Translations under genes and position numbers: made by a program
In this document: positions 1 through 64,000 of the stretch, in pieces
How positions within the stretch are numbered: position 1 is the stretch's first letter
Layout: every line of letters starts with the position of its first letter
Virus record (IMG/VR): IMGVR_UViG_3300036893_000033
Location: 30,888-94,887 of that record
Origin: a virus
DNA length: 64,000 bases
Reading direction: 5' to 3' (one strand)
The notes under the pieces: model-generated
The model's input: the letters and a program-made list of their open reading frames with translations, nothing else
Databases searched by the model: none
What the model was told of the DNA's origin: nothing

Positions 1-236
1 GGCTGCTTCCTGGCGTTGGGGTCGCCGTTCTGCCGGAGGGTCGGATTGAAAGGCTCAGCGACGTCCTTCTGTTGGCATGGTGGCGGTTAACTGGCAAGTC
101 ACGAGATAACCCGGCGCCCGGCGGTTACGCCATGGATCGCGTCGTCTCCGTTATCGGCGCTGCGGAGCTTCCATACTACACGCTTCACGTCCCGGTAACC
201 GAGCAATATTTCGCCAACGGCATCCTGAACCACAAC
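1..236 (+). mobile_element. C-terminal part of an intein inserted in the terminase Walker A motif
   Basis: YYTLHVPVTEQYFANGILNHN fits intein blocks F/G; it ends in His-Asn (231-236) and is followed by the Ser of SGKT. Confidence 0.88.
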
Positions 237-1799
237 TCCGGCAAAACAGCGGTAATAGTCCGCAACATCATCAACCGCGCGTTGTTCAACGCGGGTAGCC
301 GCCATGTCAGCCTCAGGCTTCACCGCGTCAATGCCTGGGAGTCCCTCTGGCTCGACACAATCCCGAAGGTGATGGACCTTTTCTTTCCAGGGCTGCGCGC
401 GACGGTTAAGCTGAATCTCCAGTTTGGCTACATGACGTTCCCGAACGGCGCTGAGTATTGGGTCGGCGGGCTCGACGATAAAGACCGTGTTGACAAAGTA
501 CTTGGCAGGGAGTTCAGCACCATTCACATTAATGAATCTTCACAGATCTCATACCAGTCGGTTCTGACCGTCCGTACCCGCCTTGTGCAGCGCGTTGTGG
601 GGCGCAAGGGGCTCTGTGGTCAGTGCAAGGACCACTCGACGCACGTTACCCCTGAAGGCATAATCTCTTCCTGCTACCTGAAAAACAGGGAATTCCACGA
701 TCTCAACCCTATCGGGCGCGGGCACTGGAGTTACAAGGAGTTCCACCTCAACGTTGACCCGTTGTCGCCGGAGAAGAAGCTGAACCCCGCCGACTACGCC
801 TGGTTGAAGATGAACCCGGTCGATAACCTGCAAAACATCGACCCCGATTATTTGGCCATGCTCGACCGGATGCCGGCACGTATGCGCGCGCGGTTCAGGG
901 ATGGCGACTACCAGGACGAACTGCCGGGAGCGCTCTGGACCTCGATGGTACTGGATCGCTGTCTCGGAGATGTATGCGGCGGGACCAACGACTTCCCCGT
1001 CCCCATGCGCCGTATCGTCGTAGGCGTAGATCCGTCGGGAGCCTCAGGCGCTATCGGGGAAAAGGCCGACAACATCGGCATCGTCGTCTGCGGCATGGGC
1101 GAGGATAACCGCGCTTACGTCCTCGAAGACGCCAGCATGACGGGCTCCCCTGAAAAGTGGGCCTCCATGGTCAACGACATGTGGCTAAAATGGGGCGCGG
1201 ACCTGGTGGTCGCCGAACGGAATTACGGCGGGGAGATGGTCCGCAGCACGCTTCACCATGCAAACCCACACATGCGCGTGGACCTGGTAACTTCGTCGCG
1301 GGGGAAAATATTGAGAGCGGACCCCGTGTCTCTGCTGTACGAGAATCAGCCGACGCGAGTTATCCACTGCGGAGTATTCCAGACGCTCGAAGAGGAGATG
1401 TGCTCGATCCGCAGCGGCGACACGGCGGAGGATGTCAGGAAAAGACTGGGGCGTTCGCCGGGGTCGCTGGACGCCTGCGTGTTCGCGCTCACGGAGCTGT
1501 TCGGCTTAAACCGGAGCATGGGGCTGATCGAGTTAATGAAGAAGATGGCGGAGAACCCTGTGGTGCAGGGTCAGATTGGAGATAACGAGTTGGCCAAAAA
1601 GATTATGGGTAAGGTGGTTGGCAGTCAGATGACAAAGCCCGCAGTCGGGGATGAGACACTGGCGTGCCCCGCGTGTACGTCGGTGTCGGTGTCGCGGATG
1701 CAGCAGGGCTGGCGGTGCTCGCAGTGCGCGCACGTCTGGGGAAATCTGATATTGCCGCCGGGGATGCCGAAGAGGGGTGACGTGGCGAAGACGTGGTGA
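1..1799 (+). CDS. terL: Terminase large subunit, 5'-truncated, intein-containing
   Basis: Frame is open from the window start. Walker A remnant SGKT, Walker B-like IHINES, nuclease motifs IVVGVDPS, AERNYGG and SPGSLDA; C-terminal CPAC..CSQC zinc ribbon. Confidence 0.93.
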   Translation, partial: LLPGVGVAVLPEGRIERLSDVLLLAWWRLTGKSRDNPAPGGYAMDRVVSVIGAAELPYYTLHVPVTEQYFANGILNHNSGKTAVIVRNIINRALFNAGSRHVSLRLHRVNAWESLWLDTIPKVMDLFFPGLRATVKLNLQFGYMTFPNGAEYWVGGLDDKDRVDKVLGREFSTIHINESSQISYQSVLTVRTRLVQRVVGRKGLCGQCKDHSTHVTPEGIISSCYLKNREFHDLNPIGRGHWSYKEFHLNVDPLSPEKKLNPADYAWLKMNPVDNLQNIDPDYLAMLDRMPARMRARFRDGDYQDELPGALWTSMVLDRCLGDVCGGTNDFPVPMRRIVVGVDPSGASGAIGEKADNIGIVVCGMGEDNRAYVLEDASMTGSPEKWASMVNDMWLKWGADLVVAERNYGGEMVRSTLHHANPHMRVDLVTSSRGKILRADPVSLLYENQPTRVIHCGVFQTLEEEMCSIRSGDTAEDVRKRLGRSPGSLDACVFALTELFGLNRSMGLIELMKKMAENPVVQGQIGDNELAKKIMGKVVGSQMTKPAVGDETLACPACTSVSVSRMQQGWRCSQCAHVWGNLILPPGMPKRGDVAKTW

Positions 1800-1958
1800 C
1801 AGGGGGATGAGGGAGGGTGGATATGCGCAGGCAGGACAGCAGGCCGGGCACTCGCTGCGCCTGCGGACAGCCAGCCGCCGAGCACATAGCTCCGCCCACG
1901 CAGGAGTTAAAGAAACCCGCCGGGGTGAATATGTCGCTCAGGAAATGACCGCCGGTAG

Positions 1959-2156
1959 TCACCTGGGCAGCGTTAGCGGTGAGAGGTAGCCAGCAGCGCC
2001 GAACAGGAAACTGAGCAGCCATAGGCACACGCAGACCACGACTACGACGCGGATGATCTTTTGAATCATGGCGTCCATGGGTATTTGCTCGATCACCCAC
2101 AAGATGAGACCCACAACCACGAGCGCGATGATGATTTGGATTAACGGGAATGGCAT
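1959..2156 (-). CDS. Small two-TM membrane protein (Thivi_2564-like)
   Basis: LIQIIIALVVVGLILWVIEQIPM..IIRVVVVVCVCLWLL. Confidence 0.7.
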   Translation of the reverse strand: MPFPLIQIIIALVVVGLILWVIEQIPMDAMIQKIIRVVVVVCVCLWLLSFLFGAAGYLSPLTLPR

Positions 2157-2193
2157 GCCGCGAGTAGTGCATGGCGGTGGCCGAAAAAAATGG

Positions 2194-2223
2194 TTGACAG
2201 CGGCTGTCATCTAAGGTTACAGT
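2194..2223 (+). promoter_or_regulatory. Sigma70-type promoter with overlapping palindromic operator
   Basis: TTGACA (2194) N18 TACAGT (2218); inverted repeat TGACAGC-G-GCTGTCA at 2195-2209; ATG 7 nt after the -10. Confidence 0.7.
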
Positions 2224-2230
2224 TTAGAGC

Positions 2231-2410
2231 ATGACATCGGACAGCAAGGTTCTCAGCATCAGGCTTCCAGGCTCTGCGTTTCGCAGGCTGGCCAGGATGG
2301 CATCGCAGCAGGAGCGAAAGCCCAGCGCGATGGCCGCACTTCTCGTGAAGCGCGGACTGCCCGAGGAAGCCGTAGCGGTTAAGCAAGCGCGGCGGGAAGT
2401 GTATCCGTGA
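2231..2410 (+). CDS. Ribbon-helix-helix DNA-binding protein (59 aa, not in the ORF track)
   Basis: MTSDSKVLSIRLPGSAFRRLARMASQQERKPSAMAALLVKRGL fits the RHH pattern. Confidence 0.75.
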   Translation: MTSDSKVLSIRLPGSAFRRLARMASQQERKPSAMAALLVKRGLPEEAVAVKQARREVYP

Positions 2411-2553
2411 CGAATGGACAGAAGAGGATCATGTTCTGGTCCGGTTATGTGACTGCCGGTATCGCGGGTGCTGCCTCTGATGGATATCATGGGGCGAATG
2501 AATGACGCGCTAGAGGATTTTTCGTGGTTGTTTCCTGACGTGGGGGGTGACGA

Positions 2554-2808
2554 ATGGTGATCCTTGAGCACGAAGATCCGACGCCGGGCCACTGGGCAAG
2601 GAAAGCCTTCAACAACGCCACCTCCCGACCCTCTGTCTGGCCTCCCTTCCAGGCGTATCCGGCGCTATGGCGCATGTCGAACCGTTCAGGCCGGAAATAT
2701 TACCCTGTGCGCGTGATGTCTCCGCCCGACCGTGGCCAGGTGCGCTGCTGGGTGGATGATGTGGTTTTTAAGTGGATTCCTTTGGGTGAGATTTTGGGTG
2801 CAGAATGA
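2554..2808 (+). CDS. Hypothetical protein
   Basis: ATGA overlap with the next ORF at 2805. Confidence 0.45.
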   Translation: MVILEHEDPTPGHWARKAFNNATSRPSVWPPFQAYPALWRMSNRSGRKYYPVRVMSPPDRGQVRCWVDDVVFKWIPLGEILGAE

Positions 2809-2994
2809 ACCGCAGAGACATGCTTAGGCTGTTCGGTGTAGGCGCAACGATAGTCCCCGTGGTCGGCGGGACGGTCCCGATGTTAAGGTTGGGGACCTAA
2901 TAGCCACCAAGAAGAGGCTATTTCTTGTTGAAAAAATTCCAGACGAGGATGGCGTGTGGCACACGATTGAGGCTCTCGACATGGACGGCAAGCT

Positions 2995-3318
2995 ATGACA
3001 TTCACGCGCAAAAACAACCTCATAATCCCCGAAGACGAGCCGCTCAAGGGCCGCTCTCAGGTCGGGTATTCGCGGCGTGGCTTCCTTGGGATGCTGGCGG
3101 CGGGGGCGACGCTGGCGGCGGTGCCAGACCCCATCCCCCGCAACGTAACAGCATGGATCAGCCTTGGGCGAGACCACTACACTGATTTTCCCACGCCCAC
3201 AAGGCAGCGGACGTTCGGCATTTACGCTGAGGTTCTGTCGATCTCAGTTCCGTTCCAGTTTCAAGGTACAGCACGAAAAGAGACGGTGCGCTACCGCCGT
3301 GCGGTCGCGGACGCATGA
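2995..3318 (+). CDS. Hypothetical protein with twin-arginine-like motif
   Basis: SRRGFLGMLAAGATLAA. Confidence 0.55.
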   Translation: MTFTRKNNLIIPEDEPLKGRSQVGYSRRGFLGMLAAGATLAAVPDPIPRNVTAWISLGRDHYTDFPTPTRQRTFGIYAEVLSISVPFQFQGTARKETVRYRRAVADA

Positions 3319-3698
3319 ACATCCTGAACCGCCTCGGACTCTCCCCCTTCGGCGCCTATGTGCTGGGCACCGCGCTGGTCGCGTGGTCCACTGCCGCAGC
3401 CTGCCGCCACTCCTGGCTGCTGTCGATAGCGCCGCTCTGGCTCGCCGCCGCATGGGTGGCATGGAAGCTCAGCCAGCCCGTTAACGGAGACCCGGAACCA
3501 CTTAAGCCGTGGTGCCTGGCGTGCGGGTCGCGGAATATAAAGCCCGAGTGGAATACGGCATCGCTGGTGCTGCACCTGCACTGTGCGATGTGCGGAGCCG
3601 CATGGGCAACGAAGTCGGTGGCTGAGGGCGTGGGCATTAAACCGGACACATGGCGGCCGCATCCGGGGGCAGTGGCGCAGAAGGAAGAGAAAAAATGA
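3315..3698 (+). CDS. Membrane protein with zinc ribbon
   Basis: Two hydrophobic segments, then CLACG...CAMCG; ATGA-coupled on both sides. Confidence 0.65.
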   Translation: MNILNRLGLSPFGAYVLGTALVAWSTAAACRHSWLLSIAPLWLAAAWVAWKLSQPVNGDPEPLKPWCLACGSRNIKPEWNTASLVLHLHCAMCGAAWATKSVAEGVGIKPDTWRPHPGAVAQKEEKK

Positions 3699-3988
3699 CC
3701 ACCGAAGAAAAACAGAAACTATGGGATGGACGTCCGTCCGCGTGGATCACAGGCGAAGGTGTGCGTGGGATGGTGGATGCGGCGTTTGCGCGTCACGCGG
3801 AACTGGCAGGCCAGAAAGTCGATGACTTCATGATGAAGATCACGGGTGAGGAAAAAGCTGGTATCTCTGATTCCATGTCCCGCGAACCGATGATTATGAT
3901 TGGGGCGATCATTGGGTATCTGGATGCGGTTTATGTTCAGCAGCACGGGATCACCATAGAGGAAATGGATGCGTTTGCCACGGAATAG
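3695..3988 (+). CDS. Hypothetical protein
   Basis: Translationally coupled ORF. Confidence 0.6.
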   Translation: MTTEEKQKLWDGRPSAWITGEGVRGMVDAAFARHAELAGQKVDDFMMKITGEEKAGISDSMSREPMIMIGAIIGYLDAVYVQQHGITIEEMDAFATE

Positions 3989-4230
3989 CCGTCTCTGGCT
4001 GTTGCGGTATCTGCGGGCGAAGTACGCGGTGCTGCGGAGGCGGCTACGTTGACTACGGCCTCCCCCCTCTGGCTGATCCGCCTGCAAGCCCGCTGGCGGA
4101 TATGGTGGAACCTCTGCCCCGCCTGTAACTCGGACGCGCCGGGGCTGGATACGTGCAAGTTGTGCTGCGGTGCGCGGGATTATCCGTTGACGGACGAGCA
4201 AATACAGCGGTACCGGAAGGCGTATTTACT

Positions 4231-4872
4231 TTGAATCCTTATGAGGTCCTCGACCTCCCCACCGACGCCACCGAATCCGATATCCGCGAAGCCTACCGTA
4301 TCCTGGCCAGACAGCACCACCCGGACATTACCGGCGACCCCGAGGCCTTCCTCCGCACCAAGAAAGCCCACGACATCCTGATCGACCCAAACACGCGGGC
4401 GGCATACGACGTCACCGGCCTTATCGCTGGTGAGGATAACGCAATCCTGAACGCGCTCACGCTGATCCGTCAGATCACGATGAGCATCCTGAACGATAAC
4501 CCGAACTGCAATATCCTTGAGGGCGTGCTGAATAGCCTGTCTTCGCAGGAGGCTACAGCGCGGGCCAGTATCTCGCAACTCAACCGCGTGACTGACAAGT
4601 GGCGGAAGGCGGGGGATAATATTACCGCGCGATGGAGGGGCGGGGATCGGGTTAAGCGGGCACTCCTGAACACCATCGAGAGTTCGATCAACGAGGCGGA
4701 AGAGGCCAAAGCTCCGCTGGAGGCTGAGATCAGGAAGATTGACCTGGCGCGTAAGCAACTGGATGACTCCCGGTATGAGATGCCGGAATCGCCGCGCACC
4801 AGGTACTCCGCTGAGTTGTTTGGGTCGCCTGCGTGGCAGGTTAAGGTGGGTGGGAAGTGGGAGGGACCGTGA
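4231..4872 (+). CDS. J-domain (DnaJ-like) co-chaperone with coiled coil
   Basis: NPYEVLDL..IREAYRILARQHHPD..F..AHDILIDP..RAAYD. Confidence 0.88.
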   Translation: MNPYEVLDLPTDATESDIREAYRILARQHHPDITGDPEAFLRTKKAHDILIDPNTRAAYDVTGLIAGEDNAILNALTLIRQITMSILNDNPNCNILEGVLNSLSSQEATARASISQLNRVTDKWRKAGDNITARWRGGDRVKRALLNTIESSINEAEEAKAPLEAEIRKIDLARKQLDDSRYEMPESPRTRYSAELFGSPAWQVKVGGKWEGP

Positions 4873-4952
4873 CGCTGCCAGCACCCACGCCGACCTCCTA
4901 TCTCCCTGATTTATAGCGCCTACCCGCCTGTGTTTGCTACCCTGAACGCAGC

Positions 4953-7900
4953 ATGCGTCTCATTCAGGCTCCGATAGTTCGTAACATCGCCCCACTGGCC
5001 AATGCCGTTGCGAACGGCGCCCGTCGCATGGCGAATGGCCTGTTCCGCCCGCCTCCATCCACCATCGCGGGGGTAGATTCCCGCAACTGGCCGTCAGCGT
5101 TGCAGCCGATACAGCCGATGGGGCCGCCAGGCTCGCAGCCGTTGGGGATGAATTTCTTCTACGGGCAGAATCTGGTTTATACGCCGAGGCCGGATGCTGA
5201 GTACACGGCGGCTCAACTTAAGACCCTTTCGCAATACCCACTAGCCCGCATCTGTATTGAGAACGTCAAAGACACGATCTGCTACCTGCCGTGGCGCATC
5301 CAACTGAAGCCGGTTGCTGGCGAGATGCACACCGACCGCGCTAAGCGCGCCATGAGGGACAAGAACATCGGCAGACTGACCGGGCTGTTCGAGTGCCCCG
5401 ATGGCCAGCAGCCGTGGTCGCAGTGGTTGAGGCCATTCCTTGATGCGATGCTCGTTACCGACAGCGCATGTTTCGCCGTGGAGCGCGGCAGTAGGGGCGG
5501 CATTCCGCGCCTCAAGGTGCTCCTGAGTAGTGATTCCATTGCGCGTTATATTGACGACACTGGGTTCACGCCGGAGCCTCCAAGCCCTGCATATAGTCAG
5601 CTCTGGGACGGGATTCCAAGGATCGATTGCACTACGGATCAGCTATTTTACGTGCCCCGAAACATCGCTCCGCGCAACACAATGTCGAGCGCGCTCTACG
5701 GATTCGGCAGCGTCGAGCAACTCGCCAAACTCATCGAGATCGGCATAGCTCGCCTCATTTTCGTATATGCGTACTATCGCTCTGGCAGCATCCCCGACAT
5801 GCTCCATATCGCCCCCGCCGACGTGACCGCCAAAGAGGCCACCGAGGCGATGCAGTGGATGAACTCAGAACTGTCCGGGCAACTCGATACCCGCCGTGGG
5901 TACCGCGTCATTCAGGGATTTCAGCGGGACGGAAAACAGGAGCAGATCCTATTCCCGAAGGAACCGCTGCTGACTGACCTGTTCGACGACTACCTGATCC
6001 ATCAGATTTCGTTCGGGATTGGATGCTCAGCACAACGACTCCTGAAATCGATGAACCGCGCATCAGCTGTCGCGGCTCAGGACGCCGCCGAAGAAGAAGG
6101 CACGGCCCCGTACGTCCAGTGGCTCCAGGCACAGCTAAACTTCTTCATCCAGCGCAGGCTAGGCTACCCGGAGTACGAAATCTCCTTCGACCCCCAAATG
6201 GAACTGGACGGCCTCAAGCAAATGGAGATCGACACCGGCTACGTCAAGAGCGGCATCTACACGATCAACGAACGCCGGGAGCTCAGAGGCGACGATCCAC
6301 GCGCTGAGCCACAGGCGGACCAACTCGGGGCGTTGACGCCTAACGGCTGGCTTGCCATCGGAGCGCCCCCCGCAAACTCAGACGACCCTAAGCCGAAACC
6401 ACAAGTAGCGCCACCTGAACCCGCCCGCTCCCGCAAGTCCAGCAGGGTCATCCTGGTCGAGCGCGGCGACCCCATGCCGATGTTTGTGCCGGGGACCCAG
6501 GTCGAGAAGGTCTGGTCGATACCTTCGGGTAAGGTGTTTGACGCGGTGCCGGTTGACGAGGATGCGCCGTTGATGCTCCGTGGCCTCGAGAAGTATTCCT
6601 ACGGGAGTACGCAGGTAGACATCGCCCCTGCCAGTGACGCAGGCATGAAGCTAGCCGCACTGCGGGCGTCCATCGATAAATCGCATTTGATGGCGAAGGG
6701 ACTGGAGAATACCCCCCACATAACGGTTCGTTATGGCTTCAAGGGCGACACCGCCGCCATCCGTAAGCATCTCCGCGATATGCCGCCGTTCAATATCGCC
6801 TTCGGCAAGGTAGCGGCATTCGATCCGACCGCCAACAGCGATGACGCCGCGCCATTGCACGTTGAGGTTGAGTCTTCGGATCTGGCATCCATCAACGCAT
6901 CCATCGTGGCACACGGCGACTGGAAGAAAGCCGACTTCGAGTATCACCCGCACGCCACCATCGCCTACGTAAATCCAGACAATGCAGCGTCGTATGTGGA
7001 GTCCATGAGCACCGCCATGGCGGGCCTGACATACAACGTAACCGCGATCACAATCAGCCCCAGGGACGGTGATCCAGAGCGCGTGGAACTGTTGGGCGTT
7101 CCCGCTGCGCTGAAGACGGCCAAGGGTGACGGGACAGACCCCTTCACCGACCGCGCACCGCAACCCGTTACCGTCTCCACGCCGGCGATCTCAGCCGAAG
7201 CTGATCCGACCTCCGAAGCCAGCAACGATCCTGCGGATGACGCCAGCACAAAACACCTGAAGCTTCAGATGAAGCAGGATGTCCACAAGTGGCTTACTGG
7301 CATCAAGTCAGGCGTTATCACCAGAATCTCCAGCGTCAAGAAAATCTCCAGAGGCAAACTCCGCAAAGACGACCAGCGCGATATGATCCTGTACGCCGCG
7401 TTGGACTACGAAGTCTTCGAACTGCCGTCTATCGTGGAGGAAACTTTGTACGAAGCCGCGCACTCAGGTGCGCTCCGTGGATTGTCGCAAGTGCAGGCCG
7501 TGTCTTCGGTGAACATCGGCACACAGCAGCAACTGGCGCGCGAGTTTGCACAGGATCGCGCCGCCGAGATGGTCGGCATGAAGTGGGTGGACGGGGAGCT
7601 GGTGGCTAATCCGAATGCCGCGTGGAGTATCGACGCGACCACGCGGGAGGCGATCCGCAAGGCGGTCACGGATGCTTTCTCGGCGGAGACGAAGATGACC
7701 GACCTCATCCAGGCCATCAAGGACCTGGACACGTTCGATGAGGCGCGAGCGGAGAATATCGCTGTCACCGAGGTTCACAACGCGCAGTCGGCGGGAAATT
7801 ACGCCGCTTGGGAGCAGACTGGGGTGGTGTTGGCTACGAAGATCGTATGCTCTAGTCTTGGACCGTGTAAGATATGCGCAGCTAACGAAGCAGCAGGGTC

Positions 7901-8000
7901 GGTGCCGTTTGGCCAGAAGTTTCCGTCGGGACATGTCCGACCGCCATTTCATCTGGGTGGATGTCGCTGTATACAGACCGGGACTGAGTTTAAGAAGTAG
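4953..8000 (+). CDS. Portal protein fused to a 2H phosphoesterase and a MuF (head morphogenesis) domain
   Basis: Portal motifs (YGFGSVEQL, SGSIP, TINERRELRG); two HxT motifs, PHITV (~6717) and PHATI (~6951); C-terminal RAENIAVTE..C..C..PPFHLGGCRC. Confidence 0.88.
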   Translation: MRLIQAPIVRNIAPLANAVANGARRMANGLFRPPPSTIAGVDSRNWPSALQPIQPMGPPGSQPLGMNFFYGQNLVYTPRPDAEYTAAQLKTLSQYPLARICIENVKDTICYLPWRIQLKPVAGEMHTDRAKRAMRDKNIGRLTGLFECPDGQQPWSQWLRPFLDAMLVTDSACFAVERGSRGGIPRLKVLLSSDSIARYIDDTGFTPEPPSPAYSQLWDGIPRIDCTTDQLFYVPRNIAPRNTMSSALYGFGSVEQLAKLIEIGIARLIFVYAYYRSGSIPDMLHIAPADVTAKEATEAMQWMNSELSGQLDTRRGYRVIQGFQRDGKQEQILFPKEPLLTDLFDDYLIHQISFGIGCSAQRLLKSMNRASAVAAQDAAEEEGTAPYVQWLQAQLNFFIQRRLGYPEYEISFDPQMELDGLKQMEIDTGYVKSGIYTINERRELRGDDPRAEPQADQLGALTPNGWLAIGAPPANSDDPKPKPQVAPPEPARSRKSSRVILVERGDPMPMFVPGTQVEKVWSIPSGKVFDAVPVDEDAPLMLRGLEKYSYGSTQVDIAPASDAGMKLAALRASIDKSHLMAKGLENTPHITVRYGFKGDTAAIRKHLRDMPPFNIAFGKVAAFDPTANSDDAAPLHVEVESSDLASINASIVAHGDWKKADFEYHPHATIAYVNPDNAASYVESMSTAMAGLTYNVTAITISPRDGDPERVELLGVPAALKTAKGDGTDPFTDRAPQPVTVSTPAISAEADPTSEASNDPADDASTKHLKLQMKQDVHKWLTGIKSGVITRISSVKKISRGKLRKDDQRDMILYAALDYEVFELPSIVEETLYEAAHSGALRGLSQVQAVSSVNIGTQQQLAREFAQDRAAEMVGMKWVDGELVANPNAAWSIDATTREAIRKAVTDAFSAETKMTDLIQAIKDLDTFDEARAENIAVTEVHNAQSAGNYAAWEQTGVVLATKIVCSSLGPCKICAANEAAGSVPFGQKFPSGHVRPPFHLGGCRCIQTGTEFKK

Positions 8001-8229
8001 TGGTTTTCGGCGTTATCGGCTGTAATGCTGGTGGCCGCTCCCGTGACCCGCTGAACTTCCCATCGATCCATCCCATCACGATTCGCGTCAATGTCGATGT
8101 CAAGACCATCGGTCTGCTCATCTCAGGAACGAATCGCAGATAGTTCCCGGTTCCGTCCGCAAGCAGCGACTGGATGCGCTCCATGTCTCGTTGAGTGGGG
8201 ATGTCGCGGTTGCTGAGCAGGATGGTCAT
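7990..8229 (-). CDS. Hypothetical protein
   Basis: Last gene of a coupled reverse-strand cassette. Confidence 0.5.
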   Translation of the reverse strand: MTILLSNRDIPTQRDMERIQSLLADGTGNYLRFVPEMSRPMVLTSTLTRIVMGWIDGKFSGSRERPPALQPITPKTTTS

Positions 8230-8759
8230 ATACTCTCCACCACAAACGGCCCCCGCACCATGCAGTTATGCCGCTCCGCAGCCTGAAGCGCGACCGTTAT
8301 CCGCGCCGCTGGCTCCATCCCATGCGTAGCAAACAACGCCCCACGCGCCAGTGCATGTCCCGACCCGCAGGCGTCGTACCCGTCCAGCGGTTCCTCCACC
8401 TGATAATCGCCATCAATGAGAAACAGTCTTCCCTGATAGCCGATCAGGAACGTCCCTCCGCTCTCGACTTCCTTGTCCTTCGAAGCCATACCGGCCTCCT
8501 TCAGGCAGGCTCGCACCGCATCCACGAACGTCGTCACCATGTAGGAAAAAATCTCCTGATCGTGGCGCTCTGGCGGTTGGAATTTGTAACGGAGAACCTG
8601 CCCCATGCGGAAGCTGGAGGTGAACCCGAACAGGAAGTCTCCGTTGCGGAATATCTTCGGGTCGGCACGGAGCGTTAAATCTGGACCACAGGAACCCGCG
8701 CTGTCGCCGCCGATCCAGACCCTGCCGTCTGTGTGGATGAAGCCTGCTATGGCGGTCAA
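8226..8759 (-). CDS. HslV/proteasome-beta-like Ntn protease
   Basis: N-terminal Thr after Met (TAIAG), GGDS, KIF, ACGSG..LARGAL. Confidence 0.8.
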   Translation of the reverse strand: MTAIAGFIHTDGRVWIGGDSAGSCGPDLTLRADPKIFRNGDFLFGFTSSFRMGQVLRYKFQPPERHDQEIFSYMVTTFVDAVRACLKEAGMASKDKEVESGGTFLIGYQGRLFLIDGDYQVEEPLDGYDACGSGHALARGALFATHGMEPAARITVALQAAERHNCMVRGPFVVESI

Positions 8760-9013
8760 TCAGCGGACCCCATGAACCTCGGGGCCAGCGGTTCCGTGGC
8801 TGGCTTCAGTCCCAGCGCCGACCCCTCCGCAGTAAATCGCTTGTCCCGCTCAGCCAACAGCGCGTCCGCACGCTCAGCGGCAAGCTGCGCAGAGCGATCC
8901 TTGACATTGTCTAGCATTTCCCCGTTCGGACCTACCCTAATGAAGGTGCATTCTGAGGCGTGCGCAGCGAACCTATCCCACGCCTGCTGGCGGGCGATGT
9001 CGAAGTCGGTCAC
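8756..9013 (-). CDS. Hypothetical protein
   Basis: Coupled ORF; AAERADALLAER pattern common in small phage proteins. Confidence 0.6.
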   Translation of the reverse strand: MTDFDIARQQAWDRFAAHASECTFIRVGPNGEMLDNVKDRSAQLAAERADALLAERDKRFTAEGSALGLKPATEPLAPRFMGSAD

Positions 9014-9246
9014 CTGCCACCGCCCCCTTCAATAAAAGCGTCCACGTCTTCTGGTCTGTAGCGAACGGACGCGCCGATCTTGATGAATTTCGGGGGCATG
9101 TCGAGCCTCCGTCTCTTCCTGATCGCAGCAAGCGAGAGGCACAGCAAGTCCGACACTTCTTCCTCTGTCATCAGACGCCACGACCTCGTCTTTCCTGGTT
9201 CTCCCGTCTTCGCCATTAACAACAGCCTACCAAAAATGAGATACAC
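9010..9246 (-). CDS. AlpA/excisionase-like HTH protein
   Basis: LMTEEEVSDLL.LS...IRKRR....PKFIKIGASVRYRPEDVDAFI. Confidence 0.8.
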   Translation of the reverse strand: MYLIFGRLLLMAKTGEPGKTRSWRLMTEEEVSDLLCLSLAAIRKRRRLDMPPKFIKIGASVRYRPEDVDAFIEGGGGR

Positions 9247-9324
9247 GCCGCTACTGGTGGTTATGTATGAATGTCATTTTTACGGCACTTGCCTGGGAAT
9301 AACATCGCATGACAACACTAAACA

Positions 9325-11199
9325 TTGATGAAGGAATTTCGCAAGACAGTCACCATCACCGACGTTGTTGACGGACCCGATGGACTCGCGACCGCTTACG
9401 GGATCATGACCGCCGAAAAGGTGGACAAGGATAACGAGCGCTGCATCTACGACTGGCAGGTGCCTTTAACGAAGGCTTGGTCGAACGAAATATTTGAGTC
9501 CACCACGCTGGCAGGTCAAGAGCCGTCCCTCGGAAACGTTCGCCTCATGCACGCTGGCGTGATTGCCGGGAAGGTCCAGAAGATGGACTTCGACGACGCC
9601 GCAAAGGCCATTAAGATCGGTGCTCAGGCCGCTAACGCTGAGATCAGCGACATGCTGCGGCGAGGCTTGGTCACTGGATTTTCTCAGGCCGGGCGCTACA
9701 CCAAGAAGTCTACAATTTGTTGCTCTGCCGATCCACAGGAAGACGAAAAAACGGGCGTAGTGTCGTGCAGTAAGTGCAAAAAGGCAAACCCCGTTGTGGA
9801 CTACGCAGCCAAAATCTCCGAAGTCTCCTTCGTAGACAACCCCTGCCTCGACGCCGCCCACTTCGACTCCGTGAAGTCCGCCAGTTTCCGTTACCAGAAA
9901 GCAAACGGCTCCAGCGAGATGCGCAAGTTCTCCGTGGACGTACAGAAGTCCGAAAAAACCAAGCGAGTAGCCGGTGAAGACCTCCCCGCCAGCGCCTTCG
10001 CCTACGTAGGCGACGAAACCGACACGGGCACCTGGAAGTTCCCGATCAAATTCTCAACCCCGGCGTTAACGAAGTCCCATCTCCGCAACGCACTGGCCCG
10101 CTTCGACCAGGCCAAAGGCATCCCCGAATCCGAACGCGAGACCGTGAAGGCGAAAATAACCGCCGCCGCCCGCGCCGCAGGCATCGAGGTGTCCGCCGAC
10201 AAGATGGTCGCAGCGGTAACGGCGAAATTCTCGGAAGCAGTCACCAGGAGCGCGGCGAAGCACAACCTTAAAAAGGGGCTGTACGACGTATCCCGCTTCG
10301 CACAGATCCTTCAGGATCTCGCGTACCTCTGGCGGTCCAGCATCGCCGAAGAGGAGTACGAGGGTGACGACTCCGAAATGCCCGATATGCTCCGCGATCA
10401 CGTGGAGCAGTTGGCCGACAGTCTCGTAACGATGTGCGCCGAAGAGGCCGCAGAGCTGATTCCCGCTGCTAAAGCAGTCATACCGGTGGCTACCAAGACC
10501 GCCGAACCCAACACAGGAGCAAAAAAAATGAACGAAGAAATGCTGAAGGCGGCGAAAAAGGGTCTCGCGGCTCACTTCAAGAAAATGGGCGCGCACTTCG
10601 GAAAGTGCGCCGACATGCACGAAAAAATGGCAGCGTCTCATGGCGAGATGAAGGAAGCATGCAAGGCCATGATGGAGCACCACAAGGGCGAGGTAGGCAA
10701 GGCCGACGGCGAAACCTCGGCTGGCCCCAAGGCGCAGATGGCGTTCTGCAAGGCGCAGATGGAACACCACACCGATAAGGAAGCTCACCACGAAAAAATG
10801 GGCAAGGCCATGGACGCGATGGCCGATCACGCGCACGCAATGGCGAGCGGCATGGACTACGACTCCGACGCTGGTAAGGCTGCTCTCGCACAGGTCTGCA
10901 AAGACGTGGACGCTGAGATGGCAAAGTCCGCTGAGCCGGATGTCGCCGCCGCCGTGAGTGAGGCGATCAAGGGCATGCAGAAGGGGTACGACGCGAAGAT
11001 TGACGCGCTGACCGCACTGGTTGACAAACTCACCGCAGTCGGCACGCCCAACAATCCGGTGCTCCCCATCGGCCAGGCGGTCAAGGGTACTGGCACGGAC
11101 GGATTCCCTCGCGGAGTTGGACTGCAACTGATCAAGCGTGACGGCAGCGGAACTCCGACGTCGGAACCCGACGCCGAAGACGGATCGGTCGGGCTTTAA
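9325..11199 (+). CDS. Prohead protease-scaffold fusion
   Basis: VRLMH, TGFSQAG and EVSFVDNPC protease motifs; DUF6582-like segment (DLPASAFAY..KFPI..HLRNALARF); His/Met-rich helical C-terminus; lies directly before the capsid gene. Confidence 0.85.
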   Translation: MMKEFRKTVTITDVVDGPDGLATAYGIMTAEKVDKDNERCIYDWQVPLTKAWSNEIFESTTLAGQEPSLGNVRLMHAGVIAGKVQKMDFDDAAKAIKIGAQAANAEISDMLRRGLVTGFSQAGRYTKKSTICCSADPQEDEKTGVVSCSKCKKANPVVDYAAKISEVSFVDNPCLDAAHFDSVKSASFRYQKANGSSEMRKFSVDVQKSEKTKRVAGEDLPASAFAYVGDETDTGTWKFPIKFSTPALTKSHLRNALARFDQAKGIPESERETVKAKITAAARAAGIEVSADKMVAAVTAKFSEAVTRSAAKHNLKKGLYDVSRFAQILQDLAYLWRSSIAEEEYEGDDSEMPDMLRDHVEQLADSLVTMCAEEAAELIPAAKAVIPVATKTAEPNTGAKKMNEEMLKAAKKGLAAHFKKMGAHFGKCADMHEKMAASHGEMKEACKAMMEHHKGEVGKADGETSAGPKAQMAFCKAQMEHHTDKEAHHEKMGKAMDAMADHAHAMASGMDYDSDAGKAALAQVCKDVDAEMAKSAEPDVAAAVSEAIKGMQKGYDAKIDALTALVDKLTAVGTPNNPVLPIGQAVKGTGTDGFPRGVGLQLIKRDGSGTPTSEPDAEDGSVGL

Positions 11200-11239
11200 A
11201 ATTCGGGCTGTCAACTAGGCCAATAAAACAGGAGAAAAT

Positions 11240-13093
11240 ATGAGCCGCATGATGATTAAGGCTGGGGCGACACTCGACGACAACGGGTACAAAACCCTAA
11301 GCAACTGGACGGCGAACTTCTACAAGAAGTCGCTGCGCAACTACCTGGAGCACGGCGAAAAGACCACGTTTGAGGCCGACATCCTCAAGTACAAGCGCGG
11401 TCGCAGCAGCCACTGCGCCTACGGCCCCGTCACCGAGATGCAGCCCATGCCGGGGACGCAGCAGAAGTGGGAGCAACTGGAAACCGAGAAGTTCGCGCGC
11501 TTCGAGTTCGCGAGCAAGATTATCCAGAAGATGTTCCACCACCAGAACAAGGAGTTCGGGCTGGAGAAATCGGGAGGCGTCACCAGCGCCCTCGGCTTCA
11601 ACTTCTACGATCTCCGTGGACCGGCTCTCATCCTGGCCCCCATCAACGTACCGTTCCGCAACTCCATCCCGCGCGTGGGCCGCGTCAACGACGGCTACGG
11701 TACCGCGGCGAACTGGAAGGCGTCCCGTAACCTCGGGCAGAACTACGGCGGCGTGGCCGAAGGTCAGCGCAACGCGACACAAACTCCCGACGAGATCGAC
11801 TACACCGCGACGTACAAGCAGATCGGTAATGAGCGTGCGGTGACGACCTCGGCGGAATTCGCGTCTGAAGGTTACAGCGCACAGCTTGGCGATGAGCATG
11901 TTCGCGGCATGTTGTCCCTGTGGCTCTCAGAAGAGGCCATTAACATCCACGGCAACAGCGGCACGGCGGCCACCGGCGGCTACGCGCTCGGTACGGCAAC
12001 CACGCCTACCATCGCGACCGCGACCGGCACGTCCACCTTTGGCGGAGCAACTCCCGTATCTGTGGCTTGCGTGTATATGACCGCCATGGGTAACCCCTCG
12101 AACAATCAGTACGGTTACATGACCAATCTTGTCGCGAACGCCAACACGGTCACTGGTGGCCTGGTACCCAATACCGTTCGCACAAACGCCGACGGATCGG
12201 TTATCACCGTACCCGGCGGCATCAGCGCCATCAGCGCGATGTCCTCGGTTGTAACTCCCAGCGGCACTACTCAGGTAGCCGTGGCCACCGTCCCTGCTGG
12301 CACGAAGGGTGTCTATGGATACGCCTGGTACGTGAACGTCACCGACGCCTCCGCGCCGTCGCTTGCAAACGCCAAGCTGGCCGCGATTACTCAGTTCCCT
12401 ACTTACACGATCACCTCTGCCACTATTGCTGGCACGCAAACCGGTAACGCCACTGGCCTCAATACCGACAACAGCTACAGCCAGTACGACTACACCGGGT
12501 TGATGGGATTTGCGGCGGGCACCGCTGGTTCTTACTACAAGGATCTCGGCGGCGGAACCCTCACCCCCACCAAGACAGGCAAGATCGTTGAGATCGAGAC
12601 CGCCCTCCAGACCATGTACCTGAACTACCAGACCGGCATCAATGCCATCTGGGGTTCGCAGGACGCCATCGAAGCCGTTGACCTTGCTTCCCGCTGGGGT
12701 GGGTCGAACGGACAGGCGCAGCAGTTCTTCTTTAACGGCGGCGCTGGCGAAGGTGGCCGCAATCTGGTTGTCGCCGGCTACGCGGTGACCGGTTACCAGT
12801 CGCGGTACGCTGCCGCTAACGAACTTGGCGCGCAGGTGATCCCGCTGCGCATCCACCCGATGATCCCTCCGGGCACGCTGTTCTTCGATATTTCGGAACT
12901 GCCTGCCGGGTATGAGAACAGCCGCCTGCCGTACCTCCGGGCGATGCTCACGCGGCGCGATTACCACTCCTACGAATGGCCGATGGTCACCCGCCAGTGG
13001 ACGTTCGGAACCTACGCGGAACAGGTGCTGGCGCACAATATGCCCTGGAGTTGCGGGGTAATCACCGGCATTGCCGGCGCGAACCTGAGTTAA
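11240..13093 (+). CDS. Major capsid protein with Thr/Gly-rich insertion domain
   Basis: Strong AGGAG RBS; FYDLRGPA..P.N.PFRN.IPR and LRIHPMIPPGT motifs; synteny. Confidence 0.88.
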   Translation: MSRMMIKAGATLDDNGYKTLSNWTANFYKKSLRNYLEHGEKTTFEADILKYKRGRSSHCAYGPVTEMQPMPGTQQKWEQLETEKFARFEFASKIIQKMFHHQNKEFGLEKSGGVTSALGFNFYDLRGPALILAPINVPFRNSIPRVGRVNDGYGTAANWKASRNLGQNYGGVAEGQRNATQTPDEIDYTATYKQIGNERAVTTSAEFASEGYSAQLGDEHVRGMLSLWLSEEAINIHGNSGTAATGGYALGTATTPTIATATGTSTFGGATPVSVACVYMTAMGNPSNNQYGYMTNLVANANTVTGGLVPNTVRTNADGSVITVPGGISAISAMSSVVTPSGTTQVAVATVPAGTKGVYGYAWYVNVTDASAPSLANAKLAAITQFPTYTITSATIAGTQTGNATGLNTDNSYSQYDYTGLMGFAAGTAGSYYKDLGGGTLTPTKTGKIVEIETALQTMYLNYQTGINAIWGSQDAIEAVDLASRWGGSNGQAQQFFFNGGAGEGGRNLVVAGYAVTGYQSRYAAANELGAQVIPLRIHPMIPPGTLFFDISELPAGYENSRLPYLRAMLTRRDYHSYEWPMVTRQWTFGTYAEQVLAHNMPWSCGVITGIAGANLS

Positions 13094-13125
13094 CGGTCGG
13101 TAACTGACATACAAGGAGAACGAAC

Positions 13126-14481
13126 ATGCCGACACCAACCCCGAATCTTCAGGTAACGCCGCCGGAAACTCTCGGCGCACTCCAGTCGCAACTGGTTAAC
13201 GCTCTGGCCGCCGACGAGGCCGTAGCGGTAACCACGGTAGCCGGCGGATCTCAGACCCTACAGGGGGCAACGCTCAACACGAAAGTGCTGGCGACCCCTG
13301 GCGCTCCGACCATTACGACTTCCGGCACCGCAGGCGCAACGACCTACACCTACAAGGTCGTTGCTAAGATCGGCGCGGCCCCGCTGGGCCGCCCCACCGC
13401 CGCCTCCGCCGCAGGGTCCACCACCACCGGCAACGCAACGCTGTCGGCCAGTAACTTCAACATCGTCACCTTCACCTGTGTGCCGTATGCCACCAGCTAC
13501 GACATCTACCGCACCGCTGGTGGCTCGGCGCAGGGCAAGATCGCGAACGTCCTCCAGCCCGCTGCGGTGGTCGCGCAATTCCCGACCAGCCTCAGCTACC
13601 AGACCACCGCCACCACCGCTGTCCTGAACGACACCGGGCTGGCGGGCGACAGCAGCACAGCGCCCACGGTGAACCTGACCGGTTCCTGTCAGAACGACAC
13701 TCACGGCGACGTGAATGTGGTCGCACTATCAGCGCCTTATAACCTGGCGGTAGCAAATGCCGGTACGGCTGGGTCTACGGCTTACACCTATGTCGTATCC
13801 GCCGTTGATTCGGTCGGTGAGGTGCCATGCACGGGCGTGGCCACCGCCACAGGCAATGCCACACTGACCTCCGGCAACTCGAACCTGATTACCTGGAACG
13901 ACACCCCAGGCGCTCAGTACTACAACATCTACCGCAGCGCCTCTTCGGGCACGCCCGGCACGACCGGCTTGATCGGCACGGTATACCCGTCCGGTGCAGC
14001 GACCTACAGCTTCAGCGACACCGGCATCGCGGTCATCACAACCCGCGTGCCCACGACCAACACAACTGGCTCCGTCAAGGTTCCCGGCTCGATCTTCTGC
14101 TCCGGGCTGGTTCTTAACGGCCCCACGTCGGCGAACACGACCGCCGGTAACGCAGCCCTCACGGTCGCCAACATGCTGTCGAGCGTGCTCCTGCGCTCCG
14201 GCAGCACCACCCCGACCGATACCACCCCCACCGCCGCCGCCATCATCGGTGGACTGGCTGGTACGGCAGTGGCCAACACCGGCTGGTACTGGCTGGTAAG
14301 GAACGCTGGTTCGGGCACGCAGACGCTCGGACAGGCGGCGACGGGCATCACGTGGGCATCAACGCAGACGAACACGGTCGCGACCGTCAGCGGCCACCTG
14401 TTCTACATCTATCTGACGAATGTGACGCCTGGGTCCGAGGCGATCACGATTTACTCGGTCATCGGGTCAGTAGCGTACTAA
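13126..14481 (+). CDS. Capsid decoration/structural protein with two FN3-like repeats
   Basis: Duplicated GTAG.T.YTY.V.A...TGNATL...N.N.I.....A..Y.IYR module; follows the capsid gene with an AAGGAG RBS. Confidence 0.7.
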   Translation: MPTPTPNLQVTPPETLGALQSQLVNALAADEAVAVTTVAGGSQTLQGATLNTKVLATPGAPTITTSGTAGATTYTYKVVAKIGAAPLGRPTAASAAGSTTTGNATLSASNFNIVTFTCVPYATSYDIYRTAGGSAQGKIANVLQPAAVVAQFPTSLSYQTTATTAVLNDTGLAGDSSTAPTVNLTGSCQNDTHGDVNVVALSAPYNLAVANAGTAGSTAYTYVVSAVDSVGEVPCTGVATATGNATLTSGNSNLITWNDTPGAQYYNIYRSASSGTPGTTGLIGTVYPSGAATYSFSDTGIAVITTRVPTTNTTGSVKVPGSIFCSGLVLNGPTSANTTAGNAALTVANMLSSVLLRSGSTTPTDTTPTAAAIIGGLAGTAVANTGWYWLVRNAGSGTQTLGQAATGITWASTQTNTVATVSGHLFYIYLTNVTPGSEAITIYSVIGSVAY

Positions 14482-14536
14482 GGCAGGCTGGAGCGATTCC
14501 CACGGCGCGGGGCAATAATTCCTGGCAGTGGTTTCC

Positions 14537-14577
14537 CGGCGCGGGATTGGGGCAACCCGCCCGCGCCGTTAGTTTTT
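14537..14577 (+). terminator. Putative intrinsic terminator after the head genes
   Basis: CGGCGCGGG...CCCGCGCCG stem followed by TTAGTTTTT. Confidence 0.65.
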
Positions 14578-14622
14578 ATGATGTCCAGACTCTGGACAGG
14601 TTAAGCGAGATGGCAGTAAGGT

Positions 14623-15492
14623 ATGGCAGCAATCGACCTCACCACGACAGCATCGGTTCGCGGGTACCTCAGCATCACAGCCGGGGCCAGTGCCGGTGCG
14701 CCGCCCGTCATTGCTACCACCATCGCCGCGCCCATCGCTGCCGGAATCCACACAGTTACGCCGCTTAGTATGCAGAATATCGCCGTCAACACCGTTCTTC
14801 AGATTGACGTGGGAATGTCACAGGAGTACGTCCAGGTGACCGGCATCACGGGCACTACATTCACGGCCAGTTTCGCGCTGCCGCACGCGGCGACCCCGGT
14901 GCCGGTCGCGGATGTCACCGACTCCGTGATCGCGGGGATGATTTCCGACGCCTCTCAGATTTTTCTGGAGCGGATCGGGGTGGCATCGCTCAACTCCGTC
15001 AATACGTTCAATGAGACGTACGACGGCAACGGGACTTCGACTCTTTTTCTGCGTCAGCGGCCTATTGTGTCGATCACGCAGCTCATGGTTAACACCGTGA
15101 TCGTGCCGCAGTCCACGCAGGTGAATATCCCGGGCTGGGTTGTGGCGGACGATGCGGCCAGGCTAATTATCCGCCCCGCTGGCCTGCCGTGGGGCCAAGG
15201 CTGGAACGGTGGCGTCGGAATCTACCGCCAGGGGTACGCAGGCTGGGGCTGGGCGTACCAGCAGGGAATCCAGAACATTCAGGTGTCGTATACGGCTGGC
15301 TACACGATGACGCCGTGGGACATCCAGCAGAAGGTTACGCAGTTGGTGGCGATCAACTATAAGCGCCGCGACTGGATCGACCAGCAGAGCCAGGTATTGC
15401 AGGGGGCGGGCAATATCCGCTACCGGGACTGGGAGTTTCCGCCTGAGGTTGAGAACTGCATTCGGCGGTACATGCGAAGGAGCTTGAATTAA
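14623..15492 (+). CDS. Head-tail adaptor
   Basis: ETYDGNG..LFLRQRPI and NIQVSYTAGY..PWDI motifs; synteny. Confidence 0.78.
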   Translation: MAAIDLTTTASVRGYLSITAGASAGAPPVIATTIAAPIAAGIHTVTPLSMQNIAVNTVLQIDVGMSQEYVQVTGITGTTFTASFALPHAATPVPVADVTDSVIAGMISDASQIFLERIGVASLNSVNTFNETYDGNGTSTLFLRQRPIVSITQLMVNTVIVPQSTQVNIPGWVVADDAARLIIRPAGLPWGQGWNGGVGIYRQGYAGWGWAYQQGIQNIQVSYTAGYTMTPWDIQQKVTQLVAINYKRRDWIDQQSQVLQGAGNIRYRDWEFPPEVENCIRRYMRRSLN

Positions 15493-15981
15493 ATGAGTAA
15501 CAGCGTAAAGCGCTCCGTAACTAAGATCCTCGCCGCGCTGGCCGCATGCGTGGCCGTGGGCTACGTCATGGCGCAGACAACCTCCCCGCGCCCGGTCAAC
15601 AACGGCAGTCTTCAGTCGCGGCAGTTTGTAGTCACGAACCTCTCGCTGTGTACTTCAGCTAAGCCGTGCTATCCGACCGTGGCCGGAAATCCCAACCAGA
15701 AAGACACCGGGGACGTGTACTTCGGCCAGGCACTGAATAACGTTGCCTCCGCTGGGCAGGTAGTGGTCGGGACGGGAGCCTTCACGCTCGTCATAACCGA
15801 CGGCAATGGAACTGTCTGGATCAGCGCCCCGCAGACGGCGGCGGTGAGCGGCACGATCATGAATTCACTGGACAGCATGCACGGACTTTACATGCAGGGC
15901 GGTTTTACGGTTTACTGTTCGGACTCAGCGAGTGGCGCAAACTGCGCTGCCGGGCTTTTGCAGATCCAATACCAACGATAA
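15493..15981 (+). CDS. Signal-peptide protein in the neck module
   Basis: KRSVTKILAALAACVAVGYVMA|Q. Confidence 0.65.
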   Translation: MSNSVKRSVTKILAALAACVAVGYVMAQTTSPRPVNNGSLQSRQFVVTNLSLCTSAKPCYPTVAGNPNQKDTGDVYFGQALNNVASAGQVVVGTGAFTLVITDGNGTVWISAPQTAAVSGTIMNSLDSMHGLYMQGGFTVYCSDSASGANCAAGLLQIQYQR

Positions 15982-16523
15982 TGTCCCTGACTTATCAAAT
16001 CGACGCGCAGCTCCAATCCTTCACCGAGGCGAAGGCGGAGCAGTACTACGCCGCGCTGCGCACGAAGCTGGATTCGCTGAACGATCAGCTTCGGTCGAAG
16101 ATGATAGATAACCTTTCGGGCGCGGTCGTCCATGCGGTCAGCGGCAAAGCGGCGCGGTCGGTCGAGATGATCCCCTCCTCCACGTCAGGGACGCTCACTG
16201 AGGGCGCAGTGCAGGCAGGCGGCGGCCTTGCGCCGTACCTGAAGTATCAGGAACTTGGCACCGTGGGGCCGTACACGATCGCTCCTAAGTTCGCCACGCT
16301 GCCCGGTGAGAAATTCGCGAATTACCACGGGCGTATGGGAAAGCCTGTTGGCCAGCAGGCGGGCGTGCTCGCTTTCGTATGGAAAGGGCGGCAGGTTTTC
16401 TTCAAGAGCGTCATGCATCCCGGCCTCGATGCCAAGGAGCCGGTCAAGGAGGCGGCTATCGAGATGGCTCCTGTGATTGTGGCCGGAATCAAGGAAGTGG
16501 GGGCTGAGGTGTTCGCGTCATGA
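15981..16523 (+). CDS. Neck/tail completion protein (HK97 gp10-like)
   Basis: SG.AARS..YLKYQELGT..V.HPG pattern; synteny. Confidence 0.7.
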   Translation: MSLTYQIDAQLQSFTEAKAEQYYAALRTKLDSLNDQLRSKMIDNLSGAVVHAVSGKAARSVEMIPSSTSGTLTEGAVQAGGGLAPYLKYQELGTVGPYTIAPKFATLPGEKFANYHGRMGKPVGQQAGVLAFVWKGRQVFFKSVMHPGLDAKEPVKEAAIEMAPVIVAGIKEVGAEVFAS

Positions 16524-17005
16524 ACGTAAGTCGCGAGACCGTGGCGCTGGCATTCTACGGGCTGTTTAATCCGTCCGGGTTGAACGTTAACGGCGGACTG
16601 TTTACGACAGTCACCCGCACCTGGGATCTTCCGCAGCAACTCAGCCCGGAGCAGTTACCGGCAATCTACTGTATCGAGGATGACGAGGTTGACACCGAAG
16701 CCGAGCGTACCGGCGTCTGGAACCAGCAGGTTTACGTTTTGAAGTGGCGGCTGGCTGTAGTAGCGCAAATGCCCGGCAAGGATAGCGGCGTCACACCCAT
16801 GAGCGTTATCAACCCGATGATCGACGCGGTGGATGGAATCGGTGGCGTGGGCGGCATACGCGCGGGAACGCTGCCGGGCACGAATCAGACGCTGGGCGGG
16901 ATCGTCTCGAATGTATTCATCGACGGTCAGGTTATGAAGGTTCCGGGGTACCTGGGACAGTATGCTTTGGGTGTTATTCCGATCAGTATTTATACGGGGA
17001 TTTAA
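16520..17005 (+). CDS. Tail terminator protein
   Basis: Precedes the tail tube gene; PAI..E and QTLGG.V motifs. Confidence 0.7.
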   Translation: MNVSRETVALAFYGLFNPSGLNVNGGLFTTVTRTWDLPQQLSPEQLPAIYCIEDDEVDTEAERTGVWNQQVYVLKWRLAVVAQMPGKDSGVTPMSVINPMIDAVDGIGGVGGIRAGTLPGTNQTLGGIVSNVFIDGQVMKVPGYLGQYALGVIPISIYTGI

Positions 17006-17028
17006 GAGAGATTTAAGGAGAAAAGATT

Positions 17029-17832
17029 ATGCCTAACTCAGCAGTGCAGGGGTATTATATAGAGTTCGGGTCCGCGTGGCTCTTTTGCCTGCCCAACGGC
17101 GGCAACCAAGTGGCCGCTCCGCAGCCCGTGTTCCCGCTCACCGTACAGGACGTGGCCGTCGAGACCAAGGGTAAGCTGGAGGAATTGCGCGGCCAGTACC
17201 AGTGGCCCGACGACACCGCACTCGGCGACAAATCGGGAACATTCAAGTTCGGCATCGGTCGCAAGGACTGGTATCTGTTCAATCAGATTTACTTCTCCGA
17301 CACTGTGATCTCTGGCGGCGTGACCGTGGTTCCTAATCAGCTAAACAGCGTTCCTGCAACCACCTCCTATGTCGTGACCCCCACGCTCCCGGCCACTGGC
17401 GTTTACGTCGCTGACTTAGGTGTTATCTACGCATCGGGCGCGAATGTTGGAAAGCGCCTTCAGGAGCAGACCGGATCGCTCACGCAGGCTGGCCAATACC
17501 AGGTTAACGTGAGCACCGGCGTTTACACGTTCGACTCTGCCGATGCCTCCGCACAGGTCTACATCAGCTTTAGTTGCACAGTCACTTCTGGCTCAACCTA
17601 CGAGGCAAACAACCAGATCATGGGCTACGGTCCGCAGTGCGAACTCTTCCTTGTGGATGCCTACCAGCCGACTGCTGGCGTAAACAATTGCCTTCAGGTC
17701 TTCGCCGCAAAGGTCAGCGATGTCGGTAACGTTGGCGGAAAGCGCTCCGGCTACGCAATGCCAGAAATATCCGGCCAGTTCTACGCCAACTCCAGCGGTC
17801 AGGTTCTGCGCGCATTCTGTTCAGCCGGTTAA
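17029..17832 (+). CDS. Major tail tube protein
   Basis: TAAGGAG RBS; QDV.VE....ELRGQYQWP and GQY.V..GVYTF..ADA motifs. Confidence 0.8.
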   Translation: MPNSAVQGYYIEFGSAWLFCLPNGGNQVAAPQPVFPLTVQDVAVETKGKLEELRGQYQWPDDTALGDKSGTFKFGIGRKDWYLFNQIYFSDTVISGGVTVVPNQLNSVPATTSYVVTPTLPATGVYVADLGVIYASGANVGKRLQEQTGSLTQAGQYQVNVSTGVYTFDSADASAQVYISFSCTVTSGSTYEANNQIMGYGPQCELFLVDAYQPTAGVNNCLQVFAAKVSDVGNVGGKRSGYAMPEISGQFYANSSGQVLRAFCSAG

Positions 17833-18050
17833 TGCGGCCATTGCCGGGTAACGACATGGACACCTGCCGGGGATGCAGATACTTCGAGCGCGAACGGAGG
17901 CGCCCCTCCGAACCGCATATCCATGAGATGTCCGTGCAGGCGTTCGTCTGCCTGCGATCCCCGGCGCATGTGATTTACGCAAGAGACGACGGTTTTCCGA
18001 AAAGGTGTAATCACTACCAAAAATGTTCTGTGATCGGAACTGAATGGCCT

Positions 18051-18443
18051 ATGCCGATAACGATAGACTGGGAATTAGCCCGAAGAGGCTGGGCTACTAT
18101 GTACGGGTTTACCAGAAACTCGCTTCTTATTCTAGCCTTCTTCTGCATTCTTGGCGCGCTGGTTCCTTCGTACATTCCGGGACAGGGCGATAATTCCCGC
18201 ATCGAGATCCAGCAGGACGACCTGCGTCTGCGCCTGGACAAGCAGGACGTTCGGGACGCGGTGGTGGACGAGAAGCTGTCCACGCTGGCGGAGCAAATGA
18301 AGGAATCCCGCGACTGGCAGGACTCGATGGGCAATCGCCTGAACGTGTTCCTGGCCGGGTTCCTGATGTTTGTGGCCAAGCAGATGTTTGAGCGGGCTTT
18401 TGGCGGGAGGTTCGGGGACAAGAAAGGGAAGACAGATGCCTGA
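18051..18443 (+). CDS. Membrane protein (TM-coiled coil-TM); start uncertain, ORF open from 17832
   Basis: Two hydrophobic segments flank a coiled coil. Confidence 0.5.
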   Translation: MPITIDWELARRGWATMYGFTRNSLLILAFFCILGALVPSYIPGQGDNSRIEIQQDDLRLRLDKQDVRDAVVDEKLSTLAEQMKESRDWQDSMGNRLNVFLAGFLMFVAKQMFERAFGGRFGDKKGKTDA

Positions 18444-18573
18444 TAACGAAGAGGATAAAAAGCGAAGTAAAGGGGGTGATCACGCCTTGGCGGCTGATGA
18501 TTCGCCCTCCACGGCTGCGCCGGAGGCACAGCCCAGTCCTGATGGCCCTCCAGGCGGCAGCACGGGAACGTAG
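18436..18573 (+). CDS. Small acidic Pro/Gly-rich peptide
   Basis: MPDNEEDKK..PDGPPGGSTGT; start overlaps the end of the upstream gene. Confidence 0.45.
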   Translation: MPDNEEDKKRSKGGDHALAADDSPSTAAPEAQPSPDGPPGGSTGT

Positions 18574-18724
18574 TGGTATCCTGCATTCCATAGGCCTCCA
18601 CACTCAGGCGCAGAAACGCGGCTAAGTGCGCTTTGCGTCCATCGAGCCGATCCGACTTAACAGTCCGGGGTGGGCAGGGCGATGATCCGGGCGTAATAGT
18701 CCGGCGGGAGGCTCCAGTAATTAA

Positions 18725-19093
18725 ATGCTCTGGTACTTGGAACTCCTGCTCGAATCAGCGCTACTGACGCGCCTCTGCCTGAACCGCGATCCGCGCAAGT
18801 ATTTCCAGGCATTCGTCGCCGTTGATCTCCTCGGCGGCATCCTCTCCATGCTCGGTCAGCGGTTGCACTTCCTTGGCTTCAGCGCCCACGCTTGGTGGAT
18901 CGCCACAATCGCCTGCATACCGCTGATGGCGCTGTCGCTCAACGAGGCGTCTGAGCGCCGTCACCGATTGCTATTGTTCTGGTGGGTAGCCTTCGGCTAC
19001 GGCTGCGCCTGGATACGCATTTTCCCGCTCACGAATCAGGTTCTTCTGGTCGGTAACTGCCTTGCTTTTATCGCTTGGCTTTGTGTGGCATAA
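18725..19093 (+). CDS. Multi-TM membrane protein
   Basis: GGGAGG upstream; several hydrophobic segments. Confidence 0.6.
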   Translation: MLWYLELLLESALLTRLCLNRDPRKYFQAFVAVDLLGGILSMLGQRLHFLGFSAHAWWIATIACIPLMALSLNEASERRHRLLLFWWVAFGYGCAWIRIFPLTNQVLLVGNCLAFIAWLCVA

Positions 19094-19119
19094 TAAACGC
19101 CAGGGAGAATCACCACCTC

Positions 19120-19455
19120 TTGAAAAAGAAAACGGTAACATTCGGCGATGCGTCGATAACATTCGCGGAGCTTAACAGGTTTCAGGCCAAGGAGCTTCTG
19201 AGGTGGAGTTCCGAAGCCAGGGAAGCGCCTAAAACTGAGGAAGAGATGGAGTCCCGGTTCTGGCACACCATCGCCATCAGCGTCAACAACGCGGTCGCGC
19301 CACCGACCGAAGCCAGCCCGCTCGGTTCCGACGCAGGGGTGCCTCACCTTCAGGCCACCATCGGATTTGCGTCATCCAAAGAGTTGCACTCCATGATCCT
19401 CGACCTCAGTGGCCTCACGAGCACATCCTCGGGGGAAACGCCGGCCCCCAGTTAA
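19120..19455 (+). CDS. Tail assembly chaperone (short form); start approximate
   Basis: Lies between tail tube and tape measure; ends shortly after slippery GGGGGAA. Confidence 0.75.
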   Translation: MKKKTVTFGDASITFAELNRFQAKELLRWSSEAREAPKTEEEMESRFWHTIAISVNNAVAPPTEASPLGSDAGVPHLQATIGFASSKELHSMILDLSGLTSTSSGETPAPS

Positions 19456-19781
19456 CAGACGTTGCGGAACTGGATCGGCGCATAGCAACGGCAACCGGGT
19501 GGACGTTCCGGTATATCGACAGTCTTTGGTCATCGGAGTTCTTTGCGCTGATCGATAGCTGGCGCAATAACCCTCCGGCAAACGAGGCGCTCCAGATGGC
19601 GCTGAGGGCGTTCACGAACTGGAAACCGGAAGAGGCGAAACATTCTTCAAGCACTGAAGATATCCGCGACTTCGCCATGCACACGGGGGTGCCTGTGGTG
19701 CCGATTGAGATGATGGAGCCACGACTCAGGGGGTACCTGGATCTGGCGCGGGCGCAGATGGCTTCGGAGAAAATTAACTGA
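19431..19781 (+). CDS. Tail assembly chaperone extension reached by -1 frameshift
   Basis: G GGG GAA at 19431-19437; the -1 frame is open (GNAGPQLTDVAELDRRIATATGWTFRYIDSL..WRNNPP) and runs into ORF 19596-19781. Confidence 0.8.
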   Translation, partial: GGNAGPQLTDVAELDRRIATATGWTFRYIDSLWSSEFFALIDSWRNNPPANEALQMALRAFTNWKPEEAKHSSSTEDIRDFAMHTGVPVVPIEMMEPRLRGYLDLARAQMASEKIN

Positions 19782-20074
19782 TGAGCGTGCGCGTCAGGTT
19801 TGAGTACAGCATCCTTAACTTCGAGGGGCCGTCGCTTGGGGTGATCCGCCAGGAGATCGCCAAAATGGGGCAGTCCGGGTGGGAGAACTATGCTGTTGAC
19901 ATGGGTCGGCTATGGTTCTTTTTTAAGCGCCCAGCCGACCCCCTCGCGGACTTCGAGCACGTCCCGCAGCAGCCTGCGGTTAAGCCGGTAGTGCCTGTGG
20001 TCGCCCCGCCGCCTGCGGTGGCTCCGCTGCTAAATCGCAATAAGCAGTACCAGAACGGAGCGGCACGGCGATGA
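19781..20074 (+). CDS. DUF4177-like small protein
   Basis: FEYSIL...IAKMGQSGWE..FFKRP. Confidence 0.55.
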   Translation: MSVRVRFEYSILNFEGPSLGVIRQEIAKMGQSGWENYAVDMGRLWFFFKRPADPLADFEHVPQQPAVKPVVPVVAPPPAVAPLLNRNKQYQNGAARR

Positions 20075-20188
20075 GGATCGCATTCTGGCTCCTCCGAAGA
20101 TTCGAGATATTCCGCCTGCCTGAACAGCAGAACACGGAGATACGCGCAGAGGTTGATTCGCTCTATGAAGTAGTCTACGGAGTATGGG

Positions 20189-23077
20189 GTGAGCACCATG
20201 CCTGATTCCGATTACATTAGAATTTTAACACAACTTGATGCTTCTGGCGTAAGAGACGGAATGGCGCAAGTCAATTCTGCCGTCAAGTCCGGTCTCGATC
20301 AGGTCAAATCCGCCTATGCTCAGGCTCAGGCGCAGGTCAAAGCTGCTGAAGAAGGACTGAAGACAGCGCAGGCCGCTATCGGGACTAACGCCGCCGCATG
20401 GGTTCAGAACAAAACTGCGGTTACCGCCGCTGAAGAGGCGCTGGCGAAGGCGACACTCGCTGCCGCGTCCCTCAAAGCGCAAATGGTGCAGTTGTCACCC
20501 GCCGTCGATAAGGCTACCTACTCCATGCTCCAGGCCAGATTAGCTGGCCGTGCCCTGGTGCAGGAGGTCGGAGGCCCACTGTCGTTTGTGTTCGGACAGG
20601 TTGCCAGTCAGTCGGCTACGCTGGGTCCGCTCATGGCGAACCTCTTCCCGTACATCGCGGGAGCGGCCTTTGTAAAAATAGCATACGACGTTGGGAAAGA
20701 ATTGTACGACTTGGTGGAGAAGTCTGGCCCGCTGATCGAGGCGGAGAAGCAACTTGCCGAACAGACGGCAAAGGACACGCAGGAGTTCTCTAAACTGGAG
20801 GACCAGTTTGAGCACCTTGAAATCGAAAAAATAACGCAGGAGTTGGGCAAGCTGGCCGGGCTGAAGCTTGCTGGATTTTTCGACGCCGGGGAACTGGCTC
20901 GCGATGAGTCCAGAGTAAAGTATCTGAGCGATTTGGCAGTACGTACGAAGCAGAAGATAGCCTCTGATGAATATCAGACATCCAACCCCGTAATATCCAC
21001 TCTTGAGGCCTTCAATCCTCTGGTGACTGGCATGAAGTTTGCCAATATCGACGACGCACAGGCACAAATAGATAACCTAAAAAAGATAAACGATGAACTG
21101 GACACGCTTAACGAAAAGCTACGGGTAGAACACTTGCTGCGCGATTTAAATTCCGGCAAGCAAAGCAAGCAGGAGGCCGACGACCTAAAGGATCAGTTCG
21201 ACGCGCGGGTCGCGGCGGAGCGCAAGGCCAACGCTGAATTATCCCGCAGCATCCACGATAAATACGACGATCAGGTGTCAGCACTCAAGGCGGGAGCCGA
21301 TTACTCGAAGGCCGCCGAGACGAAAATCCGCCAGGACGAGCTTGCAGAGGCGGAATCATACGGCAACCGCGTCAAAGAGTTGACGGTCGAGGTCAACAAG
21401 CAGGTCGCATCGCTGACACTTGAGGGCCAGACTGGACTCGCCCGCATTGTTCGCGAAGGGCATCGCATCGAGGCCGAAGAAGACAAAAAAGCCATAAAGG
21501 AAAAAGAAGCCACCCTGAAAGAGGGCTTTGAGGTTCTGGCTCGCGAAACTGAGCGCGAGGGGGAAGAACAGATTCGCGCCATACAGGCGCAGGAGCGGGA
21601 CGCCGAGGCTGCGCGCAAAGAATCCTATCAGGTGAAACGCAGAGTAACGGAGTCTGCCGGCGCCATTGGGGTAGATCCACTCGAAGTTCAGAAGGTTCAG
21701 GTCGAGGAAGCCGACAAGGAGCGCGAGAAAAGCATATTCGGGGAGAGCGTAAGGCAGCACGTCGAGTACCTTACGCAGATCGCGGATATAGACCAGGGCA
21801 TCATCAGGGAAAAGAAATCCGTCGTGGAGACGTTGAAGGCTCAGGACGAGGCGGCGTTAGCGGAGGCGCATAGGCATGGTGACGACACGAAGTTAATCGA
21901 CGAGAACATTGCACGTGACGACCAGCAGTTGGCTGCGTTGTCGAAAGAAGCGGCAATTGACAAGCTGAAGTCCGACGCCGCCATAGTCGAAGCCGAAACC
22001 GCCAACTGGCAGAAGCTAATCAAGACCCTCAACGGCGAAATCTCCAGCGGACTCGAACACGCCTTTAACGACCTGCTTCAACATCCGAAGAACTTCCAGA
22101 AAGACCTGAACTCCATCTGGCAGAAGATGCTGGAGGATGCCGAAGGGTTCTTTATTAAACTGGGCGTGAAGATCGCTGAGATCGAGGCGCTGAAGATTCT
22201 GTTGCCAAACTCACAGGCATCGAAGAATGCTCCGAGCATTGCGGATACAATCCGAGACGCGCTGGGGTTGAAGCATAAGGGCGGGGCTGGGCTGCCCGCG
22301 CCGGGGAGTGGTGGAATATTGGGTACCGGCGTCGGAGCACCCACCGGCACTGCCGCGCAGACACCGACACAGGCAACTCATGGCCTCGGCTCACCCGCCA
22401 CGGCAGGCGCGGACCCGGCTACTAACGCGGTTACGTTGGCGCAGCAACAGGCGCAGGCATTCTACGGCCAGCAGATCAGTTACGACCAGCAGATCCTTCA
22501 GGCGCTCCAGGACATCCGCACCAGCGCACAGGAGTCGGCGTCATGTACTTGCAGTTCAAGCGGCGGCGGCAGCAGCCTGGCAAATTCGGCGCTCACCACG
22601 GCAGGCGCGTTGGCAGGCGCAGCGGTCGGATCTAAGATCGGACAGATGGGCACTAATAACAGCCCGCAGTACGACAGCGGTGGTGGCTCTTACTTCCCGA
22701 TCTACGACCCGTATGGTCTCGGGTCTGGCTACAACCCAGGCTACGATCCGAATGACCCAGGGGCCACCGGCAACGACCCCGGAACCGCCAGCGGATGGAG
22801 CGCGGGCGGCGCGGACATCAGGCCCAAGGCGCACCTGTCGATGGGAACTAATTATGTGCCCAAGAGCGGCGTGTATCACCTAGACAGAGGCGAGTCGGTT
22901 CAGCCAAAAGCGTATAACCCGGCAGCGGGCGGTCAAGGCGCGGGTGGTGACACGCACCACCACTGGGGAGGGATCACGGTCAACGCGCCGCAGGCATCCA
23001 ACCCACAGCAGATCGGGGCTATGGTGCTCCAGCATGTGCAGTCTGAAATGCGCCGGTCGAACAGGAAGGCGGCATGA
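20189..23077 (+). CDS. Tape measure protein
   Basis: Long Ala/Glu/Lys helical protein after the chaperones; C-terminal GTNYVPKSGVYHLDRGESV motif. Confidence 0.88.
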   Translation: MSTMPDSDYIRILTQLDASGVRDGMAQVNSAVKSGLDQVKSAYAQAQAQVKAAEEGLKTAQAAIGTNAAAWVQNKTAVTAAEEALAKATLAAASLKAQMVQLSPAVDKATYSMLQARLAGRALVQEVGGPLSFVFGQVASQSATLGPLMANLFPYIAGAAFVKIAYDVGKELYDLVEKSGPLIEAEKQLAEQTAKDTQEFSKLEDQFEHLEIEKITQELGKLAGLKLAGFFDAGELARDESRVKYLSDLAVRTKQKIASDEYQTSNPVISTLEAFNPLVTGMKFANIDDAQAQIDNLKKINDELDTLNEKLRVEHLLRDLNSGKQSKQEADDLKDQFDARVAAERKANAELSRSIHDKYDDQVSALKAGADYSKAAETKIRQDELAEAESYGNRVKELTVEVNKQVASLTLEGQTGLARIVREGHRIEAEEDKKAIKEKEATLKEGFEVLARETEREGEEQIRAIQAQERDAEAARKESYQVKRRVTESAGAIGVDPLEVQKVQVEEADKEREKSIFGESVRQHVEYLTQIADIDQGIIREKKSVVETLKAQDEAALAEAHRHGDDTKLIDENIARDDQQLAALSKEAAIDKLKSDAAIVEAETANWQKLIKTLNGEISSGLEHAFNDLLQHPKNFQKDLNSIWQKMLEDAEGFFIKLGVKIAEIEALKILLPNSQASKNAPSIADTIRDALGLKHKGGAGLPAPGSGGILGTGVGAPTGTAAQTPTQATHGLGSPATAGADPATNAVTLAQQQAQAFYGQQISYDQQILQALQDIRTSAQESASCTCSSSGGGSSLANSALTTAGALAGAAVGSKIGQMGTNNSPQYDSGGGSYFPIYDPYGLGSGYNPGYDPNDPGATGNDPGTASGWSAGGADIRPKAHLSMGTNYVPKSGVYHLDRGESVQPKAYNPAAGGQGAGGDTHHHWGGITVNAPQASNPQQIGAMVLQHVQSEMRRSNRKAA

Positions 23078-23255
23078 TGCCCATACAGTTTACCCCACGC
23101 GCCGATGGTTGCATTCCGGACGCCTGCCCGGATTGGGATGTGTGCGCGGTCTGCGGGGAAGTGATCGACTACTACGATGGCAAGCAGCGCGTTGAAGATC
23201 CGATGTCGCTACATCGATTCAGGCACGGCAGCGAAGGATGTCCGAGGGACCGTAA

Positions 23256-23951
23256 ATGATATCCCTCTGCATGATTACCCTAAACGAATCCCCCCGCCTC
23301 CAGCGCGCCATAGACTCCGCACGCTCTCAGGTGGAGGAGCTTATCATCGTAGACACCGGCAGCACTGACGGAACCGTGGATATCGCCCGCGACAACATGG
23401 CGACGGTGGCACGCATCCCGTTCGTGGACTTCTCCCACGCGCGGAACTACAGCATATCGCTCGCACACGGGGATTACATTTTCGTCCTCGACGCCGACGA
23501 GACGCTGGAGGGCGAATTGCCGGTCCCTCACGTAAAACACAGCTACGCCTTTCATCGGGTCAACGTCGGGCCGGATTACAGGGCATGCGACGATTACCCC
23601 GTGCGACTGTTCCCGCGCTCCGCCTGCTACGAGGGCCGGGTACATGAGACCGTCAACGCCTCCGTTGCTCGCAACGGCGGCTCGATCCGCAGCGTAGCGA
23701 ACGCGATCCGTCACTGGCTCCCGACGCAAGGGGAGCGGAAGGCCAAGAATCTGCGCTACATTGAAGTCTTGAGGCAGGAAATAGCGGAGTCGCCTAACAT
23801 GGAACGTATGGAGTTTCTGGCGGCGGAGTATTACCAGATGGGCGAGTTTCAGCAGGCAGCGGCAGTGGCGCAGGGGATCGTTGACCGGTGGCCCGGTAAC
23901 GGTCGCTGGCACCAGCGGGCGCGTCGCTACCGGGAGGCGGTGGCAGCATGA
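23256..23951 (+). CDS. Glycosyltransferase family 2 with C-terminal TPR-like helices
   Basis: ISLCMI..NE, IVDTGSTDGT, DFSHARN, LDADE, GRVHE. Confidence 0.9.
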   Translation: MISLCMITLNESPRLQRAIDSARSQVEELIIVDTGSTDGTVDIARDNMATVARIPFVDFSHARNYSISLAHGDYIFVLDADETLEGELPVPHVKHSYAFHRVNVGPDYRACDDYPVRLFPRSACYEGRVHETVNASVARNGGSIRSVANAIRHWLPTQGERKAKNLRYIEVLRQEIAESPNMERMEFLAAEYYQMGEFQQAAAVAQGIVDRWPGNGRWHQRARRYREAVAA

Positions 23952-24289
23952 CACCTGACGCTCGCATACCCATTCAGGACGCCTCCGTGCGCCAGATCGG
24001 TCCCGATACTTTTGAGGGCTGCGTGAGCAAGCAGCAATACGACTCCCTGAAGCTGATGATGCGGACGCCTTCTGTGGTGCTTCAGTGCCAGATATGCCAC
24101 CCGACGGCGGGGGCGATAACGGTCAGGCTGAAGGCGTTCCTGGAGCGTCCGAAAGTATTGTGGGAGGCCGTTAAGGCGGACCCGCTTACGCCTAAGATCG
24201 TGATTCCCGACTGGATGAAGGCTGAGGCTAAGGTGCGGCGGGAGATGGCGGAGCGGAAGATGAAGAAGGCGATGAAGCATGGTCGCTGA
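23948..24289 (+). CDS. Hypothetical protein
   Basis: ATGA-coupled ORF. Confidence 0.55.
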   Translation: MTPDARIPIQDASVRQIGPDTFEGCVSKQQYDSLKLMMRTPSVVLQCQICHPTAGAITVRLKAFLERPKVLWEAVKADPLTPKIVIPDWMKAEAKVRREMAERKMKKAMKHGR

Positions 24290-24476
24290 GATAGGGGTCG
24301 CTGAGATAGAGCTACTCCAGTTTTTTGAGCACGCCTTTGAAGGTCCGCCGTGTCCCGCGTGCCACGCCCCGCACTCGCGCTTCCTGTCCACCACGAACGA
24401 ATGGAAATACTATTGCAGGGCATGCTACCGCCGCTTTAATGGCGCGGGTGATTTTATGGATGAGGTATCGCGATGA
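24279..24476 (+). CDS. Zinc-ribbon protein
   Basis: CPACH...YYCRACYRRF. Confidence 0.55.
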   Translation: MVAEIGVAEIELLQFFEHAFEGPPCPACHAPHSRFLSTTNEWKYYCRACYRRFNGAGDFMDEVSR

Positions 24477-25177
24477 GCACGCCGATATTCGGCCCGCTGC
24501 CAGGGCTGATCTCAACCTATAGTCGCGGCAATGCCTGGGAGGGGATTCTCGTCCAAACGTCAGCTTCGCAAATTGAGGCCCGCCAGCAGCAGCAGTCATT
24601 TGCGCGGTATTCCGCCGACCTCAGCTTTGATTATTTAACAATGCAGTCGCGCGGATCTTACACGAACGCTATCGCGGCGCAGAATCTTCAGTACGTGATA
24701 GGCTTCCAGAACTCCCTCGGCGGTGGACTGTCCAGCTTCTTCTACCGCGACCAGGAAGACAACACTGCGATAGGTTCCGTGATCGGCACTGGCGATGGCG
24801 TCACCACCAGTTTCCAGGCGGTTAGGTATTGGGGATCGAACGCTCAGCCCGTCTACGGTTTCGACACCAGAGGCGCAATCAGCTACGGCTCAGGTTACGT
24901 GCAGCCAGCATCATATGCGCAGGCCGCGTACAGCAACGGCGTTCAGGACATGTCGGCTACTTTCGACAGCGAGACCGGAATTATAACGTACTCATCAGCG
25001 CCCGCCTCCGGCCATGCCTTGACCGCTGATTTCACGTACCTGTATCGGTGTCGGATCTTGGAAAATTCGCTTACCTTCGGGAGGCTGTGGAACACCAATT
25101 CGCAGAGCAACCTCAGTACGCCGAATGGCTACTACACGCTGAAGTCGTTCAAAATTATTCAGGTGCTCGCATCATGA
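24473..25177 (+). CDS. Distal tail protein (DUF2460/GTA-like)
   Basis: IGTGDGVTTSFQ and TG.IT...APASG..LTADF.Y..R motifs. Confidence 0.8.
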   Translation: MSTPIFGPLPGLISTYSRGNAWEGILVQTSASQIEARQQQQSFARYSADLSFDYLTMQSRGSYTNAIAAQNLQYVIGFQNSLGGGLSSFFYRDQEDNTAIGSVIGTGDGVTTSFQAVRYWGSNAQPVYGFDTRGAISYGSGYVQPASYAQAAYSNGVQDMSATFDSETGIITYSSAPASGHALTADFTYLYRCRILENSLTFGRLWNTNSQSNLSTPNGYYTLKSFKIIQVLAS

Positions 25178-25476
25178 GAATCATCGACATCGGCGCATTC
25201 TACGTGCGTCCGCGTGGGGTCCGCGTGCCACTCACGCGCGTGAAGTCCAAACCGAAGCGTGGCCAGTATGTGCTCGATGAGGCCAAGGCGCAATATACGA
25301 CCTCGCGGGCTGATATGAAACGGCGGATCGAATATATCTACAGGGTGATCGCATGACCCGCCGCCAGAGGTACCTAACCTTTATCCCCACGCTGGTCTTG
25401 GGGATTTACTTCCGGGGCGTGCCGTATGTTATCTGCCAGTACCCATGCTTGAGTCTGACGTTGACGCTTAACTAAA

Positions 25477-25827
25477 ATGACCGCTTACCCATGGCTAGAC
25501 GCGACAATCGAGAAACTGAAGGAGCAGGAGCGCGCTAATCTCCTGAAGATTGAGCATCGCCTGTACGAGGATCGATACATCCGGGCGTATTTCAAGAACT
25601 ACGACGTAGCGCTGAAGCATCACATCGCCGAACTGACCAGCAAGCTCGACTGGAAGCACAAGGTAAAACTGAAGATGCAACTGGACTGCCATCGGTTACG
25701 TGTTAAAATTAATGGCGCGGTTCACTATCTGGACTTCGTGCTGTACGACGGGCAACCTCAGGTCATGCACAGAGGGCAGCCGATAGGGAACGAGGCAGGG
25801 TGGATTGTGATGGAGGCAATGAAGTAA
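25477..25827 (+). CDS. Hypothetical accessory protein
   Basis: Clean ORF inserted in the tail module. Confidence 0.55.
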   Translation: MTAYPWLDATIEKLKEQERANLLKIEHRLYEDRYIRAYFKNYDVALKHHIAELTSKLDWKHKVKLKMQLDCHRLRVKINGAVHYLDFVLYDGQPQVMHRGQPIGNEAGWIVMEAMK

Positions 25828-26097
25828 CCATGGAGCCGGAAAAGATCGTACTGAAATTCAGCAATATAATGACTGTATTGCGTGGCACGCTGGCTGGGCG
25901 ACTGGATGCGCTGGCGGAATGGTTGTCTGGTTTGGCCGACCGTATTGCGCCGCGCGAGGCCGTGCCGCGACTAAACGATTATTCCTATAACGTGTATTCC
26001 ATAAAAAGCCCGGATGGTGCCGATTCCGTGACAACCGCGACATTGACGGTGCAGGAGAAGGCAAACACTATTACATGGAACCCGCCTTACTGACCCC

Positions 26098-27906
26098 ATG
26101 AAGTCTTCCGCCTCTCCCCAGCTAATCGCCTTTCTGAACCAGCCGAACCTGAAGTTCTATGGCGCGGACATCTACGAGTTCGTCCTCCAGAACACCACCA
26201 GCGTCCAGTATGCGATCACGGGGATCACGCAGGCTACCACAGGCGTCGTCTCCTACTCCGGCAGCGCCCCTGTCGCGGTCGGCAGTAAAGTCTATTTCAA
26301 CTACGTTGCGGGCATGACGCAAATCAATATGCTCACGGGCACCGTACTCACCACCGGATCAGGCACGTTCACAGTGGACATCGCCACCAATGTGTTCAAC
26401 GCCTACGTCTCCGGCGGCACGTTCGCGGTCCTGCCTGTCTTCCGCTGCTCCACCTTCGACCGCCCAATCCTGTACAACGGCGATTACTACCCGGTGGCGC
26501 GGGCGGCGGTCAACCAGTTGTACGCCGTGACCGGCATCTCCCAGGCCACGCTGGCAGTCGTGGATATCACCAAAAACCCGTTCAGCGTCGGCGACTCCAT
26601 GATCTTCGAGTCTGTCGGGGGCATGACGGAGATCAACGGGATGCAGGGGTACGTGGTCGCCCGCGATCCGGCGACCTGCACGATTACGATAGACACCACG
26701 TCCTTCGGAGCCTACGCCTCAGGCGGCACGGCGCTGATGCTCTCCGTCCCCGCCATGACGCGCTCGAAGCTGTCCCAGGCGGTCGGATTGAAGGCCAGCA
26801 AGGCGGATATCACGCTTCAGGCGACCCCCGACGCGCTCATCGCGGGACAGCCCATGCTTACGGCTATCGCACAGGGGGCGCTCGACAACGCTCAGGTTAC
26901 GATCCGGCGCTGTTTTATGACCTACGGGGACGTTCACTACAACGACGGCCAGCTGAACGGCCCAGCGATCTGCAATCTGACCGGGTCTCCGTTCGGGACG
27001 GGCGATGGCACGATCATCTGGTTTGCGGGCAACGTCGGAGCGATCACGAAGGTCGAAGCGCTCAAGGCCGAAATGGAAGTTTGGGATCTGATCTACCTCC
27101 TGAACCGGCCAACACCCAAGAATACCCTTGGACCGGGGTGCTGGCATCAGTTGTTTGATGAAGGATGCGGGATCAGTCCCGGTGGTGGGTTCGGTGGCGT
27201 CAACTGGACACAGACGGGGGGGACGATCACGAGCGCGACGACCCCAGGGGTACAGGCGTTCTCAACGAACATCGCTGTGGGTGCGCCACCACCGCCACCA
27301 CCAGCGCCAGTGTTTTCCCCAACAAATGGCATAAACGGCGGCATTAAGACCCTTCCAGGAAACTTCTATTATGCTGTCCTGACCTACGTATCGACAATTG
27401 GCGGGGAGACGCTGGCGTCACCTGTGTCGGTATCGATGTTCCTTGACCCTGGGTATGTCCCCAGGATTCAGCCTCCACCAGATCCAGGCAACGCTGTCGG
27501 CTGGAACGTCTATGTTGGCACTGAACCGGGAGCGGAGAACCTTCAGAACGGCGCTGTAATCCCTTTCAGCGGCGCGGGCAGCGGGCCATGGACATCCCCC
27601 AACGTCGGCATCAGCTACAACGTGGAGACCCCGCCCGTATTCCCCGGCGCGGGGTACTGGTCGCAGGGGGTTATCACGTTCACCAGCGGCGTCCTGAACG
27701 GGATCTCAGCGGTGGTCGATACGTCTGACGACGCCACCGGGTTTATGACTTTGCGGGTGCCTTTGATTATTGCGCCTACAGTCGGGACTAGTTTTTCGGT
27801 GCAATGTAACTGTGTGAAAACTTACTACAGTTGTAGTTACAAATTTGGGAACACGATCCACCTCGCGGCTGTGCCGTATACACCAACCCCAGAGCAGGCT
27901 TTTTAA
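26098..27906 (+). CDS. Baseplate hub protein (DUF2163/GTA-like) with inserted domains
   Basis: F.G.VG, PGCWHQLFDEGCG, G.ITFTSG.LNG and C.KT..SC..KFGN motifs. Confidence 0.82.
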   Translation: MKSSASPQLIAFLNQPNLKFYGADIYEFVLQNTTSVQYAITGITQATTGVVSYSGSAPVAVGSKVYFNYVAGMTQINMLTGTVLTTGSGTFTVDIATNVFNAYVSGGTFAVLPVFRCSTFDRPILYNGDYYPVARAAVNQLYAVTGISQATLAVVDITKNPFSVGDSMIFESVGGMTEINGMQGYVVARDPATCTITIDTTSFGAYASGGTALMLSVPAMTRSKLSQAVGLKASKADITLQATPDALIAGQPMLTAIAQGALDNAQVTIRRCFMTYGDVHYNDGQLNGPAICNLTGSPFGTGDGTIIWFAGNVGAITKVEALKAEMEVWDLIYLLNRPTPKNTLGPGCWHQLFDEGCGISPGGGFGGVNWTQTGGTITSATTPGVQAFSTNIAVGAPPPPPPAPVFSPTNGINGGIKTLPGNFYYAVLTYVSTIGGETLASPVSVSMFLDPGYVPRIQPPPDPGNAVGWNVYVGTEPGAENLQNGAVIPFSGAGSGPWTSPNVGISYNVETPPVFPGAGYWSQGVITFTSGVLNGISAVVDTSDDATGFMTLRVPLIIAPTVGTSFSVQCNCVKTYYSCSYKFGNTIHLAAVPYTPTPEQAF

Positions 27907-27917
27907 TCAACAACTTA
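27905..27917 (+). promoter_or_regulatory. IHF-consensus site
   Basis: AATCAACAACTTA matches WATCAANNNNTTR; TGcTAAAAT extended -10 just downstream. Confidence 0.5.
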
Positions 27918-28076
27918 CAGTGAATCTAAATTTCTGCTAAAATAGCAATTGCCCGCAGCGTGTCGAGCGCTGAGGGCAATCTAACCAGGAGTGATCGGAA
28001 AGGATCGCAGATGGCTGAAGACAAGAATATCAGGTGGTGCATCTACTCGCTCGCAGCCCAAGAGTACACCCCCTAA

Positions 28077-28770
28077 ATGCCCCTCTACGAATCCCCCGTT
28101 AACGACGCCGAAATCTACCTCACCGGCGACCACATCAGTCTGTACATAAACCAGGGCGACTGCGTGCTGCATATGGGCGCGGCGGCGGCGCGGGCGGTGA
28201 TAAACCTGCTGACGGCGGCGATGGAGAGGCTGAAGGAGAGTAAGATAGAAACATGAGCGCAGCCAGTCGCCAATACAAAAATATCAAAAACTGTGATTTA
28301 GGATGGAATCACATAATGATAGAGGTCGAACGTGAACTGTCGGAGGCCCAAAGAAGGGTGGTGGATCTTCAGCAATCACGCAATATCATACTTGATAAAA
28401 TTCAGAACGGTGAGCTATGCCCAATAAAACTGGCTTTGGGGGATGCAGTAGCTCAGACGCCAGCAGATGATCCCGGAGCCCCTCCCCGACATGAGATAAG
28501 CGCATGAACGTTTGGTATTGCCTCTACAGGACGCTTGACTACGCGGCCTTTATAACCGCCCAATTGTGGATACAATGGTTCTTATATTGGAAGTGGAGTG
28601 CCTTTGCGGTCGCCTTTGAGCGCGGTTGTGTCACATTTCGTGGCGTCGGAGAGGTAGCCTTTGCCATCGCTATAATGTGGTTCTTTTTGTACTGGTCCAT
28701 GACTTGGAACAGGAAGGCAGATAAATTGCGAAGCGCGGGTTCGCCGTCTGATCTGGGGGCTGAGGTATAA
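28077..28770 (+). CDS. Three coupled small hypothetical genes (28077-28256, 28253-28507, 28504-28770; the last is membrane-like)
   Basis: ATGA overlaps; more AT-rich than the flanks. Confidence 0.55.
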
Positions 28771-28774
28771 AATT

Positions 28775-29158
28775 ATGAACGTTAGCCGAAGGGGATTATT
28801 CACCTCAGCAGTAGTCGCCGCACTGGCAGGCCTGAAGACGCCGTGTTTTTGGGCATACGATCCCATGACCCCCACTAAACCCCCGGTGGCCACAGAATGC
28901 GGCATAGCGACACAAAACATAACATCGGAGAGCGCGCCGTATCTGCTAAACCACAACCGTTGCCTGATTCCCTGGCCATCAGACGTTCTTGGCTGCCCGC
29001 CCCCGTATTGCATCACGATAAGCAAGGTAATGACATTCCCCGCAACGGGCACGCTCAGCTACGTTACGGCTGACGGAAACCACCACACCGAACCGCTCTG
29101 CTTTCACCCAATTGTGTCTGTAGATGCGGTATGGTGCGACGGCAAGAGGACCGCATGA
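28775..29158 (+). CDS. Cys-rich protein with twin-arginine motif
   Basis: MNVSRRGLFTSAVVAALAGL. Confidence 0.6.
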   Translation: MNVSRRGLFTSAVVAALAGLKTPCFWAYDPMTPTKPPVATECGIATQNITSESAPYLLNHNRCLIPWPSDVLGCPPPYCITISKVMTFPATGTLSYVTADGNHHTEPLCFHPIVSVDAVWCDGKRTA

Positions 29159-29673
29159 CCTCATCTCCCATGCCAGAAGCCGAAGGCCGCGCGGCTGTGC
29201 TCGCCGAGGCCCAGTCCTGGCTTCGCACGCCATTCAAAGAGGGTGCCGCTGTCCGGGGCGCTGGCATTGACTGCGGCAACCTCCTGATGGTCAGTTACCG
29301 CGCCGCTGGCATCGCCATGGACCTGACGCCTAACGCGAACATATCCAGCGACTGGTTCATGCACAAAAAAACAGGGCAGCTGCTGAATCCCGTCTCTGCC
29401 CACGCCCGTGAGGTAACCGTTCCGCAACCGGGGGACTGCGTGCTGTTCTTTATCGGCAAGGACTGGGCGCACGCCGCCATCGTAGCGCGGCAGGGCTACC
29501 CGGTCGTTATCCAGGCGCGCTGGAAGGCCTGCGTTCAACTGGCCGACTGCACGCAGGGAGATATGAAGAACCTGAAGCGGGTATTTTATTCGCCGTGGAG
29601 CGCGCCTGCGCCGGTGGCTTCTCCGTTCGGGCTGCATGGGGTTGACGCGCACGCTGCCGTGGTGCCGGTGTGA
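29155..29673 (+). CDS. NlpC/P60 tail-associated peptidase
   Basis: AEAQSWLRTPF..GAGIDC..PGD.VLF....AHAAI. Confidence 0.88.
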   Translation: MTSSPMPEAEGRAAVLAEAQSWLRTPFKEGAAVRGAGIDCGNLLMVSYRAAGIAMDLTPNANISSDWFMHKKTGQLLNPVSAHAREVTVPQPGDCVLFFIGKDWAHAAIVARQGYPVVIQARWKACVQLADCTQGDMKNLKRVFYSPWSAPAPVASPFGLHGVDAHAAVVPV

Positions 29674-29725
29674 GCGCGGAAGTGGACCATGGTGGCGGAT
29701 CAGTCCGGGAGTTAAAATAGCAAAC

Positions 29726-30196
29726 ATGGAAGTCAAACGCAGATCTTTTTTCTCCGCGCTTATCGCGCCGATTGTCGGGCTGTTTACAGGTGACCGGGTT
29801 GAGGCAAAGATGGTGGAACTCAGGGGCAATGGCCATGAGTTTCCCGCCGACGTGTCGGTTGCCGAACCATCCGTCCGCGACCTGTTCACCTTTAACGGCT
29901 GGAGCGCTATCAACCCCAGGCGATGCTATAAATGCGGAGAGCCTCACCGAGACGCCTTCACACTCTATGCGTTTACCTCCGTCACGCCGCCAGCGCCGCC
30001 GCCAGCTTTGGGAAGAAACGTTGAGTCTGCGTTTGCGCTCATGCCTATCGACGAAACAAGGCTCGCTGAGTTCATCGCACTCGGAAAATCGATAGGCTTC
30101 TATCCGCAGAGCATGGACATTACCCGCTCATGGGACAAGTACGCAATGGTCACGTTGGCATTTTCACAGGGGCCAGACCCGCGCGTCAAGCTGTGA
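29726..30196 (+). CDS. Hypothetical protein with twin-arginine motif
   Basis: MEVKRRSFFSALIAPIVGL; TAAAAT 7 nt upstream of the ATG. Confidence 0.6.
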   Translation: MEVKRRSFFSALIAPIVGLFTGDRVEAKMVELRGNGHEFPADVSVAEPSVRDLFTFNGWSAINPRRCYKCGEPHRDAFTLYAFTSVTPPAPPPALGRNVESAFALMPIDETRLAEFIALGKSIGFYPQSMDITRSWDKYAMVTLAFSQGPDPRVKL

Positions 30197-30462
30197 CCAC
30201 TGAGCAGCGCATCATAGCCATATTCGAGCGCGAGGCCCAGGCGTTCCCTGGCGCCTCCCGCATGGCCGGACACACCGAAGTCCGCCCGATCACGCTGGCC
30301 ACGACCGCCGCCGACATCGACTCGCTTGCGTTCATGTCTGCGATCACGAACGTGGAGAATGAGTTTCGCGTGATTACGAACGAGGAGTATGCGGGGCTGC
30401 GGTGCGTGGGGGATTTGTGCCGGTTGTTTAGTGGGGCACATGAGGAAGTCCGCGTGGTGTAA
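30193..30462 (+). CDS. Acyl carrier protein-like
   Basis: DIDSLAFMSAITNVENEFRV..EEY..L.CVGDL matches the ACP pattern with its DSL phosphopantetheine site; GTG start coupled to the upstream stop. Confidence 0.75.
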   Translation: MTTEQRIIAIFEREAQAFPGASRMAGHTEVRPITLATTAADIDSLAFMSAITNVENEFRVITNEEYAGLRCVGDLCRLFSGAHEEVRVV

Positions 30463-30607
30463 CCTTGGTATGGAGCACTGGCCTCCACCATGGGGTCATA
30501 CAGGGGCGCGCCTCCCGCTACGGGGCACGCTCCTGTTCCTGAATCCGTAGCGTCTCACACAGACTGCATACATTATCCGCTCCCCTTTCTGTTCTAAACT
30601 GTAAGCA

Positions 30608-33600
30608 GTGTCTTTATTTGGCAGTTCCGGCCCGCCCCCGATAGCTTCCTTCCAGAATACGCAGCCTTTTGGCGCGTACCCGGTCCAGCAAAGCTTGCGT
30701 GGGCAGGCTTTACAGATCGCTATTGGCACCCCAAGAGTCACTGGCGGCGTCGGGTGGATTGGGGACTGGCATACCATACCGGGCAGTAGCGGCAGCAGCA
30801 AGGTCGGTAAGGGGTCGGGCGGTGGCAAGGGCGCGGTTGATGTCCTGTACGTCGCCTCATTCGCAATTTTTATCTGCCAGGGTGGCCCGAACCCAAGCTC
30901 ATACGGCACGGTCTGGCGCGACCGCAGCATCTATGTCCCGACCAACTCCCAATCTCCGATCCCGCTGTACTTTTCCACTGGCCTCCGTGGCCAGGACCCC
31001 ACTCTAAACACCGTCCTCTCGGCTGGCGGCCAGTTCGGGCCATACCCGGCCAATCAGATCCTCGGCTACAGCGAAATGACGATTGCCTGGTACAAGGATG
31101 CCAACCTCGGCAGTTCCGGCGCGATCTCCAACTACTCATACGAAATCTTCGGCCAGGCCACGTACGCGGGGACCGTTACGGTCTCCGGCACCTCGGTAAC
31201 CGCCAACGCCGGGTGCCAGAGTTTCACCGGCACCATCGGCTTCCCGTCCATGATCGAGTTAACGGGAACGATCACGCTCGACGGCGTGGTCTGCCCGGTG
31301 GCCTCAGTTAACTCCGGTACCTCAATAACGCTCGTGTCCTCAGCCACCTCGGGCGCTACGGTGCCATTCGCCGCCGTCCTGTCCCCCGATGCGCTGGTCA
31401 CCGAGGCCATATTCTTTCTGTTAACGGACTTCAATTGCGCTCACTTCCCGTATGCCAGTATCGGGAGCATGCAGGCCCCGTACGGGGTCGTTAACGTATC
31501 GCTGACGGTGGTCAACTGGGTATCCGGGGACAAGTTTGGCGGTCTTGTCGTGGGCACCAACATCGCCATATACCGCGCACAGTACGTCATCGCGACCATC
31601 GTCTCCGATACGCAATTGACCCTCACCACCACGGTCGCTGGCGGTTATCTGTACAACGTGCTCTTCTTCGGATGCGGCGGCGTCACGAACTACTGCCTCG
31701 CCGCCGGACTCGGCATCTCCCCCATCATCGCCAACCAGGACACGTACTCAAGATACCTGGCAGAGTGGTTTCTGGTCGGGAACATGGAGATGTTTTCGAG
31801 CGAAGGCATCCTCAAGTTTGCCACCTACGCGGATAGTCTGATGACCGGAAACGGCGTCACCTTCGTGCCGAATCTGACCCCCGTCTACAGCCTCAGCCTG
31901 GACTCTTTCATAGCGCCACAAGGCCAGGCTCCGGTGGTATTCTCCCGCACGGCCCCACGCGATATCAACAACCGCCTTGTACTGCAATATAACAACAGGG
32001 GCAATCAGTATAACCCCGAGATCATGGAAGACGAGGACGCCTGGTCGATTCAGTACCAGGTCGGGCGGCGTAACACCGGGGCGGTCATCTCCCTGCCTTG
32101 CATTTGTGAGGCTACCGTCGCGCAGTCGGTTCTCAGCACGCAACTCAAGCGCAACGTCTACATGGTCCGCAAGGTCGCCTTCACGCTGGGGTGGGCGTAC
32201 AGCATCCTGGAGCCGATGGACCTGGTGGACCTGCCCGAGCAGTATCCGTCAACCGGTTTCTGCACGGCACGTATTCTTACCATAGAAGAGGACGAGAACG
32301 GCAATCTGGCCATGACCGCCGAGGTACTGCCGTTCCCGATACTGACACCATCGCTCTACCAGAAGGCCAGCGCCGGTGGCTTCACTGCCGGGTTCACCGC
32401 ATTGCCGGGGGCGACGAATGTGCCCGTTTTTCTGGAGTTAACGCCGCAAATGTCATCTGCCGTAACAGCAACTTCATTCATCCTCGCCATCGCGCTGTCG
32501 GGCGGCCCGAACTGGGGTGGCGCTAATGTCTTTGTGTCAACCGATGGCGGAGGCTCTTACGATGCCATCGGCGCGCAAACGATTAACGCCAACGTGGGAT
32601 ATCTGACATCCGGCCTCGCCGCCGTGGCCAATACGAATGTTCCCGATACGACGAATACCCTGAGCATGAATCTTCAGGAGTCGCTCGGGGATTTGAGTAG
32701 TTTTACGCAATCCCAGTGCGACAACAATGTCTCGCTGGCCTTGATCGACCAGGAGATAGTCAGCTGGAAGACGGCCACGCTGACCGGATCGAACGCCTTC
32801 GACCTGACCTACCTGCGCCGGGGAGTGTTCGGGACGCCCTGCACGGCCCACTCTTCGGGCGCCCCGTTTGCGGATTTCAGCAATAACGCCGCCAGCGCTT
32901 TCCAGTTGACGTATTCGCCAGCCGGGGCATCGGGAAACTCGCCGACCGGTTTTCGGGTTGGCCAGACCCTGCATTTCAAGTTTCCGGCGTTCAATATGGC
33001 CGGTCAGCAGGCGCAAGCGCTTTCCGATGCCGTGGATTATGGCTATACCCTGACCGCGCCGTCCGTGCGTGCGCCGTTGAGCCTGAAGCCTTATTCGCAG
33101 CAGTATTTTTTCGCCCCCTCCGGTTATGCTTTTACGATGGCCCAGGTTGAATCGGGCAACGCCGTCGCCATCGAAGGCACGCCGCCGGTAAACTCTTTCT
33201 CGCCGGCTGTTGCTGCGCCGACGATTGACTTCACCGCGACACTTACGGGTGGCCATTCTCCGAACTGGATCGCTCCGAATGGCCTATACGTAGCTCAGGT
33301 TTTCGCCATCGATTCCAATGGACTATACAGCACAGGGTCGCATCTCTGCGAGTTTACAATTACAGGCAGCGGGTATTGGGCAACCTTCAACGTCACATTC
33401 CCGTCAGGCACTTCCGGGTACGAAGTTTTTATCGGGCCGAGCTTCGACAATCTGGTGGGGCAGGGAAAGCAGGCAGGAGCACCGACTTCGATAACGATTC
33501 AACGGTATAACTCTGAGGGATACGGCCCTCCCGATCCACAGGCGACCAACTTCCACGCACAGGGTAAACAGGTCATCCATGGCGGCATCGCCGCAACCAA

Positions 33601-34879
33601 CGTGGTGTCCTCAACGGCTTCCACTGTGGTTGTTAATTGCCCGTCCGCCCCCTCATCGGGTGAATTCGCGGGACGCTTCCTCATTCTGGTCAGCAAGGCC
33701 GGACTGCCGGCCACGCAGCAGTATGCGATTCAGCCGATTATTGGAAACGACACCGGAACGCCCACATGCACTTTGAACGTGATCAGTTCGACAGGATTGC
33801 TTTATGGCGCTGGTGATCTTGTTTTGATCTCCACGCTGTCGAGCGCCGCGACGGCCACCAGTATTTCCGATGCCGGTCTGGTGAGCCCGTATGCTCCGTA
33901 TGGACTGGGAACGGCAATAGCAACCGCGACTGCCGGGAGCGGAGCAACTACGCTGACCGTGACCGTGAGTTCGGGAGCGATTGCGATTGGCCAGTACATT
34001 ACGTCTCCCGGATATCTGATTTCAGGGACGAAAATAACAACACTCAGCGGGACCGGGCCTTACACGGTCGGCATTTCATCGGCTACTCTCCAGGTGATGA
34101 GCAGCACGTCCGTTTGCGTCGCCAACAGCAACGAGAAAGGCAACCTGCTTCGGGTTCTTTACGATCCAACCGGGACGGCAAGCCCCGCCGATCCTCCCGT
34201 TACGATAACGGACATCACGAATACAGGATGGACCAATACGCCGTGGAAGAATATTCCCGGAACCGGCACGATTTTTATCGAAGAAGAGCCGACATGGAGA
34301 ACCCAAATCGACACAACGGCTGCGATTAACTCAGTGGCTCCGACCACGACATCTACGAATGCCGTTCCGCTGGTTAACCTTCCCGTAGCGAACCTTGAGG
34401 GATTCGTTGCGCTAATCGAGTTGCTCGGCGCCAATTCAAACGGCCTGTATTCGACCGAGCTGGGCGACGGCCTCCGTATGATTTACATCGTGCCGCCGCC
34501 GGATGGCGGGGCTCCATCGCCGAACTATATCGTGCCGGTAGTCGGAGGCGTAGCGACACCCGACGCATCCAAGGGGCCGAATATTCTCATTCTCACCCCG
34601 ACAACCGGAAACGTGACCGTCGTTCAGCCGATCAACTACGGTACCGTCGCCGGTACGGACACGCCGTGGAGCCTGGAAACGCAGGAAGACCCGACCGGGA
34701 CGACGGGGGGATGGGTGGCCACGCTCGACGCTACGTACTTCACCCTGGCCAACCAGATCACGAATACGGCGACCTCGGTTAACAACACCGGTTGCGTCTT
34801 GCAGTTGAGCACCAACTCATCCGGCAATACGCAAGAGACCAGTCAGCGGGTCAGTGACCAGCCAATCGCATCTTTATGA
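30608..34879 (+). CDS. Tail tip/central fibre protein (GTA-like)
   Basis: GTPRV.G.V.W, LEPMDLV, WGGANVFVSTDG, YLRRGVFGT and FKFPAFN motifs. Confidence 0.85.
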   Translation: MSLFGSSGPPPIASFQNTQPFGAYPVQQSLRGQALQIAIGTPRVTGGVGWIGDWHTIPGSSGSSKVGKGSGGGKGAVDVLYVASFAIFICQGGPNPSSYGTVWRDRSIYVPTNSQSPIPLYFSTGLRGQDPTLNTVLSAGGQFGPYPANQILGYSEMTIAWYKDANLGSSGAISNYSYEIFGQATYAGTVTVSGTSVTANAGCQSFTGTIGFPSMIELTGTITLDGVVCPVASVNSGTSITLVSSATSGATVPFAAVLSPDALVTEAIFFLLTDFNCAHFPYASIGSMQAPYGVVNVSLTVVNWVSGDKFGGLVVGTNIAIYRAQYVIATIVSDTQLTLTTTVAGGYLYNVLFFGCGGVTNYCLAAGLGISPIIANQDTYSRYLAEWFLVGNMEMFSSEGILKFATYADSLMTGNGVTFVPNLTPVYSLSLDSFIAPQGQAPVVFSRTAPRDINNRLVLQYNNRGNQYNPEIMEDEDAWSIQYQVGRRNTGAVISLPCICEATVAQSVLSTQLKRNVYMVRKVAFTLGWAYSILEPMDLVDLPEQYPSTGFCTARILTIEEDENGNLAMTAEVLPFPILTPSLYQKASAGGFTAGFTALPGATNVPVFLELTPQMSSAVTATSFILAIALSGGPNWGGANVFVSTDGGGSYDAIGAQTINANVGYLTSGLAAVANTNVPDTTNTLSMNLQESLGDLSSFTQSQCDNNVSLALIDQEIVSWKTATLTGSNAFDLTYLRRGVFGTPCTAHSSGAPFADFSNNAASAFQLTYSPAGASGNSPTGFRVGQTLHFKFPAFNMAGQQAQALSDAVDYGYTLTAPSVRAPLSLKPYSQQYFFAPSGYAFTMAQVESGNAVAIEGTPPVNSFSPAVAAPTIDFTATLTGGHSPNWIAPNGLYVAQVFAIDSNGLYSTGSHLCEFTITGSGYWATFNVTFPSGTSGYEVFIGPSFDNLVGQGKQAGAPTSITIQRYNSEGYGPPDPQATNFHAQGKQVIHGGIAATNVVSSTASTVVVNCPSAPSSGEFAGRFLILVSKAGLPATQQYAIQPIIGNDTGTPTCTLNVISSTGLLYGAGDLVLISTLSSAATATSISDAGLVSPYAPYGLGTAIATATAGSGATTLTVTVSSGAIAIGQYITSPGYLISGTKITTLSGTGPYTVGISSATLQVMSSTSVCVANSNEKGNLLRVLYDPTGTASPADPPVTITDITNTGWTNTPWKNIPGTGTIFIEEEPTWRTQIDTTAAINSVAPTTTSTNAVPLVNLPVANLEGFVALIELLGANSNGLYSTELGDGLRMIYIVPPPDGGAPSPNYIVPVVGGVATPDASKGPNILILTPTTGNVTVVQPINYGTVAGTDTPWSLETQEDPTGTTGGWVATLDATYFTLANQITNTATSVNNTGCVLQLSTNSSGNTQETSQRVSDQPIASL

Positions 34880-37800
34880 GAAAGATAATCACCATCGCTT
34901 TATTTTGCTCGGCGTATCCGGCCTGTTTCGCGCAGACGGCATCCCCTCCGGTCCTTTACGCCGGGGGTCAGCTCACGGGTCCGGTGTACTATGCGCCGCC
35001 ACTGTCGATCACGTCGCTCGGGCTTGCGTATCCGTTTGAACGGCTCAACGACGCTACCAACTGCACTGTGGCATACACGGGAGGTAACGCAGCCAGTCAC
35101 GTTTATCAGGCGCGCGTTCAGACCAGCGGAACTCCCGATACGATTGCATGGCAGAAGGACGGCGGTTCGTGGTCGTCCGGCATACCCATATCCCTTGCAT
35201 CGTTTGCCAACTCACACGCTTACTCGGTTGGTCAGGTGGTAGTCGGATCGGGCCATTCGCAACTGGTCACCGCTTCCGTGTCGCCATATACCAGTCAGTC
35301 GTCCGGCACGCCATCCTGGAGCACCTCGGGCGGTTCGGTGGTTAGCGCAAACGTGACCTTCCGGGATATGGGCGCGCGGCTGTGTATCCCCCTGACGGAC
35401 GGAGTAATCATCGGGTTCGGCGCGTCCACGGGACACAGCGCGACATGGAACCCGCAGTGGGCCAATGCTACACCGTATGGCGCTGGCGGTGTTGTAGCTG
35501 TCAGCGGATACATTCAGGTGGTGACGGCCTGCTCCCCGAGCTGCCCGCAGAGCAGCCAGGCATCGGGAAGTCCGTCATGGAATTCGACTCTCCACGGTAC
35601 GACATCGGACAATTCCGGTGCGCTGACGTGGACCAATGAGGGTCCGACAACCGATGGAATGAACAACCCCGATTCGTGGACCTTCTCTGCCACTATAAGC
35701 GGCACCTCCGTTAACACTACCCACAACGCGCCGGGTACCAATACGCTCTTTACGACGGTACAGCAGCGTCTCGGAGACACACTCGTGTCGTCCGTTTATC
35801 CGGTAGATCCGACCGGGCAGAACGATTCAACGGCGGGACTGAATGCGCTGGCCGCGCAAGCCGCCCTGATAGGAAATTGCGGGGAGGTTCCCTCGGGGTG
35901 GTACAAGGTCACAGGCCTGACGCTGATATCCGCGTGCCTTGAGGCTGAGGCGTCTGGCCAGGTATTTATCGAAGGCACCGTGGCCAACACCCCCGTCATC
36001 CGAATGATGGGATATCGTTCGAAGATTAAGGGCTTCCAGGTTTCGAAATCCCCAGGGCTTGCAGGCGTATCCCTGGTGCAGGTCTACGCTACGCTGACCT
36101 CTTCGCAGCCTGGAGTGACCGCAAACACGCAGGACACCGTAATCGAGGATGTGCTCCTGCAAGGGAGCGCCAATGACCACGTTGCGGCGGGCCTTGAGAT
36201 CACCGCCGATCAGGGTGCTGAGGTACAGTTCACCTGGGGGACTCGCGTCCATATCCAGGGCGCGGATCGTGGCTGGTGGACACACAGCACGGCAGCGTCT
36301 TACGCGACCGGCCATGACAACAACACCAATAATTGTACCGATTGTATAATTGAGCAATCCAGCGTGTGTCTTAGTATTCAAGGAAGTGGGGAGAGCGTCT
36401 ATAACAACTTGCAGACCAACGGGTGTAATGCGTTTCAGTCCGTTGGCACGGTGACGGTCAGCAACGGATCGTATACGGTGACCGCAAACGCCCCATGCTC
36501 GACGTCTCCTGTTGTGTCCCCGGTATTTGTTGGCATTCCGGCCGGTACGCCGATTTACTTTCCCGCACAGACCGGGCAGAACCAACAAGCCTTCGTGGCC
36601 TCGGTGACGGATTACTGCCACATCCAGCTGACGGCTCCTTTTGCGGGATCTTCCGACTCCAACGCCGCTTACGGCGTGGCTCTGGCTCCGGTCGTAATTG
36701 AGCCTGTATGGGTCCCTGGTGGTGCCATCACATCAACAAATAACCAGGTGCAAATCGGTGGCGGCGAGAGTTCCGCTCCGTTGGTATTTATCGCCCCTGG
36801 CGCGTGCGGTAATCAGATCACCACGACCGCTGTGGCCAGTTCCTATGGCGTGACTGGCTTCAACGTGATGGACCTCTCAGGATGCAGCCATTTTTCCTTG
36901 CCGAGATTTAATGTCTGTCCGGGGGTCGATTCGCTCGGTCAGCCGACTTTCGCGATTGGTTACTGTGCATTAAGTGAGATAGACGCAACTCGCGGGCAGT
37001 GGGCCACGTTCCAGATTTTCCCCGTGACGGGCGGCGGTGCTGCAACCGGTGGACAGCCGGACTTGTTTCGGATAGACGGTAATTACAAGGGCGGCTACTC
37101 TCCGGTCGGAGTGAATGCGGCATCTCTCGATTACAACAATACCGGACAGGAGTGGCGTGCGTCCACGACCTACACTTATGGCGAGGTCTATGTGATCGAT
37201 GCGGCGGGCCACGCCCAACAGATAGTGAGCGGGTATTACTGCGTGTCGGGCACTACACAGCCAACCTGGAACGACACCGGGGGTACGACAACAGATGGAA
37301 CATGCCTCGCAATAGATCGGGGCTACGGGGCACCCACCGGCCTTGGCGGTACATATCCGGGCGGCGGACTGTATGTGAACACGGACGCAAAGTGGACCGA
37401 TGGCACCATTCGCGCCGACACGAACCGCACGGATGCGCCGATCACCGGTTCAGTGGATTTTCTGTTCCAGGGCCAGGACTATGCCCGTATCCGTTCGCAA
37501 AATAACTCCGGCGGGAATTACACGGATATCGAATTCCTGTCTCTGGTGAATGTGGCTCCCGCATACCCTTCGCCGGTGAGCGTGATCGCCCGCTTGCGCG
37601 GACAGGGCGGCCTGCAACTGACGCCAGCCACTCCGGGTTGCAACGCGGGCGACCCTTATGACATCTGGCCCACCGCTTACGTAGCCGGATCGCCGGGAAC
37701 GGCGTCAACTCTGCAAGTATGCCTGCAAAATGAAGCCGGGACGTACAAGATGTATACACTGGCCAGCGGCGCGGCGATCCCGCCGCCCGTGGGATCTCCT

Positions 37801-38997
37801 CTTTACGTTGACCTGCCAGCTAACAACACCGGTCAATCGCAGGTTATTTTTTCCTACCAAAACGCAACATATTTTGGTGGGCAAATTATCACTCAGTACA
37901 TAAATCCAGCATCGAGCTCCCTAAGCTATATGGAATTAGACACCGAGAGTGGTGCAAGTACTTTCATTCCATCCCTTATCCTGCACGACGGTGGAGCGCA
38001 GCTTATGCCGGATCTGTCCGGCGGTGGCTTGTGCCGCGCTGGCATCTGGGTACCTGGTAACCCGGTCAGCACGACGGTTGGCACCGAAGGGACGTTGAAC
38101 TACGTCCAGCCATCCGGCGGCAATCCGGGCACAATAGAGTTCTGCGGCGGCAACGGATCGGGCGGCGCCGCGGAGTACGGCATCGCGAGTCTGCCTAATC
38201 TGATAACGGCCAGCGCAACCCTGACGCTCGGCGCGGCGACCGAAATCGATCTCAAGATTGGCGGCTCAGTCCTCACCAGCCTGACGGCATCGGCGTTCAC
38301 CGTTGGCGTGCCCGCGTATTTTCAGGCCGCGATTTACGGTGCAGGTTCTTCCGGCACTCCGATTGTTGACACGAGCAATAATTTTGTAGGCAAGGAATTC
38401 ACGTCTACAAACTCAGGCACTAACCTGGATTTCCAAACCCAATCGGGCTTTGCCTGGAACGGCCAGGGGGACATCGGGGTTCGGTCGCTTATTGTAGGCT
38501 CCGGTTCAGGGGTATTCGCGGTGTCCAACACCGGCGCAATCACCGGATCTCATATCCAGAGCGTCGGAACGGGCGACAGTCCGTCGTTTACCGCGCTGAG
38601 CATTACGGGCACCAGCACGACTGCCTTAAACGTTGCCTCAGGCGGGTTTACTGCCAATGGCTCATCGGGGGCCGTCAGCGGCACTACGGGCTACATGTCC
38701 GGGAACTGGACAGCGGGCAATCTGATCGCGACTTCGGGCGTGTCAGGGACTTCCGGCACGTTTACGACTCTCACGTTTACCGGGTCGCCCGCCACTGCTG
38801 GGCCATACATCGCCGGAAGCGGGATTACAATCGGAGCCGGAGGCACCAACAATATCGCCGTGACGACTCCGTACCCAGGAAGCACGGCTGGTACTCCATT
38901 CACCAATCTTTTGAGCTGCACGACCGTCACCGGCGGGGTTCCGTCTGGATGCACGATACTCACGGGGCCGTTTCCTTATGTAGCTTCAATACCGTAG
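34876..38997 (+). CDS. Tail spike/fibre-like protein (CBM-like repeats plus beta-helix) with N-terminal signal peptide
   Basis: MRKIITIALFCSAYPACFA|Q; three (W/F)....Y..G..V...G repeats; DPTGQNDSTA beta-helix entry motif. Confidence 0.7.
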   Translation: MRKIITIALFCSAYPACFAQTASPPVLYAGGQLTGPVYYAPPLSITSLGLAYPFERLNDATNCTVAYTGGNAASHVYQARVQTSGTPDTIAWQKDGGSWSSGIPISLASFANSHAYSVGQVVVGSGHSQLVTASVSPYTSQSSGTPSWSTSGGSVVSANVTFRDMGARLCIPLTDGVIIGFGASTGHSATWNPQWANATPYGAGGVVAVSGYIQVVTACSPSCPQSSQASGSPSWNSTLHGTTSDNSGALTWTNEGPTTDGMNNPDSWTFSATISGTSVNTTHNAPGTNTLFTTVQQRLGDTLVSSVYPVDPTGQNDSTAGLNALAAQAALIGNCGEVPSGWYKVTGLTLISACLEAEASGQVFIEGTVANTPVIRMMGYRSKIKGFQVSKSPGLAGVSLVQVYATLTSSQPGVTANTQDTVIEDVLLQGSANDHVAAGLEITADQGAEVQFTWGTRVHIQGADRGWWTHSTAASYATGHDNNTNNCTDCIIEQSSVCLSIQGSGESVYNNLQTNGCNAFQSVGTVTVSNGSYTVTANAPCSTSPVVSPVFVGIPAGTPIYFPAQTGQNQQAFVASVTDYCHIQLTAPFAGSSDSNAAYGVALAPVVIEPVWVPGGAITSTNNQVQIGGGESSAPLVFIAPGACGNQITTTAVASSYGVTGFNVMDLSGCSHFSLPRFNVCPGVDSLGQPTFAIGYCALSEIDATRGQWATFQIFPVTGGGAATGGQPDLFRIDGNYKGGYSPVGVNAASLDYNNTGQEWRASTTYTYGEVYVIDAAGHAQQIVSGYYCVSGTTQPTWNDTGGTTTDGTCLAIDRGYGAPTGLGGTYPGGGLYVNTDAKWTDGTIRADTNRTDAPITGSVDFLFQGQDYARIRSQNNSGGNYTDIEFLSLVNVAPAYPSPVSVIARLRGQGGLQLTPATPGCNAGDPYDIWPTAYVAGSPGTASTLQVCLQNEAGTYKMYTLASGAAIPPPVGSPLYVDLPANNTGQSQVIFSYQNATYFGGQIITQYINPASSSLSYMELDTESGASTFIPSLILHDGGAQLMPDLSGGGLCRAGIWVPGNPVSTTVGTEGTLNYVQPSGGNPGTIEFCGGNGSGGAAEYGIASLPNLITASATLTLGAATEIDLKIGGSVLTSLTASAFTVGVPAYFQAAIYGAGSSGTPIVDTSNNFVGKEFTSTNSGTNLDFQTQSGFAWNGQGDIGVRSLIVGSGSGVFAVSNTGAITGSHIQSVGTGDSPSFTALSITGTSTTALNVASGGFTANGSSGAVSGTTGYMSGNWTAGNLIATSGVSGTSGTFTTLTFTGSPATAGPYIAGSGITIGAGGTNNIAVTTPYPGSTAGTPFTNLLSCTTVTGGVPSGCTILTGPFPYVASIP

Positions 38998-39011
38998 GAG
39001 GTAAAAGAAAG

Positions 39012-39365
39012 ATGGAAAAGTTTAGACAAATGATTGAACGCATAAAAAGATTGATCGGGACTGGTATGCTGATTATCGCAGCCACAAATGCCGAAGATGT
39101 GAAGTCCGTTGAGCTTCACGTCCTGACAGACAAGGATATCGCGACGATCTGGCGGGCGCAGGCGAAGATAGCCAACGCACAGGCCGCGCGCACGGAAGCC
39201 AAGGCGGCATCTGACCGAGCCGACTCTGCCGCGATTGAGGCGCGGGAGGCAATCGAACTCGTCAAACACATCTGCGGCGAGGGGCAGATGTTCGCCGAAG
39301 CGAAGAAGGATGTTTTCGCATGCGTGGCAAGTCCGGCGGCAAGCTCGGCACCGGAGAAAAAGTGA
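39012..39365 (+). CDS. Small coiled-coil protein (possible fibre chaperone, possible signal peptide)
   Basis: AGGAGGT RBS; follows the fibre gene. Confidence 0.6.
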   Translation: MEKFRQMIERIKRLIGTGMLIIAATNAEDVKSVELHVLTDKDIATIWRAQAKIANAQAARTEAKAASDRADSAAIEAREAIELVKHICGEGQMFAEAKKDVFACVASPAASSAPEKK

Positions 39366-39425
39366 GGACCGTTCGCGGGCTTTAAGACGCCGGAGCGTTC
39401 CCGTTTTTCTGATACAATATCCTTC

Positions 39426-39507
39426 GTGAGTCGCCCTCGACCAGCGGCCACACACACAAGCTGTGGCGCATCCACTTTTCTTTGTTCTGGGTGCGCCCCG
39501 ATTTTTT
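39426..39507 (+). ncRNA. Candidate two-hairpin small RNA A
   Basis: Extended -10 TGaTACAAT (39410-39418); 5' hairpin, CACACACA linker, GGCGCATCCA/TGGGTGCGCC stem, T tract. Confidence 0.4.
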
Positions 39508-39619
39508 GATTTCCGGGGCATGGCAACCCGCCAGGCGGCTAAGGTAGCGCACCCGTCTCCGCAAACGCTATAATGGCCAGCGAGGCGTTACTAATGTTCT
39601 TTACGTCAGAGGTTGAGCA

Positions 39620-40936
39620 GTGAGGTGGCTGGCCGGCCTTTTGGCTGTCGGCAGCCTTTTGGCTGTCGTTCTTTGGTCGCAGCCTCCGAGTATTCCTCCG
39701 GGGAGTACTGGGGCAAGCGGCCCTGGATTCGCAAGCCGAGTCGTTTATTTCGCCGCGCCGGGATCGCAGACAATCACGCACAACCTCGGGCTGGCATCAC
39801 CGTATGTGCCGGGGTTTAGTGCCGTGACAACGCTTTCCGGATGTCAATTCTCGGCGTGCGGGAATATCTCAAGCTATGCGGCCAATTCCTTTTCCATAAC
39901 GTGTGCGGGCGCGTGCAATGGGGTCGAATGGCTGATCCCGTATGCGGCCAGCACCCAGCCGACAGCCGATTTCTACCTGATCGTGGGCGCGGCGTCAGCT
40001 ACGGTTTTTCAAAACACGCCGGTTCCAGCGACGGCGACTGTCACCGTGGGGGCTCTCTTTGGATATTCGGGAGTGGTAACGCTCTCGTGTACGAGCACTA
40101 CGGTGTCCTGTGTGTTCTCTCCCGCGACAATCACCGGGTCGGGGACCAGCACAGTCTCAATCACGCCGAACGGGACAGCCTTAAACTCGACTTCGGGAAC
40201 GGCAAATGTCGTGACGATCTCCGGCACGGACGGATCGCTGACGCACACGGTCAACGGATCGGTGACTGTATGGACCGGACCCGTGCAGCAGTGGAAAATG
40301 AACGAAGGATCAAGCCCGATGGCCGATTCGAGCGGTCACACGAACAATCTTACGAACACGAATGCGACTTATGGCAGCGTCTCCGGGTTGCTGTCGAATA
40401 CGCTGAAATTCAATGGCACGAACACGACATCGGCGGCGGCGAATTACACGAATACGAACTTCACCGGATCGACTCCGTTTTCGGTCTGCGGCTGGGCAAA
40501 TGAGACTTCGTACACAAGCCAGCTCGAAATGCTGCTGGGTAACGTATCGTCCTCCGGCCAGGGATGGGTTGTTTTCCTACAGGGCGGCGGCGGGAACCGG
40601 CTGACGTTTTCCTTGAGGGTCACTGGCGGCGATGCGAACGAGAACTTCAATTTTATTCCCACCACGGGGACGGCGTTTCAATTCTGTGTCGCCACGGACG
40701 GCACGGAAAAGGTAGCGGGCATGACTGCTTATGCCAACGGCGTATCTTCGGGCGCATATAATACGGTACAGGACAACCTGTCCGGTTCTATTGCCAGTGC
40801 CACGCCGGTGTACCTGGGTTACTACCAGACCGCAACTACCCTTCCGCTTACCGGCGGCATCGCTGACATTCGCGTCTACCCATACGCGCTCAGTTCGACG
40901 CAGGTAACCGCGATTTACAGCCAAGGAGTCCAGTGA
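39620..40936 (+). CDS. Ig-like plus LamG/ConA lectin domain protein with signal peptide
   Basis: MRWLAGLLAVGSLLAVVLWS|Q; WKMNEG..ADSSG..LKFNG..FSVCGW..GGIADIRVY. Confidence 0.8.
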   Translation: MRWLAGLLAVGSLLAVVLWSQPPSIPPGSTGASGPGFASRVVYFAAPGSQTITHNLGLASPYVPGFSAVTTLSGCQFSACGNISSYAANSFSITCAGACNGVEWLIPYAASTQPTADFYLIVGAASATVFQNTPVPATATVTVGALFGYSGVVTLSCTSTTVSCVFSPATITGSGTSTVSITPNGTALNSTSGTANVVTISGTDGSLTHTVNGSVTVWTGPVQQWKMNEGSSPMADSSGHTNNLTNTNATYGSVSGLLSNTLKFNGTNTTSAAANYTNTNFTGSTPFSVCGWANETSYTSQLEMLLGNVSSSGQGWVVFLQGGGGNRLTFSLRVTGGDANENFNFIPTTGTAFQFCVATDGTEKVAGMTAYANGVSSGAYNTVQDNLSGSIASATPVYLGYYQTATTLPLTGGIADIRVYPYALSSTQVTAIYSQGVQ

Positions 40937-42570
40937 TGAAGCGCCTATACGTCCTGCTTTTCTGGTCTGCCGCCGTATCCGCGCAGACGATCACGAACGG
41001 CGCGGGTACGCGCGTGCTGCTCAGTCAGATGGGCGCGCCCGTGGCCGACATCACGGCGGGCTGCAACACCGACACGATGCTGCAAGCCAACGGCAGTGCG
41101 TGTCCGAACGAACTGGCCTACGTCAACGCAGCCTTTGCGGTGGCGACGGCGACGAACCCGGTGCATTTGATTGCCGACTATCCGTTTTTGGTTAATGGTC
41201 CGATCATTATCCCCATAGGCGCGGTCGCCTACCTCGAAGGGCTGGGGATGAACGTGAGTAGCTTTGTGATCGCGAACGGCAGCAACGCCACTCCGATCTG
41301 TACAGACTTTCCAGGGCGAACTGCCGGTGGGCTCACCTGCGGTATCAGTATGGCCGTCGGCACGCCTCCCGCCCAGGTCGGCTCGCTCATTATCCGCGAC
41401 ATCACCGTCAACGGCAATCGGGCCGGTAACAGCACCGGAGACCTGCACTGCGTAACAGCCTGGTGCGCGGGAATTCTCGCCGCTAACCTTGAGTATTTTG
41501 AACTTACTAATGTGCGAATCAAGAACGCTCCGACGTTCGCTGTGTTCACGACTAACGTTGGGACGCAGGAGTATCACAACGTGGAGGTTGACTCTACAAC
41601 GGCATCCGGCTCGAATACGGACGGCATCCACGCAGCGGGGCCGTTTGGCACAATAAATGCTTCGAACATCCGCGTTACCGGGTACGATGACTGCATAGCT
41701 CTTAACCTGCCAGAGGGTTACTCTGGCAGTGGTGGGACCGCACAGTTCACCAACGTAACCTGCAATGGCAATCTTTCGCTGTTGAGAGCCTACGCCTACC
41801 AGAACGCGGGAAACATCTGCGGCTCCTGTACATTGGGTCCGGTGCAAATCAGTAACTTCTTTCTGAATGCTACATCCAACCCATATGCTAATGGTGTAAT
41901 CATCGGCAACGATGCCAATTATTCCAGCACACTGGATCAGGTGCAGTCAATCCAGCTTACAAACGGTATTTTCGTGACTCCTAACAGCTTAGTTACTACG
42001 TTAAACAATGTCGGAACGCTTTCGTTTTCCAACGTTCGGTGGAGCATTACTGGCGGCAATACGGCTAGCTGGCTGGATTTCGGAGCGACCTCGACAATCA
42101 GCAGCTTCCTCTGCGCACCCTGTACGATATACGCCAATGCAGCGTGGAATGGATTCACGCCGCATTGGGGAAGAATAGCCTTGAATTCTACGGTCAAGAG
42201 GATCGAGATGAACGGCACCGCAATTGCTGTCGAGTCCGGCCAGTCTCTTTCGGCGACCGCTTACGGATTCGACATTCAGTCGGGAAGTTCTGTCGGATCT
42301 TTCGTGATGACGGCCATGGACCCTACCTTGAACCCGACTCTTCTCAACGGCAACGAATGGTCGCGGGTCACGAACTTCTACGGCGCGGGCGTTCCCGCGT
42401 ACTACCGCAACACGACGTATGCCAATCTACCTCCAGCGACTTACGTGGGGCTGTCCGCGTCGATCAGCGACGGGACCAGCATCGTGTGGGGCGCGACGGA
42501 AGCGGGCAGCGGATCGAGTTACGCGCAGCTGACCAGCGACGGGACGAACTGGACCGTCACAGGAAAATAG
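40936..42570 (+). CDS. GH28-like beta-helix depolymerase/tail spike with signal peptide
   Basis: MKRLYVLLFWSAAVSA|Q; NTDGIH and GYDDCIAL motifs; C-terminal T.ANLP.A...SDGTNW module. Confidence 0.75.
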   Translation: MKRLYVLLFWSAAVSAQTITNGAGTRVLLSQMGAPVADITAGCNTDTMLQANGSACPNELAYVNAAFAVATATNPVHLIADYPFLVNGPIIIPIGAVAYLEGLGMNVSSFVIANGSNATPICTDFPGRTAGGLTCGISMAVGTPPAQVGSLIIRDITVNGNRAGNSTGDLHCVTAWCAGILAANLEYFELTNVRIKNAPTFAVFTTNVGTQEYHNVEVDSTTASGSNTDGIHAAGPFGTINASNIRVTGYDDCIALNLPEGYSGSGGTAQFTNVTCNGNLSLLRAYAYQNAGNICGSCTLGPVQISNFFLNATSNPYANGVIIGNDANYSSTLDQVQSIQLTNGIFVTPNSLVTTLNNVGTLSFSNVRWSITGGNTASWLDFGATSTISSFLCAPCTIYANAAWNGFTPHWGRIALNSTVKRIEMNGTAIAVESGQSLSATAYGFDIQSGSSVGSFVMTAMDPTLNPTLLNGNEWSRVTNFYGAGVPAYYRNTTYANLPPATYVGLSASISDGTSIVWGATEAGSGSSYAQLTSDGTNWTVTGK

Positions 42571-42681
42571 GTACCACATGAGATCATCAAGCATCCTTTT
42601 GTTAGCGGTCCTCCTGCTACTCGCAATCTTCCTGCTGGTAAGCGCAGCTGTGCCAATCCCGCACGCGGGAACGATAGCGCC

Positions 42682-42858
42682 ATGATTCCGCTATTTTTCC
42701 TTCTCTCCGCTTCCGCGTTTGCGTAGTCCGGTCCGGTGTCATACCTGTACCGCGACTGTACGACCGTGCGCGCTGAGGAGAGCGGGATGATCGCCCTGGC
42801 GCGGATACGTGCGGGCAATGCGCTGCTTTCCGAATTTACAGACATCCGAGCGTGTTAA
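42682..42858 (+). pseudogene. Remnant of a secreted protein with TAG at the signal-peptide +1 position
   Basis: MIPLFFLLSASAFA*SGPVSYLYRDC... Confidence 0.45.
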
Positions 42859-42883
42859 GCGGGCAGGTTTCAAAAATTGACTT

Positions 42884-43618
42884 ATGCCAGCCACACACGT
42901 TTTGATTCGCGGACACCAATTCACCTATGCCGAGAAGGCTCCGTTTGCAGTGTCTGGCGAGTCCGTGTTGGGAGCGATTGAGTACGACGAAACCACAGAC
43001 CAGACCAAGTGCCACGAGTGCGGAGAATGGTTCAGTGGCATGGGCAGCCACATTAAATCACACGGAATAAAGCGGGACACATACAACGAGAAGCACGGTA
43101 TGCGGATACGATCTTCGCTGTCTGGCTTTACCGTTCGGCAGAAGCACCGGACGCTGGCCACAAAAGCATTTGAGGGGGGCGGCAACCTGAACCGCGTGGA
43201 CGTCGAGAAGAAGGACGCAGCCAGGATAGCCACCAACAAGCGACGCAAGGGAACAGCCGGAAACACGGCGGAGTACGACAACGAGCGCGCCAGGTGCAAG
43301 GCGCAGTCTCTGTTCAAGATCCAAACTCTTGCGGCGCAGACCGGGCACACGCCGACCTCGGCGGAATTATCTCAGATCGGCCTCGGGTCAACGATGCTTG
43401 CCTCGCGGTTTGGGTGCGTTAAAAATGCAATGCGGCTCGCAGGTCTGGAGCCTAACTTGGATGGCCACGTGCCGATGTCTGTCCCAAAAGGATTCCCTAC
43501 GGCGGAAGAAATCGCAGAGCGCAAGCGTCGATGGGAGGCGCCTATGCCGTGGCCGAAAGACGACGGCCCCAGTCTTCCATTCAGCCGGTCTGCCATAGCT
43601 GGAGCAATGGAGCGGTAA
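42884..43618 (+). CDS. MucR/Ros-like zinc finger plus homing-endonuclease-associated repeat DNA-binding protein
   Basis: CHECGEWF..MGSHIKSHGI...Y.EKHG; LAAQTGHTPT...RFG....AMRLAGL. Confidence 0.7.
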   Translation: MPATHVLIRGHQFTYAEKAPFAVSGESVLGAIEYDETTDQTKCHECGEWFSGMGSHIKSHGIKRDTYNEKHGMRIRSSLSGFTVRQKHRTLATKAFEGGGNLNRVDVEKKDAARIATNKRRKGTAGNTAEYDNERARCKAQSLFKIQTLAAQTGHTPTSAELSQIGLGSTMLASRFGCVKNAMRLAGLEPNLDGHVPMSVPKGFPTAEEIAERKRRWEAPMPWPKDDGPSLPFSRSAIAGAMER

Positions 43619-43964
43619 GCATTATCACCACCGTTCATGACGCGCGCCAGAAGCTGACTTTACAGGCATCCGAAGGTTAGCATAAGCGTACTCACCGACA
43701 TTCAGGCGCTCTTGACGGCGCGCGGGATACGCTACTGCCTGGCCCCGTACCCGGAGACGGATACGCTCGAAGAGTGGGCGGACAGGCACGACGCGCCGAT
43801 CCCGCCGCAATGAAGCCTCGGGGGCTATCCAAATCCAGTATTGCGCCGATAAGGATTCATGCTCAAAATCGGAAGCATGGATAAACTCGAAGAGGAATCA
43901 GATTTGGAGCGTGACAGAAGGACGCGGGTTGAAATGTCGGGAAGGACGCGGTAGGATGGAAACC

Positions 43965-44043
43965 AGTCTGGGCAGGAGTCCCGGAGATCAACCACACACA
44001 TTGGCCCGCGCGGGTACTGACTGACCCGCGCGGGCCGTTTTTT
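43965..44043 (+). ncRNA. Candidate small RNA B ending in a strong intrinsic terminator
   Basis: TTGAAA-N17-TAGGAT promoter; 5' hairpin with CAGGAGT loop; CCACACACA linker; 13-bp stem 44003-44036 plus T tract. Confidence 0.45.
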
Positions 44044-44136
44044 ATGCGGGCAGGAAAGCGCGTGCGACGTACTCAGCCAGACTGTGAGCAGTACCACGGC
44101 ACACGCGCGGCCAGGGATAGGCGTTAAAATAACCAC

Positions 44137-44979
44137 ATGTTCTCCCAAGTCCCCCACCACCATAGGCTGTACGCGGGAATCCTGACGGCCATCGGCTCCG
44201 TGGCGATCTATTATCTTATTCAGGTCGAGCGGGCAAACGTTAGATTTCAGGATCAGGCCACGTTAACGCTTCGGACGCTGCCGAAGACGTTTACCGATGC
44301 GGTCCACGTTGAGATGACTGGTCTGCGCGCTGATGTACTGGCAAGGGTAGACGTGGGGCTTGACGATCTTGAGAAGACCGAACAGGACGCCAATGATCGC
44401 GTGGCTAGCGGTTTGTCGATCCTCAGGCAGGCCGAGTCCGACGCCAGCGACAGACTGGAACCGATCACGAATCCCGGCACCGGCGTCACCGCAACGCTAT
44501 GGAAGCTGGAGACGGATTTCAACCAGGGGCTGAACGGGAAGGGCGGGGCGGTTCAGAGCATAGCCGAACTGAGCGGGGCGTACCAGGCCGTGCCGTCTCA
44601 GTTGGCAGCCCAGGTTCTCCCCGCATGGAAGGCTATGGAGCCGGAGTTTACGTGCAGGCGCACGCTCCCCGACGGAACCACCGCCGGGTACGGGGGGTGC
44701 TACCACGCAGCGATCACGGCCACGCTCAACGAAACCCGCAATACGCTGGCGCAAGTACAGATCGGCATGAAAACATTCCCGGAGGTAGCCGTAAACATTA
44801 AAGCCGCCACAGATGCCAGCGCCGAAGCCAGCAAGAACGCCGCCGGGGTGCTCGCAAATTTAAAGGAGAGCACCAGGCCACTCCCCCGCTGGGCGCGGAT
44901 CGGATTGGGTGTAGCCCCGCCACTGGCATCCACCGCCAGCGCGATCATCGGCGCTCTGGCCTTAATCGGCGCGCTGTAG
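44137..44979 (+). CDS. Membrane-anchored helical protein (lysis region, possible spanin-like)
   Basis: N-terminal TM, long helical body, hydrophobic C-terminus. Confidence 0.6.
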   Translation: MFSQVPHHHRLYAGILTAIGSVAIYYLIQVERANVRFQDQATLTLRTLPKTFTDAVHVEMTGLRADVLARVDVGLDDLEKTEQDANDRVASGLSILRQAESDASDRLEPITNPGTGVTATLWKLETDFNQGLNGKGGAVQSIAELSGAYQAVPSQLAAQVLPAWKAMEPEFTCRRTLPDGTTAGYGGCYHAAITATLNETRNTLAQVQIGMKTFPEVAVNIKAATDASAEASKNAAGVLANLKESTRPLPRWARIGLGVAPPLASTASAIIGALALIGAL

Positions 44980-45124
44980 CTGCGGCTGTGGCTGCGGCAG
45001 CCTGCGGCAGCCTGCGGCTGTGACTGCGGCTGTGACTGCGGCCGTGACTGCGGCCGTGACTGCGGCAGCCTGCCTTAGTACGCTACCGAGCCGATGACTG
45101 AGGTGACTGCGGTTGTGACTGCGG
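44980..45124. repeat. Tandem array of 10-12 bp CTGCGG units interrupted by a 37-bp unique insert
   Basis: CTGCGG at 44980, 44992, 45002, 45012, 45024, 45036, 45048, 45060, 45107 and 45119. Confidence 0.9.
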
Positions 45125-45163
45125 CGGTAGCGCGTTAACCGCAGGAAACGCTACACTGTACCC

Positions 45164-45466
45164 ATGTACCTCCATGCCTTAGCGGACTTCGCGGATCGCC
45201 ATAAAGAGGGGCTTGGCTTGCTCGGGATCAGCGCCGTCGTAACGATGAGACCGAAACTGCCGTGGCCTTTCTGTCGGGTGGAGGCGCTTGAGTGGTGCTA
45301 CGAGTGGATGCGTGAGGCTCTGTTGACGTTACTCAGCTTCAAAGGTCCCCTGCCGCATGGCGCAATGGCGCAGTCTTCGGAGCACACCAGCACAGATGCG
45401 GCGGGAAACAGGGAAACGTCTAAGGAGTCGTCTTCGACGGGCGCAGCGACACCGCCGGTCGCTTAG
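45164..45466 (+). CDS. Holin-like small membrane protein
   Basis: Hydrophobic segment with hydrophilic tail; upstream of the endolysin. Confidence 0.45.
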   Translation: MYLHALADFADRHKEGLGLLGISAVVTMRPKLPWPFCRVEALEWCYEWMREALLTLLSFKGPLPHGAMAQSSEHTSTDAAGNRETSKESSSTGAATPPVA

Positions 45467-45729
45467 GGCATTGGGGTTCGTGCTTCCGGCGTTCGCGATC
45501 GCCCATGGGTTTCCTGCAAAATGTGCATGGCGCAAGGCTTTTTGGCCGACCCGTCATGCTTGACATTGTGACACAAAAATACTACCATTCATCGTGCCCT
45601 ATTTCTGCAAGCGGAATCTGGAAAGCTCGCCAAGCTCTAATCCAGATTCTGCCTTTCAGTCTCTGAATCCAAGATCGCTGCTGAACGAACACTCTGCCCC
45701 TGCGGGCGCCCAAAGGAACCCAACCCAGA

Positions 45730-46107
45730 ATGACATGGCTACACAATCTGCTTTCCAAAATTGAAAATTTACTCGGCAAAACATCCCCGAAAATCGAAGC
45801 GGTCGCTCAGGAGATCGAATCCCTGCTGCCAGCCGCCCTTGGCATCGTTAACGACATCAACGCAATCGCCCCCAACAAGACGCTGACTGAGTTGAACGCG
45901 GTGGCGACGAAATACGCTTTGCCTGGGATAACCGCGCTGGCCGAAGGCCAGACGGCCGGCAACGTGGCGTTGAACCTGGGAACCCAGATCCTCGCAAAAA
46001 ACCACGCACCGACAGCGGATACTTCGCTGCTGAATACCGTCATCCAACTGGCGGTGACAGCAGCAAACGCGACCGCGCCCGCTCCGACCACATCCCCCGC
46101 CGCTTAA
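45730..46107 (+). CDS. Hypothetical amphipathic protein
   Basis: Own promoter TTGACA(45560)-N17-TACCAT, structured leader, downstream hairpin. Confidence 0.65.
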   Translation: MTWLHNLLSKIENLLGKTSPKIEAVAQEIESLLPAALGIVNDINAIAPNKTLTELNAVATKYALPGITALAEGQTAGNVALNLGTQILAKNHAPTADTSLLNTVIQLAVTAANATAPAPTTSPAA

Positions 46108-46185
46108 CCGCGCGGCATGCGTTAAGTCGAGACCGCCCCATTCGGAGCAATCCGCTTGGGGCATTTTCTGCGTTAAAATAAAACC

Positions 46186-46719
46186 ATGCAACACCCCACG
46201 AGCAACCGCATATCTCTGATCCTTCTGGCCGCTGGCCTTGCCATGGCGGCCATGTACATTTGCTTTTCGCCTCCGATGGCGGTGGCGCAGGGCAATCGCG
46301 TGGGGCCGGAGAGCGCATATCCGCCAGCGTCCGTACCGGGTTTTCCGAACCCAGACGTAACGCAGGAAAATATCAGTTCAACCGTCTGTAGGGCTGGCTG
46401 GACGAAGACGATCCGACCTCCAGGGGCGTACACAAATAAACTCAAGGCCCAGCAGATGGTGGCGCTCCACCTCCCCGGAAAGCCATCCGAATACGAAGAG
46501 GACCATTTTTTGAGCCTGGAAATTTCTGGTCACCCAACGGACCCGCGCAACCTGTGGCCACAAAGCTACAGCGGGCAATACGGAGCGCGGGTCAAAGACC
46601 AGGTAGAGGACAAAATGAAGCGCGAACTGTGCGCTGGAACGATGACCCTAAAGCAGGTTCAGGATTGCATAATCTCCGACTGGATCGCGTGTGGCAGGGC
46701 GCACGGTGCCATCAAATAA
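46186..46719 (+). CDS. Secreted HNH-type (His-Me finger) nuclease-like protein
   Basis: Signal peptide ending AVA|Q; YEEDHFLSLEISG...RNLWPQ...KDQVE. Confidence 0.7.
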   Translation: MQHPTSNRISLILLAAGLAMAAMYICFSPPMAVAQGNRVGPESAYPPASVPGFPNPDVTQENISSTVCRAGWTKTIRPPGAYTNKLKAQQMVALHLPGKPSEYEEDHFLSLEISGHPTDPRNLWPQSYSGQYGARVKDQVEDKMKRELCAGTMTLKQVQDCIISDWIACGRAHGAIK

Positions 46720-46992
46720 TGCCGTGACCCGCCGCCAGCAAGCCATAGACGCCGCCATCCTGGCACTGAGGTGCGAACCGGAAAACGCACGGGAAATGCT
46801 GACGAAGCTGATTGAAGATGCGGAGCGGGGCAAGCTGAAGGAGTCTTTCCCGGTGCATATCGTGGGGTATAATATCGACAGAACCGTAGAGGCTTTCGGA
46901 ACCGCTATCCAGCGCGGCGCGGCGCATACGTTCGCACCTCCGCATGGTGGCGGAAACTGCACCATTTGCGCTTTGCCGGAGGGCGATCACTC

Positions 46993-47535
46993 GTGACTCT
47001 GATAGAGTCCTGCATTGCGTTTACTGGGCGGCAGGAGGGATTCTGCGCATGGCCATACTTAGACACGGAGTCCAACGTGACCATCGGCTTCGGCATTATG
47101 TGCCCTACCGCCGTGGCGCTCGCCAATCTGTTTGGTCTCACGTCACCCGCCGACATCGCGCCCATCGCAGAGCAGTTCAGCGCGGTGAAGTCCAGCGAAC
47201 CGGGTAAGTGCTCGGGATATTACGAGCAGTTCAGTAAAATTCGAATGCCACTCGACCGCGCACAGGAAATTATGGCGCAGCGCCTGGGTTCTTCCATAAC
47301 TCAGTGCCGTAAGCGTATCCCCGAATTCGACGCGCTGCCGATTCCGGTCGCCACCGCCGCCGTTGACATCGACTACAACGTCAAAGGCGGTATCGGCAGC
47401 TTCCCCTCCTTCTGCGCCGCTGTCGCGCGGGGAGACTGGGCCGCCGCTGCCGTGGAGAGTGACCGACCGCAGTTACCAAAGCGGTCGGCGGATACCAGGG
47501 CGCTGATACTTTCGGTGGCTAACGCGGTCTCGTAA
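46993..47535 (+). CDS. Endolysin, T4-lysozyme-like (GH24)
   Basis: E-x8-D-x5-T triad EGFCAWPYLDTESNVTIGFG; FPSFCAAV..GDWAAAAVES. Confidence 0.85.
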   Translation: MTLIESCIAFTGRQEGFCAWPYLDTESNVTIGFGIMCPTAVALANLFGLTSPADIAPIAEQFSAVKSSEPGKCSGYYEQFSKIRMPLDRAQEIMAQRLGSSITQCRKRIPEFDALPIPVATAAVDIDYNVKGGIGSFPSFCAAVARGDWAAAAVESDRPQLPKRSADTRALILSVANAVS

Positions 47536-47751
47536 AGTAGGGGAATTATACATGTGAGAACAAATCACCTCTTTCGCTCCTCGTCAAAAGCGAGAATCGC
47601 CGCTTGAATGCCAGCGGTCCATCCTTTTTCCCACTGGCCCTGCGACCAGATAGCTGATCACTTTCCCGCGCCACCAAAAACCGGGTAGTGGGTCAGTTTG
47701 AAATTTCTTTCTATTGACGTTCCGTCCCCAGTTGGGATAATGGGTTCACGT

Positions 47752-48006
47752 ATGCCTGACCGCTCAAAAACACGCCCGCGAGACCCGAACGAACTTGGAT
47801 TCCGCATCATTCAGGAAGCCACTGGCCAGATTCCAAAGTACGACCCGCGCGAGGACAAGCCAGCAGATCCAGCAAAGAATCCCCACGCCGTTGCGTTAGG
47901 TCGTCTCGGCGGCCTCAAGGGCGGCGCGGCGCGGGCGGCGGCACTTTCGCCACGTAAACGGTCGCAGATTGCCGCTAAGGCGGCGGCTAAGCGGTGGGGA
48001 AAGTAG
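47752..48006 (+). CDS. Small basic IS-associated protein (KGG-like)
   Basis: RPRDPNEL..KNPHAVALGRLGGLKGGAARA..RSQIAAKAAAKRW. Confidence 0.8.
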   Translation: MPDRSKTRPRDPNELGFRIIQEATGQIPKYDPREDKPADPAKNPHAVALGRLGGLKGGAARAAALSPRKRSQIAAKAAAKRWGK

Positions 48007-48014
48007 CCGTATTT

Positions 48015-48233
48015 ATGACTGACGAACAATGGCAAGCGATGAAGGAATTTGTTCGAGCCTATCATAGATTACACACAGACCACATGCTGCTCACCGGTAT
48101 GCTGGCATTTAGCCAACATACCGGGAAACCTCCGGAGGACTGGTTGTCGCAACTGAAGGTGCTCCGTGAGCTTCCGGGACACCGTAAGTCAAGCCAAGAA
48201 ATAAAAGAACTTCTCGCTGGAGTTGAGCGATAG
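48015..48233 (+). CDS. Hypothetical IS cargo protein
   Basis: ORF follows the previous gene closely. Confidence 0.45.
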   Translation: MTDEQWQAMKEFVRAYHRLHTDHMLLTGMLAFSQHTGKPPEDWLSQLKVLRELPGHRKSSQEIKELLAGVER

Positions 48234-48548
48234 AGGACCGATAGTCGGCTAACTTGGCTTCTAAATAATCTTCCGAAATCTGGCCTGATTCAGTAGCTGG
48301 CATCCTACATGACCTTTCATGCTTGAGTAGACGCTCGATACACCTTCGGCGTAAACTCAGCTTGAACGGTCCCTTTGCGGTGTGTCACCACTGCGCTTGG
48401 GCCAAGGCTGAGCGGATTTTCCAGATTCCATCGGACGCCCCATGCGCCCGCGTACAGCCCCACTGTGCAATTCCAGTTTACAGGAGAATGCGCATGGAAA
48501 ATTACTACGGCCCCGGCGATCCGATGTTTGATCGTTTTTCGGCAGTCA

Positions 48549-48767
48549 TCAGTGCCGGGGCGAAAAACCAAACTCGCGACGAATTGCGTCAGCGACTTGA
48601 TGAGATTTATCCCCGATCTCAACCCGACACATCGTCATCTGATCGTCTGACGCAGCGCCAGCACGCTTCAGCGCAAGCTGAAGCGCCTGAACCTCAATCT
48701 CCAGCTTCGCAAGGTATTTGATAACATCATCGCGGAATTTTTCAAATTCAGGAGGTGTTGTGGGCAT
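48549..48767 (-). CDS. Hypothetical IS cargo protein
   Basis: Divergent from the transposase. Confidence 0.5.
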   Translation of the reverse strand: MPTTPPEFEKFRDDVIKYLAKLEIEVQALQLALKRAGAASDDQMTMCRVEIGDKSHQVADAIRREFGFSPRH

Positions 48768-48848
48768 TCGGTGATTCTATCGCGCTCCGCCCTGAGTTTT
48801 TCTTTTTTTCTACTTGACTTATAATGCTTGACCGCTTATACTTGAGAT

Positions 48849-49673
48849 ATGAACAAGCTCGACACGGCCAAGCGAACACAGATCGTCAAATGCCTGGTTG
48901 ACGGCGTTTCCATTCGTGGCACCGTCCGCATTACTGGCGCATCGAAGAACACGATTGCGAAACTCCTGGTGGAGTTGGGCGCGGCGTGCTCCGAATACCT
49001 CGACAGGACGCTAGTGAATCTCAAAAGCAAGCGGATTCAGTGCGATGAAATATGGTCGTTCGTAGCAGCCAAAGAGAAGAACGTTACCCCTAAAATGGCG
49101 GCGGCAAAGTTCTGCGGTGACGCCTGAACCTGGGTAGCAATTGACGCCGACTCAAAGCTTATCTGCTCCTGGCTGATCGGCAAACGGGACGCGGGGTGCG
49201 CGACGGCATTCATTCAGGACTTAGCGGGACGCCTCAAGAATCGCGTGCAACTCACCACCGATGGCCTCAAGCTCTATCTCAACGCGGTTGCCGATGGGTT
49301 CGACGGAGACATCGACTACGCCATGCTGGTGAAGGTATACGGAACCGACCGTGAAGGCGAGAAGCGGTATAGCCCCGCTACATGCCTTGGCTGCGAGACC
49401 CACACGATCAAGGGCAACCCCGACCCTGCGCACATAAACACCAGCTACATTGAACGCCAGAACCTCACGATGCGCATGTCGATGCGCCGCTTTACCCGGC
49501 TAACGAATGCTTTTTCAAAGAAGCTTGAGAACCACATTGCGACCGTGGCGATCCACACGATGTATTACAACTTCGTGCGCATCCACCAAACGTTGCGGGT
49601 TACTCCAGCCATGGCGGCCGGCGTTACTGATCGGCTGTGGGCGGTGGAGGATCTGGTGGAGCTACTGGATTGA
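48849..49673 (+). pseudogene. IS1-family transposase with an in-frame TGA at 49125-49127
   Basis: N-terminal HTH, then IQCDEIWSFV, GDA*TWVAID, QLTTDG, NTSYIERQNLTMR and RRFTRLTNAFSKK, all in one frame. Confidence 0.9.
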
Positions 49674-50538
49674 GCGGGTCCGGTAATTCCCAGATGTACT
49701 GAAGACCGTATTGCCCGCGTGCTTGTTCCAGCTGCCTTAGTCCCTCAAAGCCTACGCTAACTGCCGACACATCCTCCGGCCCAGACCCAACTACAGGGGG
49801 TGAAATAACTATCAGTTTTGTGTCGGTACCTACGCCGACATTTTTCTCACTGTACTTTTTCGCCTCATAGACCACATACAAGGCCTGTTTCAGGGAATCC
49901 CTCGGCGTACAATCTCGCGCGTTCAGGAATACCGCAGCTATGGCCCCGCCACTGCCAACGGTCGCGAAAGACTGATTGAAGTAGACTGACGGCTTTGTTG
50001 TGCTGCCGATGCTGACACCGCTTATTACGGGCACTGCGCCGATGAAGCCACAGGCGAGAATATCTACCGCTGCGTCCTTCCTGTACATCGGGCTGCCAAT
50101 AAATGAGTTTCCGGCATTCATCAGTAATTCAAATACTCGTCCACGGTCCGACGGCGCTCCGTTAGCCAGGAATTCTGACTTTATCCAGCCGTGGAGCTCT
50201 TTGGCTCTTACCCAGTCGCCCGACATCATATCTACCCAGCCGAAAGCGAGTTTTCCTATCTTTCGGTTTCCGTCGCTTGATCCCGCATACGAGCCATCCA
50301 GTTTCGTGTCCGCACAGAGGACTATCTTCGGATCAGATATTTCCTGGCAAATCGCTGCGATGCAAACCGTCACTGGGTTCCGCTTTCCATTGGGCTTGGG
50401 CACAGGATATCGTACTTGCTTGAGCGGTCCGCGCGAGGGTGCCGGGCGTTGCAGAATCGGATGCCAGGTGGGCTGGATGTTTACCTCTCGATAGTGGCGC
50501 GGTTGATGTATACTTGCGGGTTCTGTAGCTGTTCGCAT
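49624..50538 (-). CDS. Proteasome-beta-like Ntn hydrolase (IS cargo); mature Thr at ~50370
   Basis: V|TVCIAAIC..VLCADTK..K..ATVGSGG.IA..L....VYEAKK....VG. Confidence 0.72.
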   Translation of the reverse strand: MRTATEPASIHQPRHYREVNIQPTWHPILQRPAPSRGPLKQVRYPVPKPNGKRNPVTVCIAAICQEISDPKIVLCADTKLDGSYAGSSDGNRKIGKLAFGWVDMMSGDWVRAKELHGWIKSEFLANGAPSDRGRVFELLMNAGNSFIGSPMYRKDAAVDILACGFIGAVPVISGVSIGSTTKPSVYFNQSFATVGSGGAIAAVFLNARDCTPRDSLKQALYVVYEAKKYSEKNVGVGTDTKLIVISPPVVGSGPEDVSAVSVGFEGLRQLEQARGQYGLQYIWELPDPLNPVAPPDPPPPTADQ

Positions 50539-50606
50539 TTGTCAATCCCCCTGTTTTTCAAACTGACCCACTACCGGAAATCCGGGCATGCAGGAAGGGA
50601 TGTTGA

Positions 50607-50888
50607 TCACGACCTATATCCCCTCGGAAGGTTATCCGTCCCCTGCTTCCACCCCGATCCACCGCACTCCACGCAGGCTACCAGCGTAGTCCCTCCAGTC
50701 CCATCGCAACCCGCGCATTTATTCTCCACAGAACGGGACTTACCGCAGTAGCAGGATTTTACCTTGGCCCGCCCACGGGCGCTGACAAAAACCTGCGGAT
50801 GGTTGCTGGCGGCGCAGCGCAGGTATTTCGCCTGGGTGATACTGGCGTAGCGGTTGGTTGTGGCGGCAAGGCTCATCGGGCTGCTCAT
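50607..50888 (-). CDS. Zinc-finger protein (CxxCxGxG repeats)
   Basis: CAGCDGTG..CVECGGSG. Confidence 0.6.
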   Translation of the reverse strand: MSSPMSLAATTNRYASITQAKYLRCAASNHPQVFVSARGRAKVKSCYCGKSRSVENKCAGCDGTGGTTLVACVECGGSGWKQGTDNLPRGYRS

Positions 50889-51076
50889 CGGGTCACCCTC
50901 GCTCGTCTGCGGTCGCCCAGTTCCTCGCGGGCCACGAAGTGCTCGATGGATCTCGCGGCAAATTCTCCCACGCGGTATCCCTTAGCAACGCACAGCGCCC
51001 TGAGTCTCTTGTGGAGCGGGCACGGTATGTTTACCACGCTCTTGTTTACCACGCTCTTTGGTGTTTTTTCAGGCAT
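50885..51076 (-). CDS. RHH-like regulator
   Basis: VVNIPCPLHKRLRALCVAKGYRVGEFAARSIE; divergent from the early operon. Confidence 0.6.
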   Translation of the reverse strand: MPEKTPKSVVNKSVVNIPCPLHKRLRALCVAKGYRVGEFAARSIEHFVAREELGDRRRARVTR

Positions 51077-51158
51077 CCTGTGTGTCATCATAAAACAATC
51101 CACTGGGAAAAGCAAATAAATATTGACACCGCTCCGCTGTTTCGTTTACCATCGTTCC

Positions 51159-51440
51159 ATGCCCGAACAATCAAGGGAGCTCTCCAGGCTTTCCACCGCC
51201 GAAGCGCTGCCGATCATCCGCAGGCTAACAAAGGTCCAGCGGGAGGTGTTTTCGCGTATCTGCGTTAACGATGAATCGTACCTGGCGAAGCAAACCGCGC
51301 TGGCGCTTCAACGCAAGGGTTTGATCAAGTACGGAATCGTCCCGCGAGGGCTCAGCCTGTACCGCGCCGAAGTGGCCAGCGCCGCTGTGCATATTGCGTG
51401 GTGCGAGTGGTGTGAGGAAGCCTTAAGGGAGGAAGCGTGA
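51159..51440 (+). CDS. Hypothetical protein, first gene of the early operon
   Basis: TTGACA(51123)-N18-TACCAT(51147); ATG 6 nt later. Confidence 0.6.
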   Translation: MPEQSRELSRLSTAEALPIIRRLTKVQREVFSRICVNDESYLAKQTALALQRKGLIKYGIVPRGLSLYRAEVASAAVHIAWCEWCEEALREEA

Positions 51441-52189
51441 ATCTCGCCCGCCCACTGGTTATCCTCGACACTGAAACGACCGGCGTGGACCCCGTAAACT
51501 CACGACTGATAGAACTCGGCGTGGTGGTTCTATTTCCCGACGGCACCATCAAGAAGGGGCAGAAACGCTTCAACCCCGGCATTCCGATCCCAGCCGAAGC
51601 GACCACTGTCCACGGCATCTCCGATGCGGACGTAGCCGATTGCCCACCGTTCTCCGCGTGCGCTGCGAAGATTCACAAGACACTGACTGGCCGCGACATT
51701 GCGGGCTACAACCTGCGCTCTCTCGATCTTCCCGTCCTCGATGAAGAACTCCGTCGCTGTGGCCTGAAACTCGACCTGGAAGGCGTCAATATCATCGACG
51801 CCTTCAGTATCTATCAGAAAAAAGATCCCCGAACCCTCGAAGCCGCCGTGCAGAAATACTGTGGTCGGTCGCATGAAGGCGCGCATGGAGCCGCTGCTGA
51901 CGCCGCCGCAACGCTGGATGTGCTGAAGGGGCAGTTGGGTATGTATGAGGATCTGGCCGGGATGGGAATGGAGGAGCTGGCGTTGTTCTGCCAGCGAGGG
52001 GAGAATCAACCAGCGGACCTTGCGGGCAAACTGTACTTCAAGGACGGCTTCCTGTATTACGGGTTCGGCAAGAATAAGGACTGCCGGGTCAAGGATGAGC
52101 CGGGGTTCGGGAGATGGATGTTAGGCAAGGACTTCAGCGGATCGACGCTGGATTGCCTGCGGTCCGAGATGGATAGGTGGGGGTTATGA
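51437..52189 (+). CDS. DEDDh 3'-5' exonuclease (DnaQ-like)
   Basis: ILDTETTG, GYNL..LD, AHGAAAD. Confidence 0.92.
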   Translation: MNLARPLVILDTETTGVDPVNSRLIELGVVVLFPDGTIKKGQKRFNPGIPIPAEATTVHGISDADVADCPPFSACAAKIHKTLTGRDIAGYNLRSLDLPVLDEELRRCGLKLDLEGVNIIDAFSIYQKKDPRTLEAAVQKYCGRSHEGAHGAAADAAATLDVLKGQLGMYEDLAGMGMEELALFCQRGENQPADLAGKLYFKDGFLYYGFGKNKDCRVKDEPGFGRWMLGKDFSGSTLDCLRSEMDRWGL

Positions 52190-52433
52190 AAAGGATAATT
52201 AACAGAGCCATCAGGTGGTATCTGTCCAGATTCTGCACATGCGAGAAGGTCGTTTTGGACCTGTTTGCGATCCACGGAGAACCTCGCGCCATTGAGGTTA
52301 AGTACTGCGATCTATGCGGCAGGCTGCAAACGCAAGACAAGGTCGCAGCCTTAACGCGGCACGCGCCAGTCGAGCGTTTCTGGCACAGTATCAGGCTGCT
52401 TAACAGCCCAATACCTGGCCCAGGGTGGTGGAA

Positions 52434-53651
52434 GTGACCGACCCCACGCAGTCAAGAGCGGATTTCATAGCCAGCAGACAACTTGGGATCGGTGGTAGTG
52501 ATCTCGGCTCCCTGCTGTCGGACCACCTGCCAGTGGAGTACGGTTGTGCCAGAAAATTATGGTATCGACTTAGCGGTTATCCGCCGGATAGCCACGAAGA
52601 TGCAACGGAGCCGATGTTATTGGGCAGCTTGCTCGAAAAATACATCCTTCGTGCGTACAGCAGCCACACCGGTCGCAAGGTAACGCAGGTCGGACTGCAA
52701 CGGCATCCGACCGTGCCGTGTCTTCAGTATCACGATGACGGCATTGCCGATCCCGCCGTTGACGACAGCCCCGCCGTTAAAAGAGTTGTTGAGTGCAAAG
52801 GCATTGGGCGCGAGATGATGGCAAAGGTAAACTCCAGCGGCTTGGTTCCGGATTATATTTATCAGGGGCAAGGGGGGATGGCTGCGCACGGGCTTGAAGT
52901 ATGCGATTACGCAGTGGGGCAGCGAGAAGACCTATTGCCGCTGGTGGCTATCGAGTTAACCGCCCGCATCGAAGGAGATCCGATACCGACGCTCCCCCGC
53001 CGCCCGAAGTTGGTTACCTTCCCTGTTGAGCGCAGCCCCGAGATCATCGGACTCATCGAAGATTACGCGCCGAAGTTTTGGGATACGCTCAGGAACGAGC
53101 AGAAAATGCCGCCGCGCCTGGATTACCAGGACACCAGGTGCTCGCGATGCCGCTACAGGGTTACCTGTCAGGGGCAAGCCATCATGGAAGGCGTCCAGCC
53201 CGAGACATCCATCCCCACGCGCACCGATTTGTCCCCGCTGATCCAACGCTACCGCAACGCCGTGGCCATCCAGTCAGAGGCGGAGGAACTGGTCACCGGG
53301 ATCGAGGATGAGTTCCGGCAGATATTCGGCGGACATACCGCGTTCCAGGTTCTGGTCACCATCGAGAAAGACGGGCGGTTCGAACAGAAGTGGAAGAATA
53401 TCCTGTACCGTCTCCAGAAGGGCCGCGAGACGGTGGACGGCAAGCGGTTGGTGCCGCAGTACGATGCGCTCAGAAGGGCGGCTATCGAGGCGGGGGTGCC
53501 AGGTGCGGAGTTGACGCCGCCGTCGGGTAAGTTTATTAGGACCGGACTGCCTGTACGGCCACTCCGGCTCTCCGGCCTGCTGCCGCCGAAGCCCAAGAAG
53601 GCCGGCGATGTGCCGGAGGTGGATGGGATGGACGGTGGCGACGATGAGTGA
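52434..53651 (+). CDS. YqaJ/lambda-exonuclease-like recombination nuclease
   Basis: RQLGIGGSD, G.LLE, DG..VECK, YIYQGQ; CSRCRYRVTC. Confidence 0.85.
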   Translation: MTDPTQSRADFIASRQLGIGGSDLGSLLSDHLPVEYGCARKLWYRLSGYPPDSHEDATEPMLLGSLLEKYILRAYSSHTGRKVTQVGLQRHPTVPCLQYHDDGIADPAVDDSPAVKRVVECKGIGREMMAKVNSSGLVPDYIYQGQGGMAAHGLEVCDYAVGQREDLLPLVAIELTARIEGDPIPTLPRRPKLVTFPVERSPEIIGLIEDYAPKFWDTLRNEQKMPPRLDYQDTRCSRCRYRVTCQGQAIMEGVQPETSIPTRTDLSPLIQRYRNAVAIQSEAEELVTGIEDEFRQIFGGHTAFQVLVTIEKDGRFEQKWKNILYRLQKGRETVDGKRLVPQYDALRRAAIEAGVPGAELTPPSGKFIRTGLPVRPLRLSGLLPPKPKKAGDVPEVDGMDGGDDE

Positions 53652-53671
53652 CCACGAACGGCAGCAAATCC

Positions 53672-53701
53672 TTGACAAAGCGATACCGATATCGCTATAC
53701 T
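53672..53701 (+). promoter_or_regulatory. Promoter with palindromic operator
   Basis: TTGACA-N18-TATACT containing AGCGATA-CCGA-TATCGCT. Confidence 0.75.
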
Positions 53702-53708
53702 TCTAGTC

Positions 53709-53912
53709 ATGCCTGAGCAAAAAATGAAACAGGTCGCCGTAAGGATGCCGGAACCGCTGCGTAGGGCGGCTGTGAAAATGGCCAAACGCGAGAAGATGTC
53801 TTTTGGGCGCTTCGTTCGGCAGGCCGTGGATTCGCATATCGAGACCCTGAAGCAGTGGAGACCGACCGGGGATGACGGTTGGATGTCGTCTAAGAACAGC
53901 GAGGTTCTGTGA
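53709..53912 (+). CDS. RHH DNA-binding protein
   Basis: KQVAVRMPEPLRRAAVKMAKREKMSFGRFVRQAV. Confidence 0.8.
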   Translation: MPEQKMKQVAVRMPEPLRRAAVKMAKREKMSFGRFVRQAVDSHIETLKQWRPTGDDGWMSSKNSEVL

Positions 53913-55061
53913 AACGCCAAACCATCTCCGAAACCAGATATCCGACATACGTTCTGCGTGTCACGGCGAAAGGATTCAGGTCCGCGTCAGACAAGAACGC
54001 AGTGCTGGTGGCTAGGGAGTCCAAGAATCTGATTCGTGGCCGTTTTGATGGACCAAGGATGGTTCTCACCCGCTCCGAGATCGCTAAGCTGGCGGAGTTG
54101 TTTCCGGTGGAGGGAAAATCGTGAAGCTGAAGCACTTTGACGGCAAAACTCGTGGTGGAGCGCCACGCCAGGGCAGGAGACGAAAGGTAATCACATGAAA
54201 CTTAGAGCGAGTCTCAGCGGAAACCCCGATGGAACGTACCCAGAGTTTATCGCGGTCGCGCTTAACAAGGAAGACTGCATCCTTCTTGTCCAGCACCGAA
54301 ACGGCTACATGAGCCATAACGGTGACCGTGGTTGGACGAAAGGCACATACGATAAGTGGACAGAGTTGTGGTATTCGATAGCGGAACATGCTGGCGTGGC
54401 ACTGGATCGCGGCGTGAGCAATGAAGCGAGGGTGAAGTAATGGCCGATAAGGCATCATGCCGCGCAAGGGTACACGACGAAGGTAGGGGCGTGGGCTTCC
54501 ACGGCTGCTCAAATGCCGCCACCACGGCTGCCGGTTATTGCGGGACACATGACCCGGACAAACAGAAGGCACGTAAGGCATATGCGCCGAAGTGCGCCTA
54601 CGTTGATGAGGTGACAGGCGAGCCGGATTGTTCAACGACGGTCAGGGGCACGAAGTATTGCGCATGGCACGAGGATTCCGTGGCGAGACGCCGGATACAC
54701 GCGCAGGCCCGGTCTCAGCAACATACCCTGGCGTGGCTGGAAACCAAGCGTGGGTGCTCAGTGGTCGCGATTGACGATGTTATATCGCGGTTGACGGTGG
54801 TGCTTAAAAATACCTAGTTACGGCGGAGACATTGTGACCACCACCATCCCCACCTCCGTATCCCCGAACGTCGAAGGCGCTCACCACGAGACATTGGAAG
54901 GGGCGCGGGAGCGGATAAGCTTCGCGCTCAGTGATCTGGAGAACAGTATCCTCATGTGGCGCGATGCCGAAGCGAACTCCGCCAGCACCGGCGCGGATAT
55001 CGAGGACGCACGGAGGATCCGGTCGGCGCTTCTTTGCTATTGTATTTTGCAAAACGATTAG
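53909..55061 (+). CDS. Run of small hypothetical early genes (53909-54124, 54195-54440, 54440-54817 Cys/His finger, 54834-55061)
   Basis: Closely packed same-strand ORFs. Confidence 0.55.
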
Positions 55062-55078
55062 AAGAGAGGGAGTAGACA

Positions 55079-56578
55079 ATGAGCACACAAGCAGCACTAC
55101 CCAAGCCAGAATACGGAAAACTATTCGGGGTTACCTACGACAAAGACACAAAGGCTGCGATAGTCCGCGCCCCGCGAGTACTCAAGGTGGGAATCGGAAT
55201 ACCGCGTGGGCGTGCGGTACACGTCTTCATGCACAACGGAGACTGGATCATCCGCTTCGGGGCATGGGAAAACACTGGCGGCAAGCAGAGGCTGGTGATG
55301 AAGACCGTCTACCGTGGCGGACAGAACGGCCTCAGTAACAAGCAGTCCGACGTTGAGGCCTGGTACCGCGCCCACAAGCAGGACGCTGCCGTATCCAATC
55401 GCCCGCAGAAGATTCCGCATTTCACGTTCACTGCCCGGAATGTCGTTGAGGATGAGGGCGGTAGGCCAGTCGAGGTGTTTGAGCCTGACTTTGACGCGAT
55501 CTTCGCTCACGGGGACAGTCCAAAGCGCATCCCAGTCATCCTCACTTCTGATTCGCCGCTCAGGCAAAGCGACGAAATGTGGAGTGCCACCGAACTCAAG
55601 TGCCACGGAGACGGGCTGCTAGCCGAGCGCGTCATCTCAATGGGTTCAGTGAAAGATCAGTACTGGCAGCAAGCGAAAGATGCTGGACTGAATATGTTTC
55701 CAGTCCAGCCCTGCCGCCTCGGCGGATGCCCGTTCTCGGGCAAAGAGTGCAAATTTATGTCAGTTATTGAGGTTCAGTTAGCACTCAGCCTGCGCCTCGG
55801 GGCTACCGCCTATTTCACCAGCACAGGCGAGGTAACGGCAAAGCGCCTGTTTTCGTCTCTCACGAGCATCAGGTCCGTTCTGGACAAGATGGGGTACTCG
55901 CTGGTGGGCGTCCCGATGTATATGACGCTCAGCAGTTTTCGCGCCAACCACGAAGGGAAAGCATCCAGCCAGCCGTGCGTGTCGCTGGAACTCACCGCTG
56001 CCGGGTCGAAGGCGCTGAATCTTCTGCTGGCTGAGAACGCATGGACACCTACAAAGATCGCAGAGGTCGGTCGCCAGATCAGCGCAGCCCCGGAAGATAT
56101 GCTGGTGGATGCGCCTTCCCAGGTGCTGGCCCCGGCTATCATGGCTGAGTTCTCTGAAGTGGAGTTTGACGATGATGAACCAGCGGCGACCCAGCCCATT
56201 CCCGCCGCCGTAAAAACCGCAGAGAAAACCGACGCCATAACCGAACGGATCAGGACGGCGAAGGCCACTGGCGCGGCGGTCCCCACAGACCCCGGAGCCG
56301 CGCAGAACGAGGTGCAGCAGGCGGCTCCAGCCACTCAGCAGCCTCCCGAGCCCAAGCCCTCCACCGCCGGCGTCACCTGGTCCGACCGCGCCAGCATGAA
56401 CAGCGCGTTTAAGCAGCAACAGGAGCGCATTGGAAGGGCAGCGTTCGAAGCACTGGTCAGCACACATGGGATCATGTTCGGATCACTGAAGCATGACGAC
56501 CCGAAGGCCGGCCAGTTTTATGCGGATCTGGTGGGGTATGTGGTGGGCAGCGCAGCGGCGGTCGAAGACGTCTTTTAA
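55079..56578 (+). CDS. Gp3-like recombination-associated protein
   Basis: LKCHGDG..A.R and C...GCP...KECK motifs; sits between YqaJ and the ATPase. Confidence 0.6.
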   Translation: MSTQAALPKPEYGKLFGVTYDKDTKAAIVRAPRVLKVGIGIPRGRAVHVFMHNGDWIIRFGAWENTGGKQRLVMKTVYRGGQNGLSNKQSDVEAWYRAHKQDAAVSNRPQKIPHFTFTARNVVEDEGGRPVEVFEPDFDAIFAHGDSPKRIPVILTSDSPLRQSDEMWSATELKCHGDGLLAERVISMGSVKDQYWQQAKDAGLNMFPVQPCRLGGCPFSGKECKFMSVIEVQLALSLRLGATAYFTSTGEVTAKRLFSSLTSIRSVLDKMGYSLVGVPMYMTLSSFRANHEGKASSQPCVSLELTAAGSKALNLLLAENAWTPTKIAEVGRQISAAPEDMLVDAPSQVLAPAIMAEFSEVEFDDDEPAATQPIPAAVKTAEKTDAITERIRTAKATGAAVPTDPGAAQNEVQQAAPATQQPPEPKPSTAGVTWSDRASMNSAFKQQQERIGRAAFEALVSTHGIMFGSLKHDDPKAGQFYADLVGYVVGSAAAVEDVF

Positions 56579-56606
56579 GGTTTCGGCTTCTGACTGAGCC
56601 GAGAGC

Positions 56607-56657
56607 GCCCCGCCGCCGCGTACTCGGGGGAGATGGCGGCGGCGGGGTGTAGTTTTT
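56607..56657 (+). terminator. Putative intrinsic terminator/attenuator
   Basis: GCCCCGCCGCCGC...GCGGCGGCGGGGT stem, then GTAGTTTTT. Confidence 0.6.
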
Positions 56658-56669
56658 GAGAGGGGAAAT

Positions 56670-58004
56670 TTGATGCGAATACTTAAGCTGACCGCCGAAC
56701 ATGTGAAAAGACTAAAGGTCGTTGAGATCACTCCGAAAGGTGACGTGGTTACGATCAGCGGGAAAAATGCCTCCGGCAAGACCAGTTTGCTCGACAGCAT
56801 ATACATGGCCCTCGCCGGTAAATCCGCGATCCCGTCCCAGCCGATCCACACAGGCTGCGACCGGGCGCGGATCGAGCTTGACTTAGGCGCTATCACCGTT
56901 GAGCGACGGTTCACCGCCTCTGGCACCACGGTAACGGTTACGAACGCGGAAGGCGCGTCGTATAAGTCTCCACAGAAGATGCTGGACGATCTGTTGGGGT
57001 CGCTCAGCTTCGATCCGTTGCAGTTCAGCCGCATGGACGCTCGTACCCAGTACGCCACACTGCGGAATCTTGTTAAGCTCGACGTTGATATCGACGCTCT
57101 CGACGCTGCCAACAAAGCCGACTACGACGCACGCACGGAGATCAACCGGCAGACGAAGCAGTTAACCGCGCGCGCTGAGGCTATCGCTGTCGTGGCCGCC
57201 GAGCCAGTGGACGAGGTTTACCTGCTGGACGCTATCGAGAAGGCCGGGCAGGTTAATGCGGACATTCAGAAGCGGCAGCAGAATCGCGACAAGGCCCTCC
57301 AGACGGTATCCGATCTGGCCGTAAAGCAGCAGAAGGCGCGGGATAAAGTCACCCCAACCAGGGAGCGGGCCGTTGAGCGCATCTCTGAACTGGAGAGGCA
57401 GATCAGAACGATCCGCGAGGAGATGGAGGCAGAGGTGAGCGGCCTGATGACTGAGGCGCAGGCTGCTGTCGATGAAGCCGATGCGCTCAAGGCCAGACTC
57501 GCCGCCGCCCCTCCCCTGCCGACGCCCGTGGTTATCTCCGACCTCCGCGCTCAACTCGACGCTGCCCGCGTCGCTAACGCTGCCGTAGCGCGGCTCCGTG
57601 AGCGCGATGCCCTGCTGTTGGAGTCTCAGCAGTCCGAGGCTATCTCCCAGGGCTACACCGCCGCCATCGCTGCCCGAGAAAAACAGAAGTCCGACGCTAT
57701 CGCTGCCGCCGACATGCCGGTCCCCGACCTCAGCTTCGGCGACGGAGCGGTGCTGTACAGGGGGCTGCCGTTCGATCAGGCCAGTAGCGCGGAGCAGTTG
57801 CGGGTGTCTACCAGTATCGCTATGGCGTTGAACCCTAAGCTAAGGGTAATTCGGATCAAAGACGGCGGACTGCTCGACGATGACGGACTTGCACTGTTGG
57901 GGCAGATGGCGGCAGAGAAAGATTTTCAGGTGTGGTTGGAATCCGTGAAATCCGATGACCCTGCCGCCATAATCATGGAAGACGGTGCGATTAAAGCCGC
58001 ATGA
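56670..58004 (+). CDS. SMC/Rad50-like ATPase
   Basis: GKNASGKTS, long coiled coil, ASSAEQ signature, IRIKDG.LLD. Confidence 0.88.
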   Translation: MMRILKLTAEHVKRLKVVEITPKGDVVTISGKNASGKTSLLDSIYMALAGKSAIPSQPIHTGCDRARIELDLGAITVERRFTASGTTVTVTNAEGASYKSPQKMLDDLLGSLSFDPLQFSRMDARTQYATLRNLVKLDVDIDALDAANKADYDARTEINRQTKQLTARAEAIAVVAAEPVDEVYLLDAIEKAGQVNADIQKRQQNRDKALQTVSDLAVKQQKARDKVTPTRERAVERISELERQIRTIREEMEAEVSGLMTEAQAAVDEADALKARLAAAPPLPTPVVISDLRAQLDAARVANAAVARLRERDALLLESQQSEAISQGYTAAIAAREKQKSDAIAAADMPVPDLSFGDGAVLYRGLPFDQASSAEQLRVSTSIAMALNPKLRVIRIKDGGLLDDDGLALLGQMAAEKDFQVWLESVKSDDPAAIIMEDGAIKAA

Positions 58005-58170
58005 GCAGCCCCGCCGCAGTAGCACAACGCGCACTCGACGAGGCGCAGACCGCTGCGCTGGTCGCCGAAAAAGGTTACATGCTCCGCATTCTGTTGTCGG
58101 CCCTGAATCATATTGCCTCTGGAGGTAAGCGGGAGACGGAGAGGTGGGCGGGACTACGGAAGGATTCTGA

Positions 58171-59434
58171 GTGGTGAGCGAATACAACATGACCGAAGGG
58201 GCGCACGACAGCCAGCATGAGACTGGCCACATTGAAGATCCGCCTGAGAATGAAGGCTGCATACTCTGTGGCCGACCGACCTGCAACCAAGGATGCCTGC
58301 ACATGAAAGTCTTCTACCTGAACGACTGCGACTGGTACATCGCTGCAACCCTCGAAGAGGCCAAGGGGCAATGTGCCGCCGATACTGGCCTGCCAGTTGA
58401 TGAGGCCACCGAGCCAGACGCCCACGAGTTGACAGATGAGGACCTCGACCGGCTTATATTCATGGACGAAGATGAAGGAAAGCTAACCTTCAGACAGGAA
58501 CTGGAACGGCAGATAGCGACAGGCAACACCAAGCCGCGAATGTTCGCAAGCACGGAGTATTGACTATGAACGCCCACTACCTGCACCTCCCCGACGGCAC
58601 CCCTACTAAATGGAGTCAGTGCGGGGTGTGCCACTCCGTAGCGTGTCCGGGAAACTTCGATCTGAGTGAAAAATGCTGCACCTGCTACGACTGCGGACTG
58701 CCCCTGCCGACAGACGAGCGCGTGCCATACGCCTACGGCAAGGGTCATCGCTTGCTCTATCACCGCGAGTGCGAAGGCAAGCGCCGCAATGAACGTGAAC
58801 AAAAGAAACTGGAAGAAGCTGAACTCATCCCCGAATACAATGGTCCCGTTTACTGCGACGGTCGGAGCGGTAGTTTTGGCGATGGCTACTTTGCCGACGT
58901 GGATAGGCTGGCCGAAGACTTCGAGGGCGAAGACGATACGCCCGAGTTCGCTTTCTGCTGCACGGAGCACCCGTTCCCGGCAATCAACGTCAGTGGGCTG
59001 CTGGAGTCCTACTGCGACGACATGGACGATGAGGCCTACGAACGGTTGGAGGGCATCGAGGAACTGGAGTCCGCGTGCGAGGCGTTCAGAGAGAAAAACA
59101 GTGGCGTTACCTCATGGTACGTGGATTATAAGCGGAAGGTGCGGATACCGCACGCTGTACGGGAGGCCACCGCATGAGACTTTACGTCTGGCAGGATCAT
59201 AACAGTTTTCTCGTAGTAGCCCACGCCGCAAACGTGCCCGATGGACGCCGCCTTGCACTTCAGGAACTAGGCGCCCCCGACGGCACCAGCACCACCCGGA
59301 AGCGCGCCATCGACTTCGTTACCGCAAACAACCCGACCATCTACATCGGTAATAATGCGGAGTACGCGCTTGAGGAGGAATGGGATGGCGACCCGAAGAA
59401 CCGGGAGATTGTGGGGATAACGCATTTCTCGTAG
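58171..59434 (+). CDS. Three hypothetical genes (58171-58563, 58560-59177 Cys-rich, 59174-59434)
   Basis: Coupled ORFs. Confidence 0.55.
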
Positions 59435-59512
59435 AATGTGGTTGACTTTTTATCATGCTAGCTACATAATGACATATCATAGATATAGTACACATCCATT
59501 AGCCATACAAAC

Positions 59513-59773
59513 ATGCCATCTGTAGCCACATCCACTGCATCCATTAAGCAACTCACAAAGCTGCTTGAACTGGCATCGAGACCGGGAACCACACATGAGG
59601 GCGTTAATGCAGCGCAGAAGGCGCTGCGCATAGTAAGAGACGGTAATGTGTCGTCCGATGTGCGTGAGTGCAACAGATGCGATCACAAGTGGATAAAGAG
59701 GATATCGCGCGAACCCATGCGGTGCCCTCGTTGCGGCAGCCCCTATTGGAACAAGGAGCGGGTGCGGTCATGA
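59513..59773 (+). CDS. Zinc-ribbon protein
   Basis: CNRCDHKW...P.RCPRCGSPYWN; promoter TTGACT(59442)-N17-CATAAT. Confidence 0.7.
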   Translation: MPSVATSTASIKQLTKLLELASRPGTTHEGVNAAQKALRIVRDGNVSSDVRECNRCDHKWIKRISREPMRCPRCGSPYWNKERVRS

Positions 59774-60006
59774 AGCACTTCAAAACCCCCGGCCAGCGCA
59801 TCGCCGAGGCTCGCCGCGCGGTGCCGCTTACGCTCCGCAAGGCAGAGGGCGTCACCGGTATCTCAAACGCCTACATTTGCCAGATCGAGACCGGGAAAAT
59901 AAAAAGGCCCGCCGCCCACTTGCTATTATTACTAAGCATTGCCTATAATGTTCCTGTGAAGGAAATGCTCGTTTGGTTTTATCCTGAGTTGCGGGGTGCG
60001 TTGTGA
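59770..60006 (+). CDS. XRE-family HTH regulator
   Basis: LTLRKAEGVTGISNAYICQIETGK..RP. Confidence 0.85.
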   Translation: MKHFKTPGQRIAEARRAVPLTLRKAEGVTGISNAYICQIETGKIKRPAAHLLLLLSIAYNVPVKEMLVWFYPELRGAL

Positions 60007-60043
60007 GCCTGAAGGGCAAATCCCCATCCAAGCTGGCACTGGC

Positions 60044-61642
60044 ATGATCACCCTCCGCCCCTACCAGGAACAGATTCTCGATGAAACCCGCGCTCTGTTG
60101 CGCGTTCATCGCTCCGTTCTCATTTGCGCGCCTCCAGGCTCTGGCAAGGGGTCTCTGATTGCCTACATGGTTCATCGCGCCGTGTCGAAAGGCAAGCGCG
60201 TGATCTTTATGGTAAGAGGGCGTGAACTGGTCCGAGATATGAGCGAGCGAGTAACTAAACTCGGCGTTGAGCATGGCGTACTTATGGGCGGCAGAAAGCG
60301 CGAACGCTGGCATCCCGTCCAGGTAGCCAGCATCAACACCGTTCAGCGAATGAATCCGCGCCCATTAGCGGATCTGATCATCCTCGACGAAGCGAGGCAG
60401 TTCAGCAACCCAACCGGGCGTGAAGTGCTGGCGAGTTACCCGGCAACAAGTAAAATCATCGGGGCGGACGGCACCCCCGCTCTCATTAACGGCCAAGGCC
60501 TGGGCGTGTCGTGCGGTGGTATATTCGAGTCCATCGTTATGGGGCCGAACGAGCAGGAGTTGATCGATCTCGGGTTTCTGGTTCCGTCCGTTCCGATTGG
60601 CGCGGAGTCTCTGCCCGACGTGAGCGGCGTCGGGATCGTTGGTGGAGACTTCAACAACAAGAAACTAGCTGAGGCGTGCGACAAGGTAAAGCTCGTAGGC
60701 GACTCAGTAGAGAACTGGCACCGACACGCAAATGGACTAAAGACTGTTGCCTTCGGGGTTGACCAGGCACACGCTAGGCATATCACCGAAGAGTTCCGCA
60801 GGAACGGCGTCGAGTGGGAGTACGTGGACGCCTCGACGCCAGACGATGAGCGCGTGAAGATATGGGATCGTCTTGACAATGGAACGCTGATGGGTTTTTC
60901 AAATGTTGCCATCGCAGGTGTCGGCTTTGATCATCCCCGCATAGCCTGCGTGCTGTGCAATCGTCCAACGACTTCGCTGCCCCTGTGGCGTCAGATGATC
61001 GCGAGGGCTGGTCGTCCGTACCCAGGCAAGAAACAATGGATACTACTGGACCATGCGGGCAACCTTGTGCGTCCGCAGTTATGGCCATACTCGTTCTTCG
61101 AGACCCCACCAATCTGGACGCTGGATGGCCCCGCTAAACCGCCGAAGGACAGCGAAGGTAAGGCGCGCGCCGTGTCGATGTGCAAGCGGCCAGTGCCGAT
61201 GCCCGACAGCGGCACGCCTGAGTCATTCAAGGGTCCGGTGTCGAAGTGTGGCCGCTATCTTTTGCCCTGTTTTTCGTACTTCCCCGCTGGCGCGGATGTG
61301 TGTCCTTTCTGTGGACTGCCGCTACTTCGCGTTGGTCGAGAGATCGAGGTCGAGGCCGGTCAGCTTCAGGATTTATCCGCTCTCCGCGAGAAAGCCAAGC
61401 TGGAGGTTAAGGCCAAATCCCCCGGCCAGCAAGCCTACGAAAGAAAGCTCGAAGAACAGTATCTGGAGATTTACAGGAAAGCAAAGACCACCATGACCAG
61501 CAAGGGAGTGCCGCACAAAGACGGTTACGCAGCGCTGCAATTCCATGCGACCACAAATCGCTGGCCTCGCAAGGAATGGAAAGAGCGCGCGATTATGCTT
61601 TACGGCGGCGGGTCCGCGCGGTCGGAGTTAATGGCATCATGA
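60044..61642 (+). CDS. SF2 DEAD/DEAH-like DNA helicase
   Basis: LRPYQ, APPGSGKG, ILDEA, GFD.P, RPT.S..LW.QM..RAGRP. Confidence 0.9.
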   Translation: MITLRPYQEQILDETRALLRVHRSVLICAPPGSGKGSLIAYMVHRAVSKGKRVIFMVRGRELVRDMSERVTKLGVEHGVLMGGRKRERWHPVQVASINTVQRMNPRPLADLIILDEARQFSNPTGREVLASYPATSKIIGADGTPALINGQGLGVSCGGIFESIVMGPNEQELIDLGFLVPSVPIGAESLPDVSGVGIVGGDFNNKKLAEACDKVKLVGDSVENWHRHANGLKTVAFGVDQAHARHITEEFRRNGVEWEYVDASTPDDERVKIWDRLDNGTLMGFSNVAIAGVGFDHPRIACVLCNRPTTSLPLWRQMIARAGRPYPGKKQWILLDHAGNLVRPQLWPYSFFETPPIWTLDGPAKPPKDSEGKARAVSMCKRPVPMPDSGTPESFKGPVSKCGRYLLPCFSYFPAGADVCPFCGLPLLRVGREIEVEAGQLQDLSALREKAKLEVKAKSPGQQAYERKLEEQYLEIYRKAKTTMTSKGVPHKDGYAALQFHATTNRWPRKEWKERAIMLYGGGSARSELMAS

Positions 61643-61900
61643 CCTTCTGCAATCACGCCATCCCCGACACGGTCAAGGCACCGGACTTCAAAGGCGCAAT
61701 CGCCTGCGGCATGATGCTGCCGTGCTACGCGGCACTGCCGAATAAATTTAAGTCTTGTCCGTGCTGCGGGATTCCGATGATGACGAAGAAACAGAGAGAG
61801 TCGGCGTATCGAAGAGACCCCATTACGCGCGCCCGCGCACGTCACGCGATCCGATGACCACAATGGCAAATAACGGCGGTTTCTACATCCCCTGCCACAA

Positions 61901-62200
61901 ATGACCATCCCCCACCACATAACCCAAAACAGCCCGGACGATCACGCCTTCATCGTCATTGAGTGCCCCGGCAGGCCAGCGATCTCGATAGACGTCATGA
62001 ACCATGCCGGTCGTCGTGGCGTTGGCATCCGCGTGGATGGCATGGGAATCTTCCACGCGCTGGTGGATCTGAAGGAACTGAAGCCGAAGGGCGAGGCGTT
62101 GTTCCGGTTCTGCGGGATGTGCGGGGAGAAGATTCAGTTACATTCTTCGCGAACGCATAAGTGCGGGCCGGATGAAGGAATTAAAGAGAGGGATATATGA
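61901..62200 (+). CDS. Hypothetical protein
   Basis: ORF between the 26-bp direct repeats. Confidence 0.5.
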   Translation: MTIPHHITQNSPDDHAFIVIECPGRPAISIDVMNHAGRRGVGIRVDGMGIFHALVDLKELKPKGEALFRFCGMCGEKIQLHSSRTHKCGPDEGIKERDI

Positions 62201-62356
62201 CCGTAAAGGTAACCGTTGAACTGAGGGGCGGATATGAAGAGGAAATCGAGGTTTCTGATCTGTCCGAACGATCCCTACATGGGGCATATGCTCAGGCGAG
62301 GAGAAATGCCCCACTCGACACGTATCACACGGTAGTGAGCGATACCGAGGATACCG

Positions 62357-62521
62357 ATGCCTAACGGCGGTTTCTATATCCCCTGCCCCTGCGGCCAGAC
62401 GGTAGTCAGCCCGGAGCGCGTGGCGACGTGTCCACACTGCGGGCGCGTGCTGGATGTGACGGCGTGGGGAGCGGAGCCGGTTTTGATGATACCGGACGCC
62501 TCCGCCGAAAGGACAAAATGA
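62357..62521 (+). CDS. Small zinc-ribbon protein (not in the ORF track)
   Basis: MPNGGFYIPCPCGQ...CPHCGRVL. Confidence 0.55.
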   Translation: MPNGGFYIPCPCGQTVVSPERVATCPHCGRVLDVTAWGAEPVLMIPDASAERTK

Positions 62522-63399
62522 ATCCTACGCCGAAGGTTATGCGTGCCCCGTTGCCGCCCGGTTTCATGCGCGGCGGATGGTCGGCCAAGTCGATACCCAA
62601 TTCTGTGGACTCATTCGCGTGGCCCGCGACGAAGTTCAAATGTCCCGGCTACACGGCGCGCGGCGTGGCGCATAATTGCGGCGTCGTGTTCGAGTCTTAT
62701 ACTGGCGCGGCGCAGCGGTGCCAGACGTGTCGTTCAGCGCATAAGCGCGAGTGGTTCCGTCTACGCAGTCAGCAAAGGAGGCAGAATGCTAAGCAGTAAT
62801 GGTGCATCATCGGCGACGGGTGCATGTTCGGCGGCTGTAGCCACCGGACTCGACAGCAGGGTTCGCGGAGACCCATTCGGAATCATCGCAGCATCTTTCT
62901 GGAACGCCAATAAAGAACGCGCTGAGATGCGGTGTGCTCAGATCGGCGATGGCAAAGATAAGAACCTGAAGCCGAACGTCTGGTATCGATACGCTGACCG
63001 ACTGTCCGATCCTGAAACCAAAAAGCGCATCGACAATGCGCTAAAGCGCTGGAGTCAGTCGCGCGGGCAAGAAGAACGACATGCTTGAGGACCTGAGGAA
63101 AGCCGAATTTTATCTGTCGCGGCGCATAGGTACGCTTGAGGTGCCGAAGGCATGACAGGAACGGCATTAGCGCACCACCACACCACCGTAGACGCCCACG
63201 CTCTGGGTGTACTGGCCGATGCCGCTCCAATTGGTATCTTCGACGACTGGCACCGCTGGGAGGTGGAATCCCTGACGGCTGAGATTATGATCGAGCGGGC
63301 GCGGCGGCGGCGTGGGGATGAGGCGAGGCAGCGGTGGGTATTAGTCGCGGCGCTTGGTTGGGGGATGTTTTTAATTGCGGCGGTGACGAGGTGAGGTGT

Positions 63400-64000
63400 A
63401 TGGAAGCAGAGACAGATAAAACTTACGCGCTAATCATGCGCACCTGCAACGCGGACATGCAATCGCATGGCGGATTCCAGTGGCCGGAATCTGGCTATGT
63501 GTCCGCCCCGGACTGGTCGCCTGAGCCTGAATGTGGATATGGCCTGCACGGACTTCTGTGGGGCGAGGGAGACGGAGGCTTGCTGGATTGGTCCGAAGAT
63601 GCGAAGTGGCTTGTATGTCGCGTGGACGTGGCTACTGTAGTTGCCATCGGGCGCAAGGTTAAGTTTCCCGCCTGCGAAGTACTGTTTGTTGGAGACAGCA
63701 AGACTGCGCCGGAATTCCTTCGCATAAACGGTGGAGAAGGTCACTGTATCGTCAGCGGCACAGCCACGGCGGGCTACAGCGGCACAGCCACGGCGGGCGA
63801 CAGCGGCACAGCCACGGCGGGCGACAGCGGCACAGCCACGGCGGGCGTCAGCGGCACAGCCACGGCGGGCGACGGCGGCACAGCCACGGCGGGCGACAGC
63901 GGCACAGCCACGGCGGGCGTCAGCGGCACAGCCACGGCGGGCGTCAGCGGCACAGCCACGGCGGGCGACAGCGGCACAGCCACGGCGGGCGTCAGCGGCA
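63400..64000 (+). CDS. DUF7666-like protein with xSGTATAG octapeptide repeats, 3'-truncated
   Basis: GAGGT RBS; MQSHGGFQWP..APDW..ECGYGLHG..KVKF, then the repeats. Confidence 0.75.
   Translation, partial: MEAETDKTYALIMRTCNADMQSHGGFQWPESGYVSAPDWSPEPECGYGLHGLLWGEGDGGLLDWSEDAKWLVCRVDVATVVAIGRKVKFPACEVLFVGDSKTAPEFLRINGGEGHCIVSGTATAGYSGTATAGDSGTATAGDSGTATAGVSGTATAGDGGTATAGDSGTATAGVSGTATAGVSGTATAGDSGTATAGVSG
63751..64000 (+). repeat. 24-bp coding tandem repeat, about 10 copies
   Basis: NNCAGCGGCACAGCCACGGCGGGC; variation almost entirely in the first codon (GTC/TAC/GAC). Confidence 0.95.

Follow-up and report, generated by a model that had tools for sequence, protein, structure and literature searches.

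Predicted glutamine-exposing signal peptides on large proteins encoded beside the tail-tip gene of an uncultured soil phage

In the window, a 64,000-nucleotide stretch of a 94,887-bp contig from an uncultured soil phage of about 95 kb, the gene for a J-like tail-tip (host-specificity) protein is followed, in this order, by g1, a small open reading frame (ORF), g2, and g3 (Table 1). The J-like protein matches the Pfam families Phage-tail_3 (E = 2.7e-22) and Rcc01698_C (E = 5.3e-15) as well as PHROG tail proteins and carries a C-terminal extension of about 600 aa, which could itself be the receptor-binding part. The ATG of g1 overlaps the stop codon of the tail-tip gene as ATGA, confirming the coupling claimed in a preliminary description of this DNA. 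The only strong intrinsic-terminator-like hairpin found in the terminator scan lies downstream of g3 and likely ends the transcription unit that includes g1–g3.

Table 1. Features discussed in the text (a slash marks the predicted cleavage position)
Feature	Coordinates	Strand	Details	Basis
Neck-module protein, predicted exported, 162 aa	15493..15981	+	leader codons 1-27 (15493-15573), ends VMA/QT	translation, homologues
Tail-module ORF, 127 aa	28775..29158	+	twin-arginine-like leader (SRRGLF + hydrophobic stretch); 7 Cys	leader heuristic
Tail-module ORF, 156 aa	29726..30196	+	twin-arginine-like leader (KRRSFF + hydrophobic stretch)	leader heuristic
J-like tail-tip/host-specificity protein, 1423 aa	30608..34879	+	without leader	Pfam, PHROG
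g1, 1373 aa	34876..38997	+	leader codons 1-19 (34876-34932), ends CFA/QT	translation
Small ORF, 117 aa	39012..39365	+	AGGAGG 8 nt upstream	
Gap before g2, 254 bp	39366..39619	+		sequence
g2, 438 aa	39620..40936	+	leader codons 1-20 (39620-39679), ends LWS/QP	translation
g3, 544 aa	40936..42570	+	leader codons 1-16 (40936-40983), ends VSA/QT	translation
Intrinsic-terminator-like hairpin, strong	44002..44037	+	14 pairs + T run	terminator scan
ORF beside putative lysis region, 177 aa	46186..46719	+	long leader, ends AVA/QG	leader heuristic

The translations of g1, g2, and g3 all start with a leader that runs from a basic through a hydrophobic stretch to a small-x-small motif and is followed by Gln. 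They matched exactly the leaders ending in A/S-Q that had been quoted for these three genes and bore out the one claimed for the neck-module gene at 15493; with the ORF at 46186, whose leader likewise ends before Gln, this residue occupies position +1 in all five clear leaders of the window. Leaders were called with a strict heuristic of our own that requires a positively charged n-region, an uncharged h-region of about 8–16 residues, and small residues at positions -3 and -1 (an earlier, looser signal-peptide heuristic was dropped as too permissive). By these n/h/c rules, the leaders are indeed predicted: 8 of the 38 window genes pass, including the small ORF, compared to 0.46 expected from shuffled N-termini, and in the same controls Gln at +1 would occur by chance in 0.03 genes. 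No lipobox is present in the leader of g1, and its reading as a lipoprotein was ruled out. The cysteine richness noted earlier was also evident, with 24 (g1), 8, 12, and 4 Cys in the mature forms, an even number in each of the four proteins counted.

The leaders might be non-functional for export: the starts could be mis-called, the leaders could be membrane anchors that are never cleaved, or the N-termini could be hydrophobic by chance. Consistent with this, the public annotation of the contig gives g2 in a truncated form of 241 aa (P0011), and a sibling phage carries a 1-nt indel that shifts the frame inside the g3 leader; if real, this indel makes g3 export dispensable. However, the long starts have ribosome-binding sites (AAGGAG 7 nt 5' of the g3 ATG, GAGG upstream of the GTG that starts g2, and AAGGAG at the neck gene) and translational coupling, and the truncated g2 call is contradicted by protein conservation that reaches 5' of it and spans 94% of the long form. 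In three families, homologues at 34–50% identity keep the leader while its sequence diverges, and Gln at +1 is retained in 17 of 18 relatives. Leaders were found in all six full-length members of the g3 family and the L003 copy, in the g2 relatives P0013 and the 971-aa ORF of L002, and in 7/7 neck proteins, with Ala27 and Gln28 invariant. Even between g3 and P0004, which are 91% identical, only about a quarter of the leader is shared, whereas the first mature residues are identical. This combination of divergent leaders and a retained Gln indicates that the starts are real and that cleavage is under selection. Thus, neither of two doubts raised earlier, namely, that homologues might lack leaders and that true starts might lie downstream of the hydrophobic stretch, was substantiated, and given also the excess over shuffled controls, we consider non-functional leaders very improbable. 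The predicted Sec export is well supported, and the exported proteins would be expected to lose the leader and to form disulfides.

AF2 modeling of g3 yielded a glycosidase-like right-handed beta-helix (pTM 0.77), for which Foldseek retrieved GH28 enzymes and tailspikes (the latter with probability 1.0), in agreement with the beta-helix assignment in the preliminary description. As in GH28 polygalacturonases (PF00295), NTD and DD motifs are found at the expected place of the helix (NTDGIH and YDDCIAL), and one Asp is invariant in the family. Unlike these enzymes, g3 shows no GHG or RIK motif by eye, has no Pfam match at E of 0.01 or better, and does not reach the PF00295 cut-off of 22.9 bits, which its homologues P0009 (26.3) and P0005 (24.8) pass. 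It also contains an additional, highly conserved but poorly modeled C-terminal block of about 110 aa that ends in DGTNWTVTGK; the “SDGTNW module” reported previously corresponds to the end of this family-wide block. A T9SS C-terminal sorting domain was also considered for this end of g3 and rejected for lack of resemblance by eye. In its fold, similar size, and location 3' of tail-tip genes, g3 also resembles tailspike depolymerases, such as those of HK620, CBA120 (TSP3), and LKA1 (gp49). Tailspikes are not known to carry signal peptides; they bind the particle through an N-terminal domain and are assembled in the cytoplasm, whereas g3 has a predicted cleavable leader, only about 50 mature residues ahead of the helix, and its conserved part at the C-terminus. 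Cellular GH28 enzymes, by comparison, are usually secreted. The GH28 affinity of the g3 family would suit a role of the cluster as morons or auxiliary metabolic genes (AMGs), with a secreted polysaccharide hydrolase and a lectin serving the host, either on plant- or Sphagnum-derived pectin-like polymers or in remodeling of the lysogen surface, apart from infection mechanics; the subthreshold score of g3 itself argues against this role.

Behind its leader, g2 has a beta domain that is rich in Cys and bears a THNLG motif, next an Ig-like domain, and at the C-terminus a lectin domain of the LamG type (residues 218–438; Laminin_G_3, PF13385, E = 7e-11, 42.9 bits with a cut-off of 27.6; 48–58 bits in homologues), so that the LamG label given earlier holds. 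The gap upstream of g2 contains a perfect TATAAT (39569-39574) with no good -35 element, which was not called in the promoter scan. This gap could harbor a separate promoter for g2 and g3, as might be expected of a moron, and in L002, the g2–g3 pair comes after a divergent non-tail gene; g1, however, has no upstream gap and, hence, no room for a promoter of its own. Furthermore, the LamG domain has been exchanged between lineages in the manner of a receptor-binding cassette, which is better explained by an arms race than by nutrition.

This exchange is also compatible with the possibility that the exported proteins are virion appendages that mature in the periplasm, through disulfides and an N-terminal pyroGlu, and dock on tails or necks at holin lesions or at lysis, with part of the assembly being extracytoplasmic. 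The location of the cluster at the receptor-binding end of the tail module and the overlap with the tip gene point in the same direction. The start/stop overlap of g2 and g3 is conserved in three lineages, and the longer, leader-bearing g2 relative in L002 matches phrog_5073, phrog_366, phrog_1806, and Pfam Collagen, with similar tail-fibre PHROG and Collagen matches in an upstream ORF of L003, so that g2 and g3 look like a structural pair. Such architecture in relatives also speaks against a metabolic function. Within the window, g1–g3 have no PHROG match, and the fibre-type modules are confined to the relatives. The C-terminal block of g3 could serve in docking or trimerization.

No Pfam, PHROG, or PDB sequence match was obtained for g1, and the CBM-like and beta-helix labels proposed for it therefore lack the backing that those of g2 and g3 received. 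An hhalign comparison with the g3-family profile yielded no better than E = 0.055, for the helix cap. In the Atlas, the look-alikes of g1, which serve as leads only, belong for the most part to viral fibre, CBM5/12, and GH28-related clusters (0.86–0.90); their viral origin would fit an appendage, and g1 may be fibre- or spike-like. No similarity was detected between g1 and either the J-like protein or g3; thus, a shared receptor-binding domain, which would favor receptor masking, is not seen. The small ORF, without a Pfam family, combines a hydrophobic N-terminal leader or signal anchor with a helical Ala/Glu/Lys-rich part containing 2 Cys and is possibly an envelope chaperone or a spanin-like protein.

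The mature neck protein is predicted to be a jelly-roll with four conserved Cys (AF2 pLDDT 81). Because its fold matches are tied at Z-scores of 6–7, no family was assigned; they include phage cement and decoration proteins, which makes an exported jelly-roll inside the neck module another point in favor of virion appendages, as well as PBSX XepA (Z = 6.1), a tie that is not specific.

In two distant relatives that share the capsid and the GTA-type tail module, the J-like gene is the last of the module and g1–g3 are missing, so the cluster is accessory rather than core, as morons are. Scans of viral contigs with alignments of the g3, neck, and g2 families recovered only one near-identical sibling contig; more distant homologues reside on contigs of 109 kb (P0006), 28.9 kb (P0012), 22 kb (P0009), and 35.9 kb (P0020). 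Cultured phage genomes gave no match for g1, g3, or the ORF at 29726. A profile scan of bacterial genome contigs did not detect the g3 family, the neck family was absent among the 401 Acidobacteriota genomes searched, and the A1/A3 families were not found in 4 + 401 Acidobacteriota genomes, which argues against genes that serve the host. Glycoside hydrolases of soil viruses are commonly taken as AMGs (PMC6172770, PMC11924767), and the present case resembles them in being a carbohydrate-active enzyme gene of a peat or soil virus tied to Acidobacteria-type hosts (PMC6172770). It differs in that the enzyme gene lies within the tail module, shows coupling to fibre-like genes, and comes with export signals and cassette swapping, a combination that points to host-surface glycans rather than nutrition; we regard the moron or AMG interpretation as improbable.

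The host of this phage is probably a member of Acidobacteriota. The closest relatives of its IS1595 transposase are found in Acidobacteriota metagenome-assembled genomes (MAGs; 70–76%), and Shine-Dalgarno motifs precede 17 of 34 genes, against a background of 10%; both observations place the host probably outside Bacteroidota. Capsid relatives in Acidobacteriota and in Bacteroidota are equally distant, so that the capsid does not separate the two phyla.

We tentatively prefer, with about as much doubt as confidence, the view that g1–g3 are free, Sec-exported glycan enzymes and lectins that act in the envelope or upon release by lysis. These proteins, probably together with the small ORF product, would be late-expressed derivatives of modules known from tail fibres and tailspikes (a glycosidase built on a beta-helix, a lectin that combines LamG with Ig-like domains, and, in relatives, collagen-type stalks) that have turned into substrates of the host's Sec translocon and signal peptidase I. 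Synthesized alongside the tail genes, they would cross the inner membrane of the diderm host, cleavage would expose Gln-Thr, and folding with disulfides would follow in the periplasm. There and after lysis, outside the cytoplasmically assembled tail, they could bind or cut glycans, stripping or masking an exopolysaccharide, O-antigen, or receptor layer, which would let progeny out of the matrix and keep them from being lost to debris or to cells that are already infected. This preference stems from the short N-terminus of mature g3 and the absence of a recognized particle-binding domain in g1–g3 (Pfam, PHROG, and comparison with the J-like protein) and from the observations that relatives with the same core do without the cluster and that the J-like extension could bind the receptor. 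Several observations count against a free role. Translation of g1 is coupled to that of the tip gene, as is often seen in assembly partners, and the g1 leader has no cross-lineage support because the sole homologue is 98% identical; the apparent structural pairing of g2 and g3 also weighs against such a role. Moreover, Sec takes proteins no farther than the periplasm, and enzymes left in the cytoplasm would be set free by lysis in any case, so export must have some other rationale, such as folding, stability, or periplasmic substrates.

The same lack of a docking domain and of similarity to the J-like protein, and the same clusterless relatives, speak against virion appendages, as do the short time window and dilution that docking after lysis would face and the frameshifted g3 leader of the sibling. 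Tailed-phage particles are normally built in the cytoplasm, and we know of no precedent for exported virion appendages in tailed phages. Overall, we judge appendages unlikely, although worth serious consideration; slightly less likely still is their fullest version, a two-compartment Caudoviricetes assembly in which a lectin-tipped fibre, one or two beta-helix spikes, and the neck jelly-roll would be Sec substrates that undergo oxidative folding and N-terminal capping in the periplasm and dock onto particles assembled in the cytoplasm only once the holin or lysis step joins the two compartments.

Like PBSX XepA, signal-peptide/SAR endolysins, lambda Lom and Bor, and T5 Llp, g1–g3 would be Sec-exported products of late or tail-adjacent phage genes. 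Those known examples are lysis proteins, outer-membrane proteins, or exclusion lipoproteins, and none, to our knowledge, is a glycan enzyme or lectin of the fibre or spike type. The receptor-binding proteins and depolymerases of tailed phages are taken to be cytoplasmic products, an assumption followed by annotation pipelines and host-range models. If the free role is correct, periplasm-matured glycan enzymes and lectins would constitute a separate arm of infection, for matrix escape, receptor destruction, or exclusion; if the appendage role is correct, some of the virion would be completed outside the cytoplasm. In both cases, genes of this kind in soil viromes, which at present are often classed as carbon-cycling AMGs or tail fibres, would have to be read differently.

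The preliminary description had considered this a candidate for an undescribed system, in which the exported proteins either join virions or act as free depolymerases or lectins. The canonical leaders and their conservation bear out part of that interpretation, but “undescribed” is too strong because Sec-exported, Gln-exposing phage proteins have already been reported: five genes of Porphyromonas gingivalis phages, which are Bacteroidota prophages, have Sec/SPI leaders predicted to expose an N-terminal Gln, read as an adaptation to host secretion (Matrishin et al. 2023, PMC10367356). In Bacteroidetes, Gln at +1 is known as the Q-rule (PMC5837995, PMC10653852). Whereas the P. gingivalis phage proteins have no assigned function, those described here are large, of the tail-fibre or tailspike type, and encoded at the receptor-binding position, with a further one in the neck module, in a phage whose host is probably not a member of Bacteroidota. 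This hints that Gln exposure after signal-peptide cleavage is not limited to Bacteroidota, in which case Gln at +1 could become a host-prediction signal for uncultured phages. A search for glutaminyl cyclase of the PF05096 type found it in two of five Acidobacteriota MAGs. Predicted cleavage sites of the form A/Q, often A/QT, occur in about 9 of 17 credible signal peptides from a sample of an Edaphobacter MAG, whereas for an alphaproteobacterium the figure is about 3 of 16. The Gln-at-+1 bias of the Edaphobacter sample is intermediate.

The three large fibre- and spike-like genes downstream of the J-like tail-tip gene (g1, g2 and g3), the neck gene 15493 and ORF 46186 near the putative lysis region all encode a predicted export leader directly followed by Gln. 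The leaders of g1, g2 and g3 quoted in the preliminary description, which had proposed Sec-exported fibre- or spike-like proteins, were reproduced by translation; in every leader of the cluster a basic n-region precedes a hydrophobic core that lacks charged residues, and positions -3 and -1 are occupied by small residues. The starts are well supported: the g1 ATG overlaps the stop codon of the tip gene (ATGA); the small ORF between g1 and g2 is preceded by AGGAGG, g2 by GAGG, and g3 by AAGGAG 7 nt upstream of a start that overlaps the g2 stop codon. Using a strict, home-made set of leader rules, with shuffling of the first 60 residues as the control, we predicted leaders in 8 of the 38 genes of the window, where 0.46 would be expected, and Gln at +1 is expected by chance in 0.03 genes (shuffled N-termini). 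All four cluster genes (g1, the small ORF, g2 and g3) pass, as do ORF 46186, neck gene 15493 and, in the tail module, ORFs 28775 and 29726.

Head and tail genes of the phage and the leader-bearing genes
Feature	Position in the window	Length	Remarks
Large terminase			
Portal-MuF fusion			
Head-tail adaptor			
GTA-type tail set			DUF2460, phiJL001 Gp84_N/BR0599 hub protein, NlpC/P60 peptidase
Neck gene 15493	15493-15981 (+)	162 aa	
J-like tip protein	30608-34879	1423 aa	Phage-tail_3 and Rcc01698_C domains
g1	34876-38997	1373 aa	directly after tip gene
Small ORF	39012-39365	117 aa	between g1 and g2
g2	39620-40936	438 aa	
g3	40936-42570	544 aa	
ORF 46186	46186-46719 (+)	177 aa	

The window spans positions 30888-94887 of one virus record of 94,887 bp, for which no close cultured phage was found (best terminase match, 36% identity). 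The capsid is shared at 34-35% with two prophage-like regions, one in an Acidobacteriota genome and one in the phylum of a Rhodothermales MAG, both with the same tail-gene order as the phage. Both regions end at the J-like gene, with no leader-bearing genes after it, and the cluster is thus an add-on to a tail able to do without it. In the tail hub protein (window 26098-27906), the phiJL001 Gp84_N and BR0599 domains are accompanied by two E1_FCCH-like domains.

The leaders recur in relatives of these proteins. The g3 family includes six metagenomic members (34-91% identity), and all full-length members start with hydrophobic leaders that are unrelated in sequence and directly precede a Gln, from which the mature N-terminus aligns; the residues after the leader are QT in six aligned members and QA in a seventh copy with leader and Gln, encoded in locus L003. 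In the g2 family, leader and Gln are retained in P0013 and in a 971-aa ORF of locus L002 (leader ending SG↓QS, the arrow marking the predicted cleavage site), and P0012 has a leader without Gln. The public g2 call on the window contig (P0011) is a short 241-aa form starting at an internal GTG, which misses the leader and two domains conserved in homologues; protein-level conservation of the upstream half of g2 in P0013 (94% coverage) and in L002 shows that the long form is the gene. Neither Ala27 nor Gln28 varies among the seven sequences formed by the neck protein and its six relatives (29-49% identity). The only relative of g1 is 98% identical; the case for the g1 leader is therefore made by its intrinsic features and by the coupling of g1 to the tip gene. 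Cysteine counts after leader removal (24, 8, 12 and 4) are all even, which fits disulfide pairing but does not prove it.

In the near-identical 96-kb sibling contig IMGVR_UViG_3300048502_000088 (L001), one extra base in the g3 leader (9952-10031) shifts the ATG out of the reading frame of the mature protein, in which the next available start is a GTG downstream of the leader; the extra base may reflect either misassembly of a hypervariable stretch or a genuine loss of export. In our judgement, g2, g3 and the neck protein are very probably exported by Sec and cleaved before Gln, and the same is somewhat less likely for g1; that the leaders are non-functional appears highly improbable.

The g3 product was modeled as a right-handed beta-helix (AF2 pTM 0.77; residues 1-22 below pLDDT 50) that resembles GH28 polygalacturonases and phage tailspikes to about the same degree. 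The NTD and DD motifs are present, and two homologues pass the Pfam GH28 cut-off, below which the window g3 falls. The most conserved part, the last ~110 residues, is poorly predicted in the monomer model. The GH28 affinity, along with a possible promoter before g2, would suit a reading of these genes as AMGs or morons, which we nevertheless consider improbable given the fibre architecture and the absence of the exported-protein families from the bacterial genomes searched.

At its C-terminal end g2 has a Laminin_G_3 (LamG) domain; upstream of it lie an Ig-like domain and a Cys-rich beta domain that recur in the longer relatives, which additionally contain collagen repeats and match tail-fibre PHROGs. 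Between the window and the sibling contig, g2 is ~99% identical over 240 residues, followed by a sharp fall (roughly 60%, by eye) across LamG, and the sibling LamG shares ~98% identity with its counterpart in the collagen-bearing 971-aa fibre protein of L002, which is distant elsewhere. The swapped cassette corresponds to window 40330-40880. Such a cassette exchange is the pattern of phage receptor-binding proteins. The window, L002 and L003 all retain the start/stop overlap of fibre-like and g3-like genes. For g1, labeled CBM-like and beta-helical in the preliminary description, no Pfam, PHROG or PDB match was found, so that both labels are tentative; comparison by language model points mostly to viral fibre, CBM5/12 or GH28-related clusters (0.86-0.90), which serve as leads only. 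The product of the small ORF starts with a signal-anchor-like stretch, continues as a helical body rich in Ala, Glu and Lys, and contains 2 Cys; it is placed like a fibre assembly factor and shaped like an i-spanin-like periplasmic protein. The neck protein model is a jelly-roll (pLDDT 81) with viral look-alikes in the Atlas, and its fold matches to nucleoplasmin, phage cement proteins, Ena pilins, PBSX XepA and carbohydrate-binding modules tie at Z 6-7, so that no family can be named.

We rank first a free extracytoplasmic role of the exported proteins, a statement that, taken whole, we hold to be about evenly balanced between right and wrong. These proteins would derive from spike and fibre modules and would cut and bind glycans; export would allow oxidative folding, protect the N-terminus and let them reach polysaccharide in the periplasm and at the cell surface, both ahead of lysis and when it occurs, and they could aid escape from the matrix or act on receptors by destroying or masking them. 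Docking onto particles once the compartments merge, the bolder option of the preliminary description, agrees equally well with where the genes lie, with their coupling, with the conserved g2-g3 pair and with the cassette swap; we rank it second and regard it as rather unlikely.

Phage-encoded Sec substrates are already known among lysis proteins, exclusion lipoproteins and outer-membrane morons. The literature searched contained no description of tail-fibre/tailspike-type proteins that form a conserved set at the receptor-binding position and bear export signals, nor of exported products in neck and tail modules alongside such a set, and we know of none. A categorically new assembly route is less likely. 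Exposure of Gln after cleavage, the “Q-rule,” has been described as Bacteroidetes-specific, with pyroglutamate then formed by glutaminyl cyclase (PMC5837995, PMC10653852), and Q-rule-following proteins encoded by Porphyromonas gingivalis phages are further known Sec substrates (PMC10367356).

To judge from its sequence, the phage looks unlike one that infects Bacteroidota: 17 of 34 phage genes have a Shine-Dalgarno core upstream (background, 10%), the G+C content is 58%, and an IS1595-type transposase outside the window (G000 11106-12050, minus strand) is nearest to those of peat/bog Acidobacteriota MAGs (70-76%; alphaproteobacterial copies, 60-69%). In a small, partly manual survey of 400 kb from each of three genomes (loci L062-L081 for an Edaphobacter MAG, L084-L103 and L104-L123), A↓Q was found in ~9 of 17 credible signal peptides of the Edaphobacter MAG, often as A↓QT like in the phage, ~3 of 16 of an alphaproteobacterium and ~15 of 19 of the Rhodothermales MAG; fully automatic counts were weaker (21%, 17% and 45%, respectively). 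The Q-rule may extend beyond Bacteroidota. A type-2 glutaminyl cyclase family is present in two of five Acidobacteriota MAGs, and capsid relatives are equally distant in Acidobacteriota and Bacteroidota. We conclude that the predicted leaders are tuned to the secretion machinery of the host, which is probably, not certainly, an acidobacterium.

ORFs 28775-29158 (7 Cys in 127 aa) and 29726-30196 flank the NlpC/P60 tail gene and encode N-terminal leaders of twin-arginine-like type, in which SRRGLF and KRRSFF, respectively, precede a hydrophobic stretch; they may be Tat-exported products within the tail module. Genes 29726, 44137 and 46186, which encode hydrophobic N-termini and lack a Shine-Dalgarno motif, share a GTTAAAATA-type motif ~5-7 nt before the start codon (window 29706-29725, 44117-44136 and 46166-46185).

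Follow-up and report, generated by a model that had tools for sequence, protein, structure and literature searches.

Genome record and array locus

The window analyzed here is the whole 64,000-nt stretch at bases 30888-94887 of the 94,887-bp IMG/VR record IMGVR_UViG_3300036893_000033. Positions are those of the window unless given as record coordinates. In the collections searched, the lineage is sampled by two genomes, this record and a sister phage (IMG/VR UViG_3300048502_000088; 96,486 bp). The two are collinear mosaics with blocks of 78-100% identity. The closest cultured phages are Brevundimonas phages, with a head protein 33-37% identical, and blastn against cultured phages returned no match for the array region or for the source-gene region described below. 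The host may be an alphaproteobacterium. A 24-nt tandem array is common to both record ends (window 63702-64000 and record 1-286; approximately 10-12 copies each), and the assembly probably closes on itself within this end array, though IMG/VR lists the record as linear.

At the locus, the ORF list places a 280-aa gene at 44137-44979 on the plus strand. The protein has hydrophobic N- and C-termini and no Pfam or PHROG match, and no homologue beyond the two phages was found among 5.8 billion proteins searched. A tandem array (44980-45128) starts right at the stop codon of this gene and ends 36 nt before the next listed ORF (45164-45466, plus strand, 100 aa). Ten CTGCGG cores start at 44980, 44992, 45002, 45012, 45024, 45036, 45048, 45060, 45107 and 45119. 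The left part of the array (44980-45065) contains eight CTGCGG units with a period of 12 or 10 nt, joined by the linkers CTGTGG, CAGC (three times), CTGTGA (twice) and CCGTGA (twice). The right part (45103-45128) contains two units, GTGACTGCGGTT and GTGACTGCGGCG, followed by GT. TRF reported a period of 12 with 7.6 copies and a period of 10 with 2.7 copies. An earlier note on this DNA, made from the sequence alone, described an inverted gene fragment embedded among ten such units. The unit positions confirm this arrangement, with the fragment between the eighth and ninth CTGCGG cores.

The first unit of the sister array is formed by the last codon and stop of the 280-aa gene and the core (CTG TGA CTGCGG), with the stop TGA lying within GTGACTGCGG. 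The same 12-mer recurs as units 4 and 5 in the present array. Units that repeat the gene-end 12-mer are what slippage duplication of the gene-end junction would give. Read-through of the 280-aa stop codon into the array was ruled out by an in-frame TGA in every sister unit.

The double unit GTGACTGCGGNNGTGACTGCGG was found at 6 viral, 85 metagenome and 94 bacterial-genome loci, in unrelated GC-rich organisms. At the viral and metagenome loci, where reading frames were inspected, it lies mostly within long ORFs, and these loci share no protein with the present phage. It is single or strictly tandem in all three collections, and a CRISPR spacing of 55-75 nt was never seen. On this distribution, the array is judged to be a generic GC-rich tandem repeat and not a dedicated repeat family.

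A strong terminator-like hairpin (44002-44037; 12 of its 14 pairs are G-C, and a T-run follows) lies approximately 100 nt 5′ of the 280-aa gene and suggests that a transcription unit begins after it. A promoter and terminator scan found no terminator-like site between the 280-aa gene and ORF 45164-45466, so the array would be read through if the region is a single transcript. The 280-aa gene, the array and the following ORFs may form one such transcript.

A weak ROS/MucR zinc-finger match and an HNH_repeat, a repeat associated with homing endonucleases, occur in a 244-aa protein encoded at 42884-43618. If this is a nuclease of the homing type, its proximity to the array could predispose the region to break repair. 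ORF 46966-47535 may encode a lysozyme-like protein, judged by eye, and has no Pfam match. Apart from the MucR-like/HNH-repeat protein, the other neighbors of the array have no assigned function.

The inverted copy and its source gene

The fragment within the array (45066-45102, minus strand) is an inverted copy of 14454-14490 on the plus strand. The matched segment, 30.6 kb away, takes in the final eight codons and TAA stop of a 451-aa head gene with Fn3-like repeats, plus 9 nt of downstream sequence. An inverted-repeat search confirmed the reported match at 34 of 37 positions and ranked it as the top-scoring inverted repeat in the window. The longest exact run is 21 nt (14470-14490 / 45066-45086), versus 14-18 nt for the longest exact inverted match in 60 triplet-block shuffles that kept triplet composition. 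The inverted match exceeds chance.

The three mismatches, given as resident gene/copy, are at 14457 (G/A), 14466 (G/C) and 14469 (A/G). Codon comparison agrees with the earlier note that all three are third codon positions of the 451-aa ORF and that both versions encode SVIGSVAY*. The note's description held at every point checked. Single substitutions of the 37-mer were enumerated to weigh this pattern. The probability that all three mismatches are synonymous is p = 0.01; conditioned on coding positions, p = 0.023; and for no non-synonymous change among the three, p = 0.10. With p at 0.01-0.10 by the null chosen, the synonymous-only pattern is weaker evidence than first appears.

No ORF covers the copy. 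On the minus strand, the SVIGSVAY frame runs for 18 codons from stop to stop, and a minus-strand gene ending in SVIGSVAY* was ruled out by the TAA 18 codons upstream. The sole listed minus-strand ORF at the array is a 30-codon frame that terminates within the insert.

The source gene (13126-14481, plus strand) follows a 617-aa head protein (phrog_13692) and precedes the head-tail adaptor. The earlier note called it a decoration gene. Its Fn3-like repeats and its place among the head genes fit that description, but Pfam and PHROG gave no family match for the 451-aa protein, and the name is a positional one. "Decoration-like" is used here in that sense. The same note placed the fragment just upstream of a head terminator. 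Folding does give a GC-rich hairpin followed by a U-run approximately 47 nt beyond 14454-14490, although the simple terminator scan did not call it.

A decoration-protein profile searched against IMG/VR found relatives at most 51% identical, the sister excepted. Closer protein homologues (P0003-P0005) have 66-73% identity and end in S-I-[IS]-GSVAY, and an identical decoration protein is encoded on seven contigs. An 18-nt sequence with dyad symmetry, TGTCCAGACTCTGGACAG, occurs twice in the record (window 14582-14599 and record 3395), once in the stretch that separates the head hairpin from the start of the adaptor gene. The sister retains both occurrences, and the sequence is a candidate operator or promoter-associated site.

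Comparison with the sister phage

The genes around the array and the source gene are nearly invariant between the two phages. Over 841 nt of the 280-aa gene there are 0 differences (100.000% identity), and over all 1356 nt of the 451-aa gene likewise 0; the genes 3′ of the array have 0-1 base differences. The sister array has six units versus ten here, other linkers and no gene-derived insert. It consists of four GTGACTGCGGAC units, one irregular unit with an extra GAG, and then the last two units of the present phage. The linkers CT, CC and CAGC are absent from the sister, and the sister's AC linker (all ACGTGA) is absent from all units here. From the common GAG onward, the right part of the array is identical in the two phages. 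The net insertion relative to the sister is approximately 34 nt (45066-45099) in place of AC, the final GAG being common to the sister array.

The insert is thus a presence/absence polymorphism between two phages with nucleotide-identical flanks. Because the flanks are identical and the array differs, the array must turn over far faster than its flanks. The earlier note had suggested looking for relatives that carry the same array with different inserts; the only relative, the sister, carries the array with none.

In the sister, the irregular GAG coincides exactly with the insert position and with its right-hand junction. It could have been there beforehand and been used as return microhomology, or it could mark a place from which the sister has lost an insert. 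Given a GAG at this position, the insert may predate the split of the two phages. Its survival in an array that changes so fast could then hint at retention. The polymorphism may stem from insertion here or from deletion in the sister.

The sister also bears on the proposal that the insert is a trans-acting antisense regulator. By this account, the array would be transcribed with the 280-aa gene, and the 37 nt would pair with the 3′ end of the decoration-like mRNA and alter its stability or termination. Under plus-strand transcription the copy would be antisense in orientation, with no terminator-like site after the upstream gene. The predicted duplex is very stable, at -88.5 kcal/mol with 21 perfect pairs, and a second 21-nt mRNA-mRNA complementarity ties the same region to the tape-measure-like gene. 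Complementarity is, however, automatic for any inverted templated copy. Scans of the array found no promoter- or terminator-like site and no processing structure, Rfam returned sub-threshold noise and no family, and the fold z-scores of the array (-2.1 and -2.4) are weak. The insert is absent from a sister with an identical target and identical flanks, which makes it dispensable, and the pairing region is not conserved in the only relative. We consider an antisense role unlikely.

Junctions and origin of the differences

The earlier note observed that the ends of the copy blend into the array units, and both junctions do show microhomology. At the left junction is the 8-nt CAGCCTGC, which is found on the complementary strand just downstream of the 451-aa gene. 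The same 8-mer is part of the 10-nt variant unit of the array (CTGCGG-CAGC-CTGCGG), a unit that occurs twice more at 44992-45011. At the right junction, GATGACTGAGG of the copy and the unit TGTGACTGCGG agree at 8 of 11 positions, with TGACTG exact and the common GAG adjoining.

An assembly or amplification artefact was also considered. The record is assembled from a metagenome, and tandem arrays are difficult for assemblers. With at most 8 nt common to the array and the gene end, an artefact is unlikely, since a de Bruijn graph can pass from one to the other only if real reads cross both junctions. Nor is the copy a simple mis-join of sequence from the same genome, as it departs from the record's own gene at three positions. 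An artefactual origin is very improbable.

Two of the three differences, those giving ..GAGCCG.. and ..GACTG.., bring the copy closer to the neighboring unit GGCCGTGACTGCGG, and so they may reflect homogenization within the array instead of marking a foreign allele. The chance of two such unit-like changes is approximately 0.11, so this argument is no stronger than the one from synonymous sites. A functional donor allele is suggested by the purely synonymous nature of the three differences. Since the resident gene is 100% identical in both phages and the copy differs at 3 of 37 positions, capture of a diverged allele, as the earlier note had it, is plausible. The identity of the resident gene also means that it has not drifted since the two phages split.

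The donor was sought with a degenerate codon pattern that allowed every synonymous spelling of SVIGSVAY*, in viral, metagenome and genome contigs. The only match in the three collections was the sister's gene, which is the resident allele. The perfect 37/37 match for which the note had proposed a search of viral metagenomes was thus absent from the viral, metagenome and genome collections. Capture from the allele of a related phage stays plausible on the three differences, with no donor found and with homogenization able to explain two of them.

Four sources can be named for the differences. The template could plausibly have been the diverged allele of a co-infecting phage. The fragment may have been inserted in another relative from that relative's own gene, the array segment then being imported by recombination; the mosaicism evident between the two genomes is the ground for this option. 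An old insert may preserve a decoration allele that has since been replaced. Last, the changes may have arisen within the array after insertion.

Another proposal is that the fragment is a spacer-like guide against a competing relative with a 37/37 allele. The model for it is the virus-borne mini-CRISPR array, in which spacers mismatch the carrier's own locus (Medvedeva et al. 2019, PMC6858448), and here the self-mismatches would avert self-targeting. The likeness is that an intergenic viral repeat structure holds a gene piece that mismatches the carrier's own copy, at three positions, and a 36-37 nt insert between two 23-nt double units has CRISPR-like dimensions. The repeats are nevertheless contiguous 10-12 nt tandem units without spacers, unlike CRISPR repeats of approximately 23-50 nt, and no host CRISPR repeat is known to correspond to them. 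A leader is lacking, repeats and spacers do not alternate, a single insert is present, and the sister has no spacer rather than a different one. The double-unit motif was never at CRISPR-like spacing in the viral, metagenome and genome collections, these held no perfect target, and Pfam and PHROG identified no effector candidate adjoining the array and no reverse transcriptase. A spacer-like function is therefore most improbable by this comparison.

Recombinases, a second inverted patch and other arrays

The record encodes a 240-aa small serine recombinase of the resolvase/invertase type (record 20411-20851, L132 1252-1974; minus strand), with a Resolvase domain at E 2.8e-38. Arrays of the GGTCAGCC type precede the small serine recombinase gene. 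The two copies of the gene end might accordingly be thought a crossover or att-like site at which this enzyme flips the 30.6-kb segment and keeps the decoration ORF intact; the copy includes the stop codon and only synonymous changes, so the protein would be preserved on crossover. The recombinase is, however, distant from both copies (25 and 55 kb), and the sister, with one copy only, retains the enzyme. The 37-mer is without clear dyad symmetry, inversion of half the late genes has no obvious use, and the two genomes are collinear. In its distant recombinase and in the lack of clear dyad symmetry at the sites, the case is also unlike the Gin/Hin serine-invertase switches. A crossover function is highly unlikely.

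Two other recombination systems were ruled out from the gene content of the record. No tyrosine integrase is encoded that would use an att site. A diversity-generating retroelement (DGR) was excluded by the absence of a reverse transcriptase (PF00078) in the 94.9-kb record; the differences here are G/A, G/C and A/G, and unlike those of a DGR they are not confined to template adenines.

The whole record contains four exact inverted repeats of at least 20 nt. Two of the four, each a pair of terminal inverted repeats, belong to apparent mobile elements missing from the sister; another is the decoration-gene copy. A second ectopic patch (46955-46975, plus strand) has a 21-nt exact inverted match to 20473-20493 (plus strand), in the 962-aa tape-measure-like gene. 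The partner, 26.5 kb from the second patch, sits on the right-hand margin of a mosaic patch (20154-20497) that is strongly diverged. Compared with the sister, 46955-46975 has five changes within 8 nt (NCTICAL here, NCIVCAL in the sister), bordered by 5 and 9 identical bases, in a background that is 98.8% identical. As read from the alignment, it shows the classical appearance of ectopic copying from an inverted template. Among the 82 substitution clusters screened between the genomes, it is the only one with such an inverted ectopic match. One further case in 82 clusters indicates that the templated process is rare, and general, pervasive templated conversion was ruled out on this count. Two inverted ectopic patches within 2 kb, present here and not in the sister, favor a mutational process over a purpose-built element.

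The mobile elements are as follows. A 3-kb segment at window 47544-50575 is replaced by 238 nt in the sister. It contains perfect 20-nt inverted repeats (47684-47703 / 50556-50575), the right one ending exactly where homology resumes, and looks like a mobile element. A 2.1-kb segment at record 9994-12121, missing in the sister, has 26-nt perfect terminal inverted repeats (9994/12096) and resembles an IS insertion. Approximately 9 nt of the sister aligns to both of its flanks, which suggests a target-site duplication.

The record is rich in tandem arrays, others being at 22794-23275, 25008-25052, 16157-16227, 1175-1355 and 27083-27133 (record coordinates). Copy numbers differ greatly between the present phage and the sister, for instance 39.5 versus 5.8 for GACGGCTGACC and 6.3 versus 49.7 for the GCGACCG/GCCGGTC heptamer. 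Only two arrays of the record contain foreign sequence, namely the array with the decoration copy and that at record 22794-23275, which has a 15-nt direct copy of the end of the adjoining gene at a CCACC microhomology. Two arrays with one gene-end fragment each would suit the idea that the arrays of this lineage are landing pads that capture gene 3′-end fragments, the decoration fragment being retained as a CRISPR-independent interference or regulatory element that, when transcribed, would pair with a competitor's matching allele or with the phage's own mRNA. We hold this idea to be very doubtful.

Interpretation

The observations that bear on the origin of the element are the copy itself, its two junctions, its absence from a near-identical sister and the hypervariability of the array. 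Among the options raised in the earlier note, a microhomology recombination scar fits best, with presence/absence between identical flanks and microhomology at both junctions. The element is probably a microhomology-mediated templated insertion or recombination scar in a hypervariable array, with no dedicated function. Against this reading, the copy is only 34/37 identical to its sole known template, its three differences are all synonymous, and the sister's GAG leaves room for an insert older than the split. We infer a template switch as the mechanism, and the identity of the donor is likewise a matter of inference.

The proposed sequence of events is as follows. Slippage of a 12-base stretch across the stop codon of the 280-aa gene would have built up the array. 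While DNA was being replicated or a break repaired, a growing strand whose end was CAGCCTGC would have annealed to this 8-mer where it recurs, on the complementary strand directly 3′ of the decoration-like gene. Approximately 26-30 nt would then have been copied backwards into the last codons of that gene, before a return to the array via the TGACTG/GAG microhomology. A co-infecting relative with a diverged allele could have supplied the template, or the template could have been a resident allele that was replaced afterwards; otherwise, the array segment could have come in from a relative by recombination. Some of the three differences may alternatively be due to later homogenization by neighboring units.

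Known processes resemble parts of this proposal. Quasipalindrome-templated mutations occur in phage T4. In mosaic phage genomes, illegitimate recombination makes joints where only a few bases agree, and gene ends are frequent sites. Both phages here are mosaics of this kind; unlike a mosaic joint, the present case involves no exchanged module, since approximately 34 nt were inserted and both sides are still array. Arrays of the VNTR type are similar in that genomes identical in the flanks show sharp differences in copy number and in unit variants, and in that the unit contains the last codon and stop of the adjacent gene, as expected from junction duplication. They differ in that the present array has a foreign, gene-derived interruption. 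Short-range template switching (PMC7954356) was compared as a templated-mutation process. It shares with the present case a short inverted copy of an identifiable template, with microhomology at both junctions, and its changes are likewise indels or clustered substitutions between close relatives. In contrast, the template here is 30.6 kb away (26.5 kb in the second case), beyond the reach of a replication fork, the copy is 34/37 and not identical, and the landing site is a tandem array.

The insert would matter far more if it were a retained antisense or interference element, which the present evidence disfavors. If the reading as a templated insertion or recombination scar is true, the locus would be a clean natural example of templated insertion inside a hypervariable repeat, in which the sister fixes the before/after state at single-base resolution. 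Such an example would not amount to a new system; it would help in understanding the origin of mosaic joints and clustered substitutions in phages.
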